Shown: positions 1-64,000 of the stretch, piece after piece
How the letters are laid out: the number at the start of each line of letters is the position of its first letter
Position numbering within the stretch: position 1 is the first letter of the stretch
Source: Thermoprotei archaeon
GTDB taxonomy: Archaea; Thermoproteota; Thermoprotei; Thermoproteales; B15-G16
Length of the DNA stretch: 64,000 nucleotides
Direction of reading: 5' to 3'
NCBI GenBank assembly: GCA_003649205.1
Contig: QMRC01000001.1
Coordinates: 285,081 to 349,080, forward strand
Position numbers and translations under genes: made by a program
The notes under the pieces: model-generated
The model's database searches: none
What the model was told of the DNA's origin: nothing
Seen by the model: only the letters and a program-made list of their open reading frames with translations

Positions 1-1
1 T

Positions 2-151
2 GCGGATTTCATCCTATTCGGTCCAGTAAGTGATGCTGAATTCATAGTTCCTGCAATAGCAGTGATAAATGCAGCCTACGGACAGGTCCTCATGGAGGAG
101 GGAAGGCGTCCAAGACCAGATCACCCTAGGTTCAAGATATCCCGTCTATAA
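2..151 (+). CDS. C-terminal fragment of an unidentified protein (5' end outside window)
   Basis: Frame open from window edge to TAA at 149-151 (...AIAVINAAYGQVLMEEGRRPRPDHPRFKISRL*); no motif recognised. Confidence 0.3.
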   Translation, partial: ADFILFGPVSDAEFIVPAIAVINAAYGQVLMEEGRRPRPDHPRFKISRL

Positions 152-637
152 GCAATCTACAACCTTCTTCACTAATCTACATTGGGGAGGTTAGTGAGGT
201 ACCAATAGCGACTCACTAGAGCACTGATGGTAGCAAATAACTTCACTCACAGTGAATTTCTCCTCTCTACGTTGAAGTACTACTTACCTTTCTGAGCAAT
301 AGCAGTGAGTATATAATCTAGAGTGCTCCTACTTTCCTAAGTAGTGAAGTAGAGGTACTTAGCTGAGGGTAGGGGTATTAGGAATTGAATCTCCATGGCT
401 CTAGTAATTACTTAACCTATTGGGTAGTAGTGATGTGTTTTATGTAGAGGTAATGAAGGTTGGGTACAGAACCCACGTAGCGATTACGGATAGTAACTAT
501 GTAGACCTACAAATTTCACTACTGCTGAAGCACTAGTAGTGTATAGCTTTAGTTTTTCAAAGAGGTACCTAGAGGGTACTCAATAGGAGATTAATATATT
601 TTCGTTACTTTTCTGATCACATTCGGTGAGGAGTTAT

Positions 638-1285
638 ATGTCATTATCTGAGGAGATGGTTAGAGCTATTGTCGAGTTAGATGAGTCTAGAGCTATTGAG
701 ATTGCTAAGAAGAGACTTGAAGCTGGTGAAGATCCGCTCAAGATCCTCGATGATCTTAGGAGAGCTGCTGAAATAATTGGTGAGAAGTATGAGAGAGGTG
801 AGTACTTCGTCTCTGACCTCGTTATGGCTGGTGAGATCTTGAAGGGTATATCGGAGATTGTTAGACCTAAGCTTAAGGAACTTGGAGTATCTAGGAAGGT
901 TGTTGGAAAGCTCGTTATTGGTACTGTTGAAGGTGATATACACGATATTGGTAAGAACATCGTTGTGACAATGGCAGAAGCAGCAGGCTTCGAGGTTATT
1001 GACCTTGGTGTGGATGTACCACCACAGAGGTTTGTTGAGGCAATTAAACAGCATAATCCAGATATAGTTGGGATGTCAGGACTACTAACATTAGCAATAG
1101 ATTCCATGAAGAGAACTGTAGATGCGATAAAAGAGGCAGGGTTGAGGGATAAGGTAAAGATCATCATTGGTGGTGGTAGAGTAGATCAACACGCATGTGA
1201 GTACGTGGGAGCAGATGCCTGGACCAATGATGCATCGCAAGGAATAAGGATCATGCTTAAGTGGATGGAGGAGAAGAAGAGGTGA
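638..1285 (+). CDS. Corrinoid (B12-binding) methyl-carrier protein, MtaC/MtbC/MtoC-like
   Basis: DxHxxG cobalamin-ligand signature (GDIHDIGKN), downstream MSGLLT and IIIGGG motifs, N-terminal helical cap. ORF track starts at GTG 626, but ATG 638 follows GGTGAGGAG and is the likelier start. Confidence 0.9.
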   Translation: MSLSEEMVRAIVELDESRAIEIAKKRLEAGEDPLKILDDLRRAAEIIGEKYERGEYFVSDLVMAGEILKGISEIVRPKLKELGVSRKVVGKLVIGTVEGDIHDIGKNIVVTMAEAAGFEVIDLGVDVPPQRFVEAIKQHNPDIVGMSGLLTLAIDSMKRTVDAIKEAGLRDKVKIIIGGGRVDQHACEYVGADAWTNDASQGIRIMLKWMEEKKR

Positions 1286-1289
1286 TTGC

Positions 1290-2567
1290 ATGAGTAGGCA
1301 ACCTATAGATGAGTGGATAGAAAGACATGAGAAGGAACCGGATGTAGTAGCTAAGGAGAAATTAGAGAGATTGCTGAGAGTACTGGAGCTGAAGACCCCA
1401 GATAGAGTACCCATTAATGGCGTCATGGGTGATTTCCAGTGTAAGTACACTGGAGTAACATGGTACGAACTTTCATACGATCTAGATAAAGCAAGAGCTT
1501 CTACCTTAAAAATGCTGCACGACTTTCCAAGTGACTTCGCGATAACTTTCGTTCCAATGATGCTGGAGGGGTTCATACTAGCACTAGCCTTTGCTGACTA
1601 TCCCGACTTCTCAAACACAATAAGATTCCTAACAGGCTTCTATCACGATATATTGAGAGACCAATGGACTAAGTGGCCCGGTAGAGAACTTAGGAAAGAT
1701 CAGCACCCTCAATTCCCTGGAGGAAACTTCATGAAACCTGAGGAGTACAAGCACCTCATCGAGAACCCAATAGAGTTCATACACAACACCATACTGCCAA
1801 GAGCTTGCCCAGGTCTTGGAAAGCCTGGCTCCTCTCAATGGAATGGTGCTCTGATAAGGCTTGGAATGGCTATACAGAGAATAGTATCATTCCAGAGTTC
1901 CTTCTTTGCAGAAATCATGAAGCGCGGTTACGCTGCCTTACCAATGACTAATGCATACACACCCGCAGATATCATTGGTGACTTCCTCAGAATGCCAACG
2001 GGAGCTATGCTAGATATGAGGAGGTATCCAGACTTATTCAAGGCTGCATGTGAAGCTCTGGTAGAGCATGTAATTAAGGTAGCTACAGCAATACCGCCAA
2101 GTCCACCAGCAACCTTGTTCTTCATACCCCTACATCTAAACGAAATGCTATCACCAAAACTCTACAATGAGTTCTACTGGCCATACCTCAAGAAGATTAT
2201 AGAGACATTGGTATCTAAAGGTTATAAGGGCTTCATATTCTTTGAGGGTGATCATACACCACATCTAGATACTATTCTAGAGCTTCCAAAAGGATGGGGC
2301 ATAGCATGGTTTGAAAGACCTAGAGACTTCATGAAGGTTTGGGAGAAGCTTAAAGGACATACGACAGTCATGGGAGGAGTACCGACAAACCTACTTGTAG
2401 CAGGAACGCCAGAGAAGATTGAAGAGCATATCAAGAATCTGCTAAACCAGGTAAAGCCTGAAGGAGGATTCATAATATCGTTAGGCAATGCAGAGCTACC
2501 TGCAGGAACACCTGTTGAAAACGTTAGAGCTTACATAAACGCAGTACTGAAGTACGGTGTGTACTAG
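1290..2567 (+). CDS. URO-D/MtaA-superfamily corrinoid methyltransferase, paralog 1
   Basis: Family pattern ...LKTPDRVP..., RWPGRE, FIPLHLNEMLSPK, FFEGDHTPHLD, GG.P..LL..GTPEKIEEH...GGFI...G..LP.GTPVENV.A. Starts 4 nt after the corrinoid protein stop. Confidence 0.8.
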   Translation: MSRQPIDEWIERHEKEPDVVAKEKLERLLRVLELKTPDRVPINGVMGDFQCKYTGVTWYELSYDLDKARASTLKMLHDFPSDFAITFVPMMLEGFILALAFADYPDFSNTIRFLTGFYHDILRDQWTKWPGRELRKDQHPQFPGGNFMKPEEYKHLIENPIEFIHNTILPRACPGLGKPGSSQWNGALIRLGMAIQRIVSFQSSFFAEIMKRGYAALPMTNAYTPADIIGDFLRMPTGAMLDMRRYPDLFKAACEALVEHVIKVATAIPPSPPATLFFIPLHLNEMLSPKLYNEFYWPYLKKIIETLVSKGYKGFIFFEGDHTPHLDTILELPKGWGIAWFERPRDFMKVWEKLKGHTTVMGGVPTNLLVAGTPEKIEEHIKNLLNQVKPEGGFIISLGNAELPAGTPVENVRAYINAVLKYGVY

Positions 2568-2602
2568 ACGTAAATACTACCAATAATAAGACTCTTTACA
2601 TA

Positions 2603-3832
2603 GTGAAAAATGAAACTTTTTTCAACTATTTTAACAAAAAGTGTAACACAGAAGTGTGGTCCCAAATGAGTCAAACGCAACAAGCTGGAATTCTATCAGT
2701 GATTTTGTTGGTACTATCATCATTCCTAGCGGGTGTTGGTTTTGGTATCTATGCGCCATTGATACCCATACAAGCAACAGAGTTAGGTGCACCTGAAGCT
2801 ATTGCCACGGCAACAGTCCTAGCATTACCGTCGATTCTCGCAGTACTAGTGATGCTTCCTATGGGTATACTTGCTGATAAAACTGGTAGGAGAAAGGAAA
2901 TAGTTATGATTGGACTCCTACTTGGAGCTGTATTTAATGCATTGCTAGGCATAGCTACAAGCTGGGTTGAGCTAGCTATCTATAGGGCTTTTACGGGCAT
3001 AACCTTTGCATTGATATCGATATTTCTGTCAATAGCAGTTCTCATAGCTCCTGAGAGACTACGAGGAACTGTTATAGCTATTATGGGTGGAACTATGATG
3101 CTTGGAATGGGGATTTCACAGATGTTTGCTGGAGCTGTGTTCACAGCTCTTGGAAGAAGCTACCGAGCTCTGTATTTCCTTGCAGCTGCAGTAGCTCTTG
3201 CCGCAGCAATAATACTACTACCTGTTAAAGTTCCTAGGGTTCAGCTTCCAGCTATGAAGGGTTCCGATATCCTTGAGGCTTTAAAAGCGAGAGGTGTTTA
3301 CTGGGCTGGCATGGCTATACTTGTCTACCTAGTTGGATGGAATCTCATGTACCCATCTCTACCGATAGTTTTAACCTACATCTATAAAGCACCTCCAGAG
3401 ATTTCTAGCTTAGCTCTTGGCGTTGCATCTCTCATGCTGGGCTTAGGTACGTACATTTGGGGGCCTATTATCGATAAATTAGGTGGTAGAAGGACGTTGA
3501 TACTTGCCATACTCGCATCAGCTATAACAACGTTCGTAATGTATCCTGCTCTAGGCAACATGTGGGCATACATAGTACTATTTTGGATAGTGACATTCTT
3601 CGGTGTAGTAGGTGCTCCGGGTACGAGCTATGTGGCATCAAGAAGTGTTAAACCGGAGTTGATCTCAATTGCGCTTTCGACTATCTGGATATTCACGTCA
3701 TTAGCTGGAATAATAGGTGGGTTTGTAGCAGGTGCTTCAATAGCATCGCTAGGGCTTGCAACAACAATACTCATAGCAGCCGCTATAGAACTTGTAGGGG
3801 GTATACTGATGTTTGGATTACCTAAGGTATAA
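2603..3832 (+). CDS. MFS transporter
   Basis: About 12 predicted TM segments and the loop motif GILADKTGRRK between TM2 and TM3. Real start may be the internal MSQTQQ. Confidence 0.85.
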   Translation: MKNETFFNYFNKKCNTEVWSQMSQTQQAGILSVILLVLSSFLAGVGFGIYAPLIPIQATELGAPEAIATATVLALPSILAVLVMLPMGILADKTGRRKEIVMIGLLLGAVFNALLGIATSWVELAIYRAFTGITFALISIFLSIAVLIAPERLRGTVIAIMGGTMMLGMGISQMFAGAVFTALGRSYRALYFLAAAVALAAAIILLPVKVPRVQLPAMKGSDILEALKARGVYWAGMAILVYLVGWNLMYPSLPIVLTYIYKAPPEISSLALGVASLMLGLGTYIWGPIIDKLGGRRTLILAILASAITTFVMYPALGNMWAYIVLFWIVTFFGVVGAPGTSYVASRSVKPELISIALSTIWIFTSLAGIIGGFVAGASIASLGLATTILIAAAIELVGGILMFGLPKV

Positions 3833-3867
3833 GAAATACTTCGTATTAGTGAAAAGAAGGTGAATAT

Positions 3868-5133
3868 ATGAGTAAACAACCTATAGAGGAGTGGATGGAA
3901 AGGCATAGAAAAGAACCAGACATAGTAGTAAAGGAGAAAGCTGAGAGATTTCTAAAAGCTGTAGAGCTTAAGGAACCTGATAGAGTACCGTTAATGTTCT
4001 TTACATGTGGTCACGTATTTGCAAAGTGGTTTAAACTTTCAGAAGTATACTTCAACTACAGCAAGATGAGAGATGCTATCGTAAAGTTTGTCACTACCTT
4101 CCCTTCAGACATATTTATCGCTGCTCCTGCAGCTGAAGGCTTTGTATTGGCTGTAGCTTTTGCCGATGTTCCGCAGATAGCTCCTGTTGTTAGATTTATA
4201 ACAGGACCTATGCACGATATTTTAAAGGACAAGTGGACTAGGTGGCCTGGTAGGGAGTTAGCGGAACATCTACCGTTTCAATTTATTGGAGGAGAGTACA
4301 TGAAGCCTGAAGAGTACAAATACCTTATTGAAAATCCAGTAGAGTTCATACACAACACAATTCTACCGAGAGCTTGTGAAAATCTCTCAAAACCTGGCTC
4401 AGCACAACATGCACATACGATAGCTAAGTTAGCACTTGAAGCCATTAACTACCTAAATGCTTTAACGGAAATAAATAATACCTTACTGAAACTAGGATTC
4501 CCACCACTAGCAATAACGTTTGCATATGCACCTCTAGACTTCATAGGAGATTTTCTTAGACATCCTACAGGAGCTATGTTAGACATTAGGAGACGTCCAG
4601 ATGAGGTTAAGCAAGCTACGGAAGCTCTCATTAAGCCAATATTGCAAGTAGCGTTTATACTTAAACCTACAGGAGCTAAGTTCGCATTCATACCGTTACA
4701 CCTTAACTCAATGCTCTCTCCAAAGCTATATGATGAGTTCTATTGGCCATACCTAAAGAGAGTTATAACAGAACTCTATAGCAATGGTATAAAGTCATTT
4801 GTGTTATTTGAGGGTGATCATACACCGCATCTAGATACGATCCTAGAACTTCCAAAGGGCTGGGGCATAGGGGTATTTGAGCGTGGTGATATAAGGAAAA
4901 TCAAGGAGAAGCTGGAGGGTCACACATGTGTTGCTGGAGGTATATTACCAGGACAGTTAATAGGTTGGAGTCCTGAGAAGATAGAGGAGTACGTTAGAGA
5001 GCTTATAAAGGATCTTGCTCCTGGAGGAGGCTTCATACTAGCTCCAGGGATAGCGGAAATAGACCCAGCAATACCAGACGCGAACCTTAGAGCTCTAATA
5101 AATGCTGTTCTCAAGTACGGTGCACGTAAGTAG
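3868..5133 (+). CDS. URO-D/MtaA-superfamily corrinoid methyltransferase, paralog 2
   Basis: Collinear with the 1290-2567 product and clearly the closest of the three paralogs (SKQPIEEWMERHRKEPD..., RWPGRELAE, FIPLHLNSMLSPKLYDEFYWPYLK, LFEGDHTPHLDTILELPKGWG). Confidence 0.8.
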   Translation: MSKQPIEEWMERHRKEPDIVVKEKAERFLKAVELKEPDRVPLMFFTCGHVFAKWFKLSEVYFNYSKMRDAIVKFVTTFPSDIFIAAPAAEGFVLAVAFADVPQIAPVVRFITGPMHDILKDKWTRWPGRELAEHLPFQFIGGEYMKPEEYKYLIENPVEFIHNTILPRACENLSKPGSAQHAHTIAKLALEAINYLNALTEINNTLLKLGFPPLAITFAYAPLDFIGDFLRHPTGAMLDIRRRPDEVKQATEALIKPILQVAFILKPTGAKFAFIPLHLNSMLSPKLYDEFYWPYLKRVITELYSNGIKSFVLFEGDHTPHLDTILELPKGWGIGVFERGDIRKIKEKLEGHTCVAGGILPGQLIGWSPEKIEEYVRELIKDLAPGGGFILAPGIAEIDPAIPDANLRALINAVLKYGARK

Positions 5134-5147
5134 GTTGGGGTGTTAAG

Positions 5148-6425
5148 TTGATGACTGTAGATGTCTCAGCTAAGTTGAGGGAGAGAAAGGAGAGAATTGA
5201 GAGAGTTCTCACGGGTAAGGTGCCTGATCGTGTCCCATTTATACCTTCCTTCCACTTTTTCCCTGCTAGGTACATTGGTGTGAGTTACGCTGATTACTCG
5301 TCAGATTACAGGTTGTTTGTAAAGGCTGTGTTTGCTGTCTATAGGGATTTCGACTTTGATCTAGCTGGTTTAGCTCTTCCTGGAGCAGGCATGACTCTAC
5401 CGCTAAACTTTATCTTCATTGAGAGGTACCCAGATCTAGCAACAACAACATTCGCAATTGCGAGACCCTTCCACGATATTCTGAGAGATAAATACACTAG
5501 GTGGCCTGGTAGGGAACTTCCACCTAATGTTTCTGCTCAATTTATTGGGGGTAAGTTTATGGAAGCTGAAGAGTATGATGAGCTTGCTGAGAATCCTATA
5601 GAGTTCATTTCTAGGAAAATTATTCCTCGAGTTTACGAGGCTCTTAGAGACCCTACATCACCTGAAGCTTACGGAGCATTAGTTAGGTTTGGGATGGAGG
5701 TTGTGAAGTTCAGTGGTGCGCTCATGGAGTTAATGACCAAGTTGAGGGAAGAATTGGGATACCCCACAATTCCTCTGGGTATGGGATATGCACCGTTAGA
5801 CTTCATAGCTGATCACCTTAGGCACGTAACTTACACACTTACCGATCTCTATAGGTATCCTGATAAGGTTAAGAGAGCTTTAGACGCTTTAACACCTCTA
5901 ATTATAAAGTGGAGTAAGGCAAGCGTTTCACTACCGCCAAGCGTTCTTGAGGCATTTGATATAAAGATTCCACTTGTATTCATACCACTTCACTTAAATG
6001 AGATGGTTTCACCGAAATTCTTTAGGGAGTTCTACTGGGAACCTTTAAAGAGAGTTATTATAGAGCTTGTGAATGCTGGTGCGATTCCATGGATTTTCTT
6101 TGAGGGGAACTTCACACCATTTCTAGAGTATATCCTAGAGCTACCAAAAGGAAAAATAATAGCCTACTTCGAGCGTACGGATCTTAGGAAGGCTAGAGAG
6201 GTTTTGGGAGATCACGTTATAATCATGGGTGGTATATCACCGGCACTCTGCATCTATGGAACTCCAGAAAAGGTGTTTGAAGAGGCTTGTAAGCTCTTGA
6301 GCGATGTTAAAGAGCCTGGGGGATTCATATTTGCTGGTAGTCGTGTAGCTGGGATACCTGATGAAACAAAGCCAGAAAATCTGAGGGCTCTCATAGAAGC
6401 GGTAAGGAAGTGTGGGAGGTACTGA
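5148..6425 (+). CDS. URO-D/MtaA-superfamily corrinoid methyltransferase, divergent paralog 3
   Basis: Same blocks in diverged form (VPDRVPF, RWPGRELP, FIPLHLNEMVSPKFFREFYW, FFEGNFTPFLEYILELPKG, GTPEKVFEEA...GGFIF). Confidence 0.75.
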   Translation: MMTVDVSAKLRERKERIERVLTGKVPDRVPFIPSFHFFPARYIGVSYADYSSDYRLFVKAVFAVYRDFDFDLAGLALPGAGMTLPLNFIFIERYPDLATTTFAIARPFHDILRDKYTRWPGRELPPNVSAQFIGGKFMEAEEYDELAENPIEFISRKIIPRVYEALRDPTSPEAYGALVRFGMEVVKFSGALMELMTKLREELGYPTIPLGMGYAPLDFIADHLRHVTYTLTDLYRYPDKVKRALDALTPLIIKWSKASVSLPPSVLEAFDIKIPLVFIPLHLNEMVSPKFFREFYWEPLKRVIIELVNAGAIPWIFFEGNFTPFLEYILELPKGKIIAYFERTDLRKAREVLGDHVIIMGGISPALCIYGTPEKVFEEACKLLSDVKEPGGFIFAGSRVAGIPDETKPENLRALIEAVRKCGRY

Positions 6426-6668
6426 AGCTATCACGATACGAGGGGTGTTATCTAGCTGGGAAAGTATTACGGTTATGGTGGGGAGTATTCCATTTCTACT
6501 GTGAGAAGACAGGTACTTGAGGGAGGGGAGGGAGGAGATTTCTCATCGATACATTTACCATGGGTGTCTCTAGTCTTCAAGTAGCTGTGAATTTCCTTGC
6601 TGTGTCTAACAAACAGAGTTTTCAAATACTTTGTGGAGACTAATGACCTTATGGATGCTTGAGGTGAA

Positions 6669-8477
6669 ATGATGAGCGTCGTGGTAGTGTTTGAGCCTAT
6701 GGGGAGGAGGGTTAGGGCTTCTCCTGGTACTATTCTTGAGATTGCTAGGGAGGGTAATGTTCCTTTGCGGTCGGATTGTGGTGGGAGGGGGGTTTGTGGT
6801 AAGTGTAGGGTGGTTATTGTTGATGTGAAGGGGGAGATTAGTGAGGTAAGTGAGGTTGAGAAGAGGCATCTAACGCAGGAGGAGTTAGCTAGGGGTTATA
6901 GGCTTGCTTGTCAGGTGAAGGTGCTTAGTGGGTGTGTAGTGGTTTTTGTGCCTCCTGAGAGTAGGGTTGGTGTTAGGAAGGTTGTTGAGGGTGTGGTGGA
7001 GAGGAGGGTTGAGTTGAGACCGGCTGTGAGGAAAGTGCATCTTAAGTTGCCGGAGCCAAGTCTTGAGGATAATAGGCCTGATTTTGAGAGGTTGAGGGAT
7101 TTTCTAGGTGATGTTGAGATTCCTCTAGACTTACTGAGGAGGCTTCCGATTTTGCTTAGGGAGGCGAAGTGGGATGTTACTGTAGTTCTGTGGGGTAACA
7201 AGTTGATTGGTATTGAGAAGGGGGATACGAGTAATAGGGTCTTTGGTTTAGCGATAGATATTGGTTCTTCGAAGATAGTTTGCCATCTTGTTGATCTTGT
7301 TAGTGGGGAGACTGTAGCTAGGGGCTACATCGAGAATCCGCAGGTGGTGTATGGGGAGGACGTTGTTTCTCGTATAACCTACGCATCGAGGAGTGAGGAG
7401 AATTTGAGGAGGTTGCAGAGGATTGTTGTTGATGCTATAAATGAGGTAATTGATAGGCTATGTAAGGAGGCTGGTGTGAGGTTTGATGAGATTTATGAGG
7501 CTGTAGTGGTTGGGAACTCTGTGATGCATCATCTCTTCTTTGGTATTTATCCGAAGTTCATAGGTGTCTCTCCCTTTACACCAGCTGTTAGGAAGGGGAT
7601 AAGTTACCCGGCTAAGGAAGTGGGGCTTAGGATGAATAGTGAGGGGTACGTTACTTCACTACCGCTCATAGCTGGTTTCGTTGGTGCTGATGCTACGGCG
7701 AATCTCATAGTGACGAAGATTCACGAGAGGGATGAGGTAAGTATGGTGATAGACATAGGGACTAATACGGAGATTCTCCTTGGTAATAGAGATAGATTGC
7801 TCGTGTGCTCAGCGCCTTCTGGACCGGCTTTTGAAGGGGCGCACATAAGTCATGGTATGAAGGCTGTTAGTGGGGCGATTGAGAGGGTGAAGATTGTGGG
7901 GGATGAGGTTATCTACGAGACTATTGACAATGTTAAGCCAAGAGGGATATGTGGTAGTGGGATGATAGATCTAGTAGCTGAACTCTATAGAGCGGGGTTG
8001 ATAAATAGGTATGGGAAGTTCATTGGGGAGTCTAAGAGGATAGTTAAGGATCGTATTCCGAGGTTTGTTGTTGCTTGGGCAGATGAGACTGAGACAGGGA
8101 AGGAGATTACGGTTACGGAAAGGGATATAAATGAACTTCTACTAGCGAAGGCAGCAATAAGGGCAGGTTGGATGATTTTAATGGAGAAGCTCGGGATTAA
8201 GGAGAATGAGATTTCGAGGATTTACCTAGCTGGTTCCTTTGGGAGACACGTAGATGTTGAGAATGCGAAGCTCATAGGATTACTTCCAAAGGTTCCAAAC
8301 GATAGGGTGGTCTTTGTTGGGGATATAGCTGTTATTGGTGCAGAGATGGCACTTAAATCTGTTGAGGAGAGGAGGAATATTGAGAAGGTAGTTAACTCCA
8401 TTGAGTACATTGAGCTATCTGCAGACAAGAACTTTTACCAAACTTTCATAAAAGCAATTCCAATAGAGGGGGAGTAG
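6669..8477 (+). CDS. RACo-type reductive activator of corrinoid proteins (2Fe-2S ferredoxin domain + ASKHA ATPase, DUF4445)
   Basis: N-terminal plant-type ferredoxin Cys cluster (SDCGGRGVCGKCRV...LACQ). ASKHA phosphate motifs AIDIGSSKIV and DIGTNTEI, plus GICGSGMIDL. Confidence 0.85.
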   Translation: MMSVVVVFEPMGRRVRASPGTILEIAREGNVPLRSDCGGRGVCGKCRVVIVDVKGEISEVSEVEKRHLTQEELARGYRLACQVKVLSGCVVVFVPPESRVGVRKVVEGVVERRVELRPAVRKVHLKLPEPSLEDNRPDFERLRDFLGDVEIPLDLLRRLPILLREAKWDVTVVLWGNKLIGIEKGDTSNRVFGLAIDIGSSKIVCHLVDLVSGETVARGYIENPQVVYGEDVVSRITYASRSEENLRRLQRIVVDAINEVIDRLCKEAGVRFDEIYEAVVVGNSVMHHLFFGIYPKFIGVSPFTPAVRKGISYPAKEVGLRMNSEGYVTSLPLIAGFVGADATANLIVTKIHERDEVSMVIDIGTNTEILLGNRDRLLVCSAPSGPAFEGAHISHGMKAVSGAIERVKIVGDEVIYETIDNVKPRGICGSGMIDLVAELYRAGLINRYGKFIGESKRIVKDRIPRFVVAWADETETGKEITVTERDINELLLAKAAIRAGWMILMEKLGIKENEISRIYLAGSFGRHVDVENAKLIGLLPKVPNDRVVFVGDIAVIGAEMALKSVEERRNIEKVVNSIEYIELSADKNFYQTFIKAIPIEGE

Positions 8478-8590
8478 GGAAGGAAATGAAGAGATCGAGA
8501 TATTTTGAAGTCATCCAAGGAGAATTGCCATAGCTGTACTTGTTATTGCTTATCCAACGGTTGAGCAGATGAGGAGCTACAAATTCCCTT

Positions 8591-9109
8591 ATGTGGTGGT
8601 TTGTGGTGAGGCTTGAGGTAGGGCCTGGTTATACAAGGAGAGGTAGAGGCTATAGGTTTAATCCTCATTACGAACCAGGTTACGATGTAGTGTACCTCGA
8701 TGTCAACCAACCAGATTTTAAACTTAGTAGAAGTACATGGGTGGTTGCTGATGCTCAAAACCTACCATTTAGGAGTAGCTCAATAGATGAGGTGTTTTCA
8801 GCTCATGTCATTGAGCATTTAGAGAAACCGATGAAATTCCTAGAAGAGTGTAGAAGAGTTCTGAAGAGGGGAGGTGTAGTCACGATTGAAACTCCAAACT
8901 TCTTGTCTAAGTACGCCTATCTCGATCCAGATCACAAGCATGTGTTCAACATTGTGAAACTCTGGGTGTCGGTTAGGAAGGCTGGTCTGAGACCTCGCTT
9001 CCCGCCTCTGAACATAGGTTCTCTTATTCCTCAAAAATTAAGACTTCTTATCAGGTTAGTCCTACTACTTCTCTCGGATAACCTTACCATTAGGGGCGTG
9101 AAGGAGTAA
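8591..9109 (+). CDS. Class I SAM-dependent methyltransferase (Methyltransf_11-like)
   Basis: VADAQNLPF....IDEVFSAHVIEHLEKPMKFLEECRRVLKRGGVVTIETPN. Motif I is degenerate (LEVGPG). Confidence 0.55.
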   Translation: MWWFVVRLEVGPGYTRRGRGYRFNPHYEPGYDVVYLDVNQPDFKLSRSTWVVADAQNLPFRSSSIDEVFSAHVIEHLEKPMKFLEECRRVLKRGGVVTIETPNFLSKYAYLDPDHKHVFNIVKLWVSVRKAGLRPRFPPLNIGSLIPQKLRLLIRLVLLLLSDNLTIRGVKE

Positions 9110-9221
9110 GGACCCTGAAGATGGAGTTGAAGGTGTTTGTAAGTGTTTAGTTCTCTGATCCTTTCATATTGTGAACATCTTAGCGTCTAGTGTGGGGCTA
9201 CTCTTCGGCATCCTTGAAGTG

Positions 9222-10055
9222 CTATGTTCTTTTGCTTTGTCTTGGTTTGATGAGCCATGTGTCGAGTTCTTCTATGTACTTGATCTCGTATCTCTGCTTT
9301 ACCTGGTTTATTTTCCTCTTTATCTTGCTGTAGATTCCGTCATCTCTTACTATCTTTCCGTGCTGTTCTAGGTCGAGGAATTCTCTCTCTAGGTTTTCTA
9401 TGGCTTTTTCTGCTTCTTCTGGTGTGTAGGCTCTTATGTCTAGGTCTATTTCATCTGATAGGAGGAGGAGGTATCGCTGTATGCTTGGTGGGGGGAGGTT
9501 TTCTGCTATGAGGATTACGTCTATGTCGCTCCATGGTCTCCATATACCTTTTGCTCTTGACCCTATGATGGCTGCTAGCTTGATCTTTATGCCTTTCTTC
9601 TCTAGTTCTTGAAGCCACTTAAGTACCTCCCTATAGGCTTCTCTTCCATTCTCTAGCTTTCCTATGTCTGGTGTGCAGTCGTGTTCTCTTAGCTTTAGGA
9701 ATATCTCCCTTGTTCTGTAGTACATTGTCTCTACTCTTTGTTTGTTGTAGTACTCTTCTGAGATTCCATATCTTTGTCTGGCATCGGGGTACCTGCTTGC
9801 GTAGTAGTGTATTGTGAGTTCACGTAGGAAGTTAAGTTCTTCTGGAGTTAGTTGGTATCCTCTTGCAAGTAGGTGGAGAGCATGCGTTTTCGTAGGTTTG
9901 TATCCTCTCTTTATCAAGAGAGCTTTTAGTAGGAATTCAAGAGCTTGATGGAGATGGAATACTGCGAGTTTGTAGAGTCCTCTAGTTAGGAGGATATCTG
10001 CTGCATCTAGGTGGGAGTAAGCTGATTCCACATACTCATCTACGCTTTGCATCAT
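9222..10055 (-). CDS. HEPN domain fused to minimal nucleotidyltransferase (HEPN-MNT fusion)
   Basis: N-terminal HEPN helices (AADILLTRGLYKLAVFHLHQALEFLLKALL). C-terminal GS-x10-DxD NTase motif (IGSRAKGIWRPWSDIDVILIA). Confidence 0.75.
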   Translation of the reverse strand: MMQSVDEYVESAYSHLDAADILLTRGLYKLAVFHLHQALEFLLKALLIKRGYKPTKTHALHLLARGYQLTPEELNFLRELTIHYYASRYPDARQRYGISEEYYNKQRVETMYYRTREIFLKLREHDCTPDIGKLENGREAYREVLKWLQELEKKGIKIKLAAIIGSRAKGIWRPWSDIDVILIAENLPPPSIQRYLLLLSDEIDLDIRAYTPEEAEKAIENLEREFLDLEQHGKIVRDDGIYSKIKRKINQVKQRYEIKYIEELDTWLIKPRQSKRT

Positions 10056-10160
10056 CCATCTCTAGCCCCTATCTACTTTCTCGAGGTAGCTCTAGTACCT
10101 ATCTTGAGAGGTGATCTCTTGCAGGGTTTCCCTTCTTACTACCTACCTTATCTATGTCTG

Positions 10161-10571
10161 TTAGTAGCTATGTCTTGTCTTGAAGCCTAGTTCGTCTCTA
10201 AAGCACCAGAGTCCTTCTCCGAAGTCTAGGAGTACGATGCCTAATTTACCTAGGAGTTTATCGTTTAGGAGTACAGTGCTTATGCGTGAGATATAGGGGT
10301 ATGCTGGTACTGGTCCGACAACTCTATCTTCTGTGACTACGTACACGTTGACTGGTTCAACACATCTTACTAGGTTTATGGTAGAGCCATCGGCTAGAAT
10401 GCGTTTTACGGTTATGGTGGGTGGTTTATTGCCGAGGAGTTCTCTTGCTAGTGGTTCAGGTAGCATGATCTCTGGTTCGGCACCAATGAAGCCACTGTTG
10501 GCGAGTGCGAGGGTTTCAATGCATTTACTCTCTACTTGGAGTCTTACCCTTAATCTCAGCACGTGGCTCAC
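10161..10571 (-). CDS. Retropepsin-like (clan AA) fold protein with NSG in place of the catalytic DTG/DSG
   Basis: ETLALANSGFIGAEPEIMLPEPLARELLG aligns with the ...DTGA....lp..la..LG pattern. C-terminal VLLNDKLLGKLGIVLLDF resembles the second retropepsin block. Confidence 0.35.
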   Translation of the reverse strand: MSHVLRLRVRLQVESKCIETLALANSGFIGAEPEIMLPEPLARELLGNKPPTITVKRILADGSTINLVRCVEPVNVYVVTEDRVVGPVPAYPYISRISTVLLNDKLLGKLGIVLLDFGEGLWCFRDELGFKTRHSY

Positions 10572-11178
10572 CTAATAGCTCTGGTGGTAGGATGGTGAGT
10601 ATAGCGAACTTTGGTTCGAGTACTTCGGGTGGGAGTACTGTCGCAATGAGGTTCTCCATTGAGAAGCCCCATCTGTAGTGGTTGCTGAGGTTTATCTTAA
10701 GGTTTACTTCGAGATTGTTAGTTGGTATGTACCATCCTTACCTGCACTTAGTGAGCTTGGACTTGGGTTAACCTAGTCTGCGATATTATTACTCATTAAT
10801 GAATTGGTATTGCAGGGTACATAACGTAGTGTCTTATCAGCAAGATGGTGCTCATCTGCTCTTTACAGGAAGTTTGCACTAGAACAGGGATTAGAATAAG
10901 GTAGTAGGTACTGAACGATGAGGGATATACATGGAGTTTAGACTACACATGATCTACAGAGCAGCCTTAGTACTCGATGTTCTAGGGATTTCACACTAAT
11001 AGCATACAGCAGATTACTTACAGCACACATAGTACGCAATGCAAGACACGGAACTAGTGAAACATCTGTGAAGGGATCAAAATGACCAAGAGAACAAGTC
11101 CTCTTATCCACTGGAAGATAATTGAGAGCACGTTCCTGTCATAGCTTTGAAGCTTAGGGGCCTGGTGAGTGAGAGCCA

Positions 11179-11676
11179 TTGTGGTATTCGGTCTGCAGGG
11201 TGATTGGGTTAGTTGTAGCTGTACTTATTTTGTTTTTATGTTGTATTTCTGTGGTGATTGGTGTGGGTGTTATTGAGAGGGTGAGGATTTATCTTGAGGA
11301 TGCTTGGGAGTTCTATAGGCGTGGTAGGGAGGAGCTTTTGAGAGGTCTTGAGAAAGGATATGTGTATGAGGTGAGGGATGGTGCTGAGAAGCTTTGGAAT
11401 GCTGTTGTTCAGGCTACTAATGCTCTAATTCTTCATCTCTTAGGTTTGGTTCCTGCTAGTCATTGGGAGTGGAGGAGGAAGTTGATGGAGCTTGAGGGTA
11501 GGTTTGAGGAAGTTGGTAAGCTTGGTCTCTGTGATAGGTATTGTGCGAGGGAACGTCATCTACGTGGTATGACGTTTTATGAGGGTATAGTTGATGAGGA
11601 TTTGCTTAGGTATGAGGTGCAGAAGGTTGAGAGGTATCTTAGGGATGTTGAGGATCTAATTCGTAGGTTAAGGTAG
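11179..11676 (+). CDS. PaREP1-family (HEPN-related) protein
   Basis: YLEDAWEFYRRGREELL...VRDGAEKLWNAVVQATNALILH matches the PaREP1 helical pattern. The hydrophobic N-terminal 35 aa may lie upstream of the true start. Confidence 0.6.
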   Translation: MWYSVCRVIGLVVAVLILFLCCISVVIGVGVIERVRIYLEDAWEFYRRGREELLRGLEKGYVYEVRDGAEKLWNAVVQATNALILHLLGLVPASHWEWRRKLMELEGRFEEVGKLGLCDRYCARERHLRGMTFYEGIVDEDLLRYEVQKVERYLRDVEDLIRRLR

Positions 11677-11746
11677 TACGCTGCTCCTTGACTCTTAATT
11701 GAGATCTTCTACTCTATCTGTTGAGTAGTTGTTGAGGGATTTTTCC

Positions 11747-12160
11747 CTATACGTAGGTGTGTACTTTGTATCTCTTTTCCTGGTCTTTCCATGGTTTTAG
11801 GTAGTTGAAGTAGAGGTATTCGTAGAGGTTGAGTTCATTTCTTGCCCATATTACTACGTGGTTTTTAATTATTGATATCTGGATGTGGAGTGGTAGTAGT
11901 TCAAATACTCTGAGGTCGTATTTACTGAAGTCTAGTGGTACTTCTCTCCATGCTTCCTGTATGAGCTGTATTCCTTCGTCTGGGTTTTTCCTTGTTTCTG
12001 GTACTACGAGGCATATGTCTATGTCTGATCGTGGTGTTGCTTCTTTGCGTGCATGTGAGCCGTAGAGTAGTATTGCTTCTACTTCTCTGTGTTTTTCGAG
12101 GAATTTACTGAAGGCTTCTCTAACTGTCTTGATTATTGTCTCGATTTCTTCTGTAGCCAT
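11747..12160 (-). CDS. mntA: Minimal nucleotidyltransferase antitoxin (MntA-type)
   Basis: ILLYGSHARKEATPRSDIDICLVV (GS-x9-DxD). Overlaps the upstream DUF86 gene by 28 nt. Confidence 0.8.
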   Translation of the reverse strand: MATEEIETIIKTVREAFSKFLEKHREVEAILLYGSHARKEATPRSDIDICLVVPETRKNPDEGIQLIQEAWREVPLDFSKYDLRVFELLPLHIQISIIKNHVVIWARNELNLYEYLYFNYLKPWKDQEKRYKVHTYV

Positions 12161-12573
12161 TTCTTAACTACCTCACTGAACTCTACTACGGAATTTCTTA
12201 ACTTAAGTATGCTGGTGTAGGCTAATCTATCGTCTATGCCATTGTACCTATGTACCAACACGTTCCTGAGACCATTTAGTTCACGTAGTTTTCCAAGTAG
12301 TTCATCCGTGATCAATCCTAGCTGCTTTAGGGTGTGTAGGTTTGTGTAGTCGTCTTTAACGACTTTACCCTCGTCTCTCACCATCATTGCGACAATATCC
12401 ATTATGCAGTCAGCTAGTTCCTGTACCACTTTGTACACTGCTTTCTTAGTTTTTACGTCTCTCAGAAATTCCTCTATGTTGGGTGGTATCCACTCCTTGA
12501 GTAGTGTTAGGCATTCGTGTATGAATTCCAGCTTCTCTTCGTATCTCTTTATGCGTTCGGTATCTAGTTTCAT
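12133..12573 (-). CDS. hepT: HEPN/DUF86 RNase toxin (HepT-type)
   Basis: Rx4HxY motif present (GLRNVLVHRYNGID). Size and pairing with the MNT gene are typical. Confidence 0.85.
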   Translation of the reverse strand: MKLDTERIKRYEEKLEFIHECLTLLKEWIPPNIEEFLRDVKTKKAVYKVVQELADCIMDIVAMMVRDEGKVVKDDYTNLHTLKQLGLITDELLGKLRELNGLRNVLVHRYNGIDDRLAYTSILKLRNSVVEFSEVVKKWLQKKSRQ

Positions 12574-13671
12574 GATACTTCCTCTCTGATTTCTTGGATT
12601 ATGTCTTTTGGTTCTATGTTTAGTGTTTGTTTTTGTACCATGGTTCTTATTGTCCAGTAGTGTGCTGGAAGTTGGTATGCTGTGTCTTCTCCGATCCAGT
12701 ATGTCTTACTTGGTTTCTTGTCTAGCCATTTGCTGTATAGTGGTGTTACTATGTTGTTTCTCAGCATGTAGTCCCATATTGGGTGTAGTTCGAGTTCATC
12801 TATGTTGTCTAGTGTTTGCTTTAGTTCCTGTAGTACCTGTATTGGTGGTTTCTGTTTTTCTCTGCAGTATTCCTTGATTGTTGTCTTCACTATCTCGATT
12901 ATCTTCTGAAGCCAACTGCCTATGTTCCATTTCTGTATGTGTAGTTCGTATATTGCTCTTGGGTTTCCTCCTGTTAGTTGCCAGAGTTGGTTGTGGTTTA
13001 GTGGTGTTTTTAGTTTGTTCAGTAGTTCATCATGTGCCTCTCTATCTAGGTTCCATATCTGGTACATGAGTATGTTCTTACCTTCTTCTCTCTTGAAGTG
13101 TTTTTGCTGCTGTTTGTTCGCTTGTTAGTAGGATTACGTGTACTTGACATCTGTGCTCGTGTGCTATGTCGTAGATTTCCTTGCTTAGTCCTGTTACTAG
13201 GTCTCTTATCGTTAGTCTGTACCTGTTTAGTGGTACTGTTACTTCATCGAATATGAGCACTAGTTTCCTTCCTTTGAGGTTTAGTCTCTTGGCTATGTAC
13301 TTGACGATGTTGTAGAGGTGGAGTAGTAGTTTTGCTCTATCTCCTACTAGTTCCTTGACTAGATTTTCTAGGGCCTCTACTACGCTGTCTTCGGTTGCTA
13401 TGTAGAATTCCTCTCTTACTGCTGCTTTTGGTAGGTTCATGTACGTGATCAGGATTTCTGGGTCTTGTTGTAGTGCGTGTGTTGTCGCTCTCATGAATTC
13501 CGTTTTTCCGCAGCCCCATGGTCCTGTTATTACGAGGTTTAGTGAGTGTTCTGGTTTTGTTTCTTCGCCGTACCTTATTAGCTCTAGTAGTTTCTCGTAT
13601 TCTCGATCTCTATCTACGAAATTTATGTTGAGGTCTGGGACTATGTACTTGTGTAGTTTCGTGGTTTTCAT
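12570..13671 (-). pseudogene. Arch_ATPase (PF01637-like) paralog interrupted by a frameshift
   Basis: ORF 13078-13671 carries the Walker A (GPWGCGKTEF) and stops at ...TAAKTLQERRR*. In the next frame the same DNA reads HFKREEGKNILMYQIWNLD, collinear with the intact paralog (HFLREQGKNMFTYLMWNLS). The shift maps to a T5/A5 run at 13101-13105. Confidence 0.75.
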
Positions 13672-13871
13672 TGGTTATTCGTCTATACTTTGTTCCTTTG
13701 GTGTTTATAATTCTGTTCTCTGCTGTGTTGTTTGAGGTGTTTTGTCTATGGTTCTTGTTTGTGGTGATGTTGTTGAGAGGATTGGGGTTATTGCTAGGTT
13801 TTCTGAGGTTGCTTTTTGTTGCTGTTGTCGGTTCTGTTGCTGTGAGGAGGTATTAGTTAGTTGTTGAGGCT

Positions 13872-14186
13872 ATGAACGATTCCTGTAGGCACATTGTCTC
13901 AGCTAGAGGTTGGGGTCCTGATTTCTCAGCTAAGGACTTCGTGGAGCTAGCTGTTAAGCACGGTGTTGTGTCTAGTGAATTAGCTAGGGAGATCATTATG
14001 GCTATTCGCTTGGGGAGTATAATCGTTTACAGGTACCTAGGTATTAACTATGAGGAGCTCTATAGGGGGGTTCAAAAGCTCACTACATTAGCTAGGGATT
14101 TTGAGAGGGAGGTAGTTAGCTTCCTTAGAAAGGTACTGGGTATCTCGCGAGTGAGTTATCTAGGTGTTCTCCTCTATAGTCTCTAG
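13872..14186 (+). CDS. Degenerate DUF86/HEPN remnant
   Basis: DUF86-like C-terminal half (HGVVSSELAREIIMAIRLGSIIVYRY) with the Rx4HxY site destroyed. N-terminal half missing and no partner NTase. Confidence 0.4.
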   Translation: MNDSCRHIVSARGWGPDFSAKDFVELAVKHGVVSSELAREIIMAIRLGSIIVYRYLGINYEELYRGVQKLTTLARDFEREVVSFLRKVLGISRVSYLGVLLYSL

Positions 14187-15311
14187 TACCTTTCTCGGTG
14201 TTGGTTTTTCTCCGGTTTCAAGTGCTGTCTTCAGTATCCAATAGTAGATTGGTGTCTGGAATGCGTACTCTCTACCAATCCATGGCTCTCCTCTAGGTAT
14301 CTTCGATAGCTTTCTAAATCTCTCATCGATGTTCATCACTATGTTCTCCTCTATCAACCTCCTAGATACTATGTACTCTGGTAGCTGAATACCTGGTTGA
14401 TATGGCTTTACACAATCTACACACTCAACTACTTCCCTTAGATAGTTCTCTACACTTAGATCTTGAGCTAACTTAATGAGCGGTAGTACCTTCCCTATCT
14501 TAGCACTTAGGTACCGATCTAGATTCCACCTCCATGCCCTTAACTCAGCTACTTCTCTCGGATTTCCTCCTGTTACCTTCCACACTAGCTCGTAATCTAA
14601 TGGGCACTCTAGCTTTTGGAGTAGTTGCTCTGTTGCTTGTTTACTAAGATTCCACATCAGGTACGTGAACATGTTCTTTCCCTGTTCTCTTAGGAAGTGC
14701 TGAACTGCTGTCTGATCACTAGTAAATGCTATTGGGTACAGGTACTCTAGCTCAAGTTCATCCCTTATCTCAAAGATCTTGTAGCTCAAGCTACTAACGA
14801 AGTCCCTAATGGTTACTCCATACTTCTCAAGGGATTTAGTAACCTCATCTATCAGCAATATCACTTTTGCACCTCTTACTCTGAATCTCTTTGATAGTTC
14901 TCTGAGGAATGTGTAGAGCTGTATTGGTACCTTAGCTACGTCACCTAGTACGTTGAGTACTATCTCCATACACGTCTCCACTACTCTCGATCTAAGTGGT
15001 TGAAAGACCTTACTTAGGTCCTGCTCTGTTAAGTCCATGTATATCGCTACGAAGTTCCCATAGCTGTCTAAGGCATGAGCTAGTGCTCTCGCGAACTGAG
15101 TTTTCCCACAACCCCACGGTCCTGTCACTACAAGTAGATGTTCGTAACCTCTCTCACGTATGTGCTCCTGAAGTAGTGTCTCAACTTCGTACTCTCTATT
15201 CACGAACTCTATCCCAAGATCAGGTACGCGGTACCTGTACAGTTTACTCACTACATCACGCATCCCATACCTCGTCAATGCTCTACTCACTCCCCATGCT
15301 TTACACCTCAA
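14160..15311 (-). CDS. Arch_ATPase family P-loop NTPase (intact paralog)
   Basis: Walker A GPWGCGKTQF and Walker B ILLIDEV. Conserved blocks MWNLS, GGNPRE and WIGREYAFQTPIYYW are shared with three other copies in the window. Confidence 0.8.
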   Translation of the reverse strand: MRCKAWGVSRALTRYGMRDVVSKLYRYRVPDLGIEFVNREYEVETLLQEHIRERGYEHLLVVTGPWGCGKTQFARALAHALDSYGNFVAIYMDLTEQDLSKVFQPLRSRVVETCMEIVLNVLGDVAKVPIQLYTFLRELSKRFRVRGAKVILLIDEVTKSLEKYGVTIRDFVSSLSYKIFEIRDELELEYLYPIAFTSDQTAVQHFLREQGKNMFTYLMWNLSKQATEQLLQKLECPLDYELVWKVTGGNPREVAELRAWRWNLDRYLSAKIGKVLPLIKLAQDLSVENYLREVVECVDCVKPYQPGIQLPEYIVSRRLIEENIVMNIDERFRKLSKIPRGEPWIGREYAFQTPIYYWILKTALETGEKPTPRKVLETIEENT

Positions 15312-15494
15312 TCTAGCTTAAGTACGTTGTTACCTTGATCCTCACTACATCTCCACTGTGATGTCCACTCAGTACCTAGTGCACGATCCTGTCTCAGGAT
15401 TTTTATAGGTGTGTTAGTTCTGATCTCTCGGGAGGACTCCTCGGTGAGGACCTAGTTCTCGGGCTTCGATGATCCGAGGGCCGGGCGGCTTACC

Positions 15495-16061
15495 TCACTT
15501 CTCCTCCTGTTCCTGTAGCAGATCCAGTAGTGTCACTTTCTGTGTTGTCTCCCTCTTGAGGACCCTCTCCACGAAGTGATCTCGAACCGGTTTGTAGACG
15601 TACTCAAAGAACTTCTGTGGATCCCTCAACACAGTTGTTGGAAACTTCTTCACGTACTCAACAGCCTTCTGCCACACTTCATCCCACGGTGCTATAGCCT
15701 CTACCTTAGCCCTGATCTGCCTATCAAAGTCTTCTGGTCTCTGCTCCTTACCACCCATCTCAAACCAACCACTTGGACCTACCGGTACCTCCTCACTACC
15801 TGGGCCGAAGACCTTCACCATACTCCTCCCACCACCTCTAGTCTCCTCACCAGGTATGTAGAACCTCCTACCACTCCTCGATACCTTACTCGACTGAGGA
15901 CCATAGTACTTCAACCACGCGTAGAAGATCGCCCTATTGAGTCCAAAGCTCTTAGCCTTCTGTAAATCACCTGTCAGTACGTAGTACCTCGCTGCCTGTA
16001 GCAAAGCCATAACCTCAAACCTACCAATCTTCCTCTCATCCCTAGTACTCAAGGTAATCAC
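15495..16061 (-). CDS. Hypothetical protein
   Basis: 188-aa ORF with coding-like composition between ATPase paralogs; no motif recognised. Confidence 0.45.
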   Translation of the reverse strand: MITLSTRDERKIGRFEVMALLQAARYYVLTGDLQKAKSFGLNRAIFYAWLKYYGPQSSKVSRSGRRFYIPGEETRGGGRSMVKVFGPGSEEVPVGPSGWFEMGGKEQRPEDFDRQIRAKVEAIAPWDEVWQKAVEYVKKFPTTVLRDPQKFFEYVYKPVRDHFVERVLKRETTQKVTLLDLLQEQEEK

Positions 16062-16193
16062 CCTACTTCAGTGAGATGTACGTATCTAAAGTCTTCTCCT
16101 ACATCTACTCAACGTAGTACCTCACATGTCAAAGACTGAAGCTTCACCTAATTTCGCATTCTATTTAAGTCCTCCACCTCCTCTACTCCCTTC

Positions 16194-16246
16194 AGGTGAT
16201 GAGGTTCGTTAGGACTGAACACTGATGACCGCTCGCGACCCTGATT
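16194..16246 (+). ncRNA. C/D box sRNA
   Basis: GTGATGA(16196-16202)-GGTTCGTTAGGA-CTGA-ACAC-TGATGA-CCGCTCGCGACC-CTGA(16241-16244); both guides exactly 12 nt. Confidence 0.8.
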
Positions 16247-16253
16247 TACTTCC

Positions 16254-17375
16254 TCACGTACTCACTTCCCTCAATATGGTTTCAGACGTAGGTTTCTGCT
16301 CTTTCTCAAGTATAGCCCTGAAGATGTAGTAGTAGAGAGGTACTTGCCAAGCCCATTCCCTACCAATCCACTCCTCTCTAGGCACTTCACTTAGTAAGTG
16401 ATTAGTAGGCTCTAGCGGTATGACCATGTTCTGTCTCAGCAACTCCTGCGTTAATGCTACTTCAGGTAGCTGCTGCTTAAGCTCCTCAGTAATAGGTATA
16501 GGAGCTAGAGAATCAATTTCCTCAACTACGCTCCTCAAGTACTTAAGCAACACATCACTACGCCTAATCATTGAGTAGAGTGACCAACACCTCACAATTT
16601 CCCTCTCTAACCACCTCTCTACATCCCATGCATAGACATTCCTCAATTCGTAGATCAATCTTGGATTACCACCACACAATCTCCACAGGATCTCATAATC
16701 TAGCGGGCACTTAACCTCCTCAAGTAACCTCATGAAAGCACTCTTCGATAAGTTCCACATCTCATAGATAGATAGTGTCTTACCGACTTCCCTCCTAAAG
16801 TACTGAATCAGTGACAGTTCACTAGTTAGAAGTACTGTAACAATATTCCTGAGACCAAGCTCCCTTCTCCACTCATGAATAGCCTTATCCAATGCTGAGA
16901 CGTAGTCCCTAATACTGATCCTATATCTGTCGAGAGATCTAGTAACCTCATCCATGAAGATAACCAAGTACCTACCAACTAGCTTGTACACCTCACATAG
17001 CTTCCTCAACAGAGCAAATACCTTGAGAGGAAACTTAAGCAAGTCCTCACACACCCTCTGAACTAACTCAAGGAGTAACTCCTTAACACCATACCTTGCG
17101 TAAATAGCTTGATGCAGCTCACTTTGAGTCAGATCAACATATAGGAAAACGAAGTCATTAAGCTCCTCTACAGCATACGTCACAGCTCTAGCAAATTCAG
17201 TCTTCCCACAACCCCAAGGACCATACACAACGTAATTCCAGGAAACACCCCTAAGAACCCAATCAAGAACATACCTAACCTCCCTCTCACGATCAACAAA
17301 GTAAATACCCAACCCTGGCACCACATACCTACCTAAGCAACTAACAACAACCTCAGTAACATCACCACAACACAT
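16254..17375 (-). CDS. Arch_ATPase family P-loop NTPase (paralog)
   Basis: GPWGCGKTEF, VIFMDEV, MWNLS, GGNPRL, WIGREWAWQVPLYYY. Confidence 0.8.
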   Translation of the reverse strand: MCCGDVTEVVVSCLGRYVVPGLGIYFVDREREVRYVLDWVLRGVSWNYVVYGPWGCGKTEFARAVTYAVEELNDFVFLYVDLTQSELHQAIYARYGVKELLLELVQRVCEDLLKFPLKVFALLRKLCEVYKLVGRYLVIFMDEVTRSLDRYRISIRDYVSALDKAIHEWRRELGLRNIVTVLLTSELSLIQYFRREVGKTLSIYEMWNLSKSAFMRLLEEVKCPLDYEILWRLCGGNPRLIYELRNVYAWDVERWLEREIVRCWSLYSMIRRSDVLLKYLRSVVEEIDSLAPIPITEELKQQLPEVALTQELLRQNMVIPLEPTNHLLSEVPREEWIGREWAWQVPLYYYIFRAILEKEQKPTSETILREVST

Positions 17376-17432
17376 CTAGACAGCACCAACCCAAATAAGA
17401 CAACAACAGAACTTTACCCTTACCCCCAACAA

Positions 17433-18064
17433 CTAGGAAACCTTCAACGGCTTCACAACCTCAAGAAACCTCCTAGCCTCCTTAACAGAGAAAGTACACA
17501 GCTCGTACTTAGGAGTAACCCTGTAAGCATCCATGTAAGGACCCTCCATGTGAAATCTCTGAAATCCTAGTAGCTGCAAACACTCCAACACTATCTCAAG
17601 CAGTCGACGATTAGTATTGACAAACTTCAACTTAACCCTCCTCTCAGTATAGGTCCTACTACCTCGCCTCCTCGTATAAGTATAGAACTTCAGATGTCCC
17701 TCCGCATCAAAGAAACCACGAACAAACTCTCTAGCATAATCCTTTGACCTCAAGACTAGCGACCTTAAGGCCTCTAGATCACGCCTATACCTCACAACCC
17801 ACTTACAGAAATCTAGGCTAAAGGTCACAACACAGTACACAGGTTTCTTACCAGGTTTTCCACTTGATCTAGGGGGTAATGGTACATCACGGTGCGCGCT
17901 GCAACATACTTCCTAACTATGGTCATGTAGTACTCTGCTACCTTTAGACACGTAATCAGCAATTCAACACGCTTAAGCCTAAAGTTAACATATCCATCAC
18001 CTAGCAATACACCAAGCACATAACACATATCAGGGTTTTCAGGTATGCTCACCATGCGTCCCAC
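17433..18064 (-). pseudogene. Free-standing double-motif LAGLIDADG homing endonuclease-like gene, split by a frameshift near 17825-17840
   Basis: ORF 17825-18064 has motif 1 (YVLGVLLGDGYV). ORF 17433-17840 has motif 2 (FVRGFFDAEGHLKF), followed by NRRLLEIVLECLQLLGF as in I-DmoI-type enzymes. The two ORFs overlap by 16 nt in different frames. Confidence 0.65.
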
Positions 18065-18178
18065 CTTCCAACATCATAGGGACGCAATGAATTATAAGGG
18101 ACTCAACATTATGACGCAATAATGGACGCAGTTAATTAGTGCGTCAAGTATATAAGGAGCGGTGGAACGTACTGTATC

Positions 18179-18748
18179 GTGCACTCTACCTTCAGGATAA
18201 GGTGTACACAGAAGAAAGCTGATGGGAGTACAGAAGTCATTGAATTAGAGGTTAGTGTAGAGGATCTGGAGAAGCCAGAAGTAAAGAAGCTACTTCAAGA
18301 CTTCTTAAGCCATTACTTGAGAGATTACAGCGGAGTCGAGATTAGAGTTGAGAAGAAAAGCTATCACACGCAACGCAAGGACTTTCACGTAGAAGCATTG
18401 AAAAAAGCAGCTGAGAGAGGTTTAGTCTTGAATTACGATGATGGAACCGTAGTGATAGATAGGGAGAACTCAAGAATTTACTTTTGGCCTCGAAACTGGT
18501 CTCAAACAACAGCTTCCAGAATGTACATTAAGTACGAAGATCTCTACATCCTATTAACCAAAGTCAAGGCTAGACTAGGATTGAGTAGAGAGATTAATTC
18601 CAGTACCATCATCACTAAAGTACTTGAAGAAGTGAAAACAAGTAGTAAGACATCAGCACTACTAAAGAGATTGCTGAAATACAGCGTAGTGAAGAGGTTA
18701 CTAGTCACACTACTACAGGAAATAGTACAGGGAAGGATTACCCTGTAA
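18179..18748 (+). CDS. Hypothetical protein, paralog of the 19824-20396 product
   Basis: Shares blocks V.DRE..RIYFWPRNWSQTT / YVDRVEGKMYVKPRGWSWTT and the C-terminal SALLKRLL....LLVTLLQEIV / RALTRLL....LLLVEFLWKVV. Confidence 0.55.
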   Translation: MHSTFRIRCTQKKADGSTEVIELEVSVEDLEKPEVKKLLQDFLSHYLRDYSGVEIRVEKKSYHTQRKDFHVEALKKAAERGLVLNYDDGTVVIDRENSRIYFWPRNWSQTTASRMYIKYEDLYILLTKVKARLGLSREINSSTIITKVLEEVKTSSKTSALLKRLLKYSVVKRLLVTLLQEIVQGRITL

Positions 18749-18788
18749 AATACACCGAGAATATGTAGGAGAAGTTAGTAGAAGTAAC

Positions 18789-18848
18789 TGGTAGCGGGGG
18801 GTGGATTTGAACCACCGACCTCGGGGTCTCTACGGCGGTCGCGGCGGC
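18789..18848 (-). tRNA. 3' half of split initiator tRNA-Met, with 15-nt complementary leader
   Basis: Minus strand: GCCGCCGCGACCGCC GUAGAG A38 CCCCG AGGUC GGUGG UUCAAAU CCACC CCCCGCU A CCA. It supplies the anticodon-stem 3' strand, variable loop, T arm, acceptor 3' strand, discriminator and an encoded CCA. Confidence 0.8.
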
Positions 18849-18870
18849 CGAGTTTCACTCCACACTTACG

Positions 18871-18889
18871 TGCTTATAAATCTTTCTCT
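18871..18889 (-). promoter_or_regulatory. BRE/TATA promoter of the tRNA 3' half
   Basis: Minus strand AGAGAAAGATTTATAAGCA. It ends 22 nt upstream of the leader and matches 17/19 nt of the element upstream of the 5' half. Confidence 0.6.
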
Positions 18890-18953
18890 TTGCTTTCCCT
18901 CAAGAGTTTGCTTAAGTTCTCTACGTAGTTGTTCTAGGTCTTGGAGAGTTTGG

Positions 18954-19304
18954 TCAAGTACTCTTGCCGAGTTTAGTATTACACGACACGTACCATAGGG
19001 GGTGTTTGCCTTGTCTAATCTTGGAGGGTTTCCTAACGTAGCTTTTCCAGAAGTTTTCTCGTGGAATACCTAATTCCTGACTCCAGAACTCGATAGCTTC
19101 GTCTTCATTCACACCTTCCCAGATCGTTAGGCGACACTTTAGCTCTCTAGGATCAACTTCATAAAACTGCTTGAGACTATAGATGAAGAGCTTTAGTAGG
19201 AGTGGATCCGTTGATGTCAAGGCAACTTTCCTACTTCTACCTCTCTTCGACTTATCACCTTCACACCAGTAGAGCATAAGCCACTCACGCTTAGACAGTA
19301 CCAT
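18954..19304 (-). CDS. Single-motif LAGLIDADG endonuclease-like protein
   Basis: EWLMLYWCEGDKSKRG...VALTSTDPLLLKLFIYSLKQ resembles the second I-DmoI motif region as I recall it (GLYVAEGDKT...NKNKALLEIVSRWL). Confidence 0.45.
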   Translation of the reverse strand: MVLSKREWLMLYWCEGDKSKRGRSRKVALTSTDPLLLKLFIYSLKQFYEVDPRELKCRLTIWEGVNEDEAIEFWSQELGIPRENFWKSYVRKPSKIRQGKHPLWYVSCNTKLGKST

Positions 19305-19827
19305 ATCTACTCAACTCCTCACTACACCTCTTAATGAACATCTCTAGGTTACTTACCGTATGCTGTATCTCCGGTACATGGCTGTAAGGATATAGCCATC
19401 CTACTAAGGTACGAGCAGATACTAGCATTAACCGAAGAGCTTCAGGGTATGGTTTAGCAATGACCATATAGCCAAAGGCCGTAGGTTCACTGCCATTGTC
19501 ACGTAGTAAGCCCAACGCCATTAGACTTAATTTGTCATTGCTGATAGTCCTTGGGTTTCTTGACCTTAGTCTTTCAGGAAGTTTCTTATTAATTTCACGG
19601 CAGTCACATACGCCTTGGTCTATGAGCTTAAGGATGTGCAAGAGCCTCTGTGGGCGCGCATAGCGGAAGTAGGGATACTTGAGAGCTATGTTCCGTTTAT
19701 CGACTGCTTTGCAGCTACAGTAATAGTTGCAGCATGAGTAGACTCCGTCCACAAGTGCTAGCGGTGCACTGCATTTCGGACAGTATGGTACAAGAAAAGA
19801 CCTTATAACTAACTTACACAGCGTCAT
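19291..19827 (-). CDS. Zinc-ribbon plus probable wHTH protein
   Basis: N-terminal CPKC...CCNYYCSC Cys cluster. Overlaps both neighbours (ATGA overlap at 19824-19827; 14-nt overlap at 19291-19304), implying one operon. Confidence 0.5.
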   Translation of the reverse strand: MTLCKLVIRSFLVPYCPKCSAPLALVDGVYSCCNYYCSCKAVDKRNIALKYPYFRYARPQRLLHILKLIDQGVCDCREINKKLPERLRSRNPRTISNDKLSLMALGLLRDNGSEPTAFGYMVIAKPYPEALRLMLVSARTLVGWLYPYSHVPEIQHTVSNLEMFIKRCSEELSRYGTV

Positions 19828-20396
19828 AGTACATCCCTCAGCTCATTCCTAACAACCTTCCATAAAAACTCGACAAGGAGTAGCTTACTACTACTTGAGG
19901 ATAGTAGCCTTGTCAGTGCCCTAGGGCTACTAGGCATAGAGGCAAATCTCCATAACACAGTCTCTACATCTGATATGCTAGAGGCGTTGCGTAGATTCTC
20001 AACGATCTGCTTAACTGTCTCCAGCGATAATGACGCACGAGTGACAGTAGTCCAGCTCCAACCTCTAGGCTTGACGTACATCTTTCCCTCTACGCGATCT
20101 ACGTAAACTTCTCCTGCACTGAGTTGTATTACCTTTATAGCACCTCTCTTGATTTGGTTAAGTAATTTGCGCACCCTAGGATCTTCCAGTGCCTCCTTTT
20201 GTTCTCCCCCTCCTACTGGAGGCTGCACTGACGCTGTACCTAGTATACTAACGAGGATTTGCGAAATGGCGTCGACAGGACCGCGTAGGTGAACTCTGAC
20301 GCCATCCTTCTCAATGGTAACTTCCACTTCTGGCATAATCTGCACCTCTGCATGGTCACTGACGCGCAGGCTTATAAACTTTGCGCATGGTGCCAT
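19824..20396 (-). CDS. Hypothetical protein, paralog of the 18179-18748 product
   Basis: See 18179-18748. The true start may be the internal MPEVEV (about 20336). Confidence 0.55.
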   Translation of the reverse strand: MAPCAKFISLRVSDHAEVQIMPEVEVTIEKDGVRVHLRGPVDAISQILVSILGTASVQPPVGGGEQKEALEDPRVRKLLNQIKRGAIKVIQLSAGEVYVDRVEGKMYVKPRGWSWTTVTRASLSLETVKQIVENLRNASSISDVETVLWRFASMPSSPRALTRLLSSSSSKLLLVEFLWKVVRNELRDVL

Positions 20397-20603
20397 TCAT
20401 AGATAGCTGCTTAGCGCGACCTTGATAAGCGCGAGAACCTTCTTTGAATTCTACATTATGGGATCCGAACACTATGTGGCTAAGTAGCAGGACTAGTAGT
20501 GCTCCGTAAGCTACATGGATCTATATATTGTGAAGCTCGGTTAGCCAGAGAACGATATTTCACAGCATTGAGGTAGGTGAACTAATGGAAAATTAGTGGA
20601 GGA

Positions 20604-20657
20604 GCCGCCGCGACCGCCTTATGAGCCCCGCGGGATACCTGGCTTCCCCACCCCGCT
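20604..20657 (-). tRNA. 5' half of split initiator tRNA-Met (anticodon CAU), with 15-nt complementary trailer
   Basis: Minus strand: AGCGGGG UG GGGA AGCCAGGUA UCCC G CGGGG CUCAUA A GGCGGUCGCGGCGGC. It supplies the acceptor 5' strand, a complete D arm, the anticodon-stem 5' strand and the loop through A37. Confidence 0.8.
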
Positions 20658-20687
20658 GCTATAGCCGGTACTCCTCCTTTCTTCTGA

Positions 20688-20706
20688 TGTTTATAAGTCT
20701 TTCTCT
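20688..20706 (-). promoter_or_regulatory. BRE/TATA promoter of the tRNA 5' half
   Basis: Minus strand AGAGAAAGACTTATAAACA. It ends 30 nt upstream of A1. Confidence 0.6.
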
Positions 20707-20739
20707 GTTTCTTGAATTGTGGCTTCTGGTGTTCTCTCA

Positions 20740-22092
20740 CTATTTGTCTTGTTGGAGTGCTTGCTTTATTGCTTCTAGGGTCTCTGGATCTAGTAGGTTC
20801 TGTGCATACTTCAGTGCTACTGCTGCTAGCTTTCTAGCGTTGTTTCCTGTTAGTTCTAGTACTCTCTTGAATTGCCTATTTGCTGGTTTCGTTATCCCTA
20901 GTACTTGTCTCGTGTACTCGTATGCTCTTCTAACTTCTACGTACTTGCTCAGTCCTGTTATGTAGACGTGTAGGTACTTCCCCTTCTTTAGCCGTGCTCT
21001 CATGTGTTTTGCTATGAGTTTGATCGCTGTGACTAGGCTCATCTCTGTCTGTGTGTACTGTGCTATGTGTAGTAGGTCAGTACGTACTTGTGCTAGTTTC
21101 AGTACTTTTCTTGGCCATAGGTAGCTCGGGTGTGTAGCTACTGCTCTTAGCATGAGTACTAGGCCTCTGTACCTTGCTTGATCTAGGAGTACTAGACGGT
21201 CTTTCTGTATCTCGATTCTTGGTCCTAGTGTTTGCTCTAGTTTTTCTGCCAGTAGTTTACGTAGGTTGTGTGGTAGTCTCGTACTGTACTTTAGCCTTAC
21301 CTCTACTTCTCCTCTTTTGCGTTTTATGGTTTTGAGTATACCATCCCCTATGAGTAAGCCGGCTACTAGTTCCTCTGCTAGGTTCTGTGTTGTGTTTAGT
21401 GTGTGGTGCCAGAGCTGTAGTTTGTTCTCTAGTATGTGCTGTGGAGCACTGTTCTGTAATCTGTGGTCTGTACTGAAGGTTATCGTGTAGCAGGTGTCTA
21501 CTAGATTTCCTGTCCGTATGTAGTACATCAGTGTTCTTGCTTGTAGTGGTGTTCCTAGTAGTGTTGCTACGTAGGTTATGTACTGTGTATCTGATGTTGC
21601 TAGTTGTAGTGCCCCATTTCTTGTACTGAGGTCTGTTAGTAGTAGTCCTAGTAGTAGCTTACGTTGATCGTACTGGTGCTGTATACCTGTTATCTCTGTA
21701 CCTATTCTTGCCTTGACTATGAGTCTTGGTTCTGTTGGTTTTAAGACCTTTAGCTTCTTTACTCTGGTCGTTAGCTTATCTACTGAGGTACGTTCTTCTA
21801 CTCTGTAGTTCTCGATGGAGTTTAGTACCTTGTTGACTGCTATTGCTCGTAATTTGGTGAGTGTGTACCATAGTTCTGCTGGTGTAACTTCGCCTAGCTT
21901 CACCTCTGTGATCCTTCTATCCACTTCCTCTACTATGTCTCGTAGTTGTCTTAGTACATGTTTCCTTATGGTTACTTCGTGGGTGTGGGTGAGTTCTTTG
22001 TTCATGTAGTGTTCTCTGACTTCTACTCTCATGACTATGCTGTTGTTGTCTTCCTGTAGTACTTCTTCTCTTAGCTCTATTGCTGGTTTCAC
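20740..22092 (-). CDS. Large LAGLIDADG-domain protein (450 aa)
   Basis: Two motif-like segments about 100 aa apart (KLLLGLLLTDLSTRNG and ELVAGLLIGDGILKT), flanked by N- and C-terminal extensions of unknown function. Confidence 0.55.
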   Translation of the reverse strand: MKPAIELREEVLQEDNNSIVMRVEVREHYMNKELTHTHEVTIRKHVLRQLRDIVEEVDRRITEVKLGEVTPAELWYTLTKLRAIAVNKVLNSIENYRVEERTSVDKLTTRVKKLKVLKPTEPRLIVKARIGTEITGIQHQYDQRKLLLGLLLTDLSTRNGALQLATSDTQYITYVATLLGTPLQARTLMYYIRTGNLVDTCYTITFSTDHRLQNSAPQHILENKLQLWHHTLNTTQNLAEELVAGLLIGDGILKTIKRKRGEVEVRLKYSTRLPHNLRKLLAEKLEQTLGPRIEIQKDRLVLLDQARYRGLVLMLRAVATHPSYLWPRKVLKLAQVRTDLLHIAQYTQTEMSLVTAIKLIAKHMRARLKKGKYLHVYITGLSKYVEVRRAYEYTRQVLGITKPANRQFKRVLELTGNNARKLAAVALKYAQNLLDPETLEAIKQALQQDK

Positions 22093-22296
22093 GTAGTTCT
22101 CTACTTCTCTAAGTGCTTTAGGGGGTTCATGATTGCTCTGTTCCTGGTTTGGGGTTAGGTATTTGTGTTCTCTTGCTGTTCTCTACTTCTGTGTGATGAG
22201 GAGTGCCGCGGTTTGATTGGTGATGTTTCTTCCTTTCCCTCGCTGATTGCTTTTCTTGGTTCATGTTTTTGAGTGGGTTATCTCTTTCTTCTCTAG

Positions 22297-23313
22297 GTGG
22301 TTTGTGTGGGTGTGGTTGGTCTTGCTGTTGTTGGTCTTGGTCGTATGGGTAGGTTGTACGTGGATGTTGTTGCTAGGTTTGTTGATGGTGTTAGGTTGGT
22401 TGGTGTCTTCACTAGGACGTTTGCTAAGGCTGAGGCTGTTGCTAGGGAGTATGGTGTTAAGGCGTATAGGTGTCTTGATGAGTTGTTGAGAGATCCTGAT
22501 GTCGATGGTGTAATCATTGCTACTCCGACGTACACTCATGCTGATTTCATTGTTAGGGTTGCTGAGGTTGGTAAGCATGTTTTCTGTGAGAAACCTATTG
22601 ATGTTGATCTTGTGAAGGCTAAGAGGGCTGTTGAGGTTGTTGAGAGGTGTGGTGTTAAGTTGCTTGTTGGTTACATGAGGAGATTTGATCGTGCTTACAG
22701 GAGGGCTAAGGAGGTTGTTGATAGGGGTGAGATTGGTGTGCCTCTTGTGTACATTGGTGTTTCTAGGGATCCTGAGGCTCCTCCTGAGGGTTGGTTGAGG
22801 GACCCTAGGTTGAGCGGTGGTCTCGTGCTTGATCTCATGTCTCATGACTTTGATTTAGCTAGGTGGTTTCTCGGTGATGAGGTTGTTGAGGTGTATGCTC
22901 ATGGTGGTGTATTCGTGTACGACTTCATGAGGGATCTCGGTGATTTCGATACTGTTGTTGCTTACTTGAGGTTCTCTCGTGGTAAGGTTGCTGTTGTGTA
23001 CGGTAGTAGGAGGGCTCCTCACGGTTATGGCATTAGGTGTGAGGTACATGGTACAGAGGGCTCTATCTCAATTGGTGTTGACTATGACTATAGTGTTAGG
23101 TTAGCTACTTCTAGTGGTGTGAGGTTTAGTGGTTTAGCTTGGTTTCAAGAGAGATTCTTCTCTGCGTATGTCGAGGAGATTAAGCACTTTAGAGATGTCA
23201 TCAGGTACGACATCAAGCCCCTGGTCTCTGGTTACGATGCTATTAAGGCTCTCGAGCTTGCTCAAGCAGTCACTAGGTCAATTATCGAGAGGAGACCTAT
23301 TGCCGTAAGTTAA
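22297..23313 (+). CDS. Gfo/Idh/MocA-family NAD(P)-dependent oxidoreductase
   Basis: N-terminal Rossmann motif (VGVVGLGRMGR) and the family EKP motif (FCEKPID). Confidence 0.85.
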   Translation: MVCVGVVGLAVVGLGRMGRLYVDVVARFVDGVRLVGVFTRTFAKAEAVAREYGVKAYRCLDELLRDPDVDGVIIATPTYTHADFIVRVAEVGKHVFCEKPIDVDLVKAKRAVEVVERCGVKLLVGYMRRFDRAYRRAKEVVDRGEIGVPLVYIGVSRDPEAPPEGWLRDPRLSGGLVLDLMSHDFDLARWFLGDEVVEVYAHGGVFVYDFMRDLGDFDTVVAYLRFSRGKVAVVYGSRRAPHGYGIRCEVHGTEGSISIGVDYDYSVRLATSSGVRFSGLAWFQERFFSAYVEEIKHFRDVIRYDIKPLVSGYDAIKALELAQAVTRSIIERRPIAVS

Positions 23314-24419
23314 ATAGTACTCACTATGGAGTCCATTAACCTACTCCACCTATATCTGAAGTTCCTGTAGCTAAATAACCTACTCCACTCTCTGCACATA
23401 GTTGAGAACTTAGTCCTTAACTTGCTATCTGTGACTAGTGTGTACGTTCTCTTAGCTAGCTCAGCTACGTCCCCCCATGGAACTACGTATCCTGTTAATC
23501 CATCTACTACGCAGTCCCTAACTCCTCCACAGTCATATGCTACAACTGGTGTACCTACGGTCTCAGCTTCTAGTGCTGTTATGGAAAATCCCTCTCTAAA
23601 GCTTGTAAGGACGTACACCCAGGAGCTTGAGAGTATTCTCCACTTCTCGAACTCGCTTACACACCACCTTAGCTCTAGTACATCCCCTATACCCCACTTC
23701 ATAGCTAGTTCTCGTAATCTCGTGAACTCAACATAGTTGCCTCTACCGGCTACTATGACCCTCAGCTCAGGTATGTGGGGTTTAAGTAGCTTTGTTAGGT
23801 AGAGTACGTGGTCTATGAACTTGTACCTCATTACTCGACCAAGGTATGTGATTGTTGGTGTTGATGACTTTGGGTGTAGTTCTTTCGGTGAGTCAGTACA
23901 GGGATTGATTACGGTGATTCTACTTCGAGGTATACCATATCTACGCTGTACCTCACTCTTCACGTACCTCGATACTGTCACGAAGATGGCAGATCTATGG
24001 AGTGTAGTGAGTAGTTCACCTACGTAAGCTCCTACTGCTCTGTGGAGTGGTTCCTCTATGAAGTACTGAAGAGTGTGGATGTGGTGAATCAGGAGTATTC
24101 GGTACCTACCGCAATTGAGTAATGTGGTGTTGTATGGTACACCACCTCCAAGACTCTCAATGACTACGTCTGGTCTCAAGCTCTTAGCTACGTAGGGAGC
24201 TACTAGGTGTATGCTGTACATGGTACCGCAGTGGTGTACAGGAAGCTCGTACCCATCGATCTCTATCTTGTCGTGTACCTGCCCACACCTTGAGCACAGT
24301 AACGTAACTCTGTATCCCTGCTCTATCAGTGCTCTTGCTAAGTTCCTGACGTAGTACTCAGCACCACCAGCTCGTGCATCGAGTAGGCACTTCCAGTTAA
24401 TGATTAGTACCTTGACCAC
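23310..24419 (-). CDS. Glycosyltransferase family 4
   Basis: C-terminal EGFSITALEAETVGTPVVAYDCGGVRDCV (E-x7-E region); GT-B layout. Confidence 0.85.
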   Translation of the reverse strand: MVKVLIINWKCLLDARAGGAEYYVRNLARALIEQGYRVTLLCSRCGQVHDKIEIDGYELPVHHCGTMYSIHLVAPYVAKSLRPDVVIESLGGGVPYNTTLLNCGRYRILLIHHIHTLQYFIEEPLHRAVGAYVGELLTTLHRSAIFVTVSRYVKSEVQRRYGIPRSRITVINPCTDSPKELHPKSSTPTITYLGRVMRYKFIDHVLYLTKLLKPHIPELRVIVAGRGNYVEFTRLRELAMKWGIGDVLELRWCVSEFEKWRILSSSWVYVLTSFREGFSITALEAETVGTPVVAYDCGGVRDCVVDGLTGYVVPWGDVAELAKRTYTLVTDSKLRTKFSTMCREWSRLFSYRNFRYRWSRLMDSIVSTI

Positions 24420-25848
24420 GAATCTTCCCTCTAGGTAGAATCACCATAGCTAATCTCACTACTAACGTCAGCACTCGTATTCCTAGCTTCTCAAGTAGTA
24501 ACATCATTACTAGAGCTACGATTAGTGAGGTGAGTAGCTCTAAGTACATACTCTCGATAGGATTTAAGATGTACACTAGGTAGAGGAGTGCTGCCACTAA
24601 TATCGAGGGAATCATTCGGAGCCAAGGTATTTCCATACCTAACCTAGCTGCAACCAGCACAGCTATACCTGCGCCAAGGCTGAGACTTACAACTCTAGCA
24701 TACGCAGCACCTATCGAACCTAGTGAAGGTACGAGAACTATGTACAGTACTACCTGAAGTATACTAGATGGTAGAGCGTAGGTAAGTACTTGCTCTGGTC
24801 TAGATGCTATGTAGGATGATGACCACGCAACGTTCATTGCTATTGCCAGTGGTATTGATGTAAGTAGTACCTGTATGAGTGGTATTGCTCTGAGGTACGT
24901 AGTACCTAGTAGAGATAGGAAGAATCTAGCAAGATAGAGCCCAACAACCATCAACACCAGTGATAGACCTAGAGACAAACTTGCTACTTCACTATAGTTC
25001 GGTGATTTAGATCCGTCGCTCTCCGATGAACTACTCATGGGGACTAGTAGTGTAGTTGCTAGTGTTGGTAGAAATGTCAGTGCCTGTGTGTAGGCTAGTG
25101 CTATGTAGAAGAGACCTGTCTCCTCACCACCATAGTACGATGATACTAGGAGAACACCGAAGAGGGATGGCGATGCAGATACTACGTTAGGTAGGTACGT
25201 AGGTAAGGAGTACCTAAGTACTAGGTGGAAGTCTAGTCTACTACTTTGTGGCAACAGGTGTATCAGTACTTCTCGAATGATTATTGTGTAGAGTATAGTG
25301 CCGAGAACTGTAGAGATCAAGTAACCCAGTACTACACCTAGAGCACCAAGCCCTATCACAGCTAGTGTACAGGCGGCTACAATCCTACATACCGCTACTA
25401 CCACATCTATGGTAGCTACCTGAGTACACTTGAGTAGTGAAATCCCGATGTACCTAGCTAGGTAACATATAGCATTCACTACTAGCCAGAGGGCTACAGC
25501 TACAATACATGTACGAGGTACGTTGAGTATGTGGGATATCGTGTGGGAGAATAGGTACAGTAGAGTAGCGGTTACTCCACTCGTTGTTAGTACTAGGATC
25601 GTTGATGTTGTAATTACCGTCTTTCTGTGTTCTTGATTTGGTACGAATTTGAGTATTGGTCCGTGAATTCCTAGGTTTACGAGTAGTGAGAGTAGGTATA
25701 GGAGGCTAAAAGAGGCGGAAGCTACTCCAAGTACCTTGAGGGATACTACCTTCGTTAGTATGAACCAGGTGAGGTACGAGAGTAGCATTGCAGTAGCTTG
25801 TGCTATGGATAGCACTAATGCTGACGACCACACACGTACTTCACTCAA
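24397..25848 (-). CDS. Polysaccharide/oligosaccharide flippase (MOP/Wzx-like) membrane protein
   Basis: 483 aa, 12-14 TM segments, overlaps the GT4 gene. Confidence 0.7.
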   Translation of the reverse strand: MSEVRVWSSALVLSIAQATAMLLSYLTWFILTKVVSLKVLGVASASFSLLYLLSLLVNLGIHGPILKFVPNQEHRKTVITTSTILVLTTSGVTATLLYLFSHTISHILNVPRTCIVAVALWLVVNAICYLARYIGISLLKCTQVATIDVVVAVCRIVAACTLAVIGLGALGVVLGYLISTVLGTILYTIIIREVLIHLLPQSSRLDFHLVLRYSLPTYLPNVVSASPSLFGVLLVSSYYGGEETGLFYIALAYTQALTFLPTLATTLLVPMSSSSESDGSKSPNYSEVASLSLGLSLVLMVVGLYLARFFLSLLGTTYLRAIPLIQVLLTSIPLAIAMNVAWSSSYIASRPEQVLTYALPSSILQVVLYIVLVPSLGSIGAAYARVVSLSLGAGIAVLVAARLGMEIPWLRMIPSILVAALLYLVYILNPIESMYLELLTSLIVALVMMLLLEKLGIRVLTLVVRLAMVILPRGKIRGQGTNH

Positions 25849-25914
25849 GTGATTGTACCTCCAGTACTTAGGTAGTGAAGCTATGTGTCTCTAGCATGTT
25901 GGTGAATTTAAGAG

Positions 25915-25967
25915 TTTCAGTGCTGCCCACCTTCTTCATCAATCTGACTGAGATAGATTCATCACTG
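25915..25967 (-). ncRNA. C/D box sRNA
   Basis: Minus strand GTGATGA-ATCTATCTCAGT-CAGA-TTGA-TGAAGA-AGGTGGGCAGCA-CTGA. C box at 25959-25965 and D box at 25917-25920. Confidence 0.65.
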
Positions 25968-26027
25968 AACGTAGTCTCGATGCTAAGGTTTATAACTTAA
26001 CTCCTCCACTAAGCACATTAGCTCTCG

Positions 26028-26297
26028 GTGTTGGGTGATTTTGTGAAGCAGATTGTTAGGGAGTACTTAACTAGGTTGATTTGGGATTCAGGTATTGTGA
26101 GGAGTGACTACGTATTTACCTATGTGTGTAGGGGTGAGGTAGGTGATAGAGCTGAGTTCTCTGGTGATCAAGTGATTAAGGTTGGTAAGTCCTATGTCGT
26201 TATCCAGACTAGTACTGGGTTAAGGAGCATTCCTCTTCACAGAATTGTCGAGATTAGGTATCGTGGTAGAGTTGTATGGCGATCACCTAGGTTCTAG
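26028..26297 (+). CDS. DUF504/UPF0248-family small protein
   Basis: C-terminal SIPLHRIVEIRYRGRVVWR matches the family signature as I recall it. Confidence 0.5.
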   Translation: MLGDFVKQIVREYLTRLIWDSGIVRSDYVFTYVCRGEVGDRAEFSGDQVIKVGKSYVVIQTSTGLRSIPLHRIVEIRYRGRVVWRSPRF

Positions 26298-26349
26298 ATC
26301 AGTCTAGAGACACCTCTTCACCTATCTGTGAGGTGCGGCTTCATCACCT
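26297..26349 (-). ncRNA. C/D box sRNA
   Basis: Minus strand GTGATGA-AGCCGCACCTCA-CAGA-TAGG-TGAAGA-GGTGTCTCTAGA-CTGA. C box at 26341-26347 and D box at 26299-26302. Confidence 0.75.
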
Positions 26350-26430
26350 ACGTACTGTGTTAATCATTGTAGAGATTACCTGTCGCAACATAGGTTCTAC
26401 GTAGAGATTTTAATCACTACTGAGATACTG

Positions 26431-27228
26431 GTGATGGTGAGGCTGTTGAGTGCTCAGGATAGGTACGATCCCATTGATAGAGCTAGGGTAGTTTACTCAA
26501 TTGTGTGTAGATCGGTAGGTGATGTTGAGGAGAGGAAGTACTATAGATTTCGTGGTGGCTTATGGTATGGTGGGATTGCGACTGCTGATTGCGTTGGTTG
26601 TAATTTGCTCTGTAGATTTTGTTGGGGTTGGAGGACTAGAGATAGGTTTGATAAGGTTGGTTCATTTTACTCACCTCAGGTAGTTGCTGAGAAGCTAATC
26701 TCAATAGCTAGGAGGTATGGGTATAGGAGGGTTCGTATTAGTGGTGGTGAACCAACTATATCTAGGAAGCACTTGATACAGGTTCTCCAGTGTTTAAATG
26801 AGAGGGTACCTGATTTACTATTCATACTTGAGACGAATGGTGTATTGATTGGTGCTGATCCCTCGTATGCTAGGGAGTTAGCTCAGTTCAAAAACATTCA
26901 TGTTAGGGTTTCGTTGAAGGGTTGCTGTCCTGAAGAGTTTGAGCTGTTGACAGGTGCAAGAAAGGAGTTCTTTGAGTACCAGCTAAGAGCACTGAAGTAC
27001 TTACTCGATGCAGGCGTCCCATGTCATCCCGCTGTGATGATTAGCTTCAGTACGAGGGAAAGTATGGAGTACCTCATCAGCAAACTCATGGAGATCGATG
27101 AGAGGTTAGTTTCCGAGGTTGAGGAGGAGTATGTAATCCTGTACCCGCATGTCCTCGAGATCATGAAGAGGTATGGACTTAAACCTCGAGTAGCTATAAG
27201 ACCTAATGGAACAGTAGTCAAATCATAG
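26431..27228 (+). CDS. Radical SAM protein
   Basis: CNLLCRFC (Cx3Cx2C) cluster motif and GGEPT glycine-rich SAM motif (ISGGEPTI). Confidence 0.8.
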   Translation: MMVRLLSAQDRYDPIDRARVVYSIVCRSVGDVEERKYYRFRGGLWYGGIATADCVGCNLLCRFCWGWRTRDRFDKVGSFYSPQVVAEKLISIARRYGYRRVRISGGEPTISRKHLIQVLQCLNERVPDLLFILETNGVLIGADPSYARELAQFKNIHVRVSLKGCCPEEFELLTGARKEFFEYQLRALKYLLDAGVPCHPAVMISFSTRESMEYLISKLMEIDERLVSEVEEEYVILYPHVLEIMKRYGLKPRVAIRPNGTVVKS

Positions 27229-27244
27229 CACGTTACTGGTTTAA

Positions 27245-28249
27245 TTGCGAGGCACCTACATGACATCTAAGCTACCGCATCTCAAGCTAAGTATCTACGG
27301 TCTAAGGATTAGGTTTGTTAATCGTGAGCACGAGGTAAGGTACCTACTTGAACTTCTTGATAGGAGATATGCTTTTCCACTAGCTATATACGGTCCAGAG
27401 GGTTGCGGTAAGACTACACTACTGAAGTACCTAGGCCTAGTACTTGAGTCACTACCCAATACAACCTTCATATATGTTGATGCTCTCGAACAACAAGACA
27501 TTAAGAGAGCACTGACACTTAGAGACAAGTATCTTTGGGAGCTAGTTGAGGATTTAATTCACGAAGTCCCTGTAGGTAAGAGCATTGCTTTAAGCATAAT
27601 GAAGCTTATTCGAGAGTACGCACAGAGGAGAGGGTTGAGAGGTAGAAAGATCGTGGTTGCTGTTGATGATGCCTACGAAGCTATTGGTCTAGAGAACGTT
27701 ACTAGGTACACGAAGTCTATGTACGAGTGGATTAAGGTACTGTACGAGGAGTTTTATGTTGACTCTGTACTCATACTGCTAACTACATCAGAGGGAAGGT
27801 CGAAGAGAGTACTGTCAAGACATACCTATGTACATACCTACATGATCTGGAACCTACCGAGAAAAGGATTTGAGGAACTTGTAGAGCAGTTTTCACCACC
27901 TCACTCCACTGACTACCTATGGTCATTAACAGGAGGTAATCCAAGAGCATTGATTGAGTTGATGTTGATGAAATGGGATGTAGATAGGTGGATTAGCAGT
28001 ATTGTGGAGTCGAGAATTCGTAAGGTATTACGGGAATTTCCAGCTAGTAGACTTAGGGCTGTTATTGAGGACCCTGATGCAGATCCTGAAGTTGCTGAGA
28101 AGCTAGAGGATTGTGGGCTCATGATTGAGTTGAGAAGAGTCATGACTATTAGTGAGGTACCTGAGAGATGCCCTGAGCTAGGTATAGGGTATGAGTGGGC
28201 TTGGCAGATACCTGCATACAAGTATGCTCTATCAAGGGTCCTGAAGTAG
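27245..28249 (+). CDS. Arch_ATPase family P-loop NTPase (fourth paralog)
   Basis: YGPEGCGKTTL, VVAVDDA, IWNLP, GGNPRA, IGYEWAWQIPAYKY. Confidence 0.8.
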   Translation: MRGTYMTSKLPHLKLSIYGLRIRFVNREHEVRYLLELLDRRYAFPLAIYGPEGCGKTTLLKYLGLVLESLPNTTFIYVDALEQQDIKRALTLRDKYLWELVEDLIHEVPVGKSIALSIMKLIREYAQRRGLRGRKIVVAVDDAYEAIGLENVTRYTKSMYEWIKVLYEEFYVDSVLILLTTSEGRSKRVLSRHTYVHTYMIWNLPRKGFEELVEQFSPPHSTDYLWSLTGGNPRALIELMLMKWDVDRWISSIVESRIRKVLREFPASRLRAVIEDPDADPEVAEKLEDCGLMIELRRVMTISEVPERCPELGIGYEWAWQIPAYKYALSRVLK

Positions 28250-28499
28250 AGTACTGATCACTTCCTTCTCACTAGGTATCTCAGTAGACAAACCTCTAAA
28301 TCCCATGGTGTATGCTGCAGCTACTGCAAGTGCTTAGCTATCAGTGCTAAAGTCATGAACACTACAAGCATCTTCCTCATCAATTTTACGTAGATCCACC
28401 TTGAGTCAACTCAGTAACTGAACCGTAATTTTCGCTTCTGTTCAGATAATATCTGAGTTAGTTCAATGATGAAGTTCAATTAAGTTCTCTTAACCACTC

Positions 28500-29075
28500 T
28501 TGATTACCCCCAATTTCAAGATTTCAAGTATGTTGAGTAAGCTATTTAAGGAGGGAGCTAGCTGTCTGCGAGGGATTCTCGTGATTACAATCTATAGAGA
28601 TCTCGTCCGTAAAACCTATACCTTTGGAAGAATATTGATTTTAACTATTGAGATTGTTGCAATCTCTATAGTTATCGTCATGATAGGTTTCACGGCTTAC
28701 TACGTGGTCTGTGATCTCCTTGATCTAGCTCTTGAGGGTGGTGGTGTTGACAAGATCCAGCTACTTGTAAGTGACGTCTTCCTACTAATAATACTAGCTG
28801 AGATAGTACGTAGCTTCCTAGAAGCATATAGGAGACCTGAGATGTATATTGTTGGTGTTACTGAGGTTGGTCTTGTAGTTGCTATTCGAGAGATTGTTTT
28901 ATGTGCTATAACAGGTTCGCTCTACGATATGTTGCTTGCTAGCCTAGCTGCTCTAGTCCTAGCTGGTGCGCTCTGGATACTTGTAACGCACGTTGTTAAG
29001 AGTAGCCACTACTCAGCACTTGGTGAAGGAATTAGGGAGAAGGGTAAAGAGAAAGAAAGAACCTCCTCAATGTAG
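28500..29075 (+). CDS. Membrane protein (possibly PsiE-like)
   Basis: Four hydrophobic segments; the likely start is MLSKLF at about 28530. Confidence 0.45.
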   Translation: MITPNFKISSMLSKLFKEGASCLRGILVITIYRDLVRKTYTFGRILILTIEIVAISIVIVMIGFTAYYVVCDLLDLALEGGGVDKIQLLVSDVFLLIILAEIVRSFLEAYRRPEMYIVGVTEVGLVVAIREIVLCAITGSLYDMLLASLAALVLAGALWILVTHVVKSSHYSALGEGIREKGKEKERTSSM

Positions 29076-29211
29076 TTAGCCGCTTTGGAAGGACTAAGTG
29101 AATTTCTTTGAGTTGGTGTAGCGATGATGGGTTACATGAAGTTACAAGTGATGGATCTCCAATAGTCTGATCTGTGGTGTATGGGACAGCTGATTATTAG
29201 GAGTAGAGGAG

Positions 29212-29268
29212 CGTCAGAGTACCGTGAGCTCGTCACCTATCTAGCATAGGGGAGTGAAGTCATCATCC
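29212..29268 (-). ncRNA. C/D box sRNA candidate with degenerate D' region
   Basis: Minus strand ATGATGA-CTTCACTCCCCT-ATGC-TAGATAGG-TGACGA-GCTCACGGTACT-CTGA. C box at 29260-29266 and D box at 29214-29217. Confidence 0.5.
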
Positions 29269-29293
29269 AGGAAGAACTACTTGATAGAGGGTA

Positions 29294-30091
29294 TTAATGT
29301 ACCTTGCTCCACCTACCATCGACCAATTTGTACAGACTCACATCAACTACTCGACCTAATTCGAATCTCAGTACACAGGCAGTAAGGGATGGATTTACTC
29401 TAAGTACCTTCCTCATCCATGAACCACAGTTAACGACTTTACTACCGTAGTCTATACCAGATATGTGCGTGTGACCCATTATCAACCAATCACCTCTACC
29501 TAGCTTCAGTACGCTACGTCCTAACTTCTCCAGAAATAGGTCACCGAATACCCTGTTAATTACGTGAGCTACAAAACCATTCCTACACAGATAATCTCCG
29601 TGAAGTACGTATACTCTCGACCTATCTACCTCAAGAACTAGAATACCTTCAACAATGAGAATATTCACTCCACGTACTTTGACTACCGTACTTGAGTTCC
29701 AGAGATCGTAGTCGTGAGAGGACATCGATAGTACGTGAACTACGAAGTTAATTGAGTTCCATAGGTTGAGTGCGGTAAGAGCTCTCTCATACATGTCAAC
29801 TAGTTCCTGAGGTGTAGTAACTCTCCTCCTCTCCTCAAATAGGTCACCTGCTACTATAAGTGCTGTTGCATTGACCTTCCTACAGAGATCACCTATGTAC
29901 TTGATCTCAGGTACTGAGTACCAGAGATGTACATCAGATACTACAACATACGTACCTGAACCACTTAACTTGAGAATAAACGTACTTGGAAACCAGTACC
30001 TAGTTACCCAGGGAAAACACCAGAGAGAGTAGGTTATCGCCGCTACAGCAATAGCGATTAAAGTAGCTACAGGTAGGAGATGTAGCTTCAT
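29294..30091 (-). CDS. Calcineurin-like metallophosphoesterase with N-terminal TM anchor
   Basis: Motifs VVSDVHL, VAGDLFE, VLHGDY and GHTH. Confidence 0.8.
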   Translation of the reverse strand: MKLHLLPVATLIAIAVAAITYSLWCFPWVTRYWFPSTFILKLSGSGTYVVVSDVHLWYSVPEIKYIGDLCRKVNATALIVAGDLFEERRRVTTPQELVDMYERALTALNLWNSINFVVHVLSMSSHDYDLWNSSTVVKVRGVNILIVEGILVLEVDRSRVYVLHGDYLCRNGFVAHVINRVFGDLFLEKLGRSVLKLGRGDWLIMGHTHISGIDYGSKVVNCGSWMRKVLRVNPSLTACVLRFELGRVVDVSLYKLVDGRWSKVH

Positions 30092-30181
30092 AAACTCACC
30101 ACGTGAGCACTAGACATGTACTTAAGGTAAATATAAAGGTAAATACAAAAAGTAGATGTAGATGTCTTCAAACAGGTAACT

Positions 30182-30237
30182 CGGTGATGAGGGGTAGCAA
30201 AGCTGAGATCAGTTGATGAACCCTAGTGTAACTGACC
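30182..30237 (+). ncRNA. C/D box sRNA
   Basis: GTGATGA(30184-30190)-GGGGTAGCAAAG-CTGA-GATCAGT-TGATGA-ACCCTAGTGTAA-CTGA(30232-30235). Confidence 0.85.
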
Positions 30238-30287
30238 TACCTAAGAGTCTTACGAGAAACACTATGTTCCTGTACTTACTCACACAA

Positions 30288-31082
30288 TTAATAGATCGTT
30301 TGAAGTACGACAACTATACCAACAGCACTGATAGCTACTCCATAAGCTATCCTCAGTATCCAGGCCTGTGTCACCTTAGCTGCCTTAGCACCTAACCAAC
30401 TGAAGAGAAGAGTGACAAGACCTACACCAATGAATGCTAATGCATTGAAGTACCCATGGAGTGCTAAGTTCATAGCACCTACACCACCTGTCAGTATCAT
30501 CATAGCGCTTGACGTACCTACTGCTATGTGTACAGGGTACTTCATTAAGTCAGCAAGTATAGGTACGTAGTATATACCACCACCGAAACCACAGAGACCT
30601 GTTGCAACACCTGCACCATACATTGAACCTACTAGTTTGCAACCTATCGGTAATCTACCGACTTGATCAATGGTTATCCTAGGTGGTATCTTCCCTCTAG
30701 TCTTCAATGTTCTCAAAATAACGTAGATACCGATTATAGCACAAGCAATACCGAATATCAACCTCAGTACAAGTCTAGGAGTGTAGACCACTAACTGAGT
30801 TCCAGTAATGACTCCTAATGTAGCTGATATACCTGCAATGACAGCACCTCTAACGTACACGTGTCTGTTCCTGTAGTGAACCACTACACCCGGTATGGTT
30901 GTTAACGCTATGACAGCCATGTTAACACAGTAAGCCTCCTTTATACTCAAACCAAGTAACCACATCATTAGTGGTATTCTCAAGAAACATCCACCAACCC
31001 CTAGCCACGTAGCTAGGAAACCAGCTACAGCACCTATGAGCAATACGCTAAGTACATAGCTTAGGAGGTCCATAGTACTCAC
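30288..31082 (-). CDS. TauE/SafE (TSUP, DUF81) family anion permease
   Basis: Seven to eight TM segments with the two repeated glycine motifs (LGVGGCFLRIPLMM and CGFGGGIYYVPIL). Confidence 0.85.
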   Translation of the reverse strand: MSTMDLLSYVLSVLLIGAVAGFLATWLGVGGCFLRIPLMMWLLGLSIKEAYCVNMAVIALTTIPGVVVHYRNRHVYVRGAVIAGISATLGVITGTQLVVYTPRLVLRLIFGIACAIIGIYVILRTLKTRGKIPPRITIDQVGRLPIGCKLVGSMYGAGVATGLCGFGGGIYYVPILADLMKYPVHIAVGTSSAMMILTGGVGAMNLALHGYFNALAFIGVGLVTLLFSWLGAKAAKVTQAWILRIAYGVAISAVGIVVVLQTIY

Positions 31083-31121
31083 CGGAGTCAGGTGCGATGT
31101 AGGTAAAGTTCTTTTAGCCTA

Positions 31122-31715
31122 GTGTTTCAACTTGAAACCGTGTTTAGTGATCGAAATTCTGTGCTCGTGATAAGGGATAGGTGCTTGAAGTTGCTTAGGT
31201 TATTTTGTAGTGATGTTAGGAAGTCCTTCACAAAGCTAGGTAGAGAACTAGGTTTAAGTCATACTGCTGTAAGAAAATGTTACCTCAAACTACTTGAGCT
31301 AGGTATCATGAAACCAACGACATTGGTGAACTACAGAGCCTTCGAATTAAGACTTCTCCTTTTAACTCTACTCATGTCTAAGTTACCTGAGTGGCTTACT
31401 TCATGTCCGAGAATCCTACTATTCTGTACCGTGGACGATGGTGCTAATCTCGCTCTTGTACTTGCTGAGAGCTGGAAAGTACGTGAAGTCCTGGAGAAGA
31501 GAAGTTGCTCAATTACATCAAGTAACTGGGTTAGAGAGGTGCGGATCAACGAAGTACGTAGGTTACTGCCACAGTACGTATATCCAAAATTCCTTGAAGT
31601 TGGTAGCGAGGAAGTTTGTCCTTGCGGTCAGAGGTGTGACCAGTGCCCTGAATACGATCTCGGATGTCCTGGCTGTCCAGCAACAGTATGGTACAGAGGA
31701 GTACTCAGAAATTAG
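31122..31715 (+). CDS. Lrp/AsnC-like HTH regulator with C-terminal Cys-rich domain
   Basis: HTH segment FTKLGRELGLSHTAVRKCYLKLLELGIM. C-terminus CPCGQRCDQCPEYDLGCPGCP. Confidence 0.6.
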   Translation: MFQLETVFSDRNSVLVIRDRCLKLLRLFCSDVRKSFTKLGRELGLSHTAVRKCYLKLLELGIMKPTTLVNYRAFELRLLLLTLLMSKLPEWLTSCPRILLFCTVDDGANLALVLAESWKVREVLEKRSCSITSSNWVREVRINEVRRLLPQYVYPKFLEVGSEEVCPCGQRCDQCPEYDLGCPGCPATVWYRGVLRN

Positions 31716-32609
31716 CATCAGACCACATCTCGCAACGTACATCTAAGGTACTGATATTGCACCGTAAAGTCAAGTGATGTGAGGTACATCTTGAGAATTG
31801 GTACAGGGATTTTAGTCGTGGTCATTGCTGGTATAGTAAGCACAGTATCAAATGTTGCACCACGGAAAAGTGTGGATAGCACTCAGTACAGTACGGTGAT
31901 TGTAGTCATGATAGCACTCCAGATACTCATACCATCTTTACCTGATCTCCTCCTATTCAAGTGAGCTGTTGATGTACTAATCAATACCTTTCACGAGGTA
32001 AAGGAAAGGGTAAGAGAAAAACCAGATAGCAACTTCATTCTATGGAATGCTCCAGCCAATTTGTTTAGAGGCATCTGTGAGGGATTTAGCAAGTAGGGAC
32101 TACGATATGCATTTGATAAGCACTTCGAGAAGCTAGGTAGCAGTGCTCTTGAGAAAAGAAAGAAGGAACTCATGAGGAAAGCACGAGGAGGAACGATAAC
32201 ACTTGAGGAAGCTCGTGAACTAGAGCAACTACTAAGGGAGCAGAAGGAAAAAGTGAGCGAAGGGAGAATATTGTTGGGGCAGCACTCATTAGCTCAGCCA
32301 TTCTCTTCGTCTTAGGAATAGTATCAACTCTTATCTCTCAGAGAGGAGGAGTTAGAGAAGTCAAGCACATAACCCACATTTGTGCTACCAACACTTTTTC
32401 ATGGCTATGATATAGAGCTACCACTACATCCGAGAAAACACTTGAATAAGTAAAGTAGATTTAACGAGATACGAATTACCATAGGAGAACAAGAAACTAC
32501 TTCAGCAACAGCAAAGTGCTACATAAAGGGAAAAAGAAACAAAGTTTTCCTAACTCCACCTCTCCTTCCCTATACCTAATCCCTGTACTTGCTAATGCAC
32601 TAGTAAGCT

Positions 32610-34073
32610 CTAGAACCCTGCTCCTGCGGCCCATTTTAGCAAAGTGAGTATCGCTGACACGGAATAGAAGCACATGAACTGAAAGCCAACATGGACGCCT
32701 AATTTATGTAGGAAGCCTCCGACGAGTGCTATCAGCATTGTTAGGCATAGTCCTGTTATTCCTGCTTCGTAGTAACCTATTGTGGCTACTATGGCTATGA
32801 AGAGTGCTAGTAGTGCTTCGTGGCTTATGTACTTCAGTACTAGTTCTGTTATCCTCCTTGCGTACCTCATTGCTATTGGGTAGTTGGGTACTAGTAATCC
32901 TATGACGATTCCTATGAGTCCGAATATGAGGTAGTCTACCGGTGTTAGTAGTGTGTGTAGGTTGTGTAGCTCCTTTGAGAATGGTGGGCAGGTGAATCTT
33001 GGTGGTGCGTAGAATAGTGGTAGTGCTGGTCCCATTGCCATTGGGCTTAGCGGTATCCCAAACGCCATTAGTGGTATTATTGTCTGTGCTACGTATGTCG
33101 CACTGGTTATTGCGTCCATCGTTGCTATTGTCGTAGCGTCTTTGAATGCTATGTCCTTGGGGCTCTCTAGCTTTCGGAATGACCCAGCTACTATCTCACC
33201 GAACATTATCGTCATTCCTGCTGGACTTAGGAAGAATAGTGGTGATGTTACTGCACTTAGACTCGATGCTAGTGCTATCTGTTTCCTCTTTAGTACCTTA
33301 AATGGATTGGGGAATAGCTTGTACGGTACTTCAGGTGCTAGGTAGATTCTAGATGGACCTTCTCTGGTTAATTGCTGTCTAAGTGTTGGTACGAGTAGTG
33401 AAAATAGCTCGAATATCATTGGTCCAACGGTTATTCCCATGAAGACACTGATGACTATTGGTCTACCCCACATCATCTTCGATATGTGCTGACAACCAGC
33501 TATCAGTAGTGAGAATGGTACTAGTGCCGCCAGGCATGCCCACCTAGCCTTTGCTAGGAGTCCAATCACTATTGCACCGGCTAGGAAGAACCACTTGACA
33601 TATGGCTTTATTACCTCAGCTATGCCGTATGTAGCGAGTGGGTATGCTAGTGCTAGTGCTATGAAGAAGCCTATGAAGGTTCCTATGAATGAGCCAGCAG
33701 CCATCTTCCTCATAGCTACGTGTGCTAGGCCAAGTTTCTTCATCTCAGCACAGTAAGGTACCATTGGTACAGCCATGACGCCTCCCGGTAGTGCGGCAAC
33801 TGCTGTAGGTATTGTGTGTGCTAGCTTGAACGCTGCGCATGCGGCCATGAACCACGCTAGTAGTACTCGTGGGTCAAGACCCATTAGCACGAGTGCTAGT
33901 GTTAGAGGAGCCATTGTGGCTGTCTCATCTGTTCCAGGAATTACACCGATTAGTAGGTAGATGAAGCTAGCTGCTAGTGCTAAAGCTATTGCCTGTGCCA
34001 CTACATCAGGTGTTACCGCCGCTACCTCAGTAGCTTGTCTAGCTACTTCCAAGATTAAGGGGGCAAACATCAT
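32610..34073 (-). CDS. TctA-family (DUF112) tripartite tricarboxylate transporter large permease
   Basis: 487 aa, more than 10 TM segments, GVIPGTDETATMAPLTLAL block typical of the family. Confidence 0.7.
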   Translation of the reverse strand: MMFAPLILEVARQATEVAAVTPDVVAQAIALALAASFIYLLIGVIPGTDETATMAPLTLALVLMGLDPRVLLAWFMAACAAFKLAHTIPTAVAALPGGVMAVPMVPYCAEMKKLGLAHVAMRKMAAGSFIGTFIGFFIALALAYPLATYGIAEVIKPYVKWFFLAGAIVIGLLAKARWACLAALVPFSLLIAGCQHISKMMWGRPIVISVFMGITVGPMIFELFSLLVPTLRQQLTREGPSRIYLAPEVPYKLFPNPFKVLKRKQIALASSLSAVTSPLFFLSPAGMTIMFGEIVAGSFRKLESPKDIAFKDATTIATMDAITSATYVAQTIIPLMAFGIPLSPMAMGPALPLFYAPPRFTCPPFSKELHNLHTLLTPVDYLIFGLIGIVIGLLVPNYPIAMRYARRITELVLKYISHEALLALFIAIVATIGYYEAGITGLCLTMLIALVGGFLHKLGVHVGFQFMCFYSVSAILTLLKWAAGAGF

Positions 34074-34372
34074 ATTTCCTCCTCCCTTACAATGCCTTCA
34101 GTTGGAGCTTCCTCGACCAGTATTCTCTTTGGTTTGAAGATGGAAGCCGCTATGCCGCAGGCCACTGCAGCTGCGAGTAGGCTTGAGACTAATTGCCAGA
34201 CTCTAACCTTTGCTGGTTCCATGCCTGGGAACATCGACTCTACTACTGGTTTTATGCCGAAGAATGTGCCAAATGCTATGACTAGGCATAGCAGTGTTGC
34301 CTTAACTAGGTCACCTATGTCAACGACATCATACCATATCTCTACGTATCTACTTCTCCCTTTCCCTGACAT
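34070..34372 (-). CDS. Small membrane protein translationally coupled to TctA (TctB-like role possible)
   Basis: Two TM segments and an ATGA stop/start overlap with the TctA gene. Confidence 0.45.
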   Translation of the reverse strand: MSGKGRSRYVEIWYDVVDIGDLVKATLLCLVIAFGTFFGIKPVVESMFPGMEPAKVRVWQLVSSLLAAAVACGIAASIFKPKRILVEEAPTEGIVREEEI

Positions 34373-34462
34373 GCACTATGACCCTCGCCTATTAATTGTT
34401 GGATCTCTACCCGACGATTGATATATAAGTTACACCATGGCGAACTCAGTTGGTACTCTTAG

Positions 34463-36049
34463 TTAAAGTAGACCTAGTAGTTTTGATGCTATTGTGAAGT
34501 ATACGGAGAGACCGCAGATGTCGGATATCGTCGTTATGAGAGGTGATGATATTGTTGCTGGATCTACTCTGAGTACCATAGCTACTATAGGTAGTAAACC
34601 ACCAATCAAGCTAGCAATTAGAGTTACAGCAACAACAGCTAGTGCTATAGACACTACGATCAGTATGTTCTGTGTGAGTAGGTAAGCTAGGAGTGACGCT
34701 ATGGGCATGAGTGTTAGACCGAGTAGTAGCGCTGTTGCTGCTTCCTTACCAACTATCTTGAGGAAGTCCTTTGGAGTTAACTCACCTACTGCTAGTGCTC
34801 TGATGACTAGTGATGCTGATTGCGCACCTGCATTACCTCCTGTATCGCAGAGTACGGGTATGAAGAGAGCTAGTGCAGCTACTTTGGATATTATTGCTTC
34901 GTAGGTCTTGAGTACACCAGCGGTTAGGAATTCAAGTACGTACAGTGCTATTAACCAGAAGACTCTCCTCTTGAATAGGTCGAGTACTGTTGCTGACATG
35001 TACCTCCATATTGCTCTAGTTTCGATTAGGCCACCGAATCTAATCAGGTCTTCACTGCTCTCGCTAATGATGACGTCAACTAGGTCATCTATTGTGACTA
35101 CACCGAGGAATCTACCTCTCTCATCTACGACAGGGACTTCAAGTAGGTCGTACCTAGCTGCTATCTTAGCTACAACTTCCTGATCTACATCTGGTGTCAC
35201 GGGTACGAAGTCTCTTCTAGCTAGGTTGTTCACTACCTCATCTCTCTTAGCTCTCAGCAACTCTGTCACTGGTATATACCCAACTAGTCTACCTTCATCA
35301 TCGATTACGTACACGTACCTCGTGCTCTCGAACTTCCGTGGTTCAGCTATTTCCTGAAGAACTTCACCTACTGTCGTACCTAACTTCGCTATTGGTACTT
35401 TGGTTATCATGAGTCCACCAGCTGTATCTGGTGGGTACTCGAGTACCTTCTTCACCTCTCTAACCTTGTCTTCAGGTAATCTCCTCAATAGCTCTCTTCT
35501 TGCCGTGTGTGGTAGTTTCGATATTACGTCAGCGAGGTTGTCTACAGGGAGTTGCGCTGCTATTCTCGTAACTCTATCTACTCCAACTACCTCCATGACT
35601 TCGGTCAGTAGTTGTGGTGGTAGTTGATGTAGAATCTCTACGTAGTAGCTATCTGGTATTAGTGGGTAGAGTCTTCTTCTTGTCTTCTCATCTAGACGGA
35701 GTAGTATGTCTGTGAGGTACTCTGGGTGTACTAGCTTAGGTACGTCGCTTATGGAGATGTAGCCTCTCTCTAGGTACTCAACTATTGTCGTTGCTAGCTC
35801 TGTGAAGATGTCACTGTACTCTGGTATTTCGGTTACGTCTACTGCTACTACATTGGGTACGTTGGTTAGTTGTTGCTTTATTGTGTCTGGATCTGCTTCT
35901 CCTTCAGCTACTAGTAGGAGGTACGCGTACCCCTCTTTTGCTGTTGTGTAGCTATGGAGAATGTTCATTCCGTTTCTAGACATTACATCTGCTATGTCTC
36001 TCATCAAGCCAATTCTGTCGTATGCTCTTATGAATACTGTACATAGCAT
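34463..36049 (-). CDS. mgtE: Mg2+ transporter MgtE with N-terminal ACT domain
   Basis: ACT-like N-terminus (VFIRAYDRIGLMRDIADVMSRNGMNIL). MgtE N domain, tandem CBS domains, and TM domain with CDTGGNAGAQSA. Confidence 0.9.
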   Translation of the reverse strand: MLCTVFIRAYDRIGLMRDIADVMSRNGMNILHSYTTAKEGYAYLLLVAEGEADPDTIKQQLTNVPNVVAVDVTEIPEYSDIFTELATTIVEYLERGYISISDVPKLVHPEYLTDILLRLDEKTRRRLYPLIPDSYYVEILHQLPPQLLTEVMEVVGVDRVTRIAAQLPVDNLADVISKLPHTARRELLRRLPEDKVREVKKVLEYPPDTAGGLMITKVPIAKLGTTVGEVLQEIAEPRKFESTRYVYVIDDEGRLVGYIPVTELLRAKRDEVVNNLARRDFVPVTPDVDQEVVAKIAARYDLLEVPVVDERGRFLGVVTIDDLVDVIISESSEDLIRFGGLIETRAIWRYMSATVLDLFKRRVFWLIALYVLEFLTAGVLKTYEAIISKVAALALFIPVLCDTGGNAGAQSASLVIRALAVGELTPKDFLKIVGKEAATALLLGLTLMPIASLLAYLLTQNILIVVSIALAVVAVTLIASLIGGLLPIVAMVLRVDPATISSPLITTISDICGLSVYFTIASKLLGLL

Positions 36050-36619
36050 TAAACCATCTCTGATATTGGTTAGTGAGGTACTGACACTGTCTCTAATGGG
36101 GTACTTGAATACTTATCGGTGGTTTCTCACAAGGAGACAATATTGATCCTCCTTGATGATGAAGGGGCTGAGGTTAATTATGGGGCTGAGTTGTGTGATT
36201 TCTTGGTTAGTTCCGGTATTGAGTTTGTGGTTGCTTATACTCGTGAGATCGATATCCTTGAAGGATATCGTGATTACACGGAGAGATGTAAGGAGATGAG
36301 AAGTACATTGACAAGATGTGCCTCGCAGTTTCCATTCGATACTTACCTCAGACTAGAGAGCGCTTTAACCATGGGCTACTACCTGAGGTACTCAGCGAGA
36401 GAATTGATTTCGTTGGCAATGCCGCAGGAAGTGATGTAGTGGCGCTACCTAAGTCAGTGAAGTTGAGAGAAGAGACAAAGGTATGTAAACTATCTACGCA
36501 TCCATTGTTTAGAGAGAGACATTCATTAGAAGAACTCTCTACCCTCTACATACAGGTCCATCACTGTACTCAACCACATTCTCGGAAATTAAGGCATCTA
36601 AGGTACCACCTAAGCTACG

Positions 36620-37753
36620 TTAGCAGGAACCTGTAGTTAGTTTGAGTAGTAGGTAAGTGACCTTTAGACCACTACCTGTTAGTGGAGCAAAGACTACATC
36701 TCCACTCTCTAGAATCCTGTAATCGATTAACTTCTCAATAGCTGCGAGGACTGAAGCTGATGTTGGTTCAACTACGAAGCCCCACTTACACAATGTCTTG
36801 AGTGCCTTAATTACGTGATTGTTGTTAGTCAAGATACAGAGGCCACCTGACTTATTGATTACATCAACTAGTTGACTTAACCTAGGAGGGTTGGGTACCC
36901 TAAGAGCATCCAGTAGTGACGATGAGCCTTCACACGGTATTGTCTTGACGTACCTAGCTAGAGGAGCTACATCAGTACCCTGAACAGCTACGTAAATGGG
37001 GTCACTACTCACTAGTCCCAACTGCTTCAACTCCCTAAATCCCTTAGCTAGACCAAGTAGTAAGGTACCTGAAGCAACTGGGACAACGACAAAGCTTGGG
37101 AAGTCAGTTATAGAGAGTTCACGAAGTTGAAGAGCTAGTTCATAAGCTATTGTCTTGACACCGTCTATGTAGATAGGGTTCCAAAGATGACCGACGTAGG
37201 TGTAGCCACTTAACTCAGCACATGTAGCTTCTCTATACGCTACCTCACGTGAGGGACACTCGATTAGTTCTGCACCAAATAGCTCAATGAGGTGCCTCTT
37301 GCTCTCAGGGCTATCTCTGGGAACGTAGATACGGCACTTAACCGAGAAGGAGCTTGAGTAAGCAGCAAGTGAGAGACCTGCATTTCCTGAAGAATCCTCA
37401 CATATGCGGTGTATTCCTAGCTCAAGTACCTTAGAGAGAGTAACAGCAGATCCTCTATCCTTAAATGATCCTGTAGGATTTAGATATTCTAGCTTAAGCA
37501 GTAGCTTTACTCCCCTAAACTCTCTAATCACTAGTGGAGTAGATCCCTCACCGAGGTAGGTAATGAATTTCTCTGAACAGGGTAGAACATCTATGAACTT
37601 CCAGATTCCTGGATAGTTACGTGGAATAGTGACTTTACCTAGATCTAGCTCTGTATCGAGTGGTGAGTAACAGCTTGAGCATCTCCAAATCCACTTACTG
37701 CTGAGGCTATATACTCTACCGCACTTTAAGCACTTTAACCAGAACTTGTGCAC
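36620..37753 (-). CDS. thrC: Threonine synthase-family PLP enzyme
   Basis: PLP-lysine motif NPTGSFKDRGS, SSGNAG, and an N-terminal CxxC...CxxC zinc ribbon. Confidence 0.8.
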   Translation of the reverse strand: MHKFWLKCLKCGRVYSLSSKWIWRCSSCYSPLDTELDLGKVTIPRNYPGIWKFIDVLPCSEKFITYLGEGSTPLVIREFRGVKLLLKLEYLNPTGSFKDRGSAVTLSKVLELGIHRICEDSSGNAGLSLAAYSSSFSVKCRIYVPRDSPESKRHLIELFGAELIECPSREVAYREATCAELSGYTYVGHLWNPIYIDGVKTIAYELALQLRELSITDFPSFVVVPVASGTLLLGLAKGFRELKQLGLVSSDPIYVAVQGTDVAPLARYVKTIPCEGSSSLLDALRVPNPPRLSQLVDVINKSGGLCILTNNNHVIKALKTLCKWGFVVEPTSASVLAAIEKLIDYRILESGDVVFAPLTGSGLKVTYLLLKLTTGSC

Positions 37754-37788
37754 GTACGTACTGAGAGTTTACCGCTAAATATCGGTAA

Positions 37789-38166
37789 CTACATGAACGT
37801 GTGTTCTGGTTCCTCAAAACCCTCATCAAGAACTAGTTTACTAGGTAACTTATCCTTTGTTGAGTTAGCTATCTCCTTAATTGCCTTAGCTAGAGTAGAT
37901 CCCTTGAGAAGTAGCTGAACTGCTCCAGCTCTAGATGCTTCGTCGGGGCATACAGATGATATGACGTATAGTATACCTGCTACGGTAGCCATGGTCTCAG
38001 CTATGGCCTTACTCCCTGTATATCTCCTCGTGATCTCCTCAATTGTGATGATGTAGTCACAGAGGTAGTCGTCCTGCATGAGCTTGGTCGTGAATAGCTG
38101 GGCTACTGCCTTATGTCCTCTAAACTTCCAGTTCATCCAAAGAGAGAAATTCTTCATAATGTTCAA
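37789..38166 (-). CDS. Hypothetical protein
   Basis: 125-aa ORF; no motif recognised. Confidence 0.4.
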   Translation of the reverse strand: MNIMKNFSLWMNWKFRGHKAVAQLFTTKLMQDDYLCDYIITIEEITRRYTGSKAIAETMATVAGILYVISSVCPDEASRAGAVQLLLKGSTLAKAIKEIANSTKDKLPSKLVLDEGFEEPEHTFM

Positions 38167-38289
38167 GGTAGGTCCCCCAGCAGTTCAATGCTGGTATTAC
38201 CCCCTCTATATTTGTTTCTTCCTTAGTAAATAAGTAATTTGAGATTGCTCTGCTCTTGTGTTACATGTGTAAAGTGGAGTGATATTGCG

Positions 38290-38991
38290 TTAGGTAAGTA
38301 CTGCTCTAGCATCCACAACTTTACACTTGTCTGCGTATGTCTTAACTGGGTTTAGATCGAGCTCCTTAATGTAATGCTCGAGATCTGATATCATTTGAGA
38401 GCACCTTGCTATTACGTCGGCAAGTACTTCTAGGTTAACTTCCTCTCCACCTCTATAACCTTTAAGGATTGTAGCGCCCTTCAGCTCAGTAATCATTTCA
38501 AGCGCTTCATTTTTGGTTATCGGTGCTAGTCTAAAAGATATATCGCGTAGAACCTCTACGAATATACCACCAAGACCGAAGAGCACCACTGGTCCAAATA
38601 CTGAGTCCTCCATACCACCGATAAATACCTCATGACCCTTAGTTACCATCTCTTGAACAGCAATACCCCAAATCCTTGCTTTAGGTGCCTTAACCTTAAT
38701 ATTTTCCAGAATACTCTCATAAGCTTTCACTAACTCCTCTTCACTCTGAATCCCGATAACCACACCACCTACATCGAACTTATGTACGATATCAGGTGAC
38801 ACAATCTTCAACACAACAGGGAAGCCAATTCTCTTAGCATACTCAATTGCTTCATCGACGCTCCTAGCTATGTGGGTCTCTGCTACGGGGATTCCGTAGT
38901 GTTTAAGGATTTCGAAGACCTCTGTGAAAACTAGGATCTTACGGCCCTCAGCTTTAGCTCTCTCGATTACTTGAAGTGACTTAGAGATCAT
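38290..38991 (-). CDS. ADP-forming acetyl-CoA synthetase beta subunit (ATP-grasp)
   Basis: EVFEILKHYGIPV...AKRIGFPVVLKIVSPDIVHKFDVGGV pattern; about 233 aa; no alpha subunit adjacent. Confidence 0.8.
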   Translation of the reverse strand: MISKSLQVIERAKAEGRKILVFTEVFEILKHYGIPVAETHIARSVDEAIEYAKRIGFPVVLKIVSPDIVHKFDVGGVVIGIQSEEELVKAYESILENIKVKAPKARIWGIAVQEMVTKGHEVFIGGMEDSVFGPVVLFGLGGIFVEVLRDISFRLAPITKNEALEMITELKGATILKGYRGGEEVNLEVLADVIARCSQMISDLEHYIKELDLNPVKTYADKCKVVDARAVLT

Positions 38992-39070
38992 CGAATCCCT
39001 TTATGATTAATTAGTTGTGTGAGGCTTTTAAACTTGATTACCTTAGGCTTGAGTGAGGTACTGGTGCTGA

Positions 39071-39811
39071 ATGAGGAGTGGAGACGTGACGAGCATTAAG
39101 AGGCGTATTAGGGAGAGGATTTGGAGTGAGATGGAGAGGAGGAATATAGCTGTGTTCCCGAGACCGTGCTATGGTAGGATACCTAATTTTCGAGGTCACG
39201 AAGTTGCTGCTAAGAAATTCATTGAGTCTAAGCTCTTCGAGAGAGCTGATGTTATCTTCTGCTGTCCCGACTCACCACAGAGGCCAATTAGAGAAGCTGT
39301 CATTGCATCAGGTAAGGTGCTGATAATGGCTACACCTAGGTTACGACAGGGATTCCTCATTATTAAGCCAGGTGACGTACCTAGAGGACAGGAGAGAAAA
39401 GCATCTACTATAGCTGGTGCGTTCAAGTACGGTCGTACTGTCGATACTATACCGTACAGAATAGATGTCAAGGTAACTGGGTCGGTTGCCGTCACAGTAC
39501 AAGGTGCTAGATTAGGTAAGGGTGGTGGTTACTCAGATCTAGAGTACGCTATTCTTCGTGAGATGGGTGTCGTAGATGAGAAGACACCAGTTGTGACTAC
39601 AGTTCACGACATACAGATTGTTGACTACATACCGATGACAAGACATGACGTACCCATAGACTACATCTTCACACCGACGAAGAGTATAGAGATTAAGGAC
39701 TCACCATTTAGGAAACCTGAAGGTATTTACTGGGATGAACTAGATATCAACAAGATACGTGAGATACCCATACTCATGAAGTTAGCTAGGGAGAGAGGGA
39801 TTGTGAAGTGA
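39071..39811 (+). CDS. 5-formyltetrahydrofolate cyclo-ligase family protein
   Basis: GARLGKGGGYSDLEYAIL motif. Confidence 0.7.
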   Translation: MRSGDVTSIKRRIRERIWSEMERRNIAVFPRPCYGRIPNFRGHEVAAKKFIESKLFERADVIFCCPDSPQRPIREAVIASGKVLIMATPRLRQGFLIIKPGDVPRGQERKASTIAGAFKYGRTVDTIPYRIDVKVTGSVAVTVQGARLGKGGGYSDLEYAILREMGVVDEKTPVVTTVHDIQIVDYIPMTRHDVPIDYIFTPTKSIEIKDSPFRKPEGIYWDELDINKIREIPILMKLARERGIVK

Positions 39812-40395
39812 GTGTGAGTGTCTTCAAGAAAGGTATACGTGCTCTAGGTATTGCTGAGTGCTTCATAAAGGGTAGGTCAAAGTACTCGATACTTGCTGGA
39901 GTAGTCATGAGGGGTGATGGCGTTATCGATGGTTGCGCTATGGCGAAGATAACTGTTGGCGGTCTCGACGCAACAGATGGAGTACTCAACATATTTCGTA
40001 GTCTGAGCAGAACCGATATCTCGGTAATAATGTTAAACGGATGTATAATAGCTTGGTACAACGTCATAGACCTCATTAGGGTTCACGAGGAGACCAAGGT
40101 ACCTCTCATATGTGTAACCTACGAGGAATCTGAAGGATTAGAGGAGTACTTCAGGAAGTACTTTCCTCAGGATTGTGAGAAGAGGATAGAGATCTATAGG
40201 AGGAATGGTGAGAGAGTACCTATAGTACTCAAGACAGGGTATAGAGTCTACGTTAGGTTCTTTGGTATGGAGAAGTGGGAGTGCATACACGTACTCAATA
40301 GATTCACGAAGACTGGTTCTATACCTGAACCGCTTAGAGTAGCTAGATTAGTAGCGAAAGCAGTAGCAAGAGATTTAGGAGCAGATATAGCTTAG
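39808..40395 (+). CDS. DUF99/UPF0215 family protein
   Basis: IRALGIAECF...VVMRGDGVIDG...VIMLNGCIIAWYNVIDL...KVPLICV. Confidence 0.65.
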   Translation: MSVSVFKKGIRALGIAECFIKGRSKYSILAGVVMRGDGVIDGCAMAKITVGGLDATDGVLNIFRSLSRTDISVIMLNGCIIAWYNVIDLIRVHEETKVPLICVTYEESEGLEEYFRKYFPQDCEKRIEIYRRNGERVPIVLKTGYRVYVRFFGMEKWECIHVLNRFTKTGSIPEPLRVARLVAKAVARDLGADIA

Positions 40396-40475
40396 TATTT
40401 CCAAACACGTTCCTGTATTCGTAACTTAAAGAAGCAATCCCCATGACAGTGGTCGCTAATGCGCAGTTGATTCTC

Positions 40476-42899
40476 CTATCCTCTTCCTTTCGTTGGTCCT
40501 GCGTAGAATAGTGGTATCTCGAAATCCCCTATGTAGTACTTGAGCAGTACCTTAGCTACGTCTCTTAGCGATAGCATGAGCGTAACTGGTGGCATCTTTA
40601 GCTCCTGTGCTGCTAGTTTCCAACTCTTTGACTGTAGCACCTTAACTATCATCATGTACTCATGTAATGGTAGTAGCTTCGGTCTCCTCTTCGAAGTATC
40701 GTAGAAGTACGCCTTAACTAATTCCATGAGCGCATCTACGACGTTCTCATATGTCATTGGCCCATATGCGTACGCTATTAACCTCTCTAGCTGTGCTTTC
40801 GTTAGTCTTGGTTTATAGTCCTCAAACACCGGTTCACCCCAGTCCTCTAGCAGCATCCTAGCTACTTCGTACTCCAGGTCAAAGTATGGTCCACAGAGTG
40901 AGTTAATGAGTCTTAACCTAAATTCTCTGTTCATGTACATGACAAGTCTCTTAGCTTCCTCAGTTAGTGGCTTGATGAGTAGTATACTGTACTCACCACT
41001 GACAGGGTTTCTCTCTGGACTTATGTGAACTGGTATGAAGCCATTTCTCAACCAAAATCTCAGTAATTCTGGATTTACACCGAACCCTGTACCTACCCAA
41101 TCATAGCCTCGTTTCTTAGCTTCTTCGCATATGAACTCAATCATCCTGGAACCTAGTCCTTTCCTCTGTACTTGTGGGTGTGTTGCTATTCTAACTATCC
41201 TCCAACCCTTCATCTTTGCGAATTCTCGTACTCTCCAATACTTGACCACTCTATCAGGTATTATGTTTCCTGGTAGCTTTATTCCTCTAATAAGCTCATC
41301 ATACATCTCGTCAGGTATTGGCCCTTCTTCAGCTAGCTCAACTGCTACCACGATCTTCCCACTCTTTAACCTTAGTGCTCTAACTGTGTGGTGCGGTGCA
41401 TCCATCATCATGCCTAAGTCATCTGGTCTATTTCTATAGTGTGCCTGTACGTAGATTCCGAAGAATTGCCTTAGTTCATCTTCCTTCTTGAGGAAGAACT
41501 CTTCTAGTTCTGGTACGTAGTACTCCACCTCCATTCTCTCAATCATTCTCAGGTCCTCGTCCGTTAGCTCTGCTGGTTCGGCATCTAGGAGCAGTGTGTC
41601 AAAGAGCCAGTTCTCTATGGGGTCATTCTCTGCGTACCTTATGGGCTCTGTCATCTCGTACTCTACGACCTCAGTATTGGGGTCATTCTTGAGGTACCTC
41701 AGGAATCTCACGGTGAAGCCTCTACCCGCTCCCTCATATCCGTGTATTGTTGATGAGAAGATCATTCTGTCAAACTTGCTATGTATCTTGTAGAGGATTG
41801 GTACTGGTATTCCTGCTGCTTCATCAACAGCTACTATGTCTGCTCTCTGTCTGCTAAGTACCTCGAATGGTGTTAGGTAGTCTATGAATATGTTCTTAGC
41901 TCTTAGAGATACTACGTAACCCCCTCTCTTCTCGATATATGGGTCGTAGCCTAGTGTCCTAAATGTCTTTATAGCTAGCTCGAAGAGAGACTGTACGTTA
42001 GATTCATGTGGTGCTGTTACTACAATCCTTGCACTACCCTTAGCTTTTCTCAACTTGTGTCCTAGTGCTACTAGCCCTATACCTATCGCACATGACTTGC
42101 CTCTGCCTCTGTCAGCAGTTATCACTATAGCTAGCTTCTTCTCAGGTCTCTCGTAGAGTTTCTCTAGGATTCTGAGGACATTTACCTGGTCCTGCGTTAG
42201 TGCTAACCTATAGACCTTTTCTGGGAATCTAGGTCTTGGTGGTATTGTCGGTTCTCTCTTAACCCACTTCTTCGCACTTGGGTCTGGTTGTGGTTCTCTA
42301 ATGAATTTCCTCGAGTCTACATCCACGATTGCTATTCCAGGGTACTCAAATAGCTTAGTTACGAATCTCTTCTTGAAGTAGTGCCTTAGGTATTCTGGTC
42401 CGTACTGAGGTACTAGGAGATTCTTCTGGAACTTAGTGACTATCTTATCCCACTCCTCAAATCGCGGTGTGTACAGGATGTAGAAACCACCACCTCTAAC
42501 TACACCACCTAATCTACCTACGTCATTAGGTTTGAGGTCATTGATGAGGTCTAGTACTGCAAAGTCGTAGGTTGTTCCGAGAATCTCTTCAGTGTCCTTA
42601 TAAGGGAGTAGGTCCAATGTAATGCCGTAATTCTTTAGTATCCTCTCGTACATCTGCCTCATCAGAGTTTGTCGACGCATTCCATCACTAAACTCTGGCT
42701 GGTAACAATACACACCCTTCAACTCCTTTACCTCACCTACTGTGACGTAAGCCTCAATTACTTCAATTGTTGCCTTAACAAAATTCTCGTCGGTAGATCC
42801 AGTAAACACAATCATCCTCCTATGATTTGCTTGAATACCCTCTCTGATGGATACCATTATTTTCTCCAGTATCTCTCTTGACAAAACTCTGCTACACAC
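40476..42899 (-). CDS. tmcA: tRNA cytidine N4-acetyltransferase (TmcA/Nat10 family)
   Basis: 807 aa. Helicase-type Walker A (ADRGRGKS), IHGYEGAGRGF block, and a GNAT domain (HPQVQRKGLGSRM). Confidence 0.9.
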   Translation of the reverse strand: MCSRVLSREILEKIMVSIREGIQANHRRMIVFTGSTDENFVKATIEVIEAYVTVGEVKELKGVYCYQPEFSDGMRRQTLMRQMYERILKNYGITLDLLPYKDTEEILGTTYDFAVLDLINDLKPNDVGRLGGVVRGGGFYILYTPRFEEWDKIVTKFQKNLLVPQYGPEYLRHYFKKRFVTKLFEYPGIAIVDVDSRKFIREPQPDPSAKKWVKREPTIPPRPRFPEKVYRLALTQDQVNVLRILEKLYERPEKKLAIVITADRGRGKSCAIGIGLVALGHKLRKAKGSARIVVTAPHESNVQSLFELAIKTFRTLGYDPYIEKRGGYVVSLRAKNIFIDYLTPFEVLSRQRADIVAVDEAAGIPVPILYKIHSKFDRMIFSSTIHGYEGAGRGFTVRFLRYLKNDPNTEVVEYEMTEPIRYAENDPIENWLFDTLLLDAEPAELTDEDLRMIERMEVEYYVPELEEFFLKKEDELRQFFGIYVQAHYRNRPDDLGMMMDAPHHTVRALRLKSGKIVVAVELAEEGPIPDEMYDELIRGIKLPGNIIPDRVVKYWRVREFAKMKGWRIVRIATHPQVQRKGLGSRMIEFICEEAKKRGYDWVGTGFGVNPELLRFWLRNGFIPVHISPERNPVSGEYSILLIKPLTEEAKRLVMYMNREFRLRLINSLCGPYFDLEYEVARMLLEDWGEPVFEDYKPRLTKAQLERLIAYAYGPMTYENVVDALMELVKAYFYDTSKRRPKLLPLHEYMMIVKVLQSKSWKLAAQELKMPPVTLMLSLRDVAKVLLKYYIGDFEIPLFYAGPTKGRG

Positions 42900-43245
42900 G
42901 GTATATACCTCCTACAGTTTCGCAAGTTAGAAGAGAGCCGTTACTATTTAGACGTAGCGTCATAACGAAATCACTTAGCAAATCACAAAGAGGTTTAGGT
43001 ATAGAGATAGTGAAGTTACCGATACGGCTTCTAGTACATGCTTGATATCGTTTAAGTACTTCAACAATAGACCCAATCAACCTTTCCCGCCATCTCAATT
43101 CCTCAGGACATACCTTAAGCTCATTACTAACACGAACAAAGAAAAATACCGATTCACGAAGAACAAAGACAAATCTCTCACAAGCTCTCTCCAACCTCAG
43201 TAAATGCACTAGGATCATTGTAAGCAACTCTAAGCCTAGCAACAC
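42892..43245 (-). CDS. Hypothetical protein overlapping the tmcA start
   Basis: 117-aa ORF with an 8-nt overlap with tmcA; no motif. Confidence 0.3.
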   Translation of the reverse strand: MLLGLELLTMILVHLLRLERACERFVFVLRESVFFFVRVSNELKVCPEELRWRERLIGSIVEVLKRYQACTRSRIGNFTISIPKPLCDLLSDFVMTLRLNSNGSLLTCETVGGIYRV

Positions 43246-44141
43246 TCTCTACAACAGCAACACCATTAATAGCGTACTCACGAACCTACTCAAACCCAAG
43301 TTCAAGAGCATCGAGATGACAAAAATCAATACTTATTGAGATATCGTCATCAGCAAAACACATAATGACCCACATGCACGGGCCGAGAGTAAAGCAAGAG
43401 TAAAGTACGGGAATAAAAATCATTGTAGTCAATGTAATCGAATAACTACAGAAACCACAACAACTCTTCACTCAATCTAAGGCATCTTATTGAGGTACCT
43501 CACATAAAATGAGAGGCACCAAAATAAGCTACCTAGAGGCACTATGTGGAGATACCAGAGCAACAATTAAGGGTCAAACACAAAACTAAGGGATATTCTT
43601 CTCTCCTCGAAACCATACATAGCAAAACCTCCAAAGAAATAGAGCATAACGAAGAAAAAGAACCTCATGAAAGCATTAGAAAACTTCAGGATAGAGGTAT
43701 TGAAGTTGCTAACAAGCTAGGTAGCTCATCGAGAAGCCTATTAAGCAAAGTATTGTCATTATCCCTTACCAATCTACCAGTCACACCATCCCTGACAAAA
43801 ACTTACTTCACAATCCCCCCAAATAACAACACTTACCTAACCACCATCACCATTACGATTTAAGATACTAACAATCGAAACAATACCTCTCTTAAAGTAT
43901 TCGTATTCAAGTAATTTACCAATTAGCAAGAATAAACGTGAGCACCTTGAAGCACCTCTCTTAAACCTCTCAAACTTCCTTAGTTATTCTCTGAGGTACG
44001 GAATTCAAGTAATAGACCCGTACCCTCTTCAACTTAACCTCAGAACACCGCAAAATATTGTAACATGGTAAAGTACTGAGAATCTCACCAATAGAAATGC
44101 TTAAATTAGGTCTAGGGTTAGGTACTTGACACGGTCTGTAC

Positions 44142-44591
44142 ATGTTAGAGACCTCAGTGTTTAGACTTTCACTTCCACCAGCTGCGCTGATTACGGTTGT
44201 GATCTTGTGTTGTGTTCTAATAGTTGCATTAGTGTTGACGATACTACCCATAGTGTTGTTCAGTATCTACGTCGATAGAGATTCCATAGCTGTTCGTGCT
44301 CCACCATTCATTCATTTACATGTTAGGAGAGATGATGTGGTGTTTGCTATGGTTCTAGATCTTAGGTACCACCCGGAGCTCAAGCCTACTATAAGACTCT
44401 ACGGCATAGGTTTACCTAGCTGGAGAGTTGGGTGGTATAGGCTTAGCAACGGTTCGAAAGCTTTCATAGCCATAAACGATCTCGGTCAAGCACTCGTACT
44501 CAAACTTAAAAACGACAACTACATCATACTATCGCCTAAGGATTTCGATAGATTCATAGAAACACTGAAGTGCCTCGGATGGCTTCCATAG
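44142..44591 (+). CDS. Membrane-anchored hypothetical protein (PH-like C-terminal domain possible)
   Basis: One or two N-terminal TM segments, then GWYRLSNGSKAFIAINDLGQALVLKL. Confidence 0.4.
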   Translation: MLETSVFRLSLPPAALITVVILCCVLIVALVLTILPIVLFSIYVDRDSIAVRAPPFIHLHVRRDDVVFAMVLDLRYHPELKPTIRLYGIGLPSWRVGWYRLSNGSKAFIAINDLGQALVLKLKNDNYIILSPKDFDRFIETLKCLGWLP

Positions 44592-44602
44592 AAACACTGA
44601 AG
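44555..44602. repeat. 16-nt direct repeat pair CATAGAAACACTGAAG (44555-44570 and 44587-44602)
   Basis: Exact duplicate 32 nt apart, straddling the stop codon of the 44142-44591 ORF. Confidence 0.8.
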
Positions 44603-45724
44603 CTCGTCACCCCATCCCAGGGCTGAATAACTTCTACTAATGTATGTCGAAAAGCTAGATCTCACCAAGCTTCGTATTGAATAGCTTAAATACTTACCTA
44701 CGTTGCTCCGAGGCTTACAATAATGTTGACATGTATTGCCTTGACAAAAACCAGCAAGCGCCCCTATGTAAGTCCATGCTTCAGCACTTCCCTACATAGC
44801 TGTAGAGATACTGAGCTAGCTGATAAAAACGGTAAAACGTATTGGCTGGGTATAGTCATAGCCTAGGGAAGTTAACGACGTTCAACGTCCACGATTACGC
44901 TCTCCTCAAATACTCTTTCAGCATTGCCAACTGTGTGAGGAGTGTCATTAGTAATGCCTATAGGAATCCTAGGATCATAGAGTCTGTGAACGGCATAGGC
45001 TCTCTGTACCTGGTGTAGTGTGGAAGAACTGTGAACACCAACACAAAACTTGAAATCACGCAATGAGATGTAGGCTACTGAGGTGATTCCTGAGCAATAT
45101 GCGATGAGGGGGGCCTCCTGTCCAATGTCAGGATAAGAGAGGTAGTACCTAGCGAAGGGAGGTGGGGACAAGAGCTTTCAGTGAATCAGTGAAGTAATGT
45201 TGGTCAGTGTTTCATGAAACTTACCAATGTTCCATTACCCTGATGACCTTCACCTTATCTCTTCACCTTCCTTCATCTTGAAGTAATATGGGGTCAAGAA
45301 TTCAGGAATGGTGAGATGAGGCGGGATAAGGGGGTTGTTTGGTCTAGTGTGTACTTGCCGTTTTATAGGGTTGTTTTGAGGTTGAAGAGGTTCTTTGATG
45401 AGGTTGCTATGAAGGTTCAGTCTACTCTTTTAGCTGAGGAGGAAACTAAGAGGAAGATCGTTGAGGAAATTGAGAGGAAGAAGGTGTACTTCATTAATGT
45501 ACGGAAGTTGGATGTAGTGGATAGGGTACGTAGTTCGTTGTCAGTTAAGAATCTGCCTTCATATTAATTTGGTTTAGCTATAACTGATGGTACTAGTCCT
45601 AAGGAGTTGCAGCTTTGTAGGTTCTATGGGGTTGGGATAGCTAAATCGCCATCTTCTAATAGTGTTGGAGTTAATAACCCGTGGTGTATGGGTTTTTGCG
45701 GTTGCTTAGTGGATTAGGGGGTTC

Positions 45725-46252
45725 ATGTTCGTGAATGAGCTTGTTGACGTTCTTGTGAATTTAGGTTATCGAGTATTGAGGATTGTTGAGGGGTGTGTTC
45801 TGATCTACGACTCTCCTAGTCCTATTGGTGTTTTTCCTGAGGAGTTCTCTAATGCTGTTATCCTCTATAGGGGATCTCAGTGTGTTGTTGATGTGGTTCA
45901 TGAGCTTGTACGTGAATACGTTCCGAAGTATGTTCTCTGGATTGGTGCTAGAGGTACCTTTCTGGAAATTGCGTGCCCTGACTTAGAGAGTGCTACTAAG
46001 TTGCTGAAGTTGGTTAAACTTGTTGACTTTAAGCACTCCGGTATAACATCTTTACGTGACCTCATTAATGTGTCGTTGTGGTCTATGTATAGACTTGACT
46101 TTCCCGTCAAGATTGGTCATGAGTGCCTAATCTCTACTCAGGATTTGGGTAAGGTAGTTGATCTAGTTAATAGCTTTGTTGAGAGAGATCGTGAGGTTCT
46201 TGCTAGGGTTTGTTCAGTGCTTAAACGTCAGTTAGGTCGGTTTCGGTCATGA
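45725..46252 (+). CDS. Hypothetical protein
   Basis: 175-aa ORF with coding-like composition. Confidence 0.4.
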   Translation: MFVNELVDVLVNLGYRVLRIVEGCVLIYDSPSPIGVFPEEFSNAVILYRGSQCVVDVVHELVREYVPKYVLWIGARGTFLEIACPDLESATKLLKLVKLVDFKHSGITSLRDLINVSLWSMYRLDFPVKIGHECLISTQDLGKVVDLVNSFVERDREVLARVCSVLKRQLGRFRS

Positions 46253-46275
46253 ATCCCTCTATCCCACGGTCATCA

Positions 46276-46328
46276 CGTCAGTGCCCAAGGACTACATCAC
46301 ACTTCAGCTGCCCATCAGTTCATCACAC
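46276..46328 (-). ncRNA. C/D box sRNA
   Basis: Minus strand GTGATGA-ACTGATGGGCAG-CTGA-AGTG-TGATGT-AGTCCTTGGGCA-CTGA. C box at 46320-46326 and D box at 46278-46281. Confidence 0.8.
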
Positions 46329-46392
46329 GTAGAGAGGTTTACTTTAAGCCCTAAATATACCCAGCTCACATACATAATATCTGGGATACGTA

Positions 46393-46989
46393 TTGATTCC
46401 TCAAATTGATGCAGTATCTATGCTACTCTTGATCAAGTACATGAGGAGAATAGGTAGGTACACCATAAGTAAGTTAACCGGTCTGGGTGAGGGTAAGGTA
46501 CGTAGATTTCTACAGCAGCTAGTTAACTCAGGATTAGCTCAGACAACTAGAGGAGGTACGGCACTTACAGAGCACGGTCTTCAATACCTCAATGAAACTC
46601 TCAGTAGGCTGAACGTACTTCACATCGTGATACTGAATAACTTCCCCCTAGCAAGTACTAAGTACACAACACTATTCTACTGTACAGACCTAACACACGT
46701 ACTATCGAGGTACTGTCTTGAGGAGAGAGATGTAGCTATTAGGTACGGTGCAGATGGGGCGGTGCTCATGCTCGTTGGTAGGAATGGTAGAATCTCGATA
46801 CCTGGTGTCTGTAGTGACTTAAGTGCGTACTCGAGACCTACTTACAACATTGTGAGTACGTACTTGAGAACTGGAACAGACCTTGTAATAGCTACCTTCT
46901 CAAATAACATCTACGGTGCTATTCGTGGAGGAGTAGCTCTCCTCTACCACCTCAATGCAAAGCTTAGGGAACTAGGTGAATCAGCATGA
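46393..46989 (+). CDS. wHTH-domain protein (DUF4443-like)
   Basis: ISKLTGLGEGKVRRFLQQLVNSGLAQTTRGG. Confidence 0.45.
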   Translation: MIPQIDAVSMLLLIKYMRRIGRYTISKLTGLGEGKVRRFLQQLVNSGLAQTTRGGTALTEHGLQYLNETLSRLNVLHIVILNNFPLASTKYTTLFYCTDLTHVLSRYCLEERDVAIRYGADGAVLMLVGRNGRISIPGVCSDLSAYSRPTYNIVSTYLRTGTDLVIATFSNNIYGAIRGGVALLYHLNAKLRELGESA

Positions 46990-47218
46990 GTACCAGTGTA
47001 AGAAGCATAAAGACGAGACCTATTATCAGAGCAATAGCCGCTAAATTCCTCTCACCAAACACTATGGGTATGGGCCCAATGAATACAACACCACCAACTC
47101 TAGCTCTACCTCTACCCATTATCGATAGAAGTAAACCTATGGTCAGCAATATGAAACCCATCACGATGATCAATATAGCTAGTACCATGTAGTTCATGTA
47201 CTTACCTCCATAAACCAA
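46964..47218 (-). CDS. DUF131-family small membrane protein
   Basis: Two TM segments around GGVVFIGPIPIVFG. Confidence 0.55.
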   Translation of the reverse strand: MVYGGKYMNYMVLAILIIVMGFILLTIGLLLSIMGRGRARVGGVVFIGPIPIVFGERNLAAIALIIGLVFMLLTLVLMLIHLVP

Positions 47219-48449
47219 GTGCTATCAGTACTATTGTAAGTACTCTCCTAAAACAACTTACTCTCAATCTAGGTTCAAGGTAGAACTTAACCAAGTACTT
47301 AACTCGTAGGAGTACATGAGGATGCATTGAGAGGAGAGAACTACGTAGTAGAGGTATCTTCCTACTATGTACTTCGCGAGAGAGAACCGAAGCTACGTCA
47401 TGAGAACACACCTTCACAAGAGCAGATGCTAGAGCTAGCGGATTGATCACCTCAAGTGAACGTATGTCAGCTCTTATCTCAAGGAATCTGCTAAAAATAG
47501 CAAAGACGTAGATCACGGCCACTAGGTAGATCAGTATTGTGAGTAGGAACTCAATAGGACTTCGATAGAATAGGTGTGTAATGACTAGTAGTCGAAGTAG
47601 GTACTCAGCTACAGCGAAGAGCCATACGTGAACGAAGTCTAGTCCTCTTACGTGACTAAGCTCGTGAGCTAGCACGGCCTCTAGCTCATCAATACTCAAC
47701 ATGGAGAGTAGACCATGAGATAGAACTAACATAGGTTTTGGTAGTGGTATGACAATAGCTAGTACTCGACCAGTAGGTAGTACCGATACTACTACTTCTC
47801 TTCCCATACCTAACTTTCTAGCTATTGGGTAGATAATAGATTTGAGAGGTAGCTCAGTGCCGCTCACAACTATGTTCTCTATGACGTACTTACTCAGTGT
47901 GAATCTCATCGCTAGTAGCATTACGAACCACATAGTGAAGGCTGTTACTATCACGAGGAGGGGAATGTACGTAATGTCTATAGGGCCGATGAAACACTGA
48001 GTAAGTACTAGAAGTGCTACTACTGTGAAGTAGCTAATAGCAAGTGAGAAGGGGCTAGCTACTGTTGTTAGGAACCACGTGAGGTAATTACTACCTTCAT
48101 GACAATGCCTGTGAATTCGAACAGTGTTTTTGTCTATCTTGGATAGTATCGATGTTATTATCGAGAGGTACTTTAGCTCACGTAGTGTCTTAGGGTTGAT
48201 AGGTTTCGATGAATATAGCTTGAAGATGATCTCTGATGTGTGTTGTTTCTCAATGACTAGAATTGAATTTACCTTTCGGAGCAAGATCTTAAGTCTATCA
48301 CTTGAAACTTCTAAGGGGGTTGGATCGTAATTGCTAAAGAGGTTGCTTATTAGCTTCACTGAGGGTGTACTGCATACCTGGTTATGTAGCTTGTACTCGT
48401 GAGGAGGTAGGGCATTGCTGCACTTCTGCCTTGCTGGTGTTTGCATCAA
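47202..48449 (-). CDS. M48-family (HtpX-like) membrane zinc metalloprotease
   Basis: HELSHV (HExxH) between TM segments. Confidence 0.75.
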   Translation of the reverse strand: MMQTPARQKCSNALPPHEYKLHNQVCSTPSVKLISNLFSNYDPTPLEVSSDRLKILLRKVNSILVIEKQHTSEIIFKLYSSKPINPKTLRELKYLSIITSILSKIDKNTVRIHRHCHEGSNYLTWFLTTVASPFSLAISYFTVVALLVLTQCFIGPIDITYIPLLVIVTAFTMWFVMLLAMRFTLSKYVIENIVVSGTELPLKSIIYPIARKLGMGREVVVSVLPTGRVLAIVIPLPKPMLVLSHGLLSMLSIDELEAVLAHELSHVRGLDFVHVWLFAVAEYLLRLLVITHLFYRSPIEFLLTILIYLVAVIYVFAIFSRFLEIRADIRSLEVINPLALASALVKVCSHDVASVLSREVHSRKIPLLRSSLLSMHPHVLLRVKYLVKFYLEPRLRVSCFRRVLTIVLIALGLWR

Positions 48450-48604
48450 TAGCCTGTGTCCTTACCAGGTTTATTTCGGTAACATTCAGATATTATACAG
48501 ATGACATTTAACTGATACAGACCCATGTACACACCCCTAGTCCTCACCTTACTTAACTGTTGACTTTATACCCATGAACTACAAATACACGACTTGGTAA
48601 TTAC

Positions 48605-50287
48605 ATGAGTGACCTGAGAATTGGTATAATCTTTGAGACCACAACAACGGAATCTATCAAGTTCAGAGTGTTCCCTCATTGCGAACACTTGATTACTGTT
48701 GGTAGTTTCGTTAAGGTACCTAACTACGACAAGAAGTGTAGTGGTGACGACTATGCACTTGCTAGAGTCGTTCACGTAACTAGGAAGAACTACCTCGCTG
48801 AGGAAAAGCTAGTCATTCACTTGACTAGTGATGAGTACCTCGAGCACATGAGGGAGAGAGGTTACCTAGTTGATAACATTACGGAGATAACCATTGCTAC
48901 AGCTGTCATAGTTGGTAGGGTGGTAGATGGTAGATTTGAGAAACCGAAGATACCACCTAAACCGTTTGACTACGTTTACTTTGCAGATGATGAATTCATT
49001 AAGTCTCAACTACTATCAGCACAGAGAAGTGAATCTCACATAGTGATTGGTTACATAAGAGGTCATCCGAGGATACCAGCTACAATTGATGCTGATAGAC
49101 TGGTTACTCAGCACTGTGCTATACTTGCCGCTACTGGTGGTGGTAAGTCATGGACTGCAGCTGTAATTTGTGAAGAGCTGTGTCACAGATTCAACATACC
49201 GATAGTAATCATCGATCCACATGGTGAGTATAGCTCTATGCAGGTACCTGCGTACATGGATCCCTTCTGCAAGTATTCTCTCAGTGAAGAGGAGAGAAAG
49301 TTAGCTGATTTAATAGCTAGTAGAGTTAAGGTGTTTGTACCTGCTAGGGTTAGTACTGAGATCTTCGATAAGTACTTTGAGAAGAGGTTTGGTGTTAAGA
49401 GGAGGTACACTAGAGTTGGTGTCTACCCTAGATTACTATCGTTTAGAGCATTGGTTAAGCTACTTGACTACTACTACGGTATTACTGAAGCTCAGAAGAG
49501 AGTTCTCGAGGAGGGTTGGAAGGAGATTCAGATTGGTGATTTATCGGGTGTTGAGTTTGAGGATGTTGACGAGTTGATTGATGAAGTTATTAGGCGTGGT
49601 GAGCACGCCGCACCTCCAGGTCCTGGCGGTAAGATGGCACTTCAAAGTCTTGAGACTAAGCTTAGGTTGCTCTTCCGTAATAGACCGTTCTTCATAACTA
49701 CTGTTGGTGAGGAATTTCGTGGTGAACAAATTAAGTTACTTAACATGAAGGAGATACTACTTGAACGAGGTATTGCTGTATTTGATCTAAGTGGTTTAGA
49801 TAGGGTGGATCAACAGGCCTTTGCATCTGTGATTCTCGATAGCATATTCTACCTCGCTACTCAGAGAAAAATACCACCGACCTTCATAATTGTTGAGGAA
49901 GCTCACGTATTTGCTCCTGTTGGTGAGGATGCTCCATCGAAGTACTCCCTAATGAGGATTGCCTCTGAAGGTAGAAAATTCATGATTGGACTATGCATAA
50001 TTTCTCAGAGACCATCTAGAGTTGATCCGAACATAACGTCGCAGTGCATGACTCAGATATTTAAGAGGATGATTAATCCGAAGGATCTACACTACGTTAA
50101 GATGGTTTCCGAGTCAATAACTGAGAGCGACATACTTGAGATCAAGGCTTTGAGTGATCAAGATGCATTAGTTACTGGTGTTAGTGTTCCCTTTACATTA
50201 CCTATTGTTGTTAGGAAGAGGTATACTGCTCATGGTGGTGCTGTTCTAAGCTTAAGAGTTGCGTTGGAGATGTTTGGTGGGGTGTAG
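48605..50287 (+). CDS. HerA/DUF87-type ATPase
   Basis: N-terminal barrel-like region, Walker A ILAATGGGKSWT, Walker B FIIVEEAH, and CIISQRPS. Confidence 0.8.
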   Translation: MSDLRIGIIFETTTTESIKFRVFPHCEHLITVGSFVKVPNYDKKCSGDDYALARVVHVTRKNYLAEEKLVIHLTSDEYLEHMRERGYLVDNITEITIATAVIVGRVVDGRFEKPKIPPKPFDYVYFADDEFIKSQLLSAQRSESHIVIGYIRGHPRIPATIDADRLVTQHCAILAATGGGKSWTAAVICEELCHRFNIPIVIIDPHGEYSSMQVPAYMDPFCKYSLSEEERKLADLIASRVKVFVPARVSTEIFDKYFEKRFGVKRRYTRVGVYPRLLSFRALVKLLDYYYGITEAQKRVLEEGWKEIQIGDLSGVEFEDVDELIDEVIRRGEHAAPPGPGGKMALQSLETKLRLLFRNRPFFITTVGEEFRGEQIKLLNMKEILLERGIAVFDLSGLDRVDQQAFASVILDSIFYLATQRKIPPTFIIVEEAHVFAPVGEDAPSKYSLMRIASEGRKFMIGLCIISQRPSRVDPNITSQCMTQIFKRMINPKDLHYVKMVSESITESDILEIKALSDQDALVTGVSVPFTLPIVVRKRYTAHGGAVLSLRVALEMFGGV

Positions 50288-50291
50288 GGGT

Positions 50292-51083
50292 ATGGTTAGT
50301 GCTTCACTTAGTGAGAGGGAGAGGGTGCTGTGGTCTAGGTATACGTGGTGTGAGCTTAAGAGCTTGATCCCTGAGTTGGCTGCTGTCATCATTCCTACCG
50401 GATCCATTGAACAGCATGGTCCTCACTTACCACTTGATACCGATGCCTACATTGCTGAGGAGCTTGCGATTAGAGTAGCTATGGAGTGTTGGAAGAAGGG
50501 ATTGAAGGTGCTGGTTGTGCCTACTGTTGTGATTGGTTGTAGTTCGCATTTCCTGCCTTATCCAGGTACGTTGACACTTAGCTTTGATACCTTCATGAAA
50601 TTACTTGAAGAGGTTTGTACATCAGTTATACACCATGGAGTTAAGAGGATTCTTCTCCTGAATGCTCATGGAGGGAATACGGAGTGTCTTCACTTAGTTG
50701 CTAGGAAGTTACGAGAGAGGTTTGACGTTGTAATTGCTGTTGTTAATTGGTGGGATCTCGCTCGTGATATTATTGAGGAGGTCTGTGAATCACCTATGTA
50801 CCATGCATGCGAGGTCGAGACCTCCCTTGCTCTAGCTCTCTCCCAGAGAGTGATTATGGAGTTAGCTAGAGGAGAGCTTAAGAAACCTAAATCTAGGTTC
50901 GAGAGTACGGACCTCACTAAGCCAGGTATGGTGTATGTATATAGAGGGAGAGGGAGAAAGGAATTGAGTACTGGTGCTGTTGGTTTACCTGAGAAAGCTA
51001 CCTACGATAAGGGTAGTAAAATACTTTCTACGCTAGTTACTAGACTGGTCGAGGTCATTGAAGATCTTGTGAAGCTTGGTTAG
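50292..51083 (+). CDS. Creatininase-family amidohydrolase
   Basis: PTGSIEQHGPHLPLDTD and NAHGGN motifs. ATG 50292 was chosen over track start 50259 because it removes the overlap with the upstream gene. Confidence 0.8.
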   Translation: MVSASLSERERVLWSRYTWCELKSLIPELAAVIIPTGSIEQHGPHLPLDTDAYIAEELAIRVAMECWKKGLKVLVVPTVVIGCSSHFLPYPGTLTLSFDTFMKLLEEVCTSVIHHGVKRILLLNAHGGNTECLHLVARKLRERFDVVIAVVNWWDLARDIIEEVCESPMYHACEVETSLALALSQRVIMELARGELKKPKSRFESTDLTKPGMVYVYRGRGRKELSTGAVGLPEKATYDKGSKILSTLVTRLVEVIEDLVKLG

Positions 51084-51132
51084 CGTATTAGTTTTCGGAA
51101 AGTTTTTAAGTGTGTAGTAAAGGGCTCAAGGT

Positions 51133-52296
51133 ATGGATTTCGAGCGTTTTATTCAAGAAAAGGTCGAGGAGATTAGGAGGGTTGTTGGTCCTGAGCGAGT
51201 TCTATGTGCTATTTCTGGTGGTGTTGATAGTACAACTACTGCATTCCTAGTTAAGAGAGCTATTGGGGATAGATTGGTACCTGTCATACTGGATACTGGA
51301 TTTCTTAGAGAGAATGAGGTTCAGGATGTTGTATCAACTCTTTCAGGTTACCTAGATTTGAAGGTTATTGACGTGAAGGATGTATTCTACAGGTATCTTC
51401 TCGGTTTAGAGGATGCTGAGGAGAAGAGAAAGACCTTTAGACACGTCTTCTACAGCGTGCTTGCTAAGGTAGCTAAGGAGTATGGATGTAGGTTTCTAGC
51501 TCAGGGAACTATTGCTCCTGACTGGATCGAGACCGTTAAAGGTATAAAGACTCAACATAATGTACTAACTCAACTAGGTCTTCAGGTCGAAGACCTCTAT
51601 GGCTTCTCCGTTATTGAGCCTCTACAGGATCTCTACAAGGACCAAGTTCGTGAAGTTGCTAGGAGATTAGGTGTTCCTGAGAAGATATTAAAGAGACAAC
51701 CATTTCCTGGTCCTGGTTTACTAGTTCGTTGTGTTGGTAGGGTTGATCTAGAGAAGTTAGATATCTTGAGAAAGGCTACAGCTGTTGTTGAGGAAATGCT
51801 ATTGAGTTTCTCTCCATCGCAGTACTTCGCAGTTATCCTAGATAACCAAGTCATCAGTGTGGGGTATGAAGGGAGGTTACGTGAAGTAGCCTGTAAGTAC
51901 TTCACCACAGGTGTCAATGTCAAGTACTTAGGTACCAAGGCAACAGGCGTGAGAGGTGGTTCAAGAGTATACGGTAGGGTACTAGCTATTGAGGCTAGGG
52001 ATCTCTGTGAGGTACCGTATAGCAAACTACATAATCTAGTAATGGATCTCGTCTCCTTAGACAACGAGATAACACATGTAATCCTCAAGATATGTGACAA
52101 CAATCCAGTTGGTAAGTACGTAATAGTCATTAGGTCAATTGAGACACGTGACTTTATGACAGCAACCATAAGTGAGATCCCCCTAAACTACCTCGAGAAA
52201 GTTAGCACCAAGATATGTGAAGTCTGTGGAGACTACGTAGCAGCAGTTTACTATGACATTACCTCGAAGCCACCTGCAACCATCGAGTTCGAGTAG
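51133..52296 (+). CDS. guaA: GMP synthase subunit B (ATP pyrophosphatase)
   Basis: PP-loop SGGVDSTT, QPFPGPGL, and C-terminal DITSKPPATIEFE. Confidence 0.85.
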   Translation: MDFERFIQEKVEEIRRVVGPERVLCAISGGVDSTTTAFLVKRAIGDRLVPVILDTGFLRENEVQDVVSTLSGYLDLKVIDVKDVFYRYLLGLEDAEEKRKTFRHVFYSVLAKVAKEYGCRFLAQGTIAPDWIETVKGIKTQHNVLTQLGLQVEDLYGFSVIEPLQDLYKDQVREVARRLGVPEKILKRQPFPGPGLLVRCVGRVDLEKLDILRKATAVVEEMLLSFSPSQYFAVILDNQVISVGYEGRLREVACKYFTTGVNVKYLGTKATGVRGGSRVYGRVLAIEARDLCEVPYSKLHNLVMDLVSLDNEITHVILKICDNNPVGKYVIVIRSIETRDFMTATISEIPLNYLEKVSTKICEVCGDYVAAVYYDITSKPPATIEFE

Positions 52297-52302
52297 ATCT
52301 CT

Positions 52303-52854
52303 ATGGTTACCGTACTCGTAGCCTCACTTATTGATCAGTGCGATCACTTAATAGCTAGGTCGCTGAAGGAGGTCGATGTAGAATCTGTACTGAAGCTAAA
52401 TACACAGGTAGCAGATGAGCTACTAGCTAGGTTTGATGTAGTTATTCTAGGTGGTAGACCATTTAGGTTACCGTATGACTGTCCGAAGATAATTAATGTA
52501 CCGACTACTGTCCTTAAATCAGGTAAACCTGTACTTGGTATATGTCTCGGACATCAACTAATTGCTTATGCTCATGAAGTATCCGCGGATCCATCTACGA
52601 GACCTGAGTATGGGCTTTCTGAGCTTATTGTAGACGAGATAAATGACCTCTACGTCAGTTTACCACGTCGATTTACAGTGCGGGAATCACATAATGACGA
52701 GGTTGAGGAAATTCCACAACTTCATAAACCTAGCATAAACTGCTACGTGCAGTTACTTAAACACGTCGAGAAATCAATATACACTATTCAGTACCATCTG
52801 GGGGTATACCATACGAAGTGTGTGAGAGTGAGATCTTCAGTATGTAGGAGGTAG
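52303..52854 (+). CDS. guaA: GMP synthase subunit A (class I glutamine amidotransferase), atypical active-site region
   Basis: GICLGHQL nucleophile elbow and SHNDEV. The expected FHPE reads YHLG. Confidence 0.65.
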   Translation: MVTVLVASLIDQCDHLIARSLKEVDVESVLKLNTQVADELLARFDVVILGGRPFRLPYDCPKIINVPTTVLKSGKPVLGICLGHQLIAYAHEVSADPSTRPEYGLSELIVDEINDLYVSLPRRFTVRESHNDEVEEIPQLHKPSINCYVQLLKHVEKSIYTIQYHLGVYHTKCVRVRSSVCRR

Positions 52855-52916
52855 ATCAGTAAGGTTTTTCACAATATGTACTACATCACAAAGAAAAGGA
52901 GTTGGAGGTCATGTAG

Positions 52917-54350
52917 ATGGTTAGTTTTCGTGATAAGTTAGTCCACGCACCGGTAGCTTATACCTTCCGCGACGTAATCATAGTTCCTGGATTTGCTGAG
53001 GTAGAGCCATCTGAGGTTGACCTCAGTACTAAGGTGACGAAGAGTTTCAGCATAAAGGTACCAATCGTATCTTCACCCATGGACACAGTAACCGAGGAGA
53101 GAATGGCTATAACACTAGCTAGATTAGGATCACTCGGTGTATTACACAGGAATTGCTCCAAGGAGCGAGCAATCGAGATGGCTAGAAACGTTAAGGAAGC
53201 TAGTGAAGTAATTGATTCAGTACCAACATTGAGTCCTAACGATAGTGTAGCTAGAGCGCTAGAGCTGATGAGAGAGTACGACATTGACGTGCTTCCTGTT
53301 GTCGATGGTGATGGTAGGTTACTAGGTACGGTCATAAAGGTTGATGTACTGCTCAGCTTATCAGAGGAACCCGTTGCGTCCATAGTGAGGAGAGATATCC
53401 CGATACTTGATACAGCAGCAGATGTGAGCTACGCAGCATCGCTAATGAGGGAGAGTAAGCTAACGGCATTACCTGTCGTGACTAAGGATGGGAGGTACCT
53501 AGGTTTCATAAGAGCTGAGATGCTCAGTACTAGAGAGAAAGGTGTTGAGCCATCTAGGGGTAGAGATGGGAGGTTACTGTGTGCAGCAGCTATATCACCC
53601 TTCGATATCGATAGAGCAAGAGCACTCGATAGGTACGTGGATATCCTAGTCATAGACGTAGCACACTTCCACAATAGAAACTGCATCAATGCAACTAAGA
53701 GGTTGGTAAAGGAGGTATCTGCAGATGTCGTGATCGGTAACATAGGTACGTACAAGGCTGCTGAAGATGTTGTGACAGGTATAGAGAGAGTAGATGGATT
53801 GAGGGTTGGTATTAGTTCAGGAAGTATATGCAGTACAGGAGAGGTAACGGGAGCAGCGGCACCAACACTCTTCGCAGTTGCTGAGGTCGCAGATGCGCTG
53901 AAGGACTACGGTTTGGAGATACCTGTAATAGCAGATGGTGGTATCAGGTCGGCTGCTGATGCAGCAAAGGCTTTTGCTGTTGGTGCTTGGTGTGTTATGT
54001 GTGGTTACCTCTTTGCTGGTTGTGATGAATCCCCCAGTCCAGTAGTTAGAATCGGCGGTAAGCTGTACAAGTACTACCGTGGTATGGGCTCACATGCAGC
54101 TAGAGTACAGCGGTACATACTCGATAGGTATAGTCCAGTAGCTAAGCACGTTGCTGAAGGTATTGAGGCTTTAGTACCGTACAGAGGACCTGTATCCAAG
54201 GTCTTAAGAGAGTTCGTGGCTGCTCTAAAGGCTGCTCTTGGATATGCAGGTGCGAAGTCCATTAGGGACATGTGGGAAAAAGCGAGAATAGCCGTAATTA
54301 CTGAGCAAGGTGCAGGAGAGATCAGACCTCATTCAGTGGAGCCGCTTTAA
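52917..54350 (+). CDS. guaB: IMP dehydrogenase
   Basis: SSPMDTVTE, tandem CBS insert, catalytic loop GISSGSICST, and IADGGIR. Confidence 0.9.
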   Translation: MVSFRDKLVHAPVAYTFRDVIIVPGFAEVEPSEVDLSTKVTKSFSIKVPIVSSPMDTVTEERMAITLARLGSLGVLHRNCSKERAIEMARNVKEASEVIDSVPTLSPNDSVARALELMREYDIDVLPVVDGDGRLLGTVIKVDVLLSLSEEPVASIVRRDIPILDTAADVSYAASLMRESKLTALPVVTKDGRYLGFIRAEMLSTREKGVEPSRGRDGRLLCAAAISPFDIDRARALDRYVDILVIDVAHFHNRNCINATKRLVKEVSADVVIGNIGTYKAAEDVVTGIERVDGLRVGISSGSICSTGEVTGAAAPTLFAVAEVADALKDYGLEIPVIADGGIRSAADAAKAFAVGAWCVMCGYLFAGCDESPSPVVRIGGKLYKYYRGMGSHAARVQRYILDRYSPVAKHVAEGIEALVPYRGPVSKVLREFVAALKAALGYAGAKSIRDMWEKARIAVITEQGAGEIRPHSVEPL

Positions 54351-54364
54351 TGCGTACCCACTGT

Positions 54365-55033
54365 CTAAGCTGTAGTTAATACACGGATGATGTTTTCATT
54401 GACGTAGGTAGCTAGCTTTCTGAGGACCATCTCCTCAGCTATACTCTTCACAGTATCTTTGCTAAGGATGAGGTCATAGTCCTCCTCAAATATTCTCTGT
54501 ATCTGATCTAGAGATACCTCAGCTATATTGCGTTCCTTTAGCGATGTAGTTAGTAAATCTATTACATCTTCGTAGAACTCCCATGGATAGATTACCCATA
54601 CCCACTCCCTAACTTCTTCAGCATAGAAGTTTGGTGGGTACTTACAGCTACTTGACTTGTAGTGGAGAACTGCTGTCTTAACTTCTCGCGGGTTACAGCA
54701 CTTCATCACGTAGTTGCTAGCGACTTTGAGTGTTTCTCCCGTATCAGCTACATCATCAACTAGTAGAACCCTCTTGTCATGAAGATTAACAGTGAGGGGA
54801 TTACGTATCTTTGGCTCCTTCTTCCTAACAGCTGTTCTCCAGTACTCAATCTGGAGACTAACCAAGTCAGTAACACCTAGGTAGTCACAGAGTAATCTCG
54901 CCGGTACGTATCCACCTCTTGCAACAGCAATTATGACATCAGGTATGTACTCCTCATTCCTTATCTTATGCGATAGTACTCTACAGAGTTCTGTAGCTCT
55001 TTCCCATGTGATGTAGATGCATCTAATCTTCAT
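54365..55033 (-). CDS. Purine phosphoribosyltransferase with C-terminal extension
   Basis: PRPP motif VLLVDDVADTGETL. Confidence 0.8.
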   Translation of the reverse strand: MKIRCIYITWERATELCRVLSHKIRNEEYIPDVIIAVARGGYVPARLLCDYLGVTDLVSLQIEYWRTAVRKKEPKIRNPLTVNLHDKRVLLVDDVADTGETLKVASNYVMKCCNPREVKTAVLHYKSSSCKYPPNFYAEEVREWVWVIYPWEFYEDVIDLLTTSLKERNIAEVSLDQIQRIFEEDYDLILSKDTVKSIAEEMVLRKLATYVNENIIRVLTTA

Positions 55034-55039
55034 GTACCT

Positions 55040-55726
55040 TTAGATTGACTTAACTCTGTAAATTACTTTCCCCTCTCTTTCAATCTTCTCTAAAACACCC
55101 TTCTCAACTAGCATCTCGAGAGCTTTCCTGTAGTAGAAGTCACCAACATCAATACCGTACCACTCCCTGAATGTATTGACGATCTCTTCATATGTCCACT
55201 CCTGCTTCTTATCCTTCTCCTCCCTTAGGAATCTCGTGATGAACTGAACAGTATCCTCAAGTCTAGTCCATGGGTATTGATACCAGATCCATTCCTTAAC
55301 TTCCTCAACGTAGTAATCTGGCTTCATCTTGCATACTGGTGAGATCCACTGCATTGTAGCTATCCTGAGTTCAGCTGGTTTCCAGTTCTCCAGTATGAAC
55401 TTCTTAGCTAGGATGAGGCTCTCACCTGTATCAGCAATATCATCGACGAGGAGAACCTTCTTACCACTTAGATCAACTGTGTATGGGAATTTCAGAATTG
55501 CCTTTTCTGCCATCTTAGCTGCTTCAGTCCAGTGCTGTGACTGGATTGAGAGTAGGTTCTCTACACCTAGGAAGTCGCAGAGTAATCTAGCTGGTGTGAA
55601 ACCACCTCTCGCAACGGCTACAATGACGTCGGGTTTGTACCCTGACTCCTTGATCTTCTCAGCTAACTTAGCGCACCACTCCACAATTTCATCCCATGAA
55701 ACTAACTTACACCTAACCTTAACCAT
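55040..55726 (-). CDS. Purine phosphoribosyltransferase with C-terminal wHTH-like extension (tandem paralog)
   Basis: VLLVDDIADTGESL; C-terminus ALEMLVEKGVLEKIEREGKVIYRV. Confidence 0.8.
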   Translation of the reverse strand: MVKVRCKLVSWDEIVEWCAKLAEKIKESGYKPDVIVAVARGGFTPARLLCDFLGVENLLSIQSQHWTEAAKMAEKAILKFPYTVDLSGKKVLLVDDIADTGESLILAKKFILENWKPAELRIATMQWISPVCKMKPDYYVEEVKEWIWYQYPWTRLEDTVQFITRFLREEKDKKQEWTYEEIVNTFREWYGIDVGDFYYRKALEMLVEKGVLEKIEREGKVIYRVKSI

Positions 55727-55798
55727 TTAATTCACCCATTAATGTAAAGTATTGGGACGGTATTTTAGTGTTAACTAAGTACCTCATATATCGTTTCA

Positions 55799-57019
55799 TT
55801 AATTAATTAAATGATTTAGAGTACGGAGGTAGTTAAGTAGTTGAGGAATTAGGTAGTGACCACGTTCGCTTATTAGGCCTGTGCCTAGTACATCACTTAC
55901 CCAGATACCTCTAGCGACTTCCTTCTCAAGTTCGTACCTCATGTAGTAGCCACGTATCATCATGTGGAGTAGTATTGATACTGATGTTGTCGTTATGATT
56001 AGCGTGTAGATCGGTGTTGGAAGTTTATGAATTGCAAAGTAGGTTGGTACTCTGCTAAGTACTTCAGCTATGTAGTTGAGCAACATGTTTTTCGCAGTAT
56101 CACTGATTTGTATTCTGTAGAACTTCTCCAGTGCGTAGCTAATTGTTGGTGCTGATACGAATTCTCTACGGAATACATCGGGTAACTTCAACACACCATA
56201 CTTGAGGTAGGGCCTCATCAACGTGCTGTAAAGTACCTGGTATAGCTCACGTACAATGTCTTCAGGTATCTGAAGTGAAGTCCATATTTCCTCAAGTTCT
56301 TGAAGTAATGGCTTTACGTACAGGACGTTACCTAGAACGTGATACTTTGCTGTATGTAGAGTGAAGTAGAGCTTTAGAGGGAGCCTCACTAATTCCCTTA
56401 CGAAGTTCTGGGTAGGTACTTGCCGTAGTATTTCTCCTATGGTAGTACCTATCCTATTGAGTAGTTCTCTTCTGTGAAGTGGAGATAGTACGACTTGACC
56501 TTTATTATCTAGAGGTACTTGAGGGGAAATGTTGGGTATTATCTTCAGGTACTCATCTAGGAACTTAAGTTCTCTGAGTATGGAGTTTACGTATGTGAGG
56601 TCTACGGTAGCTCCTTCAGTAAATGTGCCTGGACAATTGAGAACGTCTACGATGAGTATGTCTTCATGTTTTAGGTAACCCATGAATAGTGGGTATACTC
56701 GACAGTAGTTTGGTCTCTTATCGTATATCATGCAGCAACCCACATCATCTACATACTTGAAGAATGGACATCTCTGGAGAAATACCGACTCAACTCTCCT
56801 CCTAGGTGAGAGTACGTACCTAGGTCCTGCACTGAGTGCTTGATCTCTCTGGTACTTGATCACTATATAGGATTTAAGCCAAGGATACTCACTTGTGAGG
56901 AATTTAACCTCACTTGGACATAGCTCAACTCCAGAGTAACAGCAGGTACCACAGCGTAAGCACTTGAAACTTTTACCACTTACCGTTACGATAAACCTCA
57001 AGTTACTACCTCCCTTCAC
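55799..57019 (-). CDS. YkgJ/UPF0153 (CxxCxxCC) family Fe-S/zinc protein with long C-terminal domain
   Basis: KCLRCGTCC and CPFF...CCMIYDKRPNYCRVYP. Confidence 0.65.
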   Translation of the reverse strand: MKGGSNLRFIVTVSGKSFKCLRCGTCCYSGVELCPSEVKFLTSEYPWLKSYIVIKYQRDQALSAGPRYVLSPRRRVESVFLQRCPFFKYVDDVGCCMIYDKRPNYCRVYPLFMGYLKHEDILIVDVLNCPGTFTEGATVDLTYVNSILRELKFLDEYLKIIPNISPQVPLDNKGQVVLSPLHRRELLNRIGTTIGEILRQVPTQNFVRELVRLPLKLYFTLHTAKYHVLGNVLYVKPLLQELEEIWTSLQIPEDIVRELYQVLYSTLMRPYLKYGVLKLPDVFRREFVSAPTISYALEKFYRIQISDTAKNMLLNYIAEVLSRVPTYFAIHKLPTPIYTLIITTTSVSILLHMMIRGYYMRYELEKEVARGIWVSDVLGTGLISERGHYLIPQLLNYLRTLNHLIN

Positions 57020-57025
57020 TATATC

Positions 57026-57397
57026 GTGGTGAGCACTGTGTCAGTACTACGTAGTGACGATGTCATAGTCACTACTCTAGACTCAATACCTGGGTATAAG
57101 ATAGTAAAGGTTTACGGATTGGTGTACGCTATTGCTGACTACAGGAGAGAAGTTAGAAGTGCCATTCCTGTAGTTACGCAACCTGTAGATAGTGAGTTAA
57201 TTGATGACTTACTGACAGATGCTATGGATGACTTAGTTGAGAAAGCTAGGGAAGTCGGTGCTAATGCTGTGCTCGGTCTAAGGATTGAGCTTAGGGAACT
57301 CACCGTATCTGCAGGAGCCGTTATGGATATTGTTATTGTGTACGGCACAGCTGCTCTCGTTGAACCTGAGAGTAGACGAAATTCTTCACTGTATTGA
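57026..57397 (+). CDS. YbjQ/UPF0145 family protein
   Basis: IPGYKIVKVYGLV...GANAVLGLRIE. Confidence 0.7.
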   Translation: MVSTVSVLRSDDVIVTTLDSIPGYKIVKVYGLVYAIADYRREVRSAIPVVTQPVDSELIDDLLTDAMDDLVEKAREVGANAVLGLRIELRELTVSAGAVMDIVIVYGTAALVEPESRRNSSLY

Positions 57398-57791
57398 GGT
57401 AATTAAGTAACCTAATCTTGAGGAGTTCGCTGTAGAGACTTGAAGTGCTATTAAGTAGCCATAGCCTCTTCTCTCTAAGTACTTCAGCTAGGTAGCTAGC
57501 TGTGAATACACCTAGCTGTAGATCTCTCTTAGCTCTTTCCTCGAATATAGTGAAGTCCCACGTAATCTCAATACATACTTTAGTTAAGTCACTTGAAAGT
57601 TCCTCTAGCTCAGCTACAACCAAGATATTTTCACTTAGTGGATCTCTCTCGGTTATCATGCCTTCAGACCACATGATGACGTACTTAGGTGCCAATATGT
57701 ACGTGGTGTCTCTAGACTCTATGAAGCTCTGGAGTACTGAAAACACCTTACCAAGTGGTAGGGGTACTGTGAATACCTCTCTAATCCTCAA
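57333..57791 (-). CDS. Hypothetical protein
   Basis: 152-aa ORF; convergent 65-nt overlap with the YbjQ gene. Confidence 0.35.
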   Translation of the reverse strand: MRIREVFTVPLPLGKVFSVLQSFIESRDTTYILAPKYVIMWSEGMITERDPLSENILVVAELEELSSDLTKVCIEITWDFTIFEERAKRDLQLGVFTASYLAEVLREKRLWLLNSTSSLYSELLKIRLLNYLNTVKNFVYSQVQREQLCRTQ

Positions 57792-57843
57792 GGAAATGCA
57801 CCTACAGGATATGGATCACAAACTTATTTAAGCTTAAACCTGT

Positions 57844-58467
57844 TTGTGTATGGGGTTCTCAATGTCGACACAACTTGAGAAAGTTAAGAAGGTTCTAGCT
57901 AAGGTAGCCACCGAGCTGTACAGGAATGACGTTGACTTCGTCGTTATTGGTAGCTTCGTTATACCCTTACTGTACAACGTACCTTGGTCAACATACGACA
58001 TTGACCTCTTCATAACGAACAAAAGTACAGTTGCCGAATACGAACTCTTCGAGAAGATAGCTATTGAAAATGGTTGGGATGTAGGTACCACACCCTACGG
58101 TACACCCTACTACGAAATCTACTACGATGGTGAAGTCATTAGGATAGACTTACTCGAGAATGTGTACGACATCTACGTCCCAAAGAGGATCATTGAGAGA
58201 GCTAAGGAGGTGAATGTAGAGGGTGTGAAGATCAAGGTCATAAGGCTAGAGGATCAGCTAGTACTAAAGGCTAGAGCAGCTTCCGAGGAAGATGTATCAT
58301 TCCTCAAGTCAATACTGGAGAAGTTAGTCAGGAAAAATCTCGTGAAAATAACGATAGGCAATATCGAGGAAGCAATACAGGCATTTCCAGAGACAGAGCA
58401 GAACTCCATTAGGAGAAGGCTAGCACTAGTAGGATTCTACACAACTCTAAGCGAGAAATTTGAGTAG
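57844..58467 (+). CDS. Nucleotidyltransferase-fold protein (DUF2204/AbiEii-like)
   Basis: VDFVVIGSFV...STYDIDLFI. Confidence 0.45.
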   Translation: MCMGFSMSTQLEKVKKVLAKVATELYRNDVDFVVIGSFVIPLLYNVPWSTYDIDLFITNKSTVAEYELFEKIAIENGWDVGTTPYGTPYYEIYYDGEVIRIDLLENVYDIYVPKRIIERAKEVNVEGVKIKVIRLEDQLVLKARAASEEDVSFLKSILEKLVRKNLVKITIGNIEEAIQAFPETEQNSIRRRLALVGFYTTLSEKFE

Positions 58468-58522
58468 GATGTAAGTGTCTTGAAGTAAAGTAAATTTTCA
58501 GGTCAGATAGAGATCGATATCG

Positions 58523-58587
58523 GTCCCCTCCCCCTCGACAACCCGGAGAGGGTGGGATGAGAGGGGAAGGGACGTATTCACCGCGCG
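58523..58587 (-). other. Strand-specific GC hairpin plus 20-nt 16S-rRNA-identical segment in the thrS 3' flank
   Basis: Minus-strand arms GUCCCUUCCCCUC / GAGGGGGAGGGGAC pair over 13 bp including two G-U pairs, which become C-A mismatches on the other strand. CGCGCGGTGAATACGTCCCT lies at 58568-58587. Confidence 0.5.
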
Positions 58588-58603
58588 ACACATGCTTACT
58601 TCT

Positions 58604-60460
58604 CTAACTACTTGTCTTATACCTTGGTCTCCTACTTAGGAACCTCGGTAACTTTATCTCTGTTCTCGGATATCCCTTGACCTCCTCCTCAAGTAACTTA
58701 ATCAACTCAGGTAGCGACAGCTCCTTAACACCAACACCTCTAATTCTCACACTTAACCTACCTGACTCAAGCTCTTTCTTCCCAACTACAACAATGTACG
58801 GTATCCAGCTAACCTCAGCTTCTCTAATCTTCCTGCTAACAGTTTCATCTCTATCATCTACGTCAACTCTAAAACCATGCCTCTCGAGTTCATCAGCTAT
58901 CTCACATGCGAATTTAACGTACTCAGACGATACAGGAATAACCCTGATCTGAACTGGGCATAGCCACGTAGGTATCTTAGGCACCTCTCCTCTCAACTCC
59001 ATCTGTGCTGCCGTATCTAGTACGGTATAGAGGTACCGCTCTAGAGAACCTATAAGTGCTGTGTGAATTATTACTGGGTACCTCTCCTGACCCTTCTCAT
59101 CAACGTACTTAATACCAAACCTCTCCGCATTACCGACATCTATCTGGAACGTAGCTATCTCCCTTGGCCTACCAAGCTCATCAATTATGTGATACTCGAC
59201 ATTGATTACCCAGTAGTACTTACCTTCCTCAACAAAGTGCAACAAGACAGGTCTACCCTCTAGCTTAACTAGTTCCTGGATGAAGTCCCTATGTGCATTG
59301 AAGAAGCTCTCTGTGAGGTTGTACAGTGACACATATCTTCTACCTAGCTTACGAGCTTCCTCAAGGATCTTGACATGAACCCTCTTAGCTATCTCCTTAG
59401 CTTCTTCAAGATCTCTACACAGTATGTGTAGATCAGGCATGAGGAATTTCCTAAGTCTAAAGCAAAGTAGCAGTTCGCCAGGTTGCTCTAGTCTATAGCT
59501 ATCAGCTAGCTCAAAGACACCAAAGGGTAGGTCTCTATAGCTTATGACCCAATCCTTCAACATACTAAACTGCTGATGACAAGCAGCAAATCTAAGGACG
59601 TAGAACTTACCATCCACTTCAATGGTGTACATCCTCTCTCCAAAGAGTTCCGCATGCTTCCTCACTGGAGGTACGTCTAGGTTGAACATGTTTGTACCTG
59701 ATACCCTGTACACTGGTATTCCAAGTTCATTAGCTACCTGCCATGAATACTTAGCTATCAAGTCCATTAGTATTGTTGCTTCTGGACCAAATCTCATGTG
59801 ACCTATATCTGAGAATCCTTCCCACTCAATACCGAATTTCCTACAGTAATCAATTATCTTCGGCTCTCTCCCACCCGGTAGCTCCTTTCTCAACGCCTCT
59901 TTCTCAACCAGTACCCTAACCTCATCATCGTTACAGTACTTTTCAACAAATTCCTGAGGATCATATAGCGCCCCTTCCGGTGTGAGCACTAGGTACTTGC
60001 GTGGCTTCGGTGGTGGATGAGTAGGTACCTTCTCAGCTGGAGTTATTGTTCTCGATAGTTCTGAAAGTGGGTGACCAATGCACTTTATTTCAAAGCTCTT
60101 GTAGTACCCAAAGGGTGCACGTATGACCTCTATACCACGTTCCTTGAGCTTTTCCTCAAGCATCTTAAGTACTCTAACTGCTGTAATTGGATCAGCTAGC
60201 TTCTGAGATAGGTGAGCGTATGGATATAGGACTACCGAGCTAGCTCTAACTTTTGACATTATGCTCAGTACTTCGCTACATGCGCTCTCGGCTATGGCTT
60301 CGGGATTACGTTCATCACCTTTCTCAACAGTACAGAAACAGACGAGAGTATTTCTGGATTCAGCTTCAGACTTCACACCATCTAGCTCCTCAGCAGATTC
60401 AATAGCTTTCTCACGTACTTTGTACCTGAAGTACTCAGCGTGAATTAGTAGGAGCCTCAT
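58604..60460 (-). CDS. thrS: Threonyl-tRNA synthetase, archaeal type with N-terminal editing domain
   Basis: MRLLLIHAEYFRY editing-domain start, class II core motifs, and a C-terminal anticodon-binding domain. Confidence 0.92.
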   Translation of the reverse strand: MRLLLIHAEYFRYKVREKAIESAEELDGVKSEAESRNTLVCFCTVEKGDERNPEAIAESACSEVLSIMSKVRASSVVLYPYAHLSQKLADPITAVRVLKMLEEKLKERGIEVIRAPFGYYKSFEIKCIGHPLSELSRTITPAEKVPTHPPPKPRKYLVLTPEGALYDPQEFVEKYCNDDEVRVLVEKEALRKELPGGREPKIIDYCRKFGIEWEGFSDIGHMRFGPEATILMDLIAKYSWQVANELGIPVYRVSGTNMFNLDVPPVRKHAELFGERMYTIEVDGKFYVLRFAACHQQFSMLKDWVISYRDLPFGVFELADSYRLEQPGELLLCFRLRKFLMPDLHILCRDLEEAKEIAKRVHVKILEEARKLGRRYVSLYNLTESFFNAHRDFIQELVKLEGRPVLLHFVEEGKYYWVINVEYHIIDELGRPREIATFQIDVGNAERFGIKYVDEKGQERYPVIIHTALIGSLERYLYTVLDTAAQMELRGEVPKIPTWLCPVQIRVIPVSSEYVKFACEIADELERHGFRVDVDDRDETVSRKIREAEVSWIPYIVVVGKKELESGRLSVRIRGVGVKELSLPELIKLLEEEVKGYPRTEIKLPRFLSRRPRYKTSS

Positions 60461-60654
60461 CCTAAATCTCCTCTACAGTAGCGGGGAAACGGAATTAAAA
60501 CATTAACATTTACTCAGGTAGTGGTTAATTTAGCGACGGTTATAGAGGTGTGGAGTGTAAGGCCCGAGGTTTCATCCTCCCACTTTGGGGTGTCTACCTC
60601 GGGTCGCGGGTCTTTTTATCAAAAGCCCTCTGGGAGTTAAAAAGCGTTTAGTTA

Positions 60655-62340
60655 CTATGTTGTTCTTGCTCTTATGTCCTTCAGTACATCTGCGAGCACG
60701 TCCATTGTTGAGATGTGGTAGTAAGCTCCACCACCGATCTTTGAGACTTTTTGTAGGAATTTCTCATCTATGTAATCTCCAACAGCTACTACAGATATCG
60801 TTACTCCTCTCTTGTGGAGGTACTTAGCTTGTGCTAGGCATAGGTTTGTAAAGAGTGTTCTACCATCAGTTATACACACTACGTGTCTACAGGTGCTTCT
60901 CGATCTCTTGAGTACGTTAGTAGCTAACTTAAGTGCTGCATACATGTTCGTTCCACCGGCAGCCCATACGTGTGTGAGTAAGCTAACCATCTTCTTCCAG
61001 TACTTCTTTACTGGAAGTAGGTTCCATAGTAGGTCTGCTCTATAGTTGAAGAGTATGAGCGCGAGCTTGTCATCTGATTTGACAAGGTACTGGATATACC
61101 TTGCTAGTGCTTCCTTAGCTATCTCAATCTTAGGTCTAACACCACAGAATTCTCTCATGGAGCCTGATACGTCGAGACATATTATTGTGTCTGTTTGCTT
61201 ACCAGGTAGGTACTCGTAGACCACGACATCTCTACTGGTAATGGGTCTATTAGTCAACTGCTTTCTCACTATGTTCATTGAGGTTCTCATTACGTCTACA
61301 CACCATGAACTATCTCCAATCTCGTAGTGACGTACCATAGCTATCGCTGATGTGGGTACTTTCGACATGTAGTGCCTCTCCTTCTTGATAGCAGACTTCG
61401 TTGTTATCGATGATAGATGTCTGTAGAGTCGAACCTTCGTCAGTTCATTTAGTTTCTTCTCATAACTTACCCTCTGAGAAGAACGCTTTAGTAGAGCTTG
61501 CTCTAGGAAGGCAACCTCTGATTCCGGTATTCTCTTAAGCTGAGAGACTATCCTCCTAGCAATCTCAAGCCTAACACCTATTGGTGCGGTAATGGGACAT
61601 AGCATGTTGATCAGTTGTGCGATATTGGGGTACTCCTCCATACCGTACCCGTACACAATTTCGTACAACTTCATCTCATCGATATTCCTAGCTTCTCTCA
61701 GTATCGAGATAAGTACTTCAGGAGATAAATCGGTCGGAGTGATAGCTGAGTAACTCCTCCTACACTGATCGAGATCACTTTGTTGAGGCTGCTGAGTGGG
61801 TGCTGCAACAGTTCTCAAGCTACCACTACACACATTGTCGATCTCAGAAGGCTCCTCACTACTACGTTGTTGACGAAATCTCTTCTCAAGTTCAGAAGCA
61901 AACTTCTCAAAGAGAGAAATCAAGCTCTGAAGCAACTTATCTAGAGACCTCTGCTTATCCTGAGAGCTGGTACTCTTCTTCTCTCCTTCTAAAAATTTCT
62001 TGATAGCTGATTGAAGACCGTGAACAATGTCTTCAGCACCTAGAGCCCTCCTAACAGCTTCCTCAATTATTTCCCTCTTCTTAGTCTCGTCAGAGACCCT
62101 AACTGATGAAGCTAAATTGGCTACAGCAGTTCTCACAATCGTATCAACCATCTTATCCACAGAATACTCCTCGTGAGAGAACCTAGAGATATCGAGGAGA
62201 AGCGCAACAGCAGTATCGACTGTAGCGTAGATGTAGCTCCTAACCGAGCCAGGGTGCATGACCTCATCATTACTAAGGAGGTACTCGTAGACCTTGCTGT
62301 AGACTTCGAGTAGGGGTAGTACCAAGACCTTAGTTAACAT
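60655..62340 (-). CDS. VWA-domain protein with long N-terminal helical region
   Basis: MIDAS motif LDVSGSM plus downstream GGTN and TDG. Confidence 0.8.
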   Translation of the reverse strand: MLTKVLVLPLLEVYSKVYEYLLSNDEVMHPGSVRSYIYATVDTAVALLLDISRFSHEEYSVDKMVDTIVRTAVANLASSVRVSDETKKREIIEEAVRRALGAEDIVHGLQSAIKKFLEGEKKSTSSQDKQRSLDKLLQSLISLFEKFASELEKRFRQQRSSEEPSEIDNVCSGSLRTVAAPTQQPQQSDLDQCRRSYSAITPTDLSPEVLISILREARNIDEMKLYEIVYGYGMEEYPNIAQLINMLCPITAPIGVRLEIARRIVSQLKRIPESEVAFLEQALLKRSSQRVSYEKKLNELTKVRLYRHLSSITTKSAIKKERHYMSKVPTSAIAMVRHYEIGDSSWCVDVMRTSMNIVRKQLTNRPITSRDVVVYEYLPGKQTDTIICLDVSGSMREFCGVRPKIEIAKEALARYIQYLVKSDDKLALILFNYRADLLWNLLPVKKYWKKMVSLLTHVWAAGGTNMYAALKLATNVLKRSRSTCRHVVCITDGRTLFTNLCLAQAKYLHKRGVTISVVAVGDYIDEKFLQKVSKIGGGAYYHISTMDVLADVLKDIRARTT

Positions 62341-62345
62341 AGTAA

Positions 62346-63383
62346 CTACCCACTACCTCTAGTTACCATGTACACAGCTCTCTCAAATACCTTCTCTAGA
62401 TACGTCTTCTTGTCTGTTTCACTCTGAAACTCACCACGTATAGAGGGTATGAAGTTCTGAATAACTTCACGTTTGAGATCTTCAAGTGTAGGTTCTCTAC
62501 GCTCAACTAGTGCTCTAGCAATGGTAGATGCAACAGCATAGATGCAAGCTCTAATACTTGGACCTGCTTCAATTAAACCCTCACTACGCATAATACCTAT
62601 CATAGCTACTATCGTATCGAGAAACTCCTCAGGAATCTTAATTACGTCGTAGTTTCTAACTATCTGATCTACTTTCCACCTAATTATCGCTTTAAGTAAG
62701 TCAGCATCTGGGTAATTGAGCTCTACGTACTTCATTCTATCCGCCAGTGCTTCAGTTAATTCGAATACACCGGAGTACTCAACGGGATTTGCTGTTGCTA
62801 TTACGAGGAAGTCGCTCCTAATCCTTATACCCCTAATGACTACGTAGTGTTCTTGTAATGCTTGTAGTAGTGCTGCTTGGCTATAGGGTGAGAGTCTGTT
62901 GATTTCATCCAGTATGAGTATTCTTCCATGAGCCATGACTAGTGGACCCGGTATGTATGCTAGAGGATGGTCAAGTCCCGCCTGCAGCGCAACTGCTATA
63001 TCTATGTCACCTGTTAGCTCTGTTGCCGTCATATGTGAATGACATGCACAGAATATGTATGGCGGCTCATCTAGGTGGAGTATCTCTGCTATTGCCTCAG
63101 CTAGACTAGTTTTACCTATCCCTACAGGTCCTACAAGTAGTACATGTCGACCGACACAGAGCGCGCTAAGTACATCGATAGCTACTTCGTGAAGCCCCTT
63201 AAGGTAGTTATCTAGTTCTCTCAATATGTTACTGATACCTCGCTCGAGGACTATCTTCGTTACCTTTTCCTCTACCCTAATGGGCCTTCTCTGAAGTAAC
63301 TCTGATAATCGTGGTAACCTTACACCCATTAGCTGTAGATTCTGTGTCATCTGCTGTGCCCCATGTCCCTTACTCGGGGACAC
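62346..63383 (-). CDS. MoxR-like AAA+ ATPase
   Basis: Walker A GPVGIGKTS, Walker B ILILDEINR, and ATANP sensor region. Confidence 0.85.
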   Translation of the reverse strand: MSPSKGHGAQQMTQNLQLMGVRLPRLSELLQRRPIRVEEKVTKIVLERGISNILRELDNYLKGLHEVAIDVLSALCVGRHVLLVGPVGIGKTSLAEAIAEILHLDEPPYIFCACHSHMTATELTGDIDIAVALQAGLDHPLAYIPGPLVMAHGRILILDEINRLSPYSQAALLQALQEHYVVIRGIRIRSDFLVIATANPVEYSGVFELTEALADRMKYVELNYPDADLLKAIIRWKVDQIVRNYDVIKIPEEFLDTIVAMIGIMRSEGLIEAGPSIRACIYAVASTIARALVERREPTLEDLKREVIQNFIPSIRGEFQSETDKKTYLEKVFERAVYMVTRGSG

Positions 63384-63413
63384 ATTATAGTAGATGTAGC
63401 GAAGTATATAATC

Positions 63414-63824
63414 TTACCCACTTCTCACAAGCTCGATTAGGTCTACTATCTCTAGCTCCTTGAACTTTGACACCTCCTCCGATAGCTTCTTTCTAACATC
63501 TTCACTAATTTCCCTGCTTACTTCCTCACACAGTTTAGCTCCTTTCTGTGTCACTCTATACACCTTATCGTAGAGTTCATGATACTTCCTACTTAGGACC
63601 AGTACTTCCTCCACAAGACCTAACTCAATTAGTTGCTTTAGGTCTCTATGTAGTTCTGGTGAGTACACTGCTTCTCCTGTATCGAGAAATCTGTAGCCTA
63701 GGTCTATTCCTCTCTTTGCGAGTAAGAGGGTTAGTAGGTGTAGTCGATATAGGTTCTCTATTTCCTTAGCTACCGATATTAAGTAGAGTAAGAGCTTTTG
63801 TCTCTGTGATAGTTGGGTACTCAT
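63414..63824 (-). CDS. Small helical/wHTH-like protein, first gene of the MoxR-VWA operon
   Basis: 136-aa ORF 30 nt upstream of the MoxR gene. Confidence 0.4.
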   Translation of the reverse strand: MSTQLSQRQKLLLYLISVAKEIENLYRLHLLTLLLAKRGIDLGYRFLDTGEAVYSPELHRDLKQLIELGLVEEVLVLSRKYHELYDKVYRVTQKGAKLCEEVSREISEDVRKKLSEEVSKFKELEIVDLIELVRSG

Positions 63825-63885
63825 GGTTTCCCGGAGGGGAGTTTAAGCTATTTTGAGTATATATACTTCGTGGTGGTTCTGCACA

Positions 63886-64000
63886 TGACTGAGCTTTGTG
63901 AGCTGTGTGAGGAGCTCCCTAGTGAGTACACATGTCGTATATGTGGTAGATTGGTTTGTAGGTTGGATTACGTTCTCAATGAGGGAATTTGTGTAGTTTG
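63886..64000 (+). CDS. N-terminal fragment of a zinc-ribbon protein (continues past window)
   Basis: ATG 63886; MTELCELCEELPSEYTCRICGRLVC (CxxC-x11-CxxC); TATATATA box about 30 nt upstream. Confidence 0.35.

Follow-up and report, generated by a model that had tools for sequence, protein, structure and literature searches.

A probable Mto-type corrinoid methyl-transfer system with three substrate methyltransferases in a deep-branching Thermoprotei archaeon

The locus analyzed here probably encodes an Mto-type ("bacterial-type") four-component corrinoid methyl-transfer system, and methoxylated aromatic compounds are the most likely methyl donors. The host is an uncultured heat-loving archaeon represented by a deep-branching Thermoprotei MAG. 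A preliminary description of the window, i.e., the whole stretch of 64,000 nucleotides, had proposed a corrinoid methyl-transfer module resembling the Mto/Mtv systems in a Thermoproteota-like genome, and the homologies of the MT I (substrate:corrinoid methyltransferase), MT II and activase proteins agree with this. It had placed six genes at 626-8477. Six open reading frames are indeed found there on the plus strand at these coordinates, and each of the domains claimed (a corrinoid protein, three URO-D methyltransferases, an MFS transporter and a RACo-type activase) has its match in Pfam. That this interval should be a complete module is not borne out, because all of the URO-D proteins appear to be of the MT I type and the MT II, an MtrH/MtoA-like gene, sits upstream where it is cut by the window edge.

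The locus and its components

The features are listed below, with start sites refined from the gene calls of the source contig and the basis of each assignment in brackets.

1..151, + strand: 3' end (last 50 codons and stop) of the gene for an MtrH-family, MtoA-like MT II (NCBIfam, sequence identity, PDB matches)
152..637, + strand: non-coding spacer of 486 nt from the MT II gene to the corrinoid protein gene (sequence read, motif scan)
638..1285, + strand: corrinoid (cobamide-binding) protein, MtoC/CdmC-like, 215 aa (Pfam, motifs, PDB)
1290..2567, + strand: MT1, substrate:corrinoid methyltransferase (MT I), 425 aa (Pfam, PDB, tree, AF2)
2666..3832, + strand: MFS transporter, 388 aa (Pfam MFS_1)
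3868..5133, + strand: MT2, second MT I paralogue, 421 aa (Pfam, PDB, tree)
5151..6425, + strand: MT3, third MT I paralogue, 424 aa (Pfam, PDB, tree)
6672..8477, + strand: RACo/MtoD-type ATP-dependent reductive activase of the corrinoid protein (Pfam, PDB)

For the corrinoid protein ATG 638 is the probable start, with a GTG at 626 as the alternative. Probable starts are also 2666 for the MFS transporter (longest reading frame from 2603), 5151 for MT3 (alternative TTG at 5148) and 6672 for the activase (reading frame from 6669). Intergenic gaps are 4-35 bp from the corrinoid protein through MT3, and a gap of 243 bp separates MT3 from the activase gene. In the spacer a motif scan finds an A/T-rich TATA-like box, TTAATATATTTT, at about 590-601, followed by a GGTGA ribosome-binding site at 625-629. 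The spacer thus probably carries the promoter of a transcription unit from the corrinoid protein to MT3, possibly including the activase, as far as can be judged from these motifs. It has no match in Rfam even at E<=1, and its RNA folding signal is mild (z = -2.15).

The full MtrH-family gene (L001 7954-8862) begins 757 bp upstream of the first base of the window and encodes 302 aa. The protein scores 307 bits against NCBIfam NF002142 (cut-off 287) and is 44% identical to Methermicoccus shengliensis MtoA (E 5e-88). Its best PDB matches are soluble MtrH-like proteins (8z9u, 1e-76; 6sj8, 3e-56), and subunit H of the Mtr complex (9qtp, 7e-43) comes behind these; the product is therefore predicted to be a soluble MtoA-like MT II and not part of an Mtr complex. 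Together with the window genes it would complete the set of parts known from the Mto system of Archaeoglobus and Methermicoccus. The preliminary description had stated that no mcr, mtr or CoM-related genes are visible in the window. This stands for mcr and CoM, but for mtr it is not strictly true because bases 1-151 encode the 3' end of an mtrH-family gene. [quoted passage not shown]

The corrinoid protein has the Pfam domains B12-binding_2 (1.9e-27) and B12-binding (2.3e-15), and its DxHxxG motif reads DIHDIG (residues 104-109), followed by SxL...GG. It matches the corrinoid protein of a Desulfitobacterium hafniense O-demethylase (4jgi) at 3.7e-54. The activase consists of an N-terminal [2Fe-2S] ferredoxin domain with a CX5CX2C...C motif and an ASKHA ATPase (Pfam Fer2, RACo_linker, Raco_middle and RACo_C_ter, E down to 7.4e-88). 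It matches RACo of Carboxydothermus hydrogenoformans (3zyy) over its full length at 6.9e-126 and is 32% identical to the activating enzyme of Acetobacterium dehalogenans.

The MFS transporter matches MFS_1 at 4.7e-38. Its subfamily is narrow and consists of 26 clusters with identities of >=61%, which come exclusively from Ignisphaera, Thermosphaera or Baldrarchaeia; the next match is at 28%. The preliminary description called it an importer. This is an assumption, as symporter and efflux models of NCBIfam are matched equally weakly (best about 33 bits); the best PDB matches are to VMAT (about 1e-4). We presume that it carries substrate and/or product and is paired with MT1. It adjoins the MT1 orthologue in eight other loci (L002, L004, L005, L007, L008, L013, L078 and L080); in L028, a close relative, the place of the two is taken by another MT I without an MFS gene. 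MT1 shares 77% identity with its orthologue in Ignisphaera, compared with about 60% for ThrRS. From these comparisons MT1 and the MFS gene appear to travel together as an exchangeable cassette, which was probably acquired laterally. A Thermosphaera island holds an additional MT-MFS-MATE module, reminiscent of the paired uptake and efflux carriers next to the mto genes of M. shengliensis (PMC8630106).

Three paralogous methyltransferases

MT1, MT2 and MT3 match Pfam URO-D at 1.8e-31, 3.5e-21 and 2.2e-33, respectively. Judged from homology and phylogeny, all three fall in the MtoB/CdmB/MtvB radiation and would act on the substrate side (MT I), none of them being an MT II. Identity to characterised MtoB is 39-42% for MT1, 40-42% for MT2 and 40-43% for MT3 (268-306 bits overall), which is above the identity to CdmB (about 35%) and MtvB (29-33%). 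Among themselves, MT2 is 54% identical to MT1, and MT3 is 41-43% identical to both. Divergence is greatest in the N-terminal extension, where residues 41-115 are 20-35% identical, compared with 46-66% for residues 231-330. In a distance tree each falls in an orthologue clade of its own (bootstrap 99-100% for MT1, 78-79% for MT2 and 87-91% for MT3), and the characterised MtoB clade (100%) excludes all three. It should be noted that support for the deep nodes within the radiation is below 50%.

The residues D231, H282, Y296 and E319, all of them polar, do not vary among MT1-3, four of four MtoB sequences, MtvB and all 55 other homologues from the loci compared. In the eight CdmB-clade sequences the same positions hold A/S, W, H/Q and Q. 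An AF2 model of MT1 (pLDDT 95.7) gives a UroD/MtaA-like TIM barrel in which H282 comes right after the barrel strand 276-281 and E319 right after strand 313-318. The four are putative active-site residues on the grounds of secondary-structure position.

Methyl donors and alternative functions

The preliminary description left the methyl donor open, which we consider justified. Our best guess, methoxylated aromatic compounds, is drawn by analogy: the parts list and the local order corrinoid protein-MT I-MFS match the Archaeoglobus fulgidus mto cluster, and MT1-3 keep the polar residues common to the proven O-demethylases MtoB and MtvB. It is possible, though on balance unlikely, that the same machinery serves another class of donors in at least one of the three MT I clades, with the MFS protein carrying that solute; candidates would be O-, S- or N-methyl compounds of hydrothermal sediments (methoxylated non-aromatics, methylated thiols, methanol). 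The separation of the three clades from the characterised MtoB and CdmB clades is in favor of this, and so is the divergence of the N-terminal extension, the region which builds the substrate channel in CdmB (PMC13222342). The CdmB paper also labels many clades of the MT I family "unknown substrate", and the MFS subfamily has no detectable relationship to known aromatic-acid carriers among NCBIfam models and homologue clusters. It is at variance with this reading that the four residues are specifically common to two assayed O-demethylase lineages, that the gene order copies the A. fulgidus cluster and that M. shengliensis MtoB is inactive with methanol or trimethylamine (PMC8630106).

The remaining readings concern the enzymes themselves. 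CdmB (9rui), from the chloromethane dehalogenase system CdmBCA of Acetobacterium dehalogenans, is the sole solved homologue and is matched over the full length at 1e-66 to 1e-72 (MT1 1.1e-70, MT2 2.8e-66, MT3 2.3e-72). The corrinoid protein shares 46% identity with CdmC, homologues of CdmB of archaeal origin exist in Sigynarchaeales according to the CdmB paper, and no Cys is conserved among MT1-3, so that a Cys-type zinc site is lacking as in CdmB. A Cdm-like system for dehalogenation of haloalkanes (chloromethane), with the MT I proteins as passive scaffolds channelling methyl halides to Co(I), is nevertheless improbable: identity to CdmB is under the >=40% threshold of the CdmB group as well as under that to MtoB, the CdmB clade is monophyletic (99% bootstrap) and leaves out all three paralogues, and these lack the CdmB-clade substitutions. 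Moreover, the MT II is MtrH-type and not of the pterin-binding CdmA type, and a gaseous substrate has no need for the adjoining MFS carrier. As a separate observation, CdmB is proof that members of the radiation can switch to non-ether substrates, which counts against the O-demethylase reading. Still less probable is that one paralogue is an MtaA/MtbA-like MT II passing methyl groups from the corrinoid to a thiol such as coenzyme M, which would tie the module to methanogenesis or to the methylation of thiols. The structural neighbours include MtaA (4ay7/4ay8; TM 0.57-0.71), and MtaA/CmuA-family models of NCBIfam are matched, but weakly (16-59 bits against cut-offs of 235-600). MtaA-type enzymes have a His/Cys/Cys zinc site, which cannot form in paralogues with no conserved Cys; all three share with MtoB-type MT I the N-terminal extension as well as the invariant residues, a dedicated MtrH-type MT II is already present, and mcr and CoM genes are absent from the window. 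Finally, it is hardly credible that these are true uroporphyrinogen decarboxylases (HemE) which cluster with B12 genes by coincidence, even though Pfam puts them in URO-D and the top Foldseek matches in an older PDB copy are HemE structures. Identity to those structures is 13-16%, the Pfam model is matched well by the C-terminal half only, and the corrinoid protein lies beside MT I near-universally across the 76 loci of the synteny comparison. Clustering with HemE, named in the preliminary description as the refuting outcome, was not found: the hemE model (TIGR01464) gives 22-40 bits against a cut-off of 303, and UroD is a far outgroup (tree distance 2.5-2.8, versus 1.0-1.1 to MtoB).

Mto-type demethylation and related systems

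For Mto-type demethylation the following pathway is proposed from homology. A methylated solute would enter via the MFS carrier, and MT1, MT2 and MT3 would each bind their own substrate range and methylate the Co(I) cobamide on the one corrinoid protein to CH3-Co(III). The MtrH/MtoA-like MT II would then pass the methyl group to a pterin carrier, most likely H4MPT as proposed for MtoA, and the activase, by its homology to 3ZYY, would return accidentally oxidised Co(II) to Co(I) with [2Fe-2S] and ATP. The methyl-pterin may feed a Wood-Ljungdahl-type methyl branch, a pathway reported for Ignisphaera MAGs only, which encode a complete WLP together with an "orphan" MtrH (PMC6421429).

Among the Mto methoxydotrophy systems, the A. 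fulgidus cluster (AF_0006-0013; MtoC-MtoB-MFS-MtoA-MtoD) is induced on 2-methoxyphenol (PMC8359953), and in M. shengliensis (MtoA/B1/B2/C/D and MFS) MtoB is active on methoxybenzoates and MtoA has been assigned (PMC8630106). Five types of parts are in common with these: a DxHxxG corrinoid protein, paralogous MtoB-type MT I, an MtrH-type MT II, a [2Fe-2S]-ASKHA activase and an adjacent MFS protein. The present locus differs in its three MT I, each in an uncharacterised clade, in the MT II being a separate upstream unit, in the lineage-restricted MFS subfamily and in its Thermoprotei host, where the system is predicted from the genes. MtvB of the Moorella thermoacetica vanillate O-demethylase MtvABC belongs to the same MT I family (~390-430 aa) and is also corrinoid protein-dependent, but it forms a separate bacterial subclade with A. 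dehalogenans paralogues (90% bootstrap), and the MT II, MtvA, is a tetrahydrofolate enzyme of MeTr-like and not of MtrH-like type. OdmB/VdmB (Acetobacterium, Desulfitobacterium) and MtgB (Bathyarchaeia) take part in the same overall corrinoid-dependent ether cleavage with corrinoid protein, MT II and activase; however, OdmB/VdmB are a short (~320 aa), distant branch of the URO-D superfamily (BLAST E no better than 1e-4 to 1e-7), and MtgB is reported to be unrelated to known MT I (PMC10989822).

Clusters of mto homologues have already been published for Nezhaarchaeota WYZ-LMO8 and Verstraetearchaeota SJ3.Bin21 (Welte et al., 2021; PMC8359953). Their MT I are MT1 orthologues (74% and 72% identity), 39-41% identical to A. 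fulgidus MtoB much like those of the window, and have MtrH, RACo and corrinoid protein neighbours as here; these loci differ in having a single MT I, no adjacent MFS gene and a divergently oriented MtrH gene. Since such orthologous clusters were known before, the locus is a well-formed relative of the Mto system known from archaea, and one that was to be expected.

Composition of the methyl-transfer locus

The preliminary description placed a complete corrinoid methyl-transfer module resembling the Mto and Mtv systems, with an MFS importer, at 626-8477. All six co-directional open reading frames were found and their domains are backed by Pfam, with E-values from 1e-10 to 1e-88. The Mto/Mtv-like reading is right in substance, and the three URO-D-superfamily proteins (MT1, MT2 and MT3) all appear to be substrate:corrinoid methyltransferases (MT I). 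The parts are present, but the region is not complete in itself: the methyl-corrinoid:pterin methyltransferase (MT II) would be the product of an MtrH-family gene lying upstream and outside it.

Open reading frames at 626-8477
626-1285 (likely start 638), + strand: corrinoid protein; B12-binding_2 (PF02607) and B12-binding (PF02310)
1290-2567, + strand: MT1; URO-D superfamily (Pfam)
2603-3832, + strand: MFS transporter, between MT1 and MT2; MFS_1 (PF07690, 4.7e-38)
3868-5133, + strand: MT2; URO-D superfamily (Pfam)
5148-6425, + strand: MT3; URO-D superfamily (Pfam)
6669-8477, + strand: activase; Fer2 and RACo linker, middle and C-terminal domains (Pfam)

The gene calls on the source contig put some starts slightly later (638, 2666, 5151 and 6672). 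By exact-match look-up the window lies on ENA ERZ1742239 NODE_2, a contig of 485 kb; its proteins are NCBI RLE57920-RLE57982, with locus tags of the form DRJ40_015xx. Neighbouring genes from that of the corrinoid protein through MT3 are 4-35 bp apart, and the activase gene follows after 243 bp. The corrinoid protein has an N-terminal helical cap and a Rossmann B12 domain, carries DIHDIG (DxHxxG) at residues 104-109 as well as SxL...GG, and matches PDB 4jgi at 3.7e-54. The activase is of the MtoD/RACo type, with an N-terminal [2Fe-2S] domain (motif CX5CX2C...C) followed by an ASKHA ATPase, and matches PDB 3zyy at 6.9e-126. A SAM-dependent methyltransferase gene (Methyltransf_11, 8591-9109) on the same strand, 113 bp 3' of the activase gene, is probably unrelated and was left out of the module because none of the eight related loci compared has an equivalent gene.

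The upstream gene codes for 302 amino acids and ends at window base 151, with only its last 50 codons inside the window. It is of the MtrH (MtoA) type and lies on the same strand as the corrinoid protein gene, 486 nt ahead of it. Its product scores 307 bits against NCBIfam NF002142 (MtrH family, cut-off 287), is 44% identical to MtoA of M. shengliensis (E 5e-88), and is nearer to soluble MtrH-like methyltransferases (8z9u, 6sj8) than to subunit H of the Mtr complex. These comparisons point to it as the MT II that 626-8477 lacks. BLAST against CdmA, from the chloromethane dehalogenase (Cdm) of Acetobacterium dehalogenans, gave no match and against MtvA 33 bits only, and a second MT II gene was not found in the 64-kb window. 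The window had been described as free of mcr and mtr, which holds for mcr and the mtr complex but not for the 3' end of the MtrH-family gene at 1-151.

An unusually long spacer (152-637) separates the MtrH gene from that of the corrinoid protein. It has a TATA-like box near 590 and GGTGA at 625, matches no Rfam family, and folds only mildly better than shuffled sequences (z = -2.15). The word GAGGTAC occurs three times in it and was considered as a spacer-specific operator; this idea was dropped, the word being over-represented throughout the window (55 copies on both strands against 12.3 +/- 3.2 expected from dinucleotide-preserving shuffles). Palindromic overlaps of the word are found at 41691-41700 and 43492-43501, and its excess could stem from a bias in codons or peptides, or from a motif used throughout the genome.

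Directly upstream of the MtrH gene lies a type I-A-like CRISPR-Cas locus with Csa3, Csa5 and Cas7/DevR genes (1-7800 of L001, the source-contig locus; 0.9-8.7 kb before window base 1). In its array (L001 4802-6444) a 25-nt repeat, GAATCTTGATTAGAAGAATTGAAAG, is present about 24 times, and two more, partly degenerate repeats are found at L001 7694-7787, about 170 bp ahead of the MtrH start.

The other genes of the window are for housekeeping, glycosylation, transporters, toxin-antitoxin systems and archaeal ATPases. Neither the 64-kb window nor the 8.7 kb ahead of it was found to contain genes for an H4MPT methyl branch or the Wood-Ljungdahl pathway, and CODH/ACS and cobamide genes were not found in the window either. 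The window's only pterin/folate-related gene, of the 5-formyltetrahydrofolate cyclo-ligase family (39071-39811), shares 4 bp with the beginning of an endonuclease dU gene. HEPN/nucleotidyltransferase toxin-antitoxin-like genes are found at 9222-10055 and 11747-12573, as one fused HEPN-NTase (277 aa) and one NTP_transf_2 plus HepT-like pair with a 28-bp overlap. Five genes or fragments of PF01637 (ATPase_2) archaeal ATPases lie at 12570-17375 and 27245-28249; the frames 12570-13067 and 13078-13671 appear to be a single gene broken in two. The region 42900-45720 is poor in open reading frames, all of them short; no Rfam match and no tRNA was found at 42.8-45.8 kb, and the frames tested gave just two Pfam matches, at 44142-44591 (bPH_5 domain) and at 45725-46252 (TYW3-like).

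Identity of the three methyltransferases

Full-length alignments link each of MT1, MT2 and MT3 to a single solved protein, CdmB (9rui, 1e-66 to 1e-72), the chloromethane-dehalogenating MT I of Acetobacterium dehalogenans described in 2026 (PMC13222342). Their nearest characterised relative is the archaeal O-demethylase MtoB, with 39-43% identity (268-306 bits) against about 35% (34.7-35.5%) for CdmB and 29-33% for MtvB; OdmB, VdmB, CmuA, MecC/E and UroD show marginal similarity. The reference sequences are those of Supplementary Data 2 and 3 of PMC13222342, in which the longer ones end at about 400 amino acids. Among the paralogues MT1 and MT2 are 54% identical, and both are 41-43% identical to MT3. 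Searching a library of 1.84 billion representatives (50% identity) for the family gives 98 clusters at E<=1e-30, rising to 710 at E<=1e-10.

The relationships were analyzed with bootstrapped neighbour-joining trees (two runs, 500 replicates).

Bootstrap support of groups in the neighbour-joining trees
MT1 orthologue clade: 99-100%
MT2 orthologue clade: 78-79%
MT3 orthologue clade: 87-91%
Four characterised MtoB: 100%
CdmB clade, from which MT1-3 are excluded: 99%
Whole radiation of ~420-aa proteins against Odm, Vdm, Cmu, Mec and UroD: 81%

MT1-3 fall outside the clade of the four characterised MtoB proteins, and the order of branching among the groups is not settled by these trees. The three are therefore best described as MT I enzymes resembling MtoB, for which orthology with MtoB cannot be demonstrated.

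They are distinct from HemE: TIGR01464 gives 22-40 bits against a cut-off of 303, far from an equivalog-level match, and HemE structures are 13-16% identical, although the barrel fold is common to both. An MT II of the MtaA/MtbA type was rejected likewise (16-32 bits against NCBIfam cut-offs of 400-600), all scores for HemE, MtaA, MtbA and MtaA/CmuA being far under the cut-offs. MtaA-type enzymes have a His/Cys/Cys zinc site; no cysteine is conserved among MT1-3 and such a site is therefore excluded. An AlphaFold2 model of MT1 (pLDDT 95.7, pTM 0.93) shows the TIM-barrel fold of UroD and MtaA, with identity of no more than 13-16%, and Foldseek with this model, run on a PDB copy predating 9rui, returned UroD and MtaA. 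A UroD/MtaA-type fold match was likewise reported for the crystal structure of CdmB (PMC13222342).

Related loci and the MT1-MFS cassette

Related loci were gathered with a very specific peptide-pattern scan (FIPLHLN..., ..ILELP.G.) which returned close relatives only; the set excludes A. fulgidus and M. shengliensis. Across the 76 related loci the corrinoid protein gene is almost universally immediately 5' of an MT I gene. MtrH and RACo (reductive activase) genes are neighbours in Nezhaarchaeota, Methanomethylicota, Baldrarchaeia and Sulfolobales/Desulfurococcales MAGs, and the bacterial relatives Tepidanaerobacter, Thermovenabulum, Thermovorax and Fervidicola have arrays of corrinoid protein and methyltransferase genes with RACo and without MtrH. 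In the Bacillota MAG AS10tlH2TH_59 (L077, 1-12700) about 10 tandem MtoB-like MT I genes occupy one strand with three corrinoid protein genes scattered among them, an extreme expansion of this family in a bacterium. Two Baldrarchaeia MAGs (L013 and L014) have the order corrinoid protein-MT1-MFS-MT3 and, after it, the activase gene with a different MtrH-family gene on either side, an arrangement suggestive of a choice between two methyl acceptors or two specificities of MT II.

Homologues of mtoABCD were already listed by Welte et al. in Nezhaarchaeota WYZ-LMO8, Verstraetearchaeota SJ3.Bin21 and others (PMC8359953). We assume that our loci from these two (L006 and L012) are the clusters they meant; the MT1 orthologues there are 74% and 72% identical to MT1, and 39-41% identical to MtoB. 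Of 297 Bathyarchaeia MAGs, 31 were counted as having "bacterial-type" MT I clusters (PMC10989822). For Ignisphaera MAGs, the Wood-Ljungdahl pathway is reported as complete and an MtrH is described as being "of unclear role" (PMC6421429); an Mto-like system would explain this MtrH.

The MFS subfamily is small, with 26 clusters at >=61% identity, solely from Ignisphaera, Thermosphaera and Baldrarchaeia, and the next match at 28%; its members adjoin MT1 orthologues. One Ignisphaera genome has the triad of corrinoid protein, MT1 and MFS genes alone, adjoining the RNA polymerase operon, and in a Thermosphaera MAG it lies within an island also holding an MT-MFS-MATE module and ECF/CbiQ transporter genes. 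In the Thermosphaera sp. MAGs L080 and L081 this island (2379-18587) comprises URO-D-MFS-MATE, corrinoid protein-URO-D-MFS, two more URO-D genes, an ECF-type CbiQ and an ABC ATPase, which suggests uptake paired with efflux and a possible link to cobalt or cobamide.

The closest relative found, in a Desulfurococcales MAG (L028), is 87% identical in the corrinoid protein, 89% in MT2, 84% in MT3 and 81% in RACo, and has another MT I and no MFS gene at the position of MT1 and MFS. The window ThrRS is about 60% identical to those of Thermofilum, Infirmifilum and Ignisphaera alike, and identity to the Ignisphaera counterparts is 77% for MT1 and 67-71% for the MFS protein. These observations together make MT1 plus MFS look like a laterally exchanged cassette and the host look like a deep Thermoprotei lineage.

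Substrate and meaning of the system

The mto cluster of A. fulgidus, induced on 2-methoxyphenol, comprises MtoC (AF_0006), MtoB (AF_0007), an MFS transporter (AF_0008), MtoA (AF_0009), MtoD (AF_0010) and a second MFS transporter (AF_0013) (PMC8359953). In M. shengliensis the set consists of MtoB1/B2, MtoC, MtoA and MtoD together with MFS/efflux genes, and its MtoB acts on methoxybenzoates and not on methanol or trimethylamine (PMC8630106). These parts recur in the window locus, where the order corrinoid protein-MT I-MFS is likewise the same. That the machinery is a four-component Mto-type system delivering methyl groups to a pterin carrier is very probable; that methoxylated aromatics are its most likely substrates we hold with moderate confidence.

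Four positions bear on the substrate. They were chosen among the columns invariant in all three window clades, and the CdmB-clade states come from 8 clade members, bacterial and Lokiarchaeia.

Residue states at the four positions (MT1 numbering), in MT1-3, 4/4 MtoB, MtvB and 55/55 other locus homologues, and in 8/8 CdmB-clade proteins
231: D; CdmB clade A/S
282 (PLHLN motif): H; CdmB clade W
296: Y; CdmB clade H/Q
319: E; CdmB clade Q

As far as the alignment goes, these positions would separate the haloalkane enzyme from the ether-cleaving enzymes. In the MT1 model H282 and E319 come right after barrel strands 276-281 and 313-318, which would put them on the canonical TIM-barrel active-site face. 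CdmB has been argued to be a passive hydrophobic scaffold, a halide requiring no leaving-group assistance (PMC13222342); the text of that paper and its supplements name no CdmB channel residues. Retention of acid/base-capable residues in MT1-3 is what would be expected for activating an ether or a similar poor leaving group, and D231, H282, Y296 and E319, kept as in MtoB and MtvB, give indirect support to the predicted aromatic O-demethylation.

The full-length alignment to CdmB raises haloalkanes as substrates, which is unlikely. The CdmB group was set at >=40% identity to CdmB and MT1-3, at 34.7-35.5%, fall below it; the trees exclude them from the CdmB clade at 99% bootstrap, and none of the four CdmB-clade residue states occurs in them. 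Moreover CdmA is an MtqA-like MT II with a pterin-binding barrel, and no such type is found at the locus or within the window, where the MtrH family is found instead. The main rival is other methylated solutes. In one such reading the three clades are not aromatic O-demethylases, and MT1-3 could instead confer specificity for different methylated substances present in hydrothermal sediments, combined with non-methanogenic methylotrophy and cassette spread, to which we give a rather small chance. The MtrH-type MT II and a Wood-Ljungdahl methyl branch would then support a hitherto unrecognised non-methanogenic methylotrophy in deep-branching, mcr-free Thermoprotei, and a laterally mobile cassette of corrinoid protein, MT1 and MFS would be the unit spreading substrate ranges among Ignisphaera, Thermosphaera, Baldrarchaeia and the host lineage.

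The Mto-type reading does not overturn current understanding, Mto homologues of TACK archaea being already published. It offers useful leads in the three clades, the mobile MT1-MFS cassette and the signature of CdmB versus O-demethylases, which could sharpen metagenome annotation by telling ether-cleaving-type members from the chloromethane-type CdmB clade. Three MtoB-like orthologue groups are defined, each without prior assay, and the cassette of corrinoid protein, MT1 and MFS is a compact, thermostable candidate for heterologous O-demethylation. Methyl harvesting of the methoxydotrophy type would be extended to a deep Thermoprotei lineage, and the "orphan" MtrH genes of non-methanogenic Crenarchaeota would thereby be given a concrete job.

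Follow-up and report, generated by a model that had tools for sequence, protein, structure and literature searches.

The results pointed to selfish endonuclease-type genes that are clustered, and decaying, around a split initiator tRNA gene of intron origin, and a probability of about 55% was assigned to this reading. The cluster was located in a stretch of 64,000 nucleotides from a Thermoprotei archaeon, hereafter the window, and its features are listed in Table 1. All of the predicted ORFs were present, at the predicted coordinates. Along the minus strand, the order was the 450-aa gene, the 5' half of the tRNA, paralog B, the 178-aa gene, the 116-aa ORF, the 3' half, paralog A in the opposite orientation, and the LAGLIDADG pseudogene.

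Table 1. Features around the split tRNA-iMet(CAU) gene, with positions counted from the first letter of the window.
Feature	Position	Strand	Basis
Double-motif LAGLIDADG endonuclease gene, frameshifted	17433..18064	-	Pfam LAGLIDADG_3
Paralog A, 189-aa ORFan, outside tRNA break	18179..18748	+	Paralogy by BLASTP, tblastn, Smith-Waterman
3' exon of tRNA-iMet(CAU), position 38/39 to encoded CCA	18789..18827	-	ARAGORN on joined halves
Leader of 3' half, GCCGCCGCGACCGCC	18834..18848	-	Complementary to 5'-half trailer (inverted repeat I1)
Frameshifted tRNA-Met-associated ORF, LYWCEGDK motif	18866..19304	-	Frame reading, family comparison
TATA-like box TTTATAAG, 24 nt upstream of 3'-half leader	18873..18880	-	Read by eye
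178-aa ORFan, N-terminal Cys-rich (zinc-ribbon-like) segment	19291..19827	-	ORF coordinates
Paralog B, 190-aa ORFan, inside tRNA break	19824..20396	-	Paralogy by BLASTP, tblastn, Smith-Waterman
Trailer of 5' half, GGCGGTCGCGGCGGC, other strand of GC clamp	20604..20618	-	Inverted repeat I1, cofold
5' exon of tRNA-iMet(CAU), positions 1-38	20619..20657	-	94% identity with L017 and L004
TATA-like box CTTATAAAC, upstream of 5' half	20689..20697	-	Read by eye
450-aa ORFan, diverged paralog of LAGLIDADG pseudogene	20740..22092	-	BLASTP, Smith-Waterman

The tRNA halves shared one strand, stood in their natural order and were separated by 1.79 kb. The joined halves (20657-20619 + 18826-18789) gave a tRNA-Met(CAU) of 77 nt (ARAGORN: tRNA-Met(cat)), in which initiator features were read by eye, namely A1:U72 and an anticodon stem closed by three G:C pairs. 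The break was in the anticodon loop at 37/38 or 38/39, the junction being ambiguous. The closest relatives were three metagenome contigs (L017, L004 and L005), which had the same halves and clamp, and which held between their tRNA-iMet halves a single ORF, a member of the family of the 116-aa ORF; excision of 603-618 nt restored tRNA-Met(CAU) in all three. From the ORF to the 3' end, the window and L017 were 72% identical. The clamp between the halves was 15 nt long, GC-rich and complementary, and a 16-bp intermolecular helix and all four tRNA arms were formed in the cofold of the halves. Relative to L017 and L004, the clamp of the window had a compensatory change from U-A to C-G. On folding, the junctions of L017, L004 and the window did not give a canonical 3-4-3 bulge-helix-bulge (BHB), so that their processing is assumed. 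The 5'-half trailer was followed by a tract rich in pyrimidines and T. The TATA-like box of the 3' half was within the ancestral reading frame of the 116-aa ORF, and A/T boxes were found at the equivalent place in L017 (GGTTTAAAAAG) and L004 (GATTTAAAAAAG). The context AGAGAAAGAyTTATAA was common to the boxes of both halves. We infer that the halves are transcribed separately; alternatively, one long precursor with a 1.8-kb intron may be produced.

The annotated 116-aa ORF (18954-19304, minus strand) was shown, from its reading frame and its relatives, to be a frameshifted member of a conserved family of ~125-145 aa. The ancestral 145-codon frame, which ended at 18866, was disrupted by an additional C within the run at 18998-19002. 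In the corrected frame, conservation persisted in the comparison with L004 and L017, and the L017 ortholog was intact (141 aa). Both this frameshift and that of the LAGLIDADG gene at 17433-18064 occurred within homopolymers of the 12x MAG, so an assembly error is possible; one frameshift was reproduced in a second assembly, and a JGI assembly had an identical truncated product. No match to the 116-aa ORF was obtained in Pfam, NCBIfam or PDB, and no similarity to the two flanking LAGLIDADG genes was detected. Judged from these comparisons, the middle ORF is a member of a different, widespread family, and not the third copy of the flanking endonuclease element that the original prediction had proposed.

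In total, 54 further loci of the family were found in diverse archaea and some bacteria. GTDB genomes held 11 loci, in Nanoarchaeia, Micrarchaeota, Hod-, Heimdall- and Jordarchaeia, Bathy- and Thaumarchaeota and one bacterium, and 41 further loci were found in metagenomes. The census was built on the YWCEGDK pattern and was hence biased towards conserved members; in this pattern-limited scan the distribution was patchy, with 11 of ~185,000 species genomes matched. The dN/dS values of seven informative pairs (0.08-0.20) indicated purifying selection. Among the 54 other loci examined, at least 46 were linked to tRNA-Met genes, and GGGCTCATA, with at most one mismatch, was found within 300 nt upstream at 37 of the 54 (chance ~3% per locus). 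At 16 loci, the ORF filled a ~380-415-nt intron at 37/38 of the initiator tRNA, and excising one segment of 380-415 nt after A37 restored tRNA-Met(CAU). All 15 free-standing intact copies came after a tRNA-Met gene with a short, ORF-less intron of 12-49 nt at 37/38, and the sole intronless tRNA-Met (L057) preceded a disrupted ORF. Partial tRNA duplicates were present downstream of the ORF in L009, L011, L012 and L034. At four bacterial loci, the ORF was just downstream of a tRNA-fMet gene interrupted by a group I intron (79-97 bits in L041, L044 and L049, 47 bits in L010); at each locus, the ORF came directly after the intron and a ~40-nt 3' exon. Disrupted copies were found in the window, L004/L005, L007, L016/L050 and L057. 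Distant bacterial members had an N-terminal HTH_23 DNA-binding domain.

The similarity of the family to nucleases was evaluated at the levels of motif, profile and fold. LYWCEGDK resembled the second motif of I-DmoI, LYVAEGDK, the invariant EGDK was aligned at the I-DmoI catalytic motif position, and the downstream strand-helix was collinear (KVAVTS..LLKLFV.WL against RLRIWN..LLEIVSRWL). The family HMM matched both I-DmoI domains with 15.2 bits, which was below significance, and I-DmoI ranked 3rd to 7th among 177,635 PDB sequences (PDB-wide E-value 0.35). Pfam LAGLIDADG_3 matched just 2 of 29 members (E 0.17), the hhalign probability was 11-17%, and there was no significant match between the family and any nuclease family. 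The single-sequence AF2 model (pLDDT 61) had a strand rather than a helix at LMLYWC, and nothing was found with this model in Foldseek. The predicted location of this single-motif gene between the tRNA halves and its LYWCEGDK motif were borne out; the label "LAGLIDADG-type", as a motif-level resemblance, is plausible only, because the similarity of the family to LAGLIDADG proteins was sub-threshold. We infer that the family is a site-specific DNA endonuclease, and the enzyme is probably homodimeric, single-motif and LAGLIDADG-like.

Both flanking double-motif genes were at their predicted positions. The LAGLIDADG pseudogene consisted of two overlapping ORFs in which the motifs LGVLLGDG and VRGFFDAEG were both readable. 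Its downstream ORF scored 26.2 bits against Pfam LAGLIDADG_3 (curated cut-off 22.5; E 1e-5), and the sequence joined across the frameshift scored 28.9 bits (E 1.4e-6). The frameshift was in a C5 run (G5 at 17872-17876 on the plus strand), and the independent Logan assembly L002 was identical. A weak match to I-OnuI was found in PDB. The 450-aa protein contained the motifs LLGLLLTDLS and LVAGLLIGDG, had no Pfam match, and homologs elsewhere were not found. It was aligned with the LAGLIDADG pseudogene collinearly over both motifs (BLASTP 28% identity over 138 aa, E 3e-4; Smith-Waterman z = 6.2, none of 2000 shuffles scoring as high), a paralogy that went beyond the original prediction. Moreover, it matched the PI-PfuI endonuclease subdomain weakly (E 0.13), and residues 236-320 were modelled as alpha-beta-beta-alpha-beta-beta-alpha in a low-confidence AF2 model.

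The two ~190-aa genes, one inside and one outside the tRNA break, were paralogous, in agreement with the original prediction. They were 28% identical over their full length in a collinear alignment, in which the PRNWSQTT/PRGWSWTT block and the LL-rich helix at the C-terminus were matched (BLASTP E 4e-7; Smith-Waterman z = 13.6, 0 of 2000 shuffles), and tblastn against the whole window gave E 4.9e-7 over 125 aa. Paralog A had no family match and was divergent from the LAGLIDADG pseudogene across a 114-nt gap. The 178-aa ORF shared 4 nt with paralog B and 14 nt with the 116-aa ORF, an arrangement that looks like an operon; the 178-aa protein had no family match. The 1303-nt stretch at 19295-20597, containing paralog B and the 178-aa gene, had no counterpart in L017 or L004. 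The comparison showed that the window had gained 1.3 kb relative to its closest relatives, and paralog B was inserted later, into a tRNA gene that had already been interrupted, because the L017 and L004/L005 orthologs were without a 190-aa or 178-aa gene. A search for the ~190-aa family elsewhere returned no further member among 1.84 billion representative proteins (exhaustive HMMER search) and none among 5.8 billion proteins (word-index search).

The original prediction explained the cluster as one mobile cassette of a LAGLIDADG gene and a ~190-aa accessory gene that repeatedly invaded or was duplicated around the tRNA, all three endonuclease-type genes being copies. This explanation is improbable as a whole. 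Each 190-aa gene was within 0.5 kb of an endonuclease-type gene, and an old duplication of the LAGLIDADG + 190-aa pair is credible, because both gene pairs were paralogous at an equal divergence of ~28% identity. No mobility was visible, because the 190-aa and 450-aa proteins were without relatives in other genomes or metagenomes. Furthermore, flanking repeats were absent from both pairs, the orientations differed (left divergent, right tandem), unlike in a simple copy, and the middle ORF had its own tRNA-Met-specific history, with orthologs that lacked a 190-aa gene. A remnant of a virus or plasmid integrated in the tRNA-iMet gene, which would have split the tRNA and brought the ORFans and endonuclease genes as cargo, is very unlikely, although integration into tRNA genes is common and mobile elements have been proposed as the cause of split tRNAs (PMC3218864, PMC3293823). 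ORFans, typical of archaeal mobile elements, predominated in the cluster, a weak PSV_ORF131-like gene adjoined the 5' half in L005, and the left flank was an island of HEPN/nucleotidyltransferase and ATPase_2 genes. Against integration, no integrase, recombinase or transposase domain was found within ~10 kb on either side, the halves abutted without a duplicated att segment, and no match to the ORF family, the LAGLIDADG gene or the 178-aa protein was obtained in viral contigs or phage records. L017 and L004/L005 had the same break with the small ORF alone, and 16 loci held this ORF in a cleanly excisable intron.

The possibility was also considered that the 116-aa family is not a nuclease but a DNA- or RNA-binding factor that benefits the host and is expressed together with tRNA-Met (e.g., in processing, modification or regulation), its placement in or beside the tRNA gene reflecting co-regulation. 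The strong purifying selection, the wide distribution, the non-significant nuclease similarity and the HTH fusions of bacterial relatives are consistent with such a role, which nevertheless is unlikely. The patchy occurrence in the pattern-limited scan, independent inactivations in at least five lineages, the variable position (intron-borne, downstream or between halves), the duplicated tRNA fragments adjoining free-standing copies and the EGDK at the I-DmoI catalytic position are together the pattern of a selfish homing gene.

The system was compared with known ones. Like the I-DmoI-type LAGLIDADG enzymes of archaeal BHB rRNA introns, the family has its ORF within an intron removed by the tRNA splicing endonuclease; BHB introns bearing homing endonuclease genes are documented for rRNA (PMC6125680, PMC4496867). 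The host gene of the family is a tRNA, not an rRNA, the sequence similarity is sub-threshold by every measure, a common fold is putative, and, unlike I-DmoI, the family has a single motif in ~125-145 aa and a ~35-residue insert (..FW....IP..NF.K segment). I-Ssp6803I is likewise a selfish endonuclease gene tied to the initiator tRNA anticodon loop, a setting resembled by the four bacterial loci that combine a tRNA-fMet group I intron with the ORF family. I-Ssp6803I, a PD-(D/E)XK enzyme, has its gene within the group I intron, whereas the family is in BHB introns in archaea and, in bacteria, not in the group I intron but immediately behind the 3' exon; the family had no sequence similarity to PDB entries of the PD-(D/E)XK kind. 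In collaborative homing (F-CphI/psbA, mobE/I-TevIII; PMC3984707, PMC6083498), a free-standing endonuclease gene is beside a gene with an ORF-less intron, as at the 15 archaeal and 4 bacterial loci where an intact ORF is downstream of a tRNA-Met with an intron in the presumed target. Collaborative homing is known from phages with group I introns, whereas cellular genomes, protein-spliced BHB introns and a putative cleavage site would be involved here.

The split tRNAs of Nanoarchaeum equitans, Caldivirga maquilingensis, Staphylothermus and Aeropyrum also have two halves, a junction in the anticodon loop and a GC-rich complementary trailer and leader. The N. equitans tRNA-iMet is likewise split at 37/38, and the halves of the Staphylothermus tRNA-Lys are just ~4.8 kb apart with genes between them (PMC3218864). 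Unlike in these cases, the halves in the window are collinear on one strand, 1.8 kb apart and only presumed to be transcribed separately, and the gap holds an ORF with intron-borne orthologs in other archaea, a link that was not found in the literature searched. In Caldiarchaeum subterraneum, a fragment and the gene of tRNA-Thr are also ~1.8 kb apart with putatively mobile DNA between them, and from that case it was argued that disruption of tRNA genes is a recent process caused by mobile elements; this 1.8-kb insertion encodes a DNA recombinase and is present at six genome sites (PMC3293823). The element in the window is without a recombinase and specific to one tRNA.

In the preferred reading of a decaying selfish cluster, tRNA-Met genes without an interruption would be the target of the putative endonuclease, at the near-palindromic DNA of their anticodon stem-loop. 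A carrier genome would be shielded by its intron at 37/38 while the gene spreads by homing, and free-standing copies beside intron-bearing tRNAs would act by collaborative homing. In the lineage of the window, the ORF-bearing intron may have turned the initiator tRNA gene into a split gene, each half acquiring its own promoter, with the tRNA then produced by trans-splicing. The endonuclease gene would have decayed after the split, and the gap and its flanks may have come to tolerate the arrival of further selfish or ORFan genes, among them the old duplicated LAGLIDADG + 190-aa pair. The ORF family of the window sits, in many other archaea, in an intron of the same tRNA, which suggests that introns with selfish endonuclease-type genes can be a source of split tRNA genes.

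The initiator tRNA gene of the window was divided into two halves lying 1.79 kb apart. No tRNA was detected in the uncut window by ARAGORN or Rfam, and joining the two minus-strand exons listed in the table gave a 77-nt tRNA-Met(CAU) in ARAGORN. Initiator features were recognized by eye, namely A1:U72 and an anticodon stem closed by three G:C pairs. The 5' half was followed by GGCGGTCGCGGCGGC, and its exact complement preceded the 3' half (repeat I1), forming a 15-nt GC clamp with one compensatory pair change relative to the related loci L017 and L004. A two-strand fold produced the acceptor and anticodon stems together with a 16-bp clamp helix, and the junction of the cofold was relaxed, not the canonical 3-4-3 bulge-helix-bulge (BHB). 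The canonical TGAG central helix of the BHB was seen by eye in the intron-borne relatives described below. Moreover, similar TATA-like boxes (AGAGAAAGAyTTATAA, read by eye) were located upstream of both halves. The halves would be transcribed separately and processed at the non-canonical junction.

The open reading frame (ORF) of 116 aa between the halves had no match in Pfam, NCBIfam or the PDB. A word-index search with it returned essentially the query itself, apart from a 64%-identical fragment in the protein index, which was located on L004 and L005, two metagenome contigs rich in AT. In both contigs the ORF likewise lay between tRNA-iMet halves with the same clamp, the halves being about 600 nt apart. 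The conservation ran on past the stop of the 116-aa ORF in another frame, and the deletion of one C from its C5 run gave a 145-codon frame, which ended at 18866 and covered the TATA box of the 3' half. The lesion in L004 and L005 differed from that of the window and consisted of an in-frame TAG and an 8-codon deletion. The closest relative was L017 (71% amino acid and 72% nucleotide identity), in which an intact ORF of 141 aa was positioned between the same halves. The blastn comparison of the window with L017 aligned 20658-20598 and 19294-18786, and the intervening 20597-19295, which holds paralog B of the ~190-aa pair and the 178-aa gene, had no counterpart in L017. These two genes thus entered the spacer later, by an insertion or replacement of 1.3 kb.

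Features of the split tRNA cluster and arrangements of the ORF family at tRNA genes. Unprefixed positions are those of the window; L-numbers are loci in other genomes, metagenomes or assemblies.
Feature	Position or loci	Description
HEPN / HepT-like and nucleotidyltransferase (MNT-type) gene pairs	~9200-12600 (L001 1044-4395)	several pairs
ATPase_2 (PF01637) genes, archaeal	14160-17375	383 and 373 aa, 2.1-kb tandem unit
LAGLIDADG pseudogene	17433-18064 (-)	two overlapping ORFs
Frameshift of LAGLIDADG pseudogene	17872-17876	C5 run (G5 on + strand), then TA; ACCCCCTAG
Paralog A	18179-18748 (+)	~190 aa, outside tRNA break
tRNA-iMet 3' half	18826-18789 (-)
TATA-like box of 3' half	18873-18880
116-aa ORF	18954-19304 (-)	between halves
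Frameshift of 116-aa ORF	18998-19002	C5 run, then TA; ACCCCCTAT
178-aa gene	19291-19827 (-)	overlaps both neighbours, operon-like
Paralog B	19824-20396 (-)	~190 aa, inside tRNA break
tRNA-iMet 5' half	20657-20619 (-)
TATA-like box of 5' half	20689-20697
450-aa gene	20740-22092 (-)
ORF fills 37/38 intron of tRNA-iMet	16 loci	removing one 380-415-nt segment in silico restores tRNA-Met(CAU)
Same start as intron-filling class	3 loci	contig truncated or unresolved
Split-like, GC clamp	L004, L005, L017	603-618 nt between exons
Intact ORF downstream of complete tRNA-Met	15 loci	60-110 nt downstream; ORF-less 12-49-nt intron at 37/38; tRNA is initiator, except elongator in L019, L040
Disrupted 58-codon remnant	L057	after elongator tRNA-Met without intron
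Bacterial, after ~40-nt 3' exon of tRNA-fMet with group I intron	L010, L041, L044, L049 (L045 truncated)
Group I intron in tRNA-fMet anticodon loop (RF00028)	L010 5640-6390 (locus with ORF)	47 bits
Group I intron in tRNA-fMet anticodon loop (RF00028)	L041 109-870 (locus with ORF)	82 bits
Group I intron in tRNA-fMet anticodon loop (RF00028)	L044 2671-3380 (locus with ORF)	79 bits
Group I intron in tRNA-fMet anticodon loop (RF00028)	L049 2659-3330 (locus with ORF)	97 bits
ORF upstream of anticodon-plus-3' part of elongator tRNA-Met	L037 3001-3450, L042 3001-3450, L014 240-2650	Asgard-like contigs, including Candidatus Jordarchaeum; acceptor GGGCCC
Distant bacterial members beside other tRNAs	L051-L055 (e.g. 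L052 2659-3372)	~220-235 aa, 25-33% identity; HTH_23 (E 4.9e-6) fused N-terminal to YWCEGDK domain
Context unresolved	3 loci
Partial, sometimes degenerate tRNA-iMet 3'-part duplicates	L009 ~6400-6500, L011 ~5210-5245, L012 ~6390-6470, L034 ~900-940	downstream of free-standing ORF, source tRNA upstream
Zinc-ribbon ORF, 90 aa	L005 637-909	directly upstream of tRNA 5' half

The family of this ORF was explored by a census seeded by the YWCEGDK pattern. The pattern scan of GTDB, with one genome per species, gave 11 further loci at 40-50% identity in at least eight phyla; the hosts included Nanoarchaeia, Micrarchaeota, Hodarchaeota, Heimdallarchaeota, Jordarchaeum, Bathyarchaeota, Thaumarchaeota and one bacterial MAG. 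The metagenome scan added 41 family loci. No member was found in viral contigs or phage records, and PHROGs, PADLOC and NCBIfam gave no match. At least 46 of the 54 loci were linked to tRNA-Met(CAU) genes, with the family at position 37/38 or beside it. The sequence GGGCTCATA, with at most one mismatch, occurred within 300 nt upstream in 37 of the 54 loci, against an estimated chance expectation of about 3% per locus. The ORF of the intron-borne copies started 12-40 nt past the anticodon loop. The TGA stop was often placed, as judged by eye, within the TGAG strand of the BHB central helix (L006 6390-6400, L013 6365-6372 and others), so that the frame opens about 12 nt past the 5' splice site and closes within a few nucleotides of the 3' one. 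The dN/dS values of seven informative pairs were 0.08-0.20, indicating that the family members are real genes under selection. Furthermore, disrupted copies were present in the window, L004/L005, L007, L016/L050 and L057. The tRNA 3'-part duplicates in four loci, that of L012 beginning exactly at CATAA, look like target-fragment duplications left by repair or insertion events.

At the bacterial loci L010, L041, L044 and L049 the ORF was within tens of nucleotides of the tRNA-fMet 3' exon. Considering the archaeal and bacterial loci together, one family occurs with self-splicing bacterial introns and with protein-spliced archaeal introns at the same tRNA site. In L037, L042 and L014, a matching 5' part or a complete tRNA was seen 0.9-1.4 kb farther upstream, beyond another gene; the three loci may represent additional tRNA-Met genes that are split or hold a giant intron. 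The distant members L051-L055 were directly upstream of other tRNA genes, which were tRNA-Trp by eye in L051 and L053. The zinc-ribbon ORF of L005 had a weak precomputed match to PF22415, the PSV_ORF131-like domain of Pyrobaculum spherical virus, and was missing from the otherwise near-identical L004.

The relationship of the family to LAGLIDADG endonucleases was evaluated at the profile and structure levels. YWCEGDK was invariant among the members, which had been collected by the same pattern, and it matched the second LAGLIDADG motif of I-DmoI (LYVAEGDK), the next strand and helix being collinear. A 46-sequence HMM scored 15.2 bits against I-DmoI with both domains matched (E 9e-7, valid for this single comparison only). 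A 29-sequence profile ranked five I-DmoI sequences third to seventh of 177,635 PDB sequences at E 0.35-0.43, and Pfam LAGLIDADG_3 was matched by 2 of the 29 members (E 0.17). The hhalign probability was 11-17%, with P 0.003 at 11%. The single-sequence AF2 model of the frame-corrected ORF was poor (pLDDT 61), its N-terminal topology was unlike LAGLIDADG, and Foldseek returned only noise. According to these sub-threshold scores, the family was not filed as LAGLIDADG. Its homing-like behaviour is indicated by the single conserved target, by the sporadic occurrence, by inactivations that arose independently several times, by the target-fragment duplications and by the joint presence of an intron that would disrupt this target; the joint presence was counted among ORF-bearing loci. 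The family looks and behaves like a small LAGLIDADG-type homing endonuclease and is a putative nuclease. The near-palindromic DNA of the anticodon stem-loop would be a fitting target for a single-motif enzyme acting as a homodimer.

All ORFs named in the original prediction were found in place. The downstream ORF of the LAGLIDADG pseudogene matched Pfam LAGLIDADG_3 (PF14528) at 26.2 bits (E 1e-5; curated cut-off 22.5), and the frame-joined 210-aa product reached 28.9 bits (E 1.4e-6) with the motifs LGVLLGDG and VRGFFDAEG. Its frame was broken in the C5 run and a single uninterrupted frame with both motifs was absent; it is a pseudogene or a two-piece gene. The 450-aa protein had no match in Pfam, NCBIfam, the PDB, PHROGs or PADLOC, and a word-index search for homologs elsewhere returned essentially itself. 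It had a weak match to the endonuclease subdomain of PI-PfuI (E 0.13). Residues 147-269 aligned with the pseudogene product across both motifs and the frameshift junction (28% identity over 138 aa, E 3e-4; z = 6.2, 0 of 2000 shuffles), and by this alignment the two genes are paralogs. The single-sequence AF2 model of the 450-aa protein had a pLDDT of 40, and Foldseek with it gave noise; within this low-confidence model, residues 236-320 formed alpha-beta-beta-alpha-beta-beta-alpha. For the third gene, the 116-aa ORF, a LAGLIDADG type is plausible, the similarity of its family being below threshold.

The two ~190-aa proteins are indeed paralogs, as had been proposed. They were collinear over the full length with 28% identity (BLASTP E 4e-7; tblastn against the six frames of the window, E 4.9e-7), and the Smith-Waterman score was 106 against 32.5 +/- 5.4 for 2000 shuffles (z = 13.6). 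No third copy was found in the window by tblastn in six frames, and no other family member was found among 5.8 billion proteins by word-index search. The paralogs matched no entry of NCBIfam, PHROGs or PADLOC. When 1.84 billion representatives were searched exhaustively by HMMER with the paralog alignment, the only hits were the paralogs and P0005, a YWTD beta-propeller repeat protein, which was considered spurious because five repeats each matched a short GKMY..P..W block. The LAGLIDADG pair and the ~190-aa pair were equally diverged (28% identity in each), which makes an old duplication of a two-gene unit plausible. The orientations of the genes fit neither a simple direct nor a simple inverted copy of such a unit, and no repeats flanking either gene pair were found. 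The duplicated ~190-aa module is thus real, and it is a lineage-specific curiosity. The further proposal of a repeatedly invading mobile cassette of a LAGLIDADG gene and a ~190-aa gene found no support: no further members turned up in the window or in the protein searches, nor did flanking repeats or defined ends; the evidence on the 116-aa ORF also leads away from it. The 178-aa protein was an ORFan with a Cys-rich N-terminus; it had no NCBIfam, PHROGs or PADLOC match and no similarity to the zinc-ribbon gene beside the tRNA half of L005. No relatives of the LAGLIDADG gene or the 178-aa protein were found in viral contigs or phage records.

The window was part of a 485-kb contig from a metagenome-assembled Thermoprotei archaeon (ENA ERZ1742239 NODE_2; NCBI locus tags beginning DRJ40_) and had a G+C content of about 44%. 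The GC skew was -0.35 at 16-18 kb and the AT skew was -0.35 at 20-22 kb, and these asymmetries tracked gene orientation over 16000-22000, where they produce long spurious ORFs opposite most genes. The left flank of the tRNA locus is a toxin-antitoxin-rich island (HEPN/nucleotidyltransferase) with ATPase_2 genes. The DNA of the ATPase_2 tandem contained stretches of 71-75% identity (repeats D2 and D3, spacing 2100), with an unrelated 188-aa ORFan between the two copies and a third, truncated copy further left.

Other explanations of the break and of the broken frames were also considered. A split mediated by an integrase was rejected, as there was no att duplication and no integrase; no integrase or transposase domain was recorded within about 10 kb of the cluster. 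A group I intron between the halves was rejected because Rfam gave none in the window and the archaeal introns were filled by the ORF. The two frameshifts of the cluster were in homopolymers of a 12x MAG, yet they were reproduced across assemblies, and that of the LAGLIDADG pseudogene was identical in the independent Logan assembly L002. Programmed frameshifting was rejected, because the LAGLIDADG gene needs +1 C and the ORF -1 C, which are opposite corrections, and because the ortholog in L017 was in frame.

The locus is read as a probable intron-derived split initiator tRNA with a decaying resident endonuclease-type gene, and the gap and flanks of this tRNA would have taken up further selfish or orphan genes. 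Across the loci, the stages seen are a free-standing gene next to a tRNA with an intron, then a gene within the intron, then a gene between the halves, and finally a decayed gene with new inserts. This series follows the pathway proposed as collaborative homing for mobile group I introns (PMC3984707) and extends it to protein-spliced archaeal tRNA introns and split tRNAs. The tRNA-iMet of Nanoarchaeum equitans is split at 37/38, and closely spaced tRNA halves are known in Staphylothermus (PMC3218864). A mobile-element origin of tRNA disruption has previously been proposed (PMC3218864, PMC3293823). No report of protein-coding archaeal tRNA introns or of the YWCEGDK motif was found in the searchable literature, mostly outside subscription journals.

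With a probability of roughly 0.4, an undescribed homing-endonuclease-type family colonises the BHB intron at 37/38 of initiator tRNA genes in archaea, stands beside tRNA-fMet with a group I intron in bacteria, and would be the first case of a protein gene carried by archaeal tRNA introns. On this tentative reading, the window, L017 and L004/L005 capture the passage from an ORF-bearing intron to a split tRNA, and split tRNAs, including the Nanoarchaeum-type tRNA-iMet at 37/38, were derived from mobile-intron invasion and are not primordial half-tRNA relics. Since 2005 there has been a debate, mostly on indirect evidence, on whether tRNA genes that are split or contain introns date from ancient times or were produced recently by mobile elements. 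The locus supplies homologous stages of a single tRNA at a single site, which makes this question testable. If the family is a nuclease, archaeal tRNA introns could move by their own protein, and the family would provide a new, compact enzyme whose target is defined and highly conserved.

Follow-up and report, generated by a model that had tools for sequence, protein, structure and literature searches.

Split tRNA genes have been viewed either as ancient two-piece relics or as late products of mobile DNA, and the second view has lacked an identified culprit. Among the closest described systems is tRNA-Asp of Aeropyrum pernix, an 'adjacent' split gene whose halves appear as separate transcripts on northern blots (Chan et al. 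2011, PMC3218864). Chan et al. postulated an unidentified mobile element that targets one position of one tRNA (PMC3218864). The initiator tRNA-Met (tRNA-iMet) of Nanoarchaeum equitans is split at position 37/38, in agreement with the initial annotation of the present locus (PMC3218864, Table 1), and tRNA-iMet of Thermofilum pendens is permuted (PMC3218864). For tRNA-Thr of Caldiarchaeum subterraneum, an integrase-mediated disruption has been proposed as a route to split tRNAs (PMC3293823).

Here we describe a tRNA-iMet gene in a 64-kb stretch of archaeal DNA (the window) in which a site-specific, ORF-bearing insertion appears to have made an intact gene into one that is either split or carries a giant intron. 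The DNA that interrupts it has remained in place together with its own gene, a sister lineage retains the empty site, and copies at the same position in other archaea are found at differing stages of decay. This combination makes a late origin from a selfish element directly testable.

An initiator tRNA gene in two halves

The initial annotation had read two pieces of the minus strand as the halves of an initiator tRNA-Met, and this reading holds. The 5' half (20620..20657, 38 nt) covers tRNA positions 1-37 and is recognised from the sequence and by ARAGORN. The 3' half (18789..18827, 39 nt) covers positions 38-76 including an encoded CCA and, by itself, also gives a weak match to the tRNA clan of Rfam in E-value mode. 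Each piece alone is incomplete; joined, they form one complete tRNA, a 77-mer that ARAGORN calls tRNA-Met(CAT) and whose cloverleaf is complete, with 21/21 stem pairs Watson-Crick. The CAU anticodon, the A1:U72 pair and G29-31:C39-41 at the base of the anticodon stem mark the product as an archaeal initiator, interrupted at the canonical 37/38 site as had been proposed.

At the genomic locus neither default ARAGORN nor Rfam calls a tRNA, and only the long-intron mode of ARAGORN returns a tRNA-Met, with an intron of 1792 nt. No other tRNA was found within the 64-kb window. A stretch of 31 nt in the 5' half is identical to iMet genes of Thermofilaceae MAGs (L006, L007, L010 and L011) with the same permuted iMet arrangement as T. 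pendens. An independent Logan assembly (L004, L002) contains both junctions with 100% identity; L004 spans 20647..18801, and the Logan contigs break inside the tRNA halves.

A precise insertion and its empty site

A sister lineage (L009) offers a comparison: its flank, aligned over 4.3 kb, shows 92.45% identity, and its promoter and leader are the same. The alignment runs up to 20619, where L009 reads on as CCCCGAGG through an uninterrupted anticodon loop; its contig ends in the T-stem, so the gene is known to be uninterrupted as far as position ~53. To judge from this alignment and from the ARAGORN intron length, the 1792 nt between the halves (18828..20619, minus strand, with a boundary ambiguous by one A) are a precise insertion that L009 lacks, a pattern that in these two genomes would fit gain in the window lineage and precise loss in the L009 lineage equally. 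The genes that had been noted between the halves are thus present, not as bystanders but as cargo of this insertion.

On the minus strand, the 5' half is followed by A (20619) and then by GGCGGTCGCGGCGGC (20618..20604). This stretch is the 5' arm of an inter-half helix (GGCGGUCGCGGCGGC, 20604..20618) and the left terminal inverted repeat of the insertion. The right terminal repeat, the 3' arm of the helix (GCCGCCGCGACCGCC, 18834..18848), is recognised by its complementarity to the 5' arm; there the order is GCCGCCGCGACCGCC (18848..18834), GTAGAG (18833..18828) and the 3' half. Between the arms lies a core element with a nested addition. The core comprises the conserved element ORF (18866..19304), which would encode ~145 aa after removal of a 1-nt insertion near 19004 and as it stands is frameshifted, with 116 aa (18954-19304). 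A weak local alignment to the spacer of a related copy (L023) identifies 20515..20587 as a remnant of the element spacer and ORF promoter (…CACAATATATAG). Nested in the element, and in the window copy only, is a secondary block of ~1.16-1.2 kb (19305..20514, boundaries approximate). It holds ORF190 (19824-20396, probable start M21 = 20336, own TATA at 20372-20378) and ORF178 (19291-19827), which has a Cys-rich N-terminus; family searches gave no match for either. With a frameshifted core ORF and a nested insertion of ~1.2 kb, the window copy is probably immobilised.

Family searches found no integrase or recombinase in or near the insertion. In the window, inverted repeats form its borders, and no tRNA sequence is repeated in direct orientation. 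An IS/MITE-type transposon was considered on account of the terminal inverted repeats and rejected: a target-site duplication is lacking, unless the 1-nt A ambiguity is counted as one, family searches matched no transposase, and the repeats show the covariation of an RNA helix. Just downstream of the locus lie relics of other mobile genes, namely a LAGLIDADG_3 ORF with a frameshift and ORF189 (18179-18748), which is paralogous to ORF190.

Copies at the same site in other archaea

A ~600-nt version of the element occupies the identical iMet site in L012/L013 and L023, with the layout 5' half, helix arm, ORF, promoter box, helix arm and 3' half. Between L012 and L023 similarity (82%) is confined to the tRNA and the element, and the flanks are unrelated. 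The GC content is ~30% for L012/L013 and 38% for L023 (range across these hosts 0.27-0.38), against 0.44 for the window. A homologous element is found at the same site in unrelated genomic backgrounds. L023 has an intact ORF of 141 aa; the window copy has a frameshift, and a deletion and a stop damage the copy in L012. Selfish homing genes typically decay in this way, with intact, frameshifted and broken ORFs side by side. The tRNA halves retain all pairs in the window, L012 and L023, with an ORF region that is ~32% diverged.

Two further relatives, L030 and L035, have the ORF followed by a second copy of the 3' portion of the tRNA, which in L030 begins in the anticodon loop (U33). These duplicated portions point to DNA breakage and repair at that site. 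A search for the junction in viral contigs gave no match.

Helix, splice junction and promoters

The initial annotation had described a trailer of the 5' half and a leader of the 3' half as perfectly complementary. This is confirmed: the inter-half helix has 15 perfect, GC-rich base pairs (-36.9 kcal/mol) and is the longest inverted repeat of the region. Two positions of its arms differ between the window and L012/L023, and both are compensatory double changes (U-A to C-G and C-G to U-A).

Between the 3' arm and the 3' half lies the junction segment GUAGAG (18828..18833), which in a relaxed bulge-helix-bulge (BHB) model would supply a strand of the central helix and the first 2 nt of the 3' bulge. 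The corresponding segment in L012 is AUAGAA, both substitutions falling at positions that are unpaired in the BHB register. The relaxed BHB proposed earlier can indeed be drawn, with 3-nt bulges UAA and AGA and 2/4 central pairs. By nearest-neighbour energies, however, it is less stable than an alternative pairing of anticodon loop and trailer, which is the MFE register, by 7.2 kcal/mol in the window and L023 and by 3.8 kcal/mol in L012. The proposed BHB is relaxed and thermodynamically disfavoured.

A similar 19-nt BRE/TATA-like element precedes each half, as had been noted, and it is absent elsewhere in the window. The 19-mer AGAGAAAGAYTTATAARCA has exactly two sites in the 64 kb, both on the minus strand and 17/19 identical to each other, against a chance expectation of 0.14 matches at <=3 mismatches; a looser BRE/TATA core has five sites, three of them within the split locus. 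The box of the 5' half (AGAGAAAGACTTATAAACA, 20688..20706) is the host's own, being identical in the uninterrupted sister locus L009, and its TATA begins 39 nt 5' of the tRNA +1. The box of the 3' half (AGAGAAAGATTTATAAGCA, 18871..18889) overlaps the end of the restored ORF, and its TATA lies 32 nt from the helix arm in the window, 34 nt in L023 and 36 nt in L012. At the level of sequence both boxes are thus at a suitable distance upstream of their halves. L012 and L023 conserve the 3'-half box together with its spacing, despite the lack of an ORF downstream. The 5'-half promoter of these relatives differs from the 19-mer, so the 3'-half box is part of the element rather than a duplicated host promoter. 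The terminator suggested for the 5' half is less convincing: a pyrimidine-rich tract is present (UCCUCCACUAAUUUUC, 20588..20603, minus strand), but with UUUU it is a weak candidate. L012 has a T-rich tract (TTTTTT) at this place and L023 a weaker one.

A protein family associated with tRNA genes

The element ORF belongs to an unannotated 'LYWCEGxK' family with 1383 cluster representatives. An AF2 model of a family ORF is confident (pLDDT 93.6), and Foldseek searches of PDB and BFVD matched it to no known structure (TM <=0.41). Pfam, NCBIfam and PHROGs gave no match to the core domain; their matches cover only a helix-turn-helix (HTH), which in long members stands at the N-terminus and resembles the DNA-binding module of phage homing endonucleases. 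To our knowledge, the recognised ORFs of described archaeal mobile introns are LAGLIDADG in all cases. A LAGLIDADG assignment was tried and rejected, as Foldseek against PDB gave no such match and hhalign against LAGLIDADG sequences was insignificant. Neither by sequence nor by predicted fold does the ORF detectably resemble any known nuclease, recognised homing endonucleases included.

The family is consistently linked to tRNA genes. In 9/9 cellular contexts examined a member lies inside a tRNA gene or <=180 nt from one, and contigs of viral collections have a tRNA within 1.5 kb at 8/9 loci. All close relatives of the element ORF adjoin or lie within iMet (the window, L012/13, L023, L030-32, L033, L034, L035/36 and L050); distant members are found with tRNA-Val in the archaeal L037 and with a tRNA cluster in CPR bacteria (L038-40).

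This gene context suggests that the ORF is a mobility nuclease of the homing type, although it could instead be a tRNA-related factor. Extending this idea, we tentatively propose, as a possibility that we hold somewhat short of probable, that the family represents new homing-type nucleases, structurally unlike known ones, that target tRNA genes in Archaea, CPR bacteria and large viral contigs. The iMet clade would cut the anticodon loop and survive in one of two ways: by providing a replacement 3' half, as in L030 and L035, or by carrying a 'splitter' cassette of helix clamp, ORF and promoter for the downstream half, as in the window, which would split an intact gene in one step.

How the locus may work

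We think it probable that a site-specific mobile element invaded the single-locus iMet gene of a Thermoproteales/Thermofilaceae-related archaeon exactly at the canonical anticodon-loop intron site, and that the halves are joined in trans. The core element of ~600 nt carries an ORF with its own promoter, presumably encoding a homing-type nuclease, between two 15-nt GC-rich terminal inverted repeats that would clamp the halves in the RNA beside the anticodon stem. The host promoter would drive the 5' half, and the BRE/TATA box at the 3' end of the element would drive the 3' half, with a start a few nucleotides before the 3' helix arm. The two half RNAs could then anneal via the 15-bp helix. A crenarchaeal-type splicing endonuclease would cut the relaxed BHB after A37 and before A38, and an RtcB-type ligase would join the exons. 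Some cis-splicing of a read-through transcript may also occur. The sequences themselves show the insertion, the family of elements, covariation in the helix, a conserved promoter and the link of the ORF family to tRNA genes, from which nuclease action, homing, joining in trans and cleavage at a BHB are inferred.

Such read-through would be the rule if the locus were a giant cis-spliced intron, which we consider possible but rather unlikely. Here the 1.9-kb locus would be transcribed from the upstream tRNA promoter, and the inverted repeats would fold back into a splice motif, much as they do in those rRNA introns of Thermoproteales that contain an ORF. Excision would take place in cis, with the intron possibly circularised and used as mRNA, leaving the internal TATA boxes to serve only the ORFs. 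The collinear halves on one strand, the ARAGORN model of one tRNA with a single intron and the weak T-tract that follows the 5' arm in both the window and L023 all agree with this reading. So does the core, whose length of ~600 nt and single-ORF layout are like those of ORF-bearing archaeal rRNA introns. The position of the TATA box near the 3' end argues otherwise, as it keeps 32-36 nt to the helix arm in three diverged copies with no ORF to serve, and in the window three same-strand promoters and three ORFs between the arms make a clean full-length precursor less likely. The A. pernix data bear on both sides: RT-PCR found a low-level read-through precursor, whereas the northern blot detected halves and not the precursor (PMC3218864). 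In mechanism, the giant intron and the trans-joined element differ only in transcript topology.

The remaining explanations deny the locus a working tRNA or ascribe the insertion to another agent. It is improbable, in our view, that the insertion inactivated an iMet copy in a cell using another initiator gene, with helix and promoter as mere transposon features. Perfect 15-bp terminal inverted repeats and an outward promoter are ordinary in transposons, the BHB is disfavoured, and the tRNA survey, confined to 64 kb of a 485-kb contig, is uninformative on redundancy. A dead gene, however, would hardly keep both halves free of stem-breaking changes across three lineages whose ORF region has diverged by ~32%, with broken ORFs in two of the copies. 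Compensatory changes in the repeats are those expected of an RNA helix and not of a protein-recognised repeat, no target-site duplication is present, and the insertion sits exactly at the sole position that allows the tRNA to be restored by archaeal splicing. In most archaea each tRNA species has one gene (PMC3293823), and the sister lineage has its iMet gene at this same locus. Integration of a plasmid or virus by an integrase in the style of SSV or pNOB8, as proposed for Caldiarchaeum tRNA-Thr, followed by decay, seems very improbable. tRNA genes are the usual archaeal att sites (PMC3293823), a duplicated 3' portion flanks the ORF in L030 and L035, and mobile-gene remnants lie just downstream. 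The insertion nevertheless measures merely 0.6-1.8 kb, neither a Tyr/Ser recombinase nor an att direct repeat at both borders was found, inverted repeats bound it, and no viral contig matches its junction. That a metagenomic mis-join placed foreign DNA between normal halves is scarcely credible. The source is a metagenome-assembled contig and the Logan contigs do break inside the halves, but L004 covers both junctions, homologous junctions occur in three further assemblies of other organisms (L012, L013, L023), and a mis-join cannot produce perfect 15-bp complementarity or covariation.

Implications

A mobile element able to create split tRNA genes has long been suspected, and the one described here may be of that kind. 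If true, it would be the agent postulated, and never found, for the 'recently split' tRNAs of crenarchaea, and split tRNA genes would derive from selfish DNA instead of being remnants of primordial half-genes. The range of ORF-bearing archaeal introns would likewise widen from rRNA to tRNA genes, where reported introns measure 11-129 nt (PMC3218864) compared with 0.6-1.8 kb here. With the element comes a large protein family of 1383 clusters, whose predicted fold is confident yet unmatched and whose members are strikingly consistent neighbours of tRNA genes. Such loci are invisible to default tRNA finders, so that MAGs carrying them would be scored as lacking an initiator tRNA.

Comparison with known systems

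The permuted iMet of T. pendens concerns the same tRNA in a related lineage, shares the identical 31-nt stretch and likewise is a rearranged gene dependent on the splicing endonuclease. The T. pendens gene, however, is broken at 59/60 in the T-loop, has its 3' piece upstream and involves no ORF, whereas the window has a break at 37/38, normal order and an ORF-bearing insert. Caldiarchaeum subterraneum tRNA-Thr (Sugahara et al. 2012, PMC3293823) similarly shows a mobile insertion of 1.8 kb at a tRNA locus and heterogeneity among populations or lineages. That locus has a recombinase gene, a tRNA fragment repeated in direct orientation and an intact tRNA copy alongside; in the window the repeats are inverted, and neither a recombinase nor an intact copy is present. 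Phage T4 SegB is a free-standing GIY-YIG homing endonuclease in a tRNA gene cluster. The element ORF resembles it as a small nuclease-type gene beside or between tRNA genes, in preferential inheritance with its flanks and in the HTH module of long members, and differs in its unannotated core domain, its distribution mainly in archaea and CPR bacteria, and one clade that resides inside the tRNA gene.

With the split tRNA-iMet of N. equitans (Randau et al. 2005) the locus shares the tRNA species, the 37/38 junction, a complementary leader and trailer, and a promoter for each half. In that genome the halves lie ~32 kb apart among six split tRNAs with no associated element, in contrast to one split gene here, with halves 1.8 kb apart and the element still in place. 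The A. pernix tRNA-Asp is closer in arrangement: its halves are collinear on one strand and meet at 37/38, beyond the splice motif lies a GC-rich stem (14 bp there, 15 bp here), and a strong internal promoter that resembles the upstream tRNA promoter is placed for a short GC-rich leader. Relatives in both cases have an uninterrupted gene, which would make the splitting event recent. The spacer of A. pernix, however, is 121 nt long, without an ORF or an identified causal element, whereas the spacer here measures 0.6-1.8 kb, holds nested cargo and an ORF of a conserved family, and has homologues in other hosts. For A. pernix a canonical hBHBh' is reported, and in the window only a relaxed one is possible; transcripts are demonstrated there, and the present locus is known from its sequence. 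The initial annotation aptly called the locus an intermediate between an intron and a split gene, a view that Chan et al. had already proposed for A. pernix.

The BHB introns of crenarchaeal 16S and 23S rRNA that encode LAGLIDADG homing endonucleases (among them I-DmoI and I-PorI; PMC4496867 for Thermoproteales) also have one ORF in a distal loop and borders that pair into the splice motif. They are insertions of 0.6-0.8 kb in a stable-RNA gene, sporadic in distribution, with intron-less alleles in relatives and decaying ORFs, and the same holds for the element described here. It departs from them in its tRNA host gene and in an ORF that is not LAGLIDADG by sequence or predicted fold. It also carries a promoter aimed at the downstream exon, by which the element could act as a gene splitter.

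An initiator tRNA gene in two halves

The initiator tRNA-Met (iMet) of the window is encoded as two halves on the minus strand. Read directly from that strand, the 5' half (20657..20620) is AGCGGGGUGGGGAAGCCAGGUAUCCCGCGGGGCUCAUA, with A and then the trailer GGCGGUCGCGGCGGC directly after 20620, and the 3' side (18848..18789) consists, in order, of GCCGCCGCGACCGCC, GUAGAG and ACCCCGAGGUCGGUGGUUCAAAUCCACCCCCCGCUACCA. This reading bears out all sequence statements of the initial annotation, among them the complete cloverleaf proposed for the joined halves: ARAGORN calls a 77-mer tRNA-Met(CAU) with Watson-Crick pairs in the acceptor (7), D (4), anticodon (5) and T (5) stems, carrying A1:U72 and G29-31:C39-41. 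When long introns are permitted, the same program reads the genomic locus itself as a tRNA-Met interrupted by 1792 nt of intron. Neither ARAGORN at default settings nor Rfam at gathering thresholds found a match anywhere in the window, and Rfam in E-value mode gave a weak tRNA-clan match limited to the 3' half.

The shared 19-nt promoter box AGAGAAAGAYTTATAARCA was indeed recovered once ahead of each half and exactly twice in 64 kb, with 0.14 matches expected by chance in the window at up to three mismatches; of five occurrences of a looser BRE/TATA core in the window, three lie at the iMet locus. The reported complementarity of leader and trailer is the longest inverted repeat of the region and forms a helix of -36.9 kcal/mol. 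Both insert junctions are present at 100% identity in an independent Logan assembly. The two-part initiator gene is confirmed, far above chance level.

Two further proposals stand only in part. The candidate terminator behind the 5' half is a weak one, merely UUUU within a pyrimidine-rich tract. The bulge-helix-bulge (BHB) structure drawn at the exon junction, with a UAA bulge, two of four central pairs and an AGA bulge, is the sole register that geometrically yields the correct exons, but it is less stable than an alternative pairing of anticodon loop and trailer, by 7.2 kcal/mol in the window and in L023 and by 3.8 kcal/mol in L012, two loci described below. Scans for sigma-70 promoters and intrinsic terminators, with models unsuited to archaea, gave nothing exceeding shuffled sequences. 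About 40 nt past the CCA end, a 7-bp hairpin followed by a T-rich tract (18726-18747, minus strand) is a possible terminator of the 3'-half transcript. Logan contigs from SRR6823441 end within both tRNA halves (L004 equals window 20647..18801, L002 equals 18818..15703), which suggests assembly-graph branching at conserved tRNA sequence, possibly caused by a co-occurring uninterrupted allele or by other archaea having the same tRNA.

Precise insertion into a variously rearranged gene

The window belongs to a 485-kb metagenomic contig (ENA ERZ1742239), whose proteins recur in an NCBI 'Thermoprotei archaeon' MAG. Scanning species-representative genomes (one per species) with the D-arm-to-anticodon-loop sequence returned seven loci, in every case from Thermofilaceae/Thermoproteales MAGs. 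Among these, L009 (MAG CAZYGV01) represents the orthologous locus in a sister lineage, with the same promoter box and leader and 92.45% identity to window 20619-24933. Since its anticodon loop reads through uninterrupted (...CTCATAACCCCGAGGTCGGTGGT) and the alignment with the window ends exactly at 20619, the window carries a precise 1792-nt insertion (20619..18828). The inserted element is bordered by 15-bp perfect inverted repeats and has duplicated no tRNA sequence. GC content is flat over the locus (about 0.43-0.47), and a compositional-island test was uninformative.

Other Thermofilaceae loci have a T-loop-permuted iMet or small introns. In four MAGs (L006, L007, L010 and L011) the gene is circularly permuted at the T-loop, so that the 3' piece TCCACCCCCCGCTACCA precedes AGCGGGG, in some with extra introns; the same permutation has been published for Thermofilum pendens (Chan et al. 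2011, PMC3218864). In L005 an intron sits in the T-loop of an unpermuted gene; the intron of L008, 20 nt long, is at 37/38. Within this clade, iMet shows at least four distinct rearrangements. In another archaeon (L022 and L025; SDBU01000005.1 and SDBS01004366.1), iMet has an ordinary intron of 32 nt at the insertion site, and its first bases are likewise GGCGG; such small introns may be relatives or precursors of the helix arms of the element.

Related elements in other hosts

Related copies of the element occupy the same site in other archaea. L012 and L013, two assemblies of one organism with about 30% GC, were reached via the sole non-self homolog of the last inserted ORF, and L023 (38% GC) was found by a metagenome scan with the 5' junction, in which 13 of the 16 matches were chance hits in unrelated and mostly GC-rich DNA; in viral contigs the junction pattern had no match. 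The complete unit in L012/L013 and L023 spans 680-693 nt and keeps one order. The 5' half of iMet is followed by A plus GGCGGCCGCGGCGGU, a tract rich in T or pyrimidines, a TATA box, the ORF, an AGAAAG(A/G)TTTA box that overlaps the stop codon of the ORF, ACCGCCGCGGCCGCC, (G/A)UAGA(G/A) and finally the CCA-bearing 3' half. L012 and L023 resemble each other (82%) only in tRNA and element; their flanks are unrelated.

All tRNA stem pairs are kept in the three lineages, and divergence in the ORF region is about one third. Compared with the window, the helix has changed at two positions, both by compensatory double substitutions (U-A to C-G and C-G to U-A). Neither of the two substitutions in the 6-nt junction segment of L012 touches a base that pairs in the BHB register, and one of them disrupts a pair of the competing register. 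TATA box and 3' helix arm are 32, 34 and 36 nt apart in the three copies; read from the sequence, this spacing predicts transcription starts 2-6 nt ahead of the arm. An origin of the 3'-half promoter as a copy of the host 5' promoter was rejected, because L012 and L023 share the box of the element and differ in their host 5' promoters. In L013, the ORF just upstream of the split iMet (637-909) contains a weak domain match of the PSV_ORF131-like type (Pyrobaculum spherical virus), which hints at viral DNA near the locus in this host.

A protein family associated with tRNA genes

With a profile built from the three ORFs, a word-indexed search found 122 proteins, and exhaustive HMMER found 1383 cluster representatives. 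The family comprises short proteins of 113-150 aa and longer ones of about 200-235 aa with an N-terminal HTH, and a few members have the domain twice. Near-invariant residues Y12, W13, E15, G16, K18, W74 and G104 define the motif LYWCEGxK. The core domain is unrecognised by curated libraries: matches in Pfam, NCBIfam and PHROG are all confined to the HTH, which is similar to the DNA-binding module of phage homing endonucleases. An identity of family members as PHROG 'HNH endonuclease' was rejected on the same ground, as those matches cover the N-terminal HTH and not the core. Similarly, a LAGLIDADG identity of the conserved ORF, suspected from its 'LYWCEGDK' motif and neighbouring LAGLIDADG genes, was rejected. 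The ORF had no Pfam match at E<=10, a PDB profile search gave noise alone, a high-confidence AF2 model had no LAGLIDADG match, and hhalign was insignificant; AF2 from only three sequences had produced an unusable model (pLDDT 62.7).

At every cellular locus examined, a tRNA gene touches or adjoins the ORF, and in all close relatives (40-48% identity) it is an initiator gene. In L033 a multi-intron iMet precedes the ORF by 90 nt. The ORF abuts an opposite-strand iMet gene in L034 and follows iMet by 117-177 nt in L035/L036 and L050, where 25- and 49-nt introns sit at 37/38. In L030-32, the iMet gene and ORF are followed by a second copy of the iMet 3' portion. In L030 (2873-2934 versus 3502-3564) this second copy starts at U33, is intron-less at 37/38 and ends with CCA, and the upstream iMet has three introns and lacks CCA. 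Behind the ORF of L035, a degenerate 3'-portion remnant (430-455 versus 1033-1058) is 23/26 identical and scores 37, with a shuffle maximum of 23; candidate repeats in L050 and L033 were rejected as not above shuffled controls. A free-standing ORF followed by a second tRNA 3' portion is a possible intermediate between a tRNA with a neighbouring ORF and an ORF inside a split tRNA.

Distant members share this neighbourhood. One (L037) follows tRNA-Val, and in Moranbacteria-like CPR contigs (L038-L040) an HTH-bearing member lies in a tRNA cluster, 8 nt ahead of tRNA-Trp; in L039 the cluster also holds a GIY-YIG ORF. On IMG/VR contigs (L041-L049), where HTH-bearing members also occur, tRNAs are present within 1.5 kb at eight of nine loci, several in dense tRNA arrays. 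As a typical prokaryotic genome has an estimated one tRNA per roughly 20 kb, this association represents a strong enrichment.

Decay and neighbouring mobile DNA

The conserved ORF is intact in L023 (141 aa), frameshifted in the window by a 1-nt insertion near 19004, and affected by a stop codon and a 21-nt deletion in L012. Between its promoter and start codon, the window copy carries a nested block of about 1.2 kb holding ORF190, with a TATA box of its own, and ORF178, which is Cys-rich. A paralog of ORF190, ORF189 (E=2e-9), lies just outside the 3' half (18179-18748, plus strand). Beside it, two overlapping ORFs (17433-18064, minus strand), the second part matching Pfam LAGLIDADG_3 (E=1e-5), look like a frameshifted endonuclease gene and, together with ORF189, like a second, older mobile-element remnant. 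The iMet locus is a sink for mobile DNA.

Immediately upstream of the tRNA promoter, a 450-aa ORF (20740-22092, minus strand) is conserved in L009 and is therefore older than the insertion; it had no match in Pfam or PHROG searches, and two LAGLIDADG-like motifs (LLGLLLTDLS and LVAGLLIGDGIL) were seen by eye. Farther out, at about 9200-17400, a run of archaeal ATPase_2 (PF01637) genes among pairs of HEPN/HepT-like and NTP_transf_2 nucleotidyltransferase genes is of toxin-antitoxin or defence type. Exact-protein look-up of the GFO/IDH/MocA ORF and P0001 gave no match, owing to start-codon choice or record gaps.

Evolutionary interpretation

The reading with the best support is an invasion of iMet by a site-specific selfish element, at the one position where splicing of archaeal RNA can undo the damage. 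A clamp helix, and a promoter from which the downstream half is transcribed, would both be provided by the element. Its main rival, in which the whole unit is transcribed and cis-spliced as a giant intron, differs in transcript topology alone, and we consider it unlikely, if the most serious of the alternatives. That the insertion simply inactivated this iMet copy is less probable still, given that both halves are conserved, the helix covaries and placement at 37/38 is exact. Integration of the integrase type would leave a recombinase and direct repeats, both absent here, and is very improbable; an assembly error, which would have to recur in independent assemblies, is hardly credible.

Invasion by a selfish element would also fit the life cycle of homing genes, with its states of ORF decay and the empty site of L009. 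The same holds for the three copies' unrelated flanks and for the duplication of 3' portions in L030 and L035. These duplications, the one in L030 beginning in the anticodon loop, point to putative DNA breakage at that loop.

Already known are split and intron-containing tRNAs, the split iMet of N. equitans and rRNA introns of the BHB type that bear ORFs. As far as the searched literature shows, three features are new: an archaeal tRNA gene that contains an ORF-bearing insertion of 0.6-1.8 kb, a 'splitter' cassette conserved at the identical nucleotide across hosts, and an unannotated, structurally unmatched family with a consistent tRNA-gene neighbourhood. Among the closest known systems is the 'recently split' tRNA-Asp of A. 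pernix, with collinear halves, a 14-bp GC stem and an internal promoter resembling its upstream counterpart (Chan et al. 2011, PMC3218864). Its halves are separate on northern blots, and its authors postulated a mobile element, then unidentified, aimed at a single position in one tRNA (PMC3218864). The window locus has the same gene anatomy, with the presumed cause of the interruption still in place.
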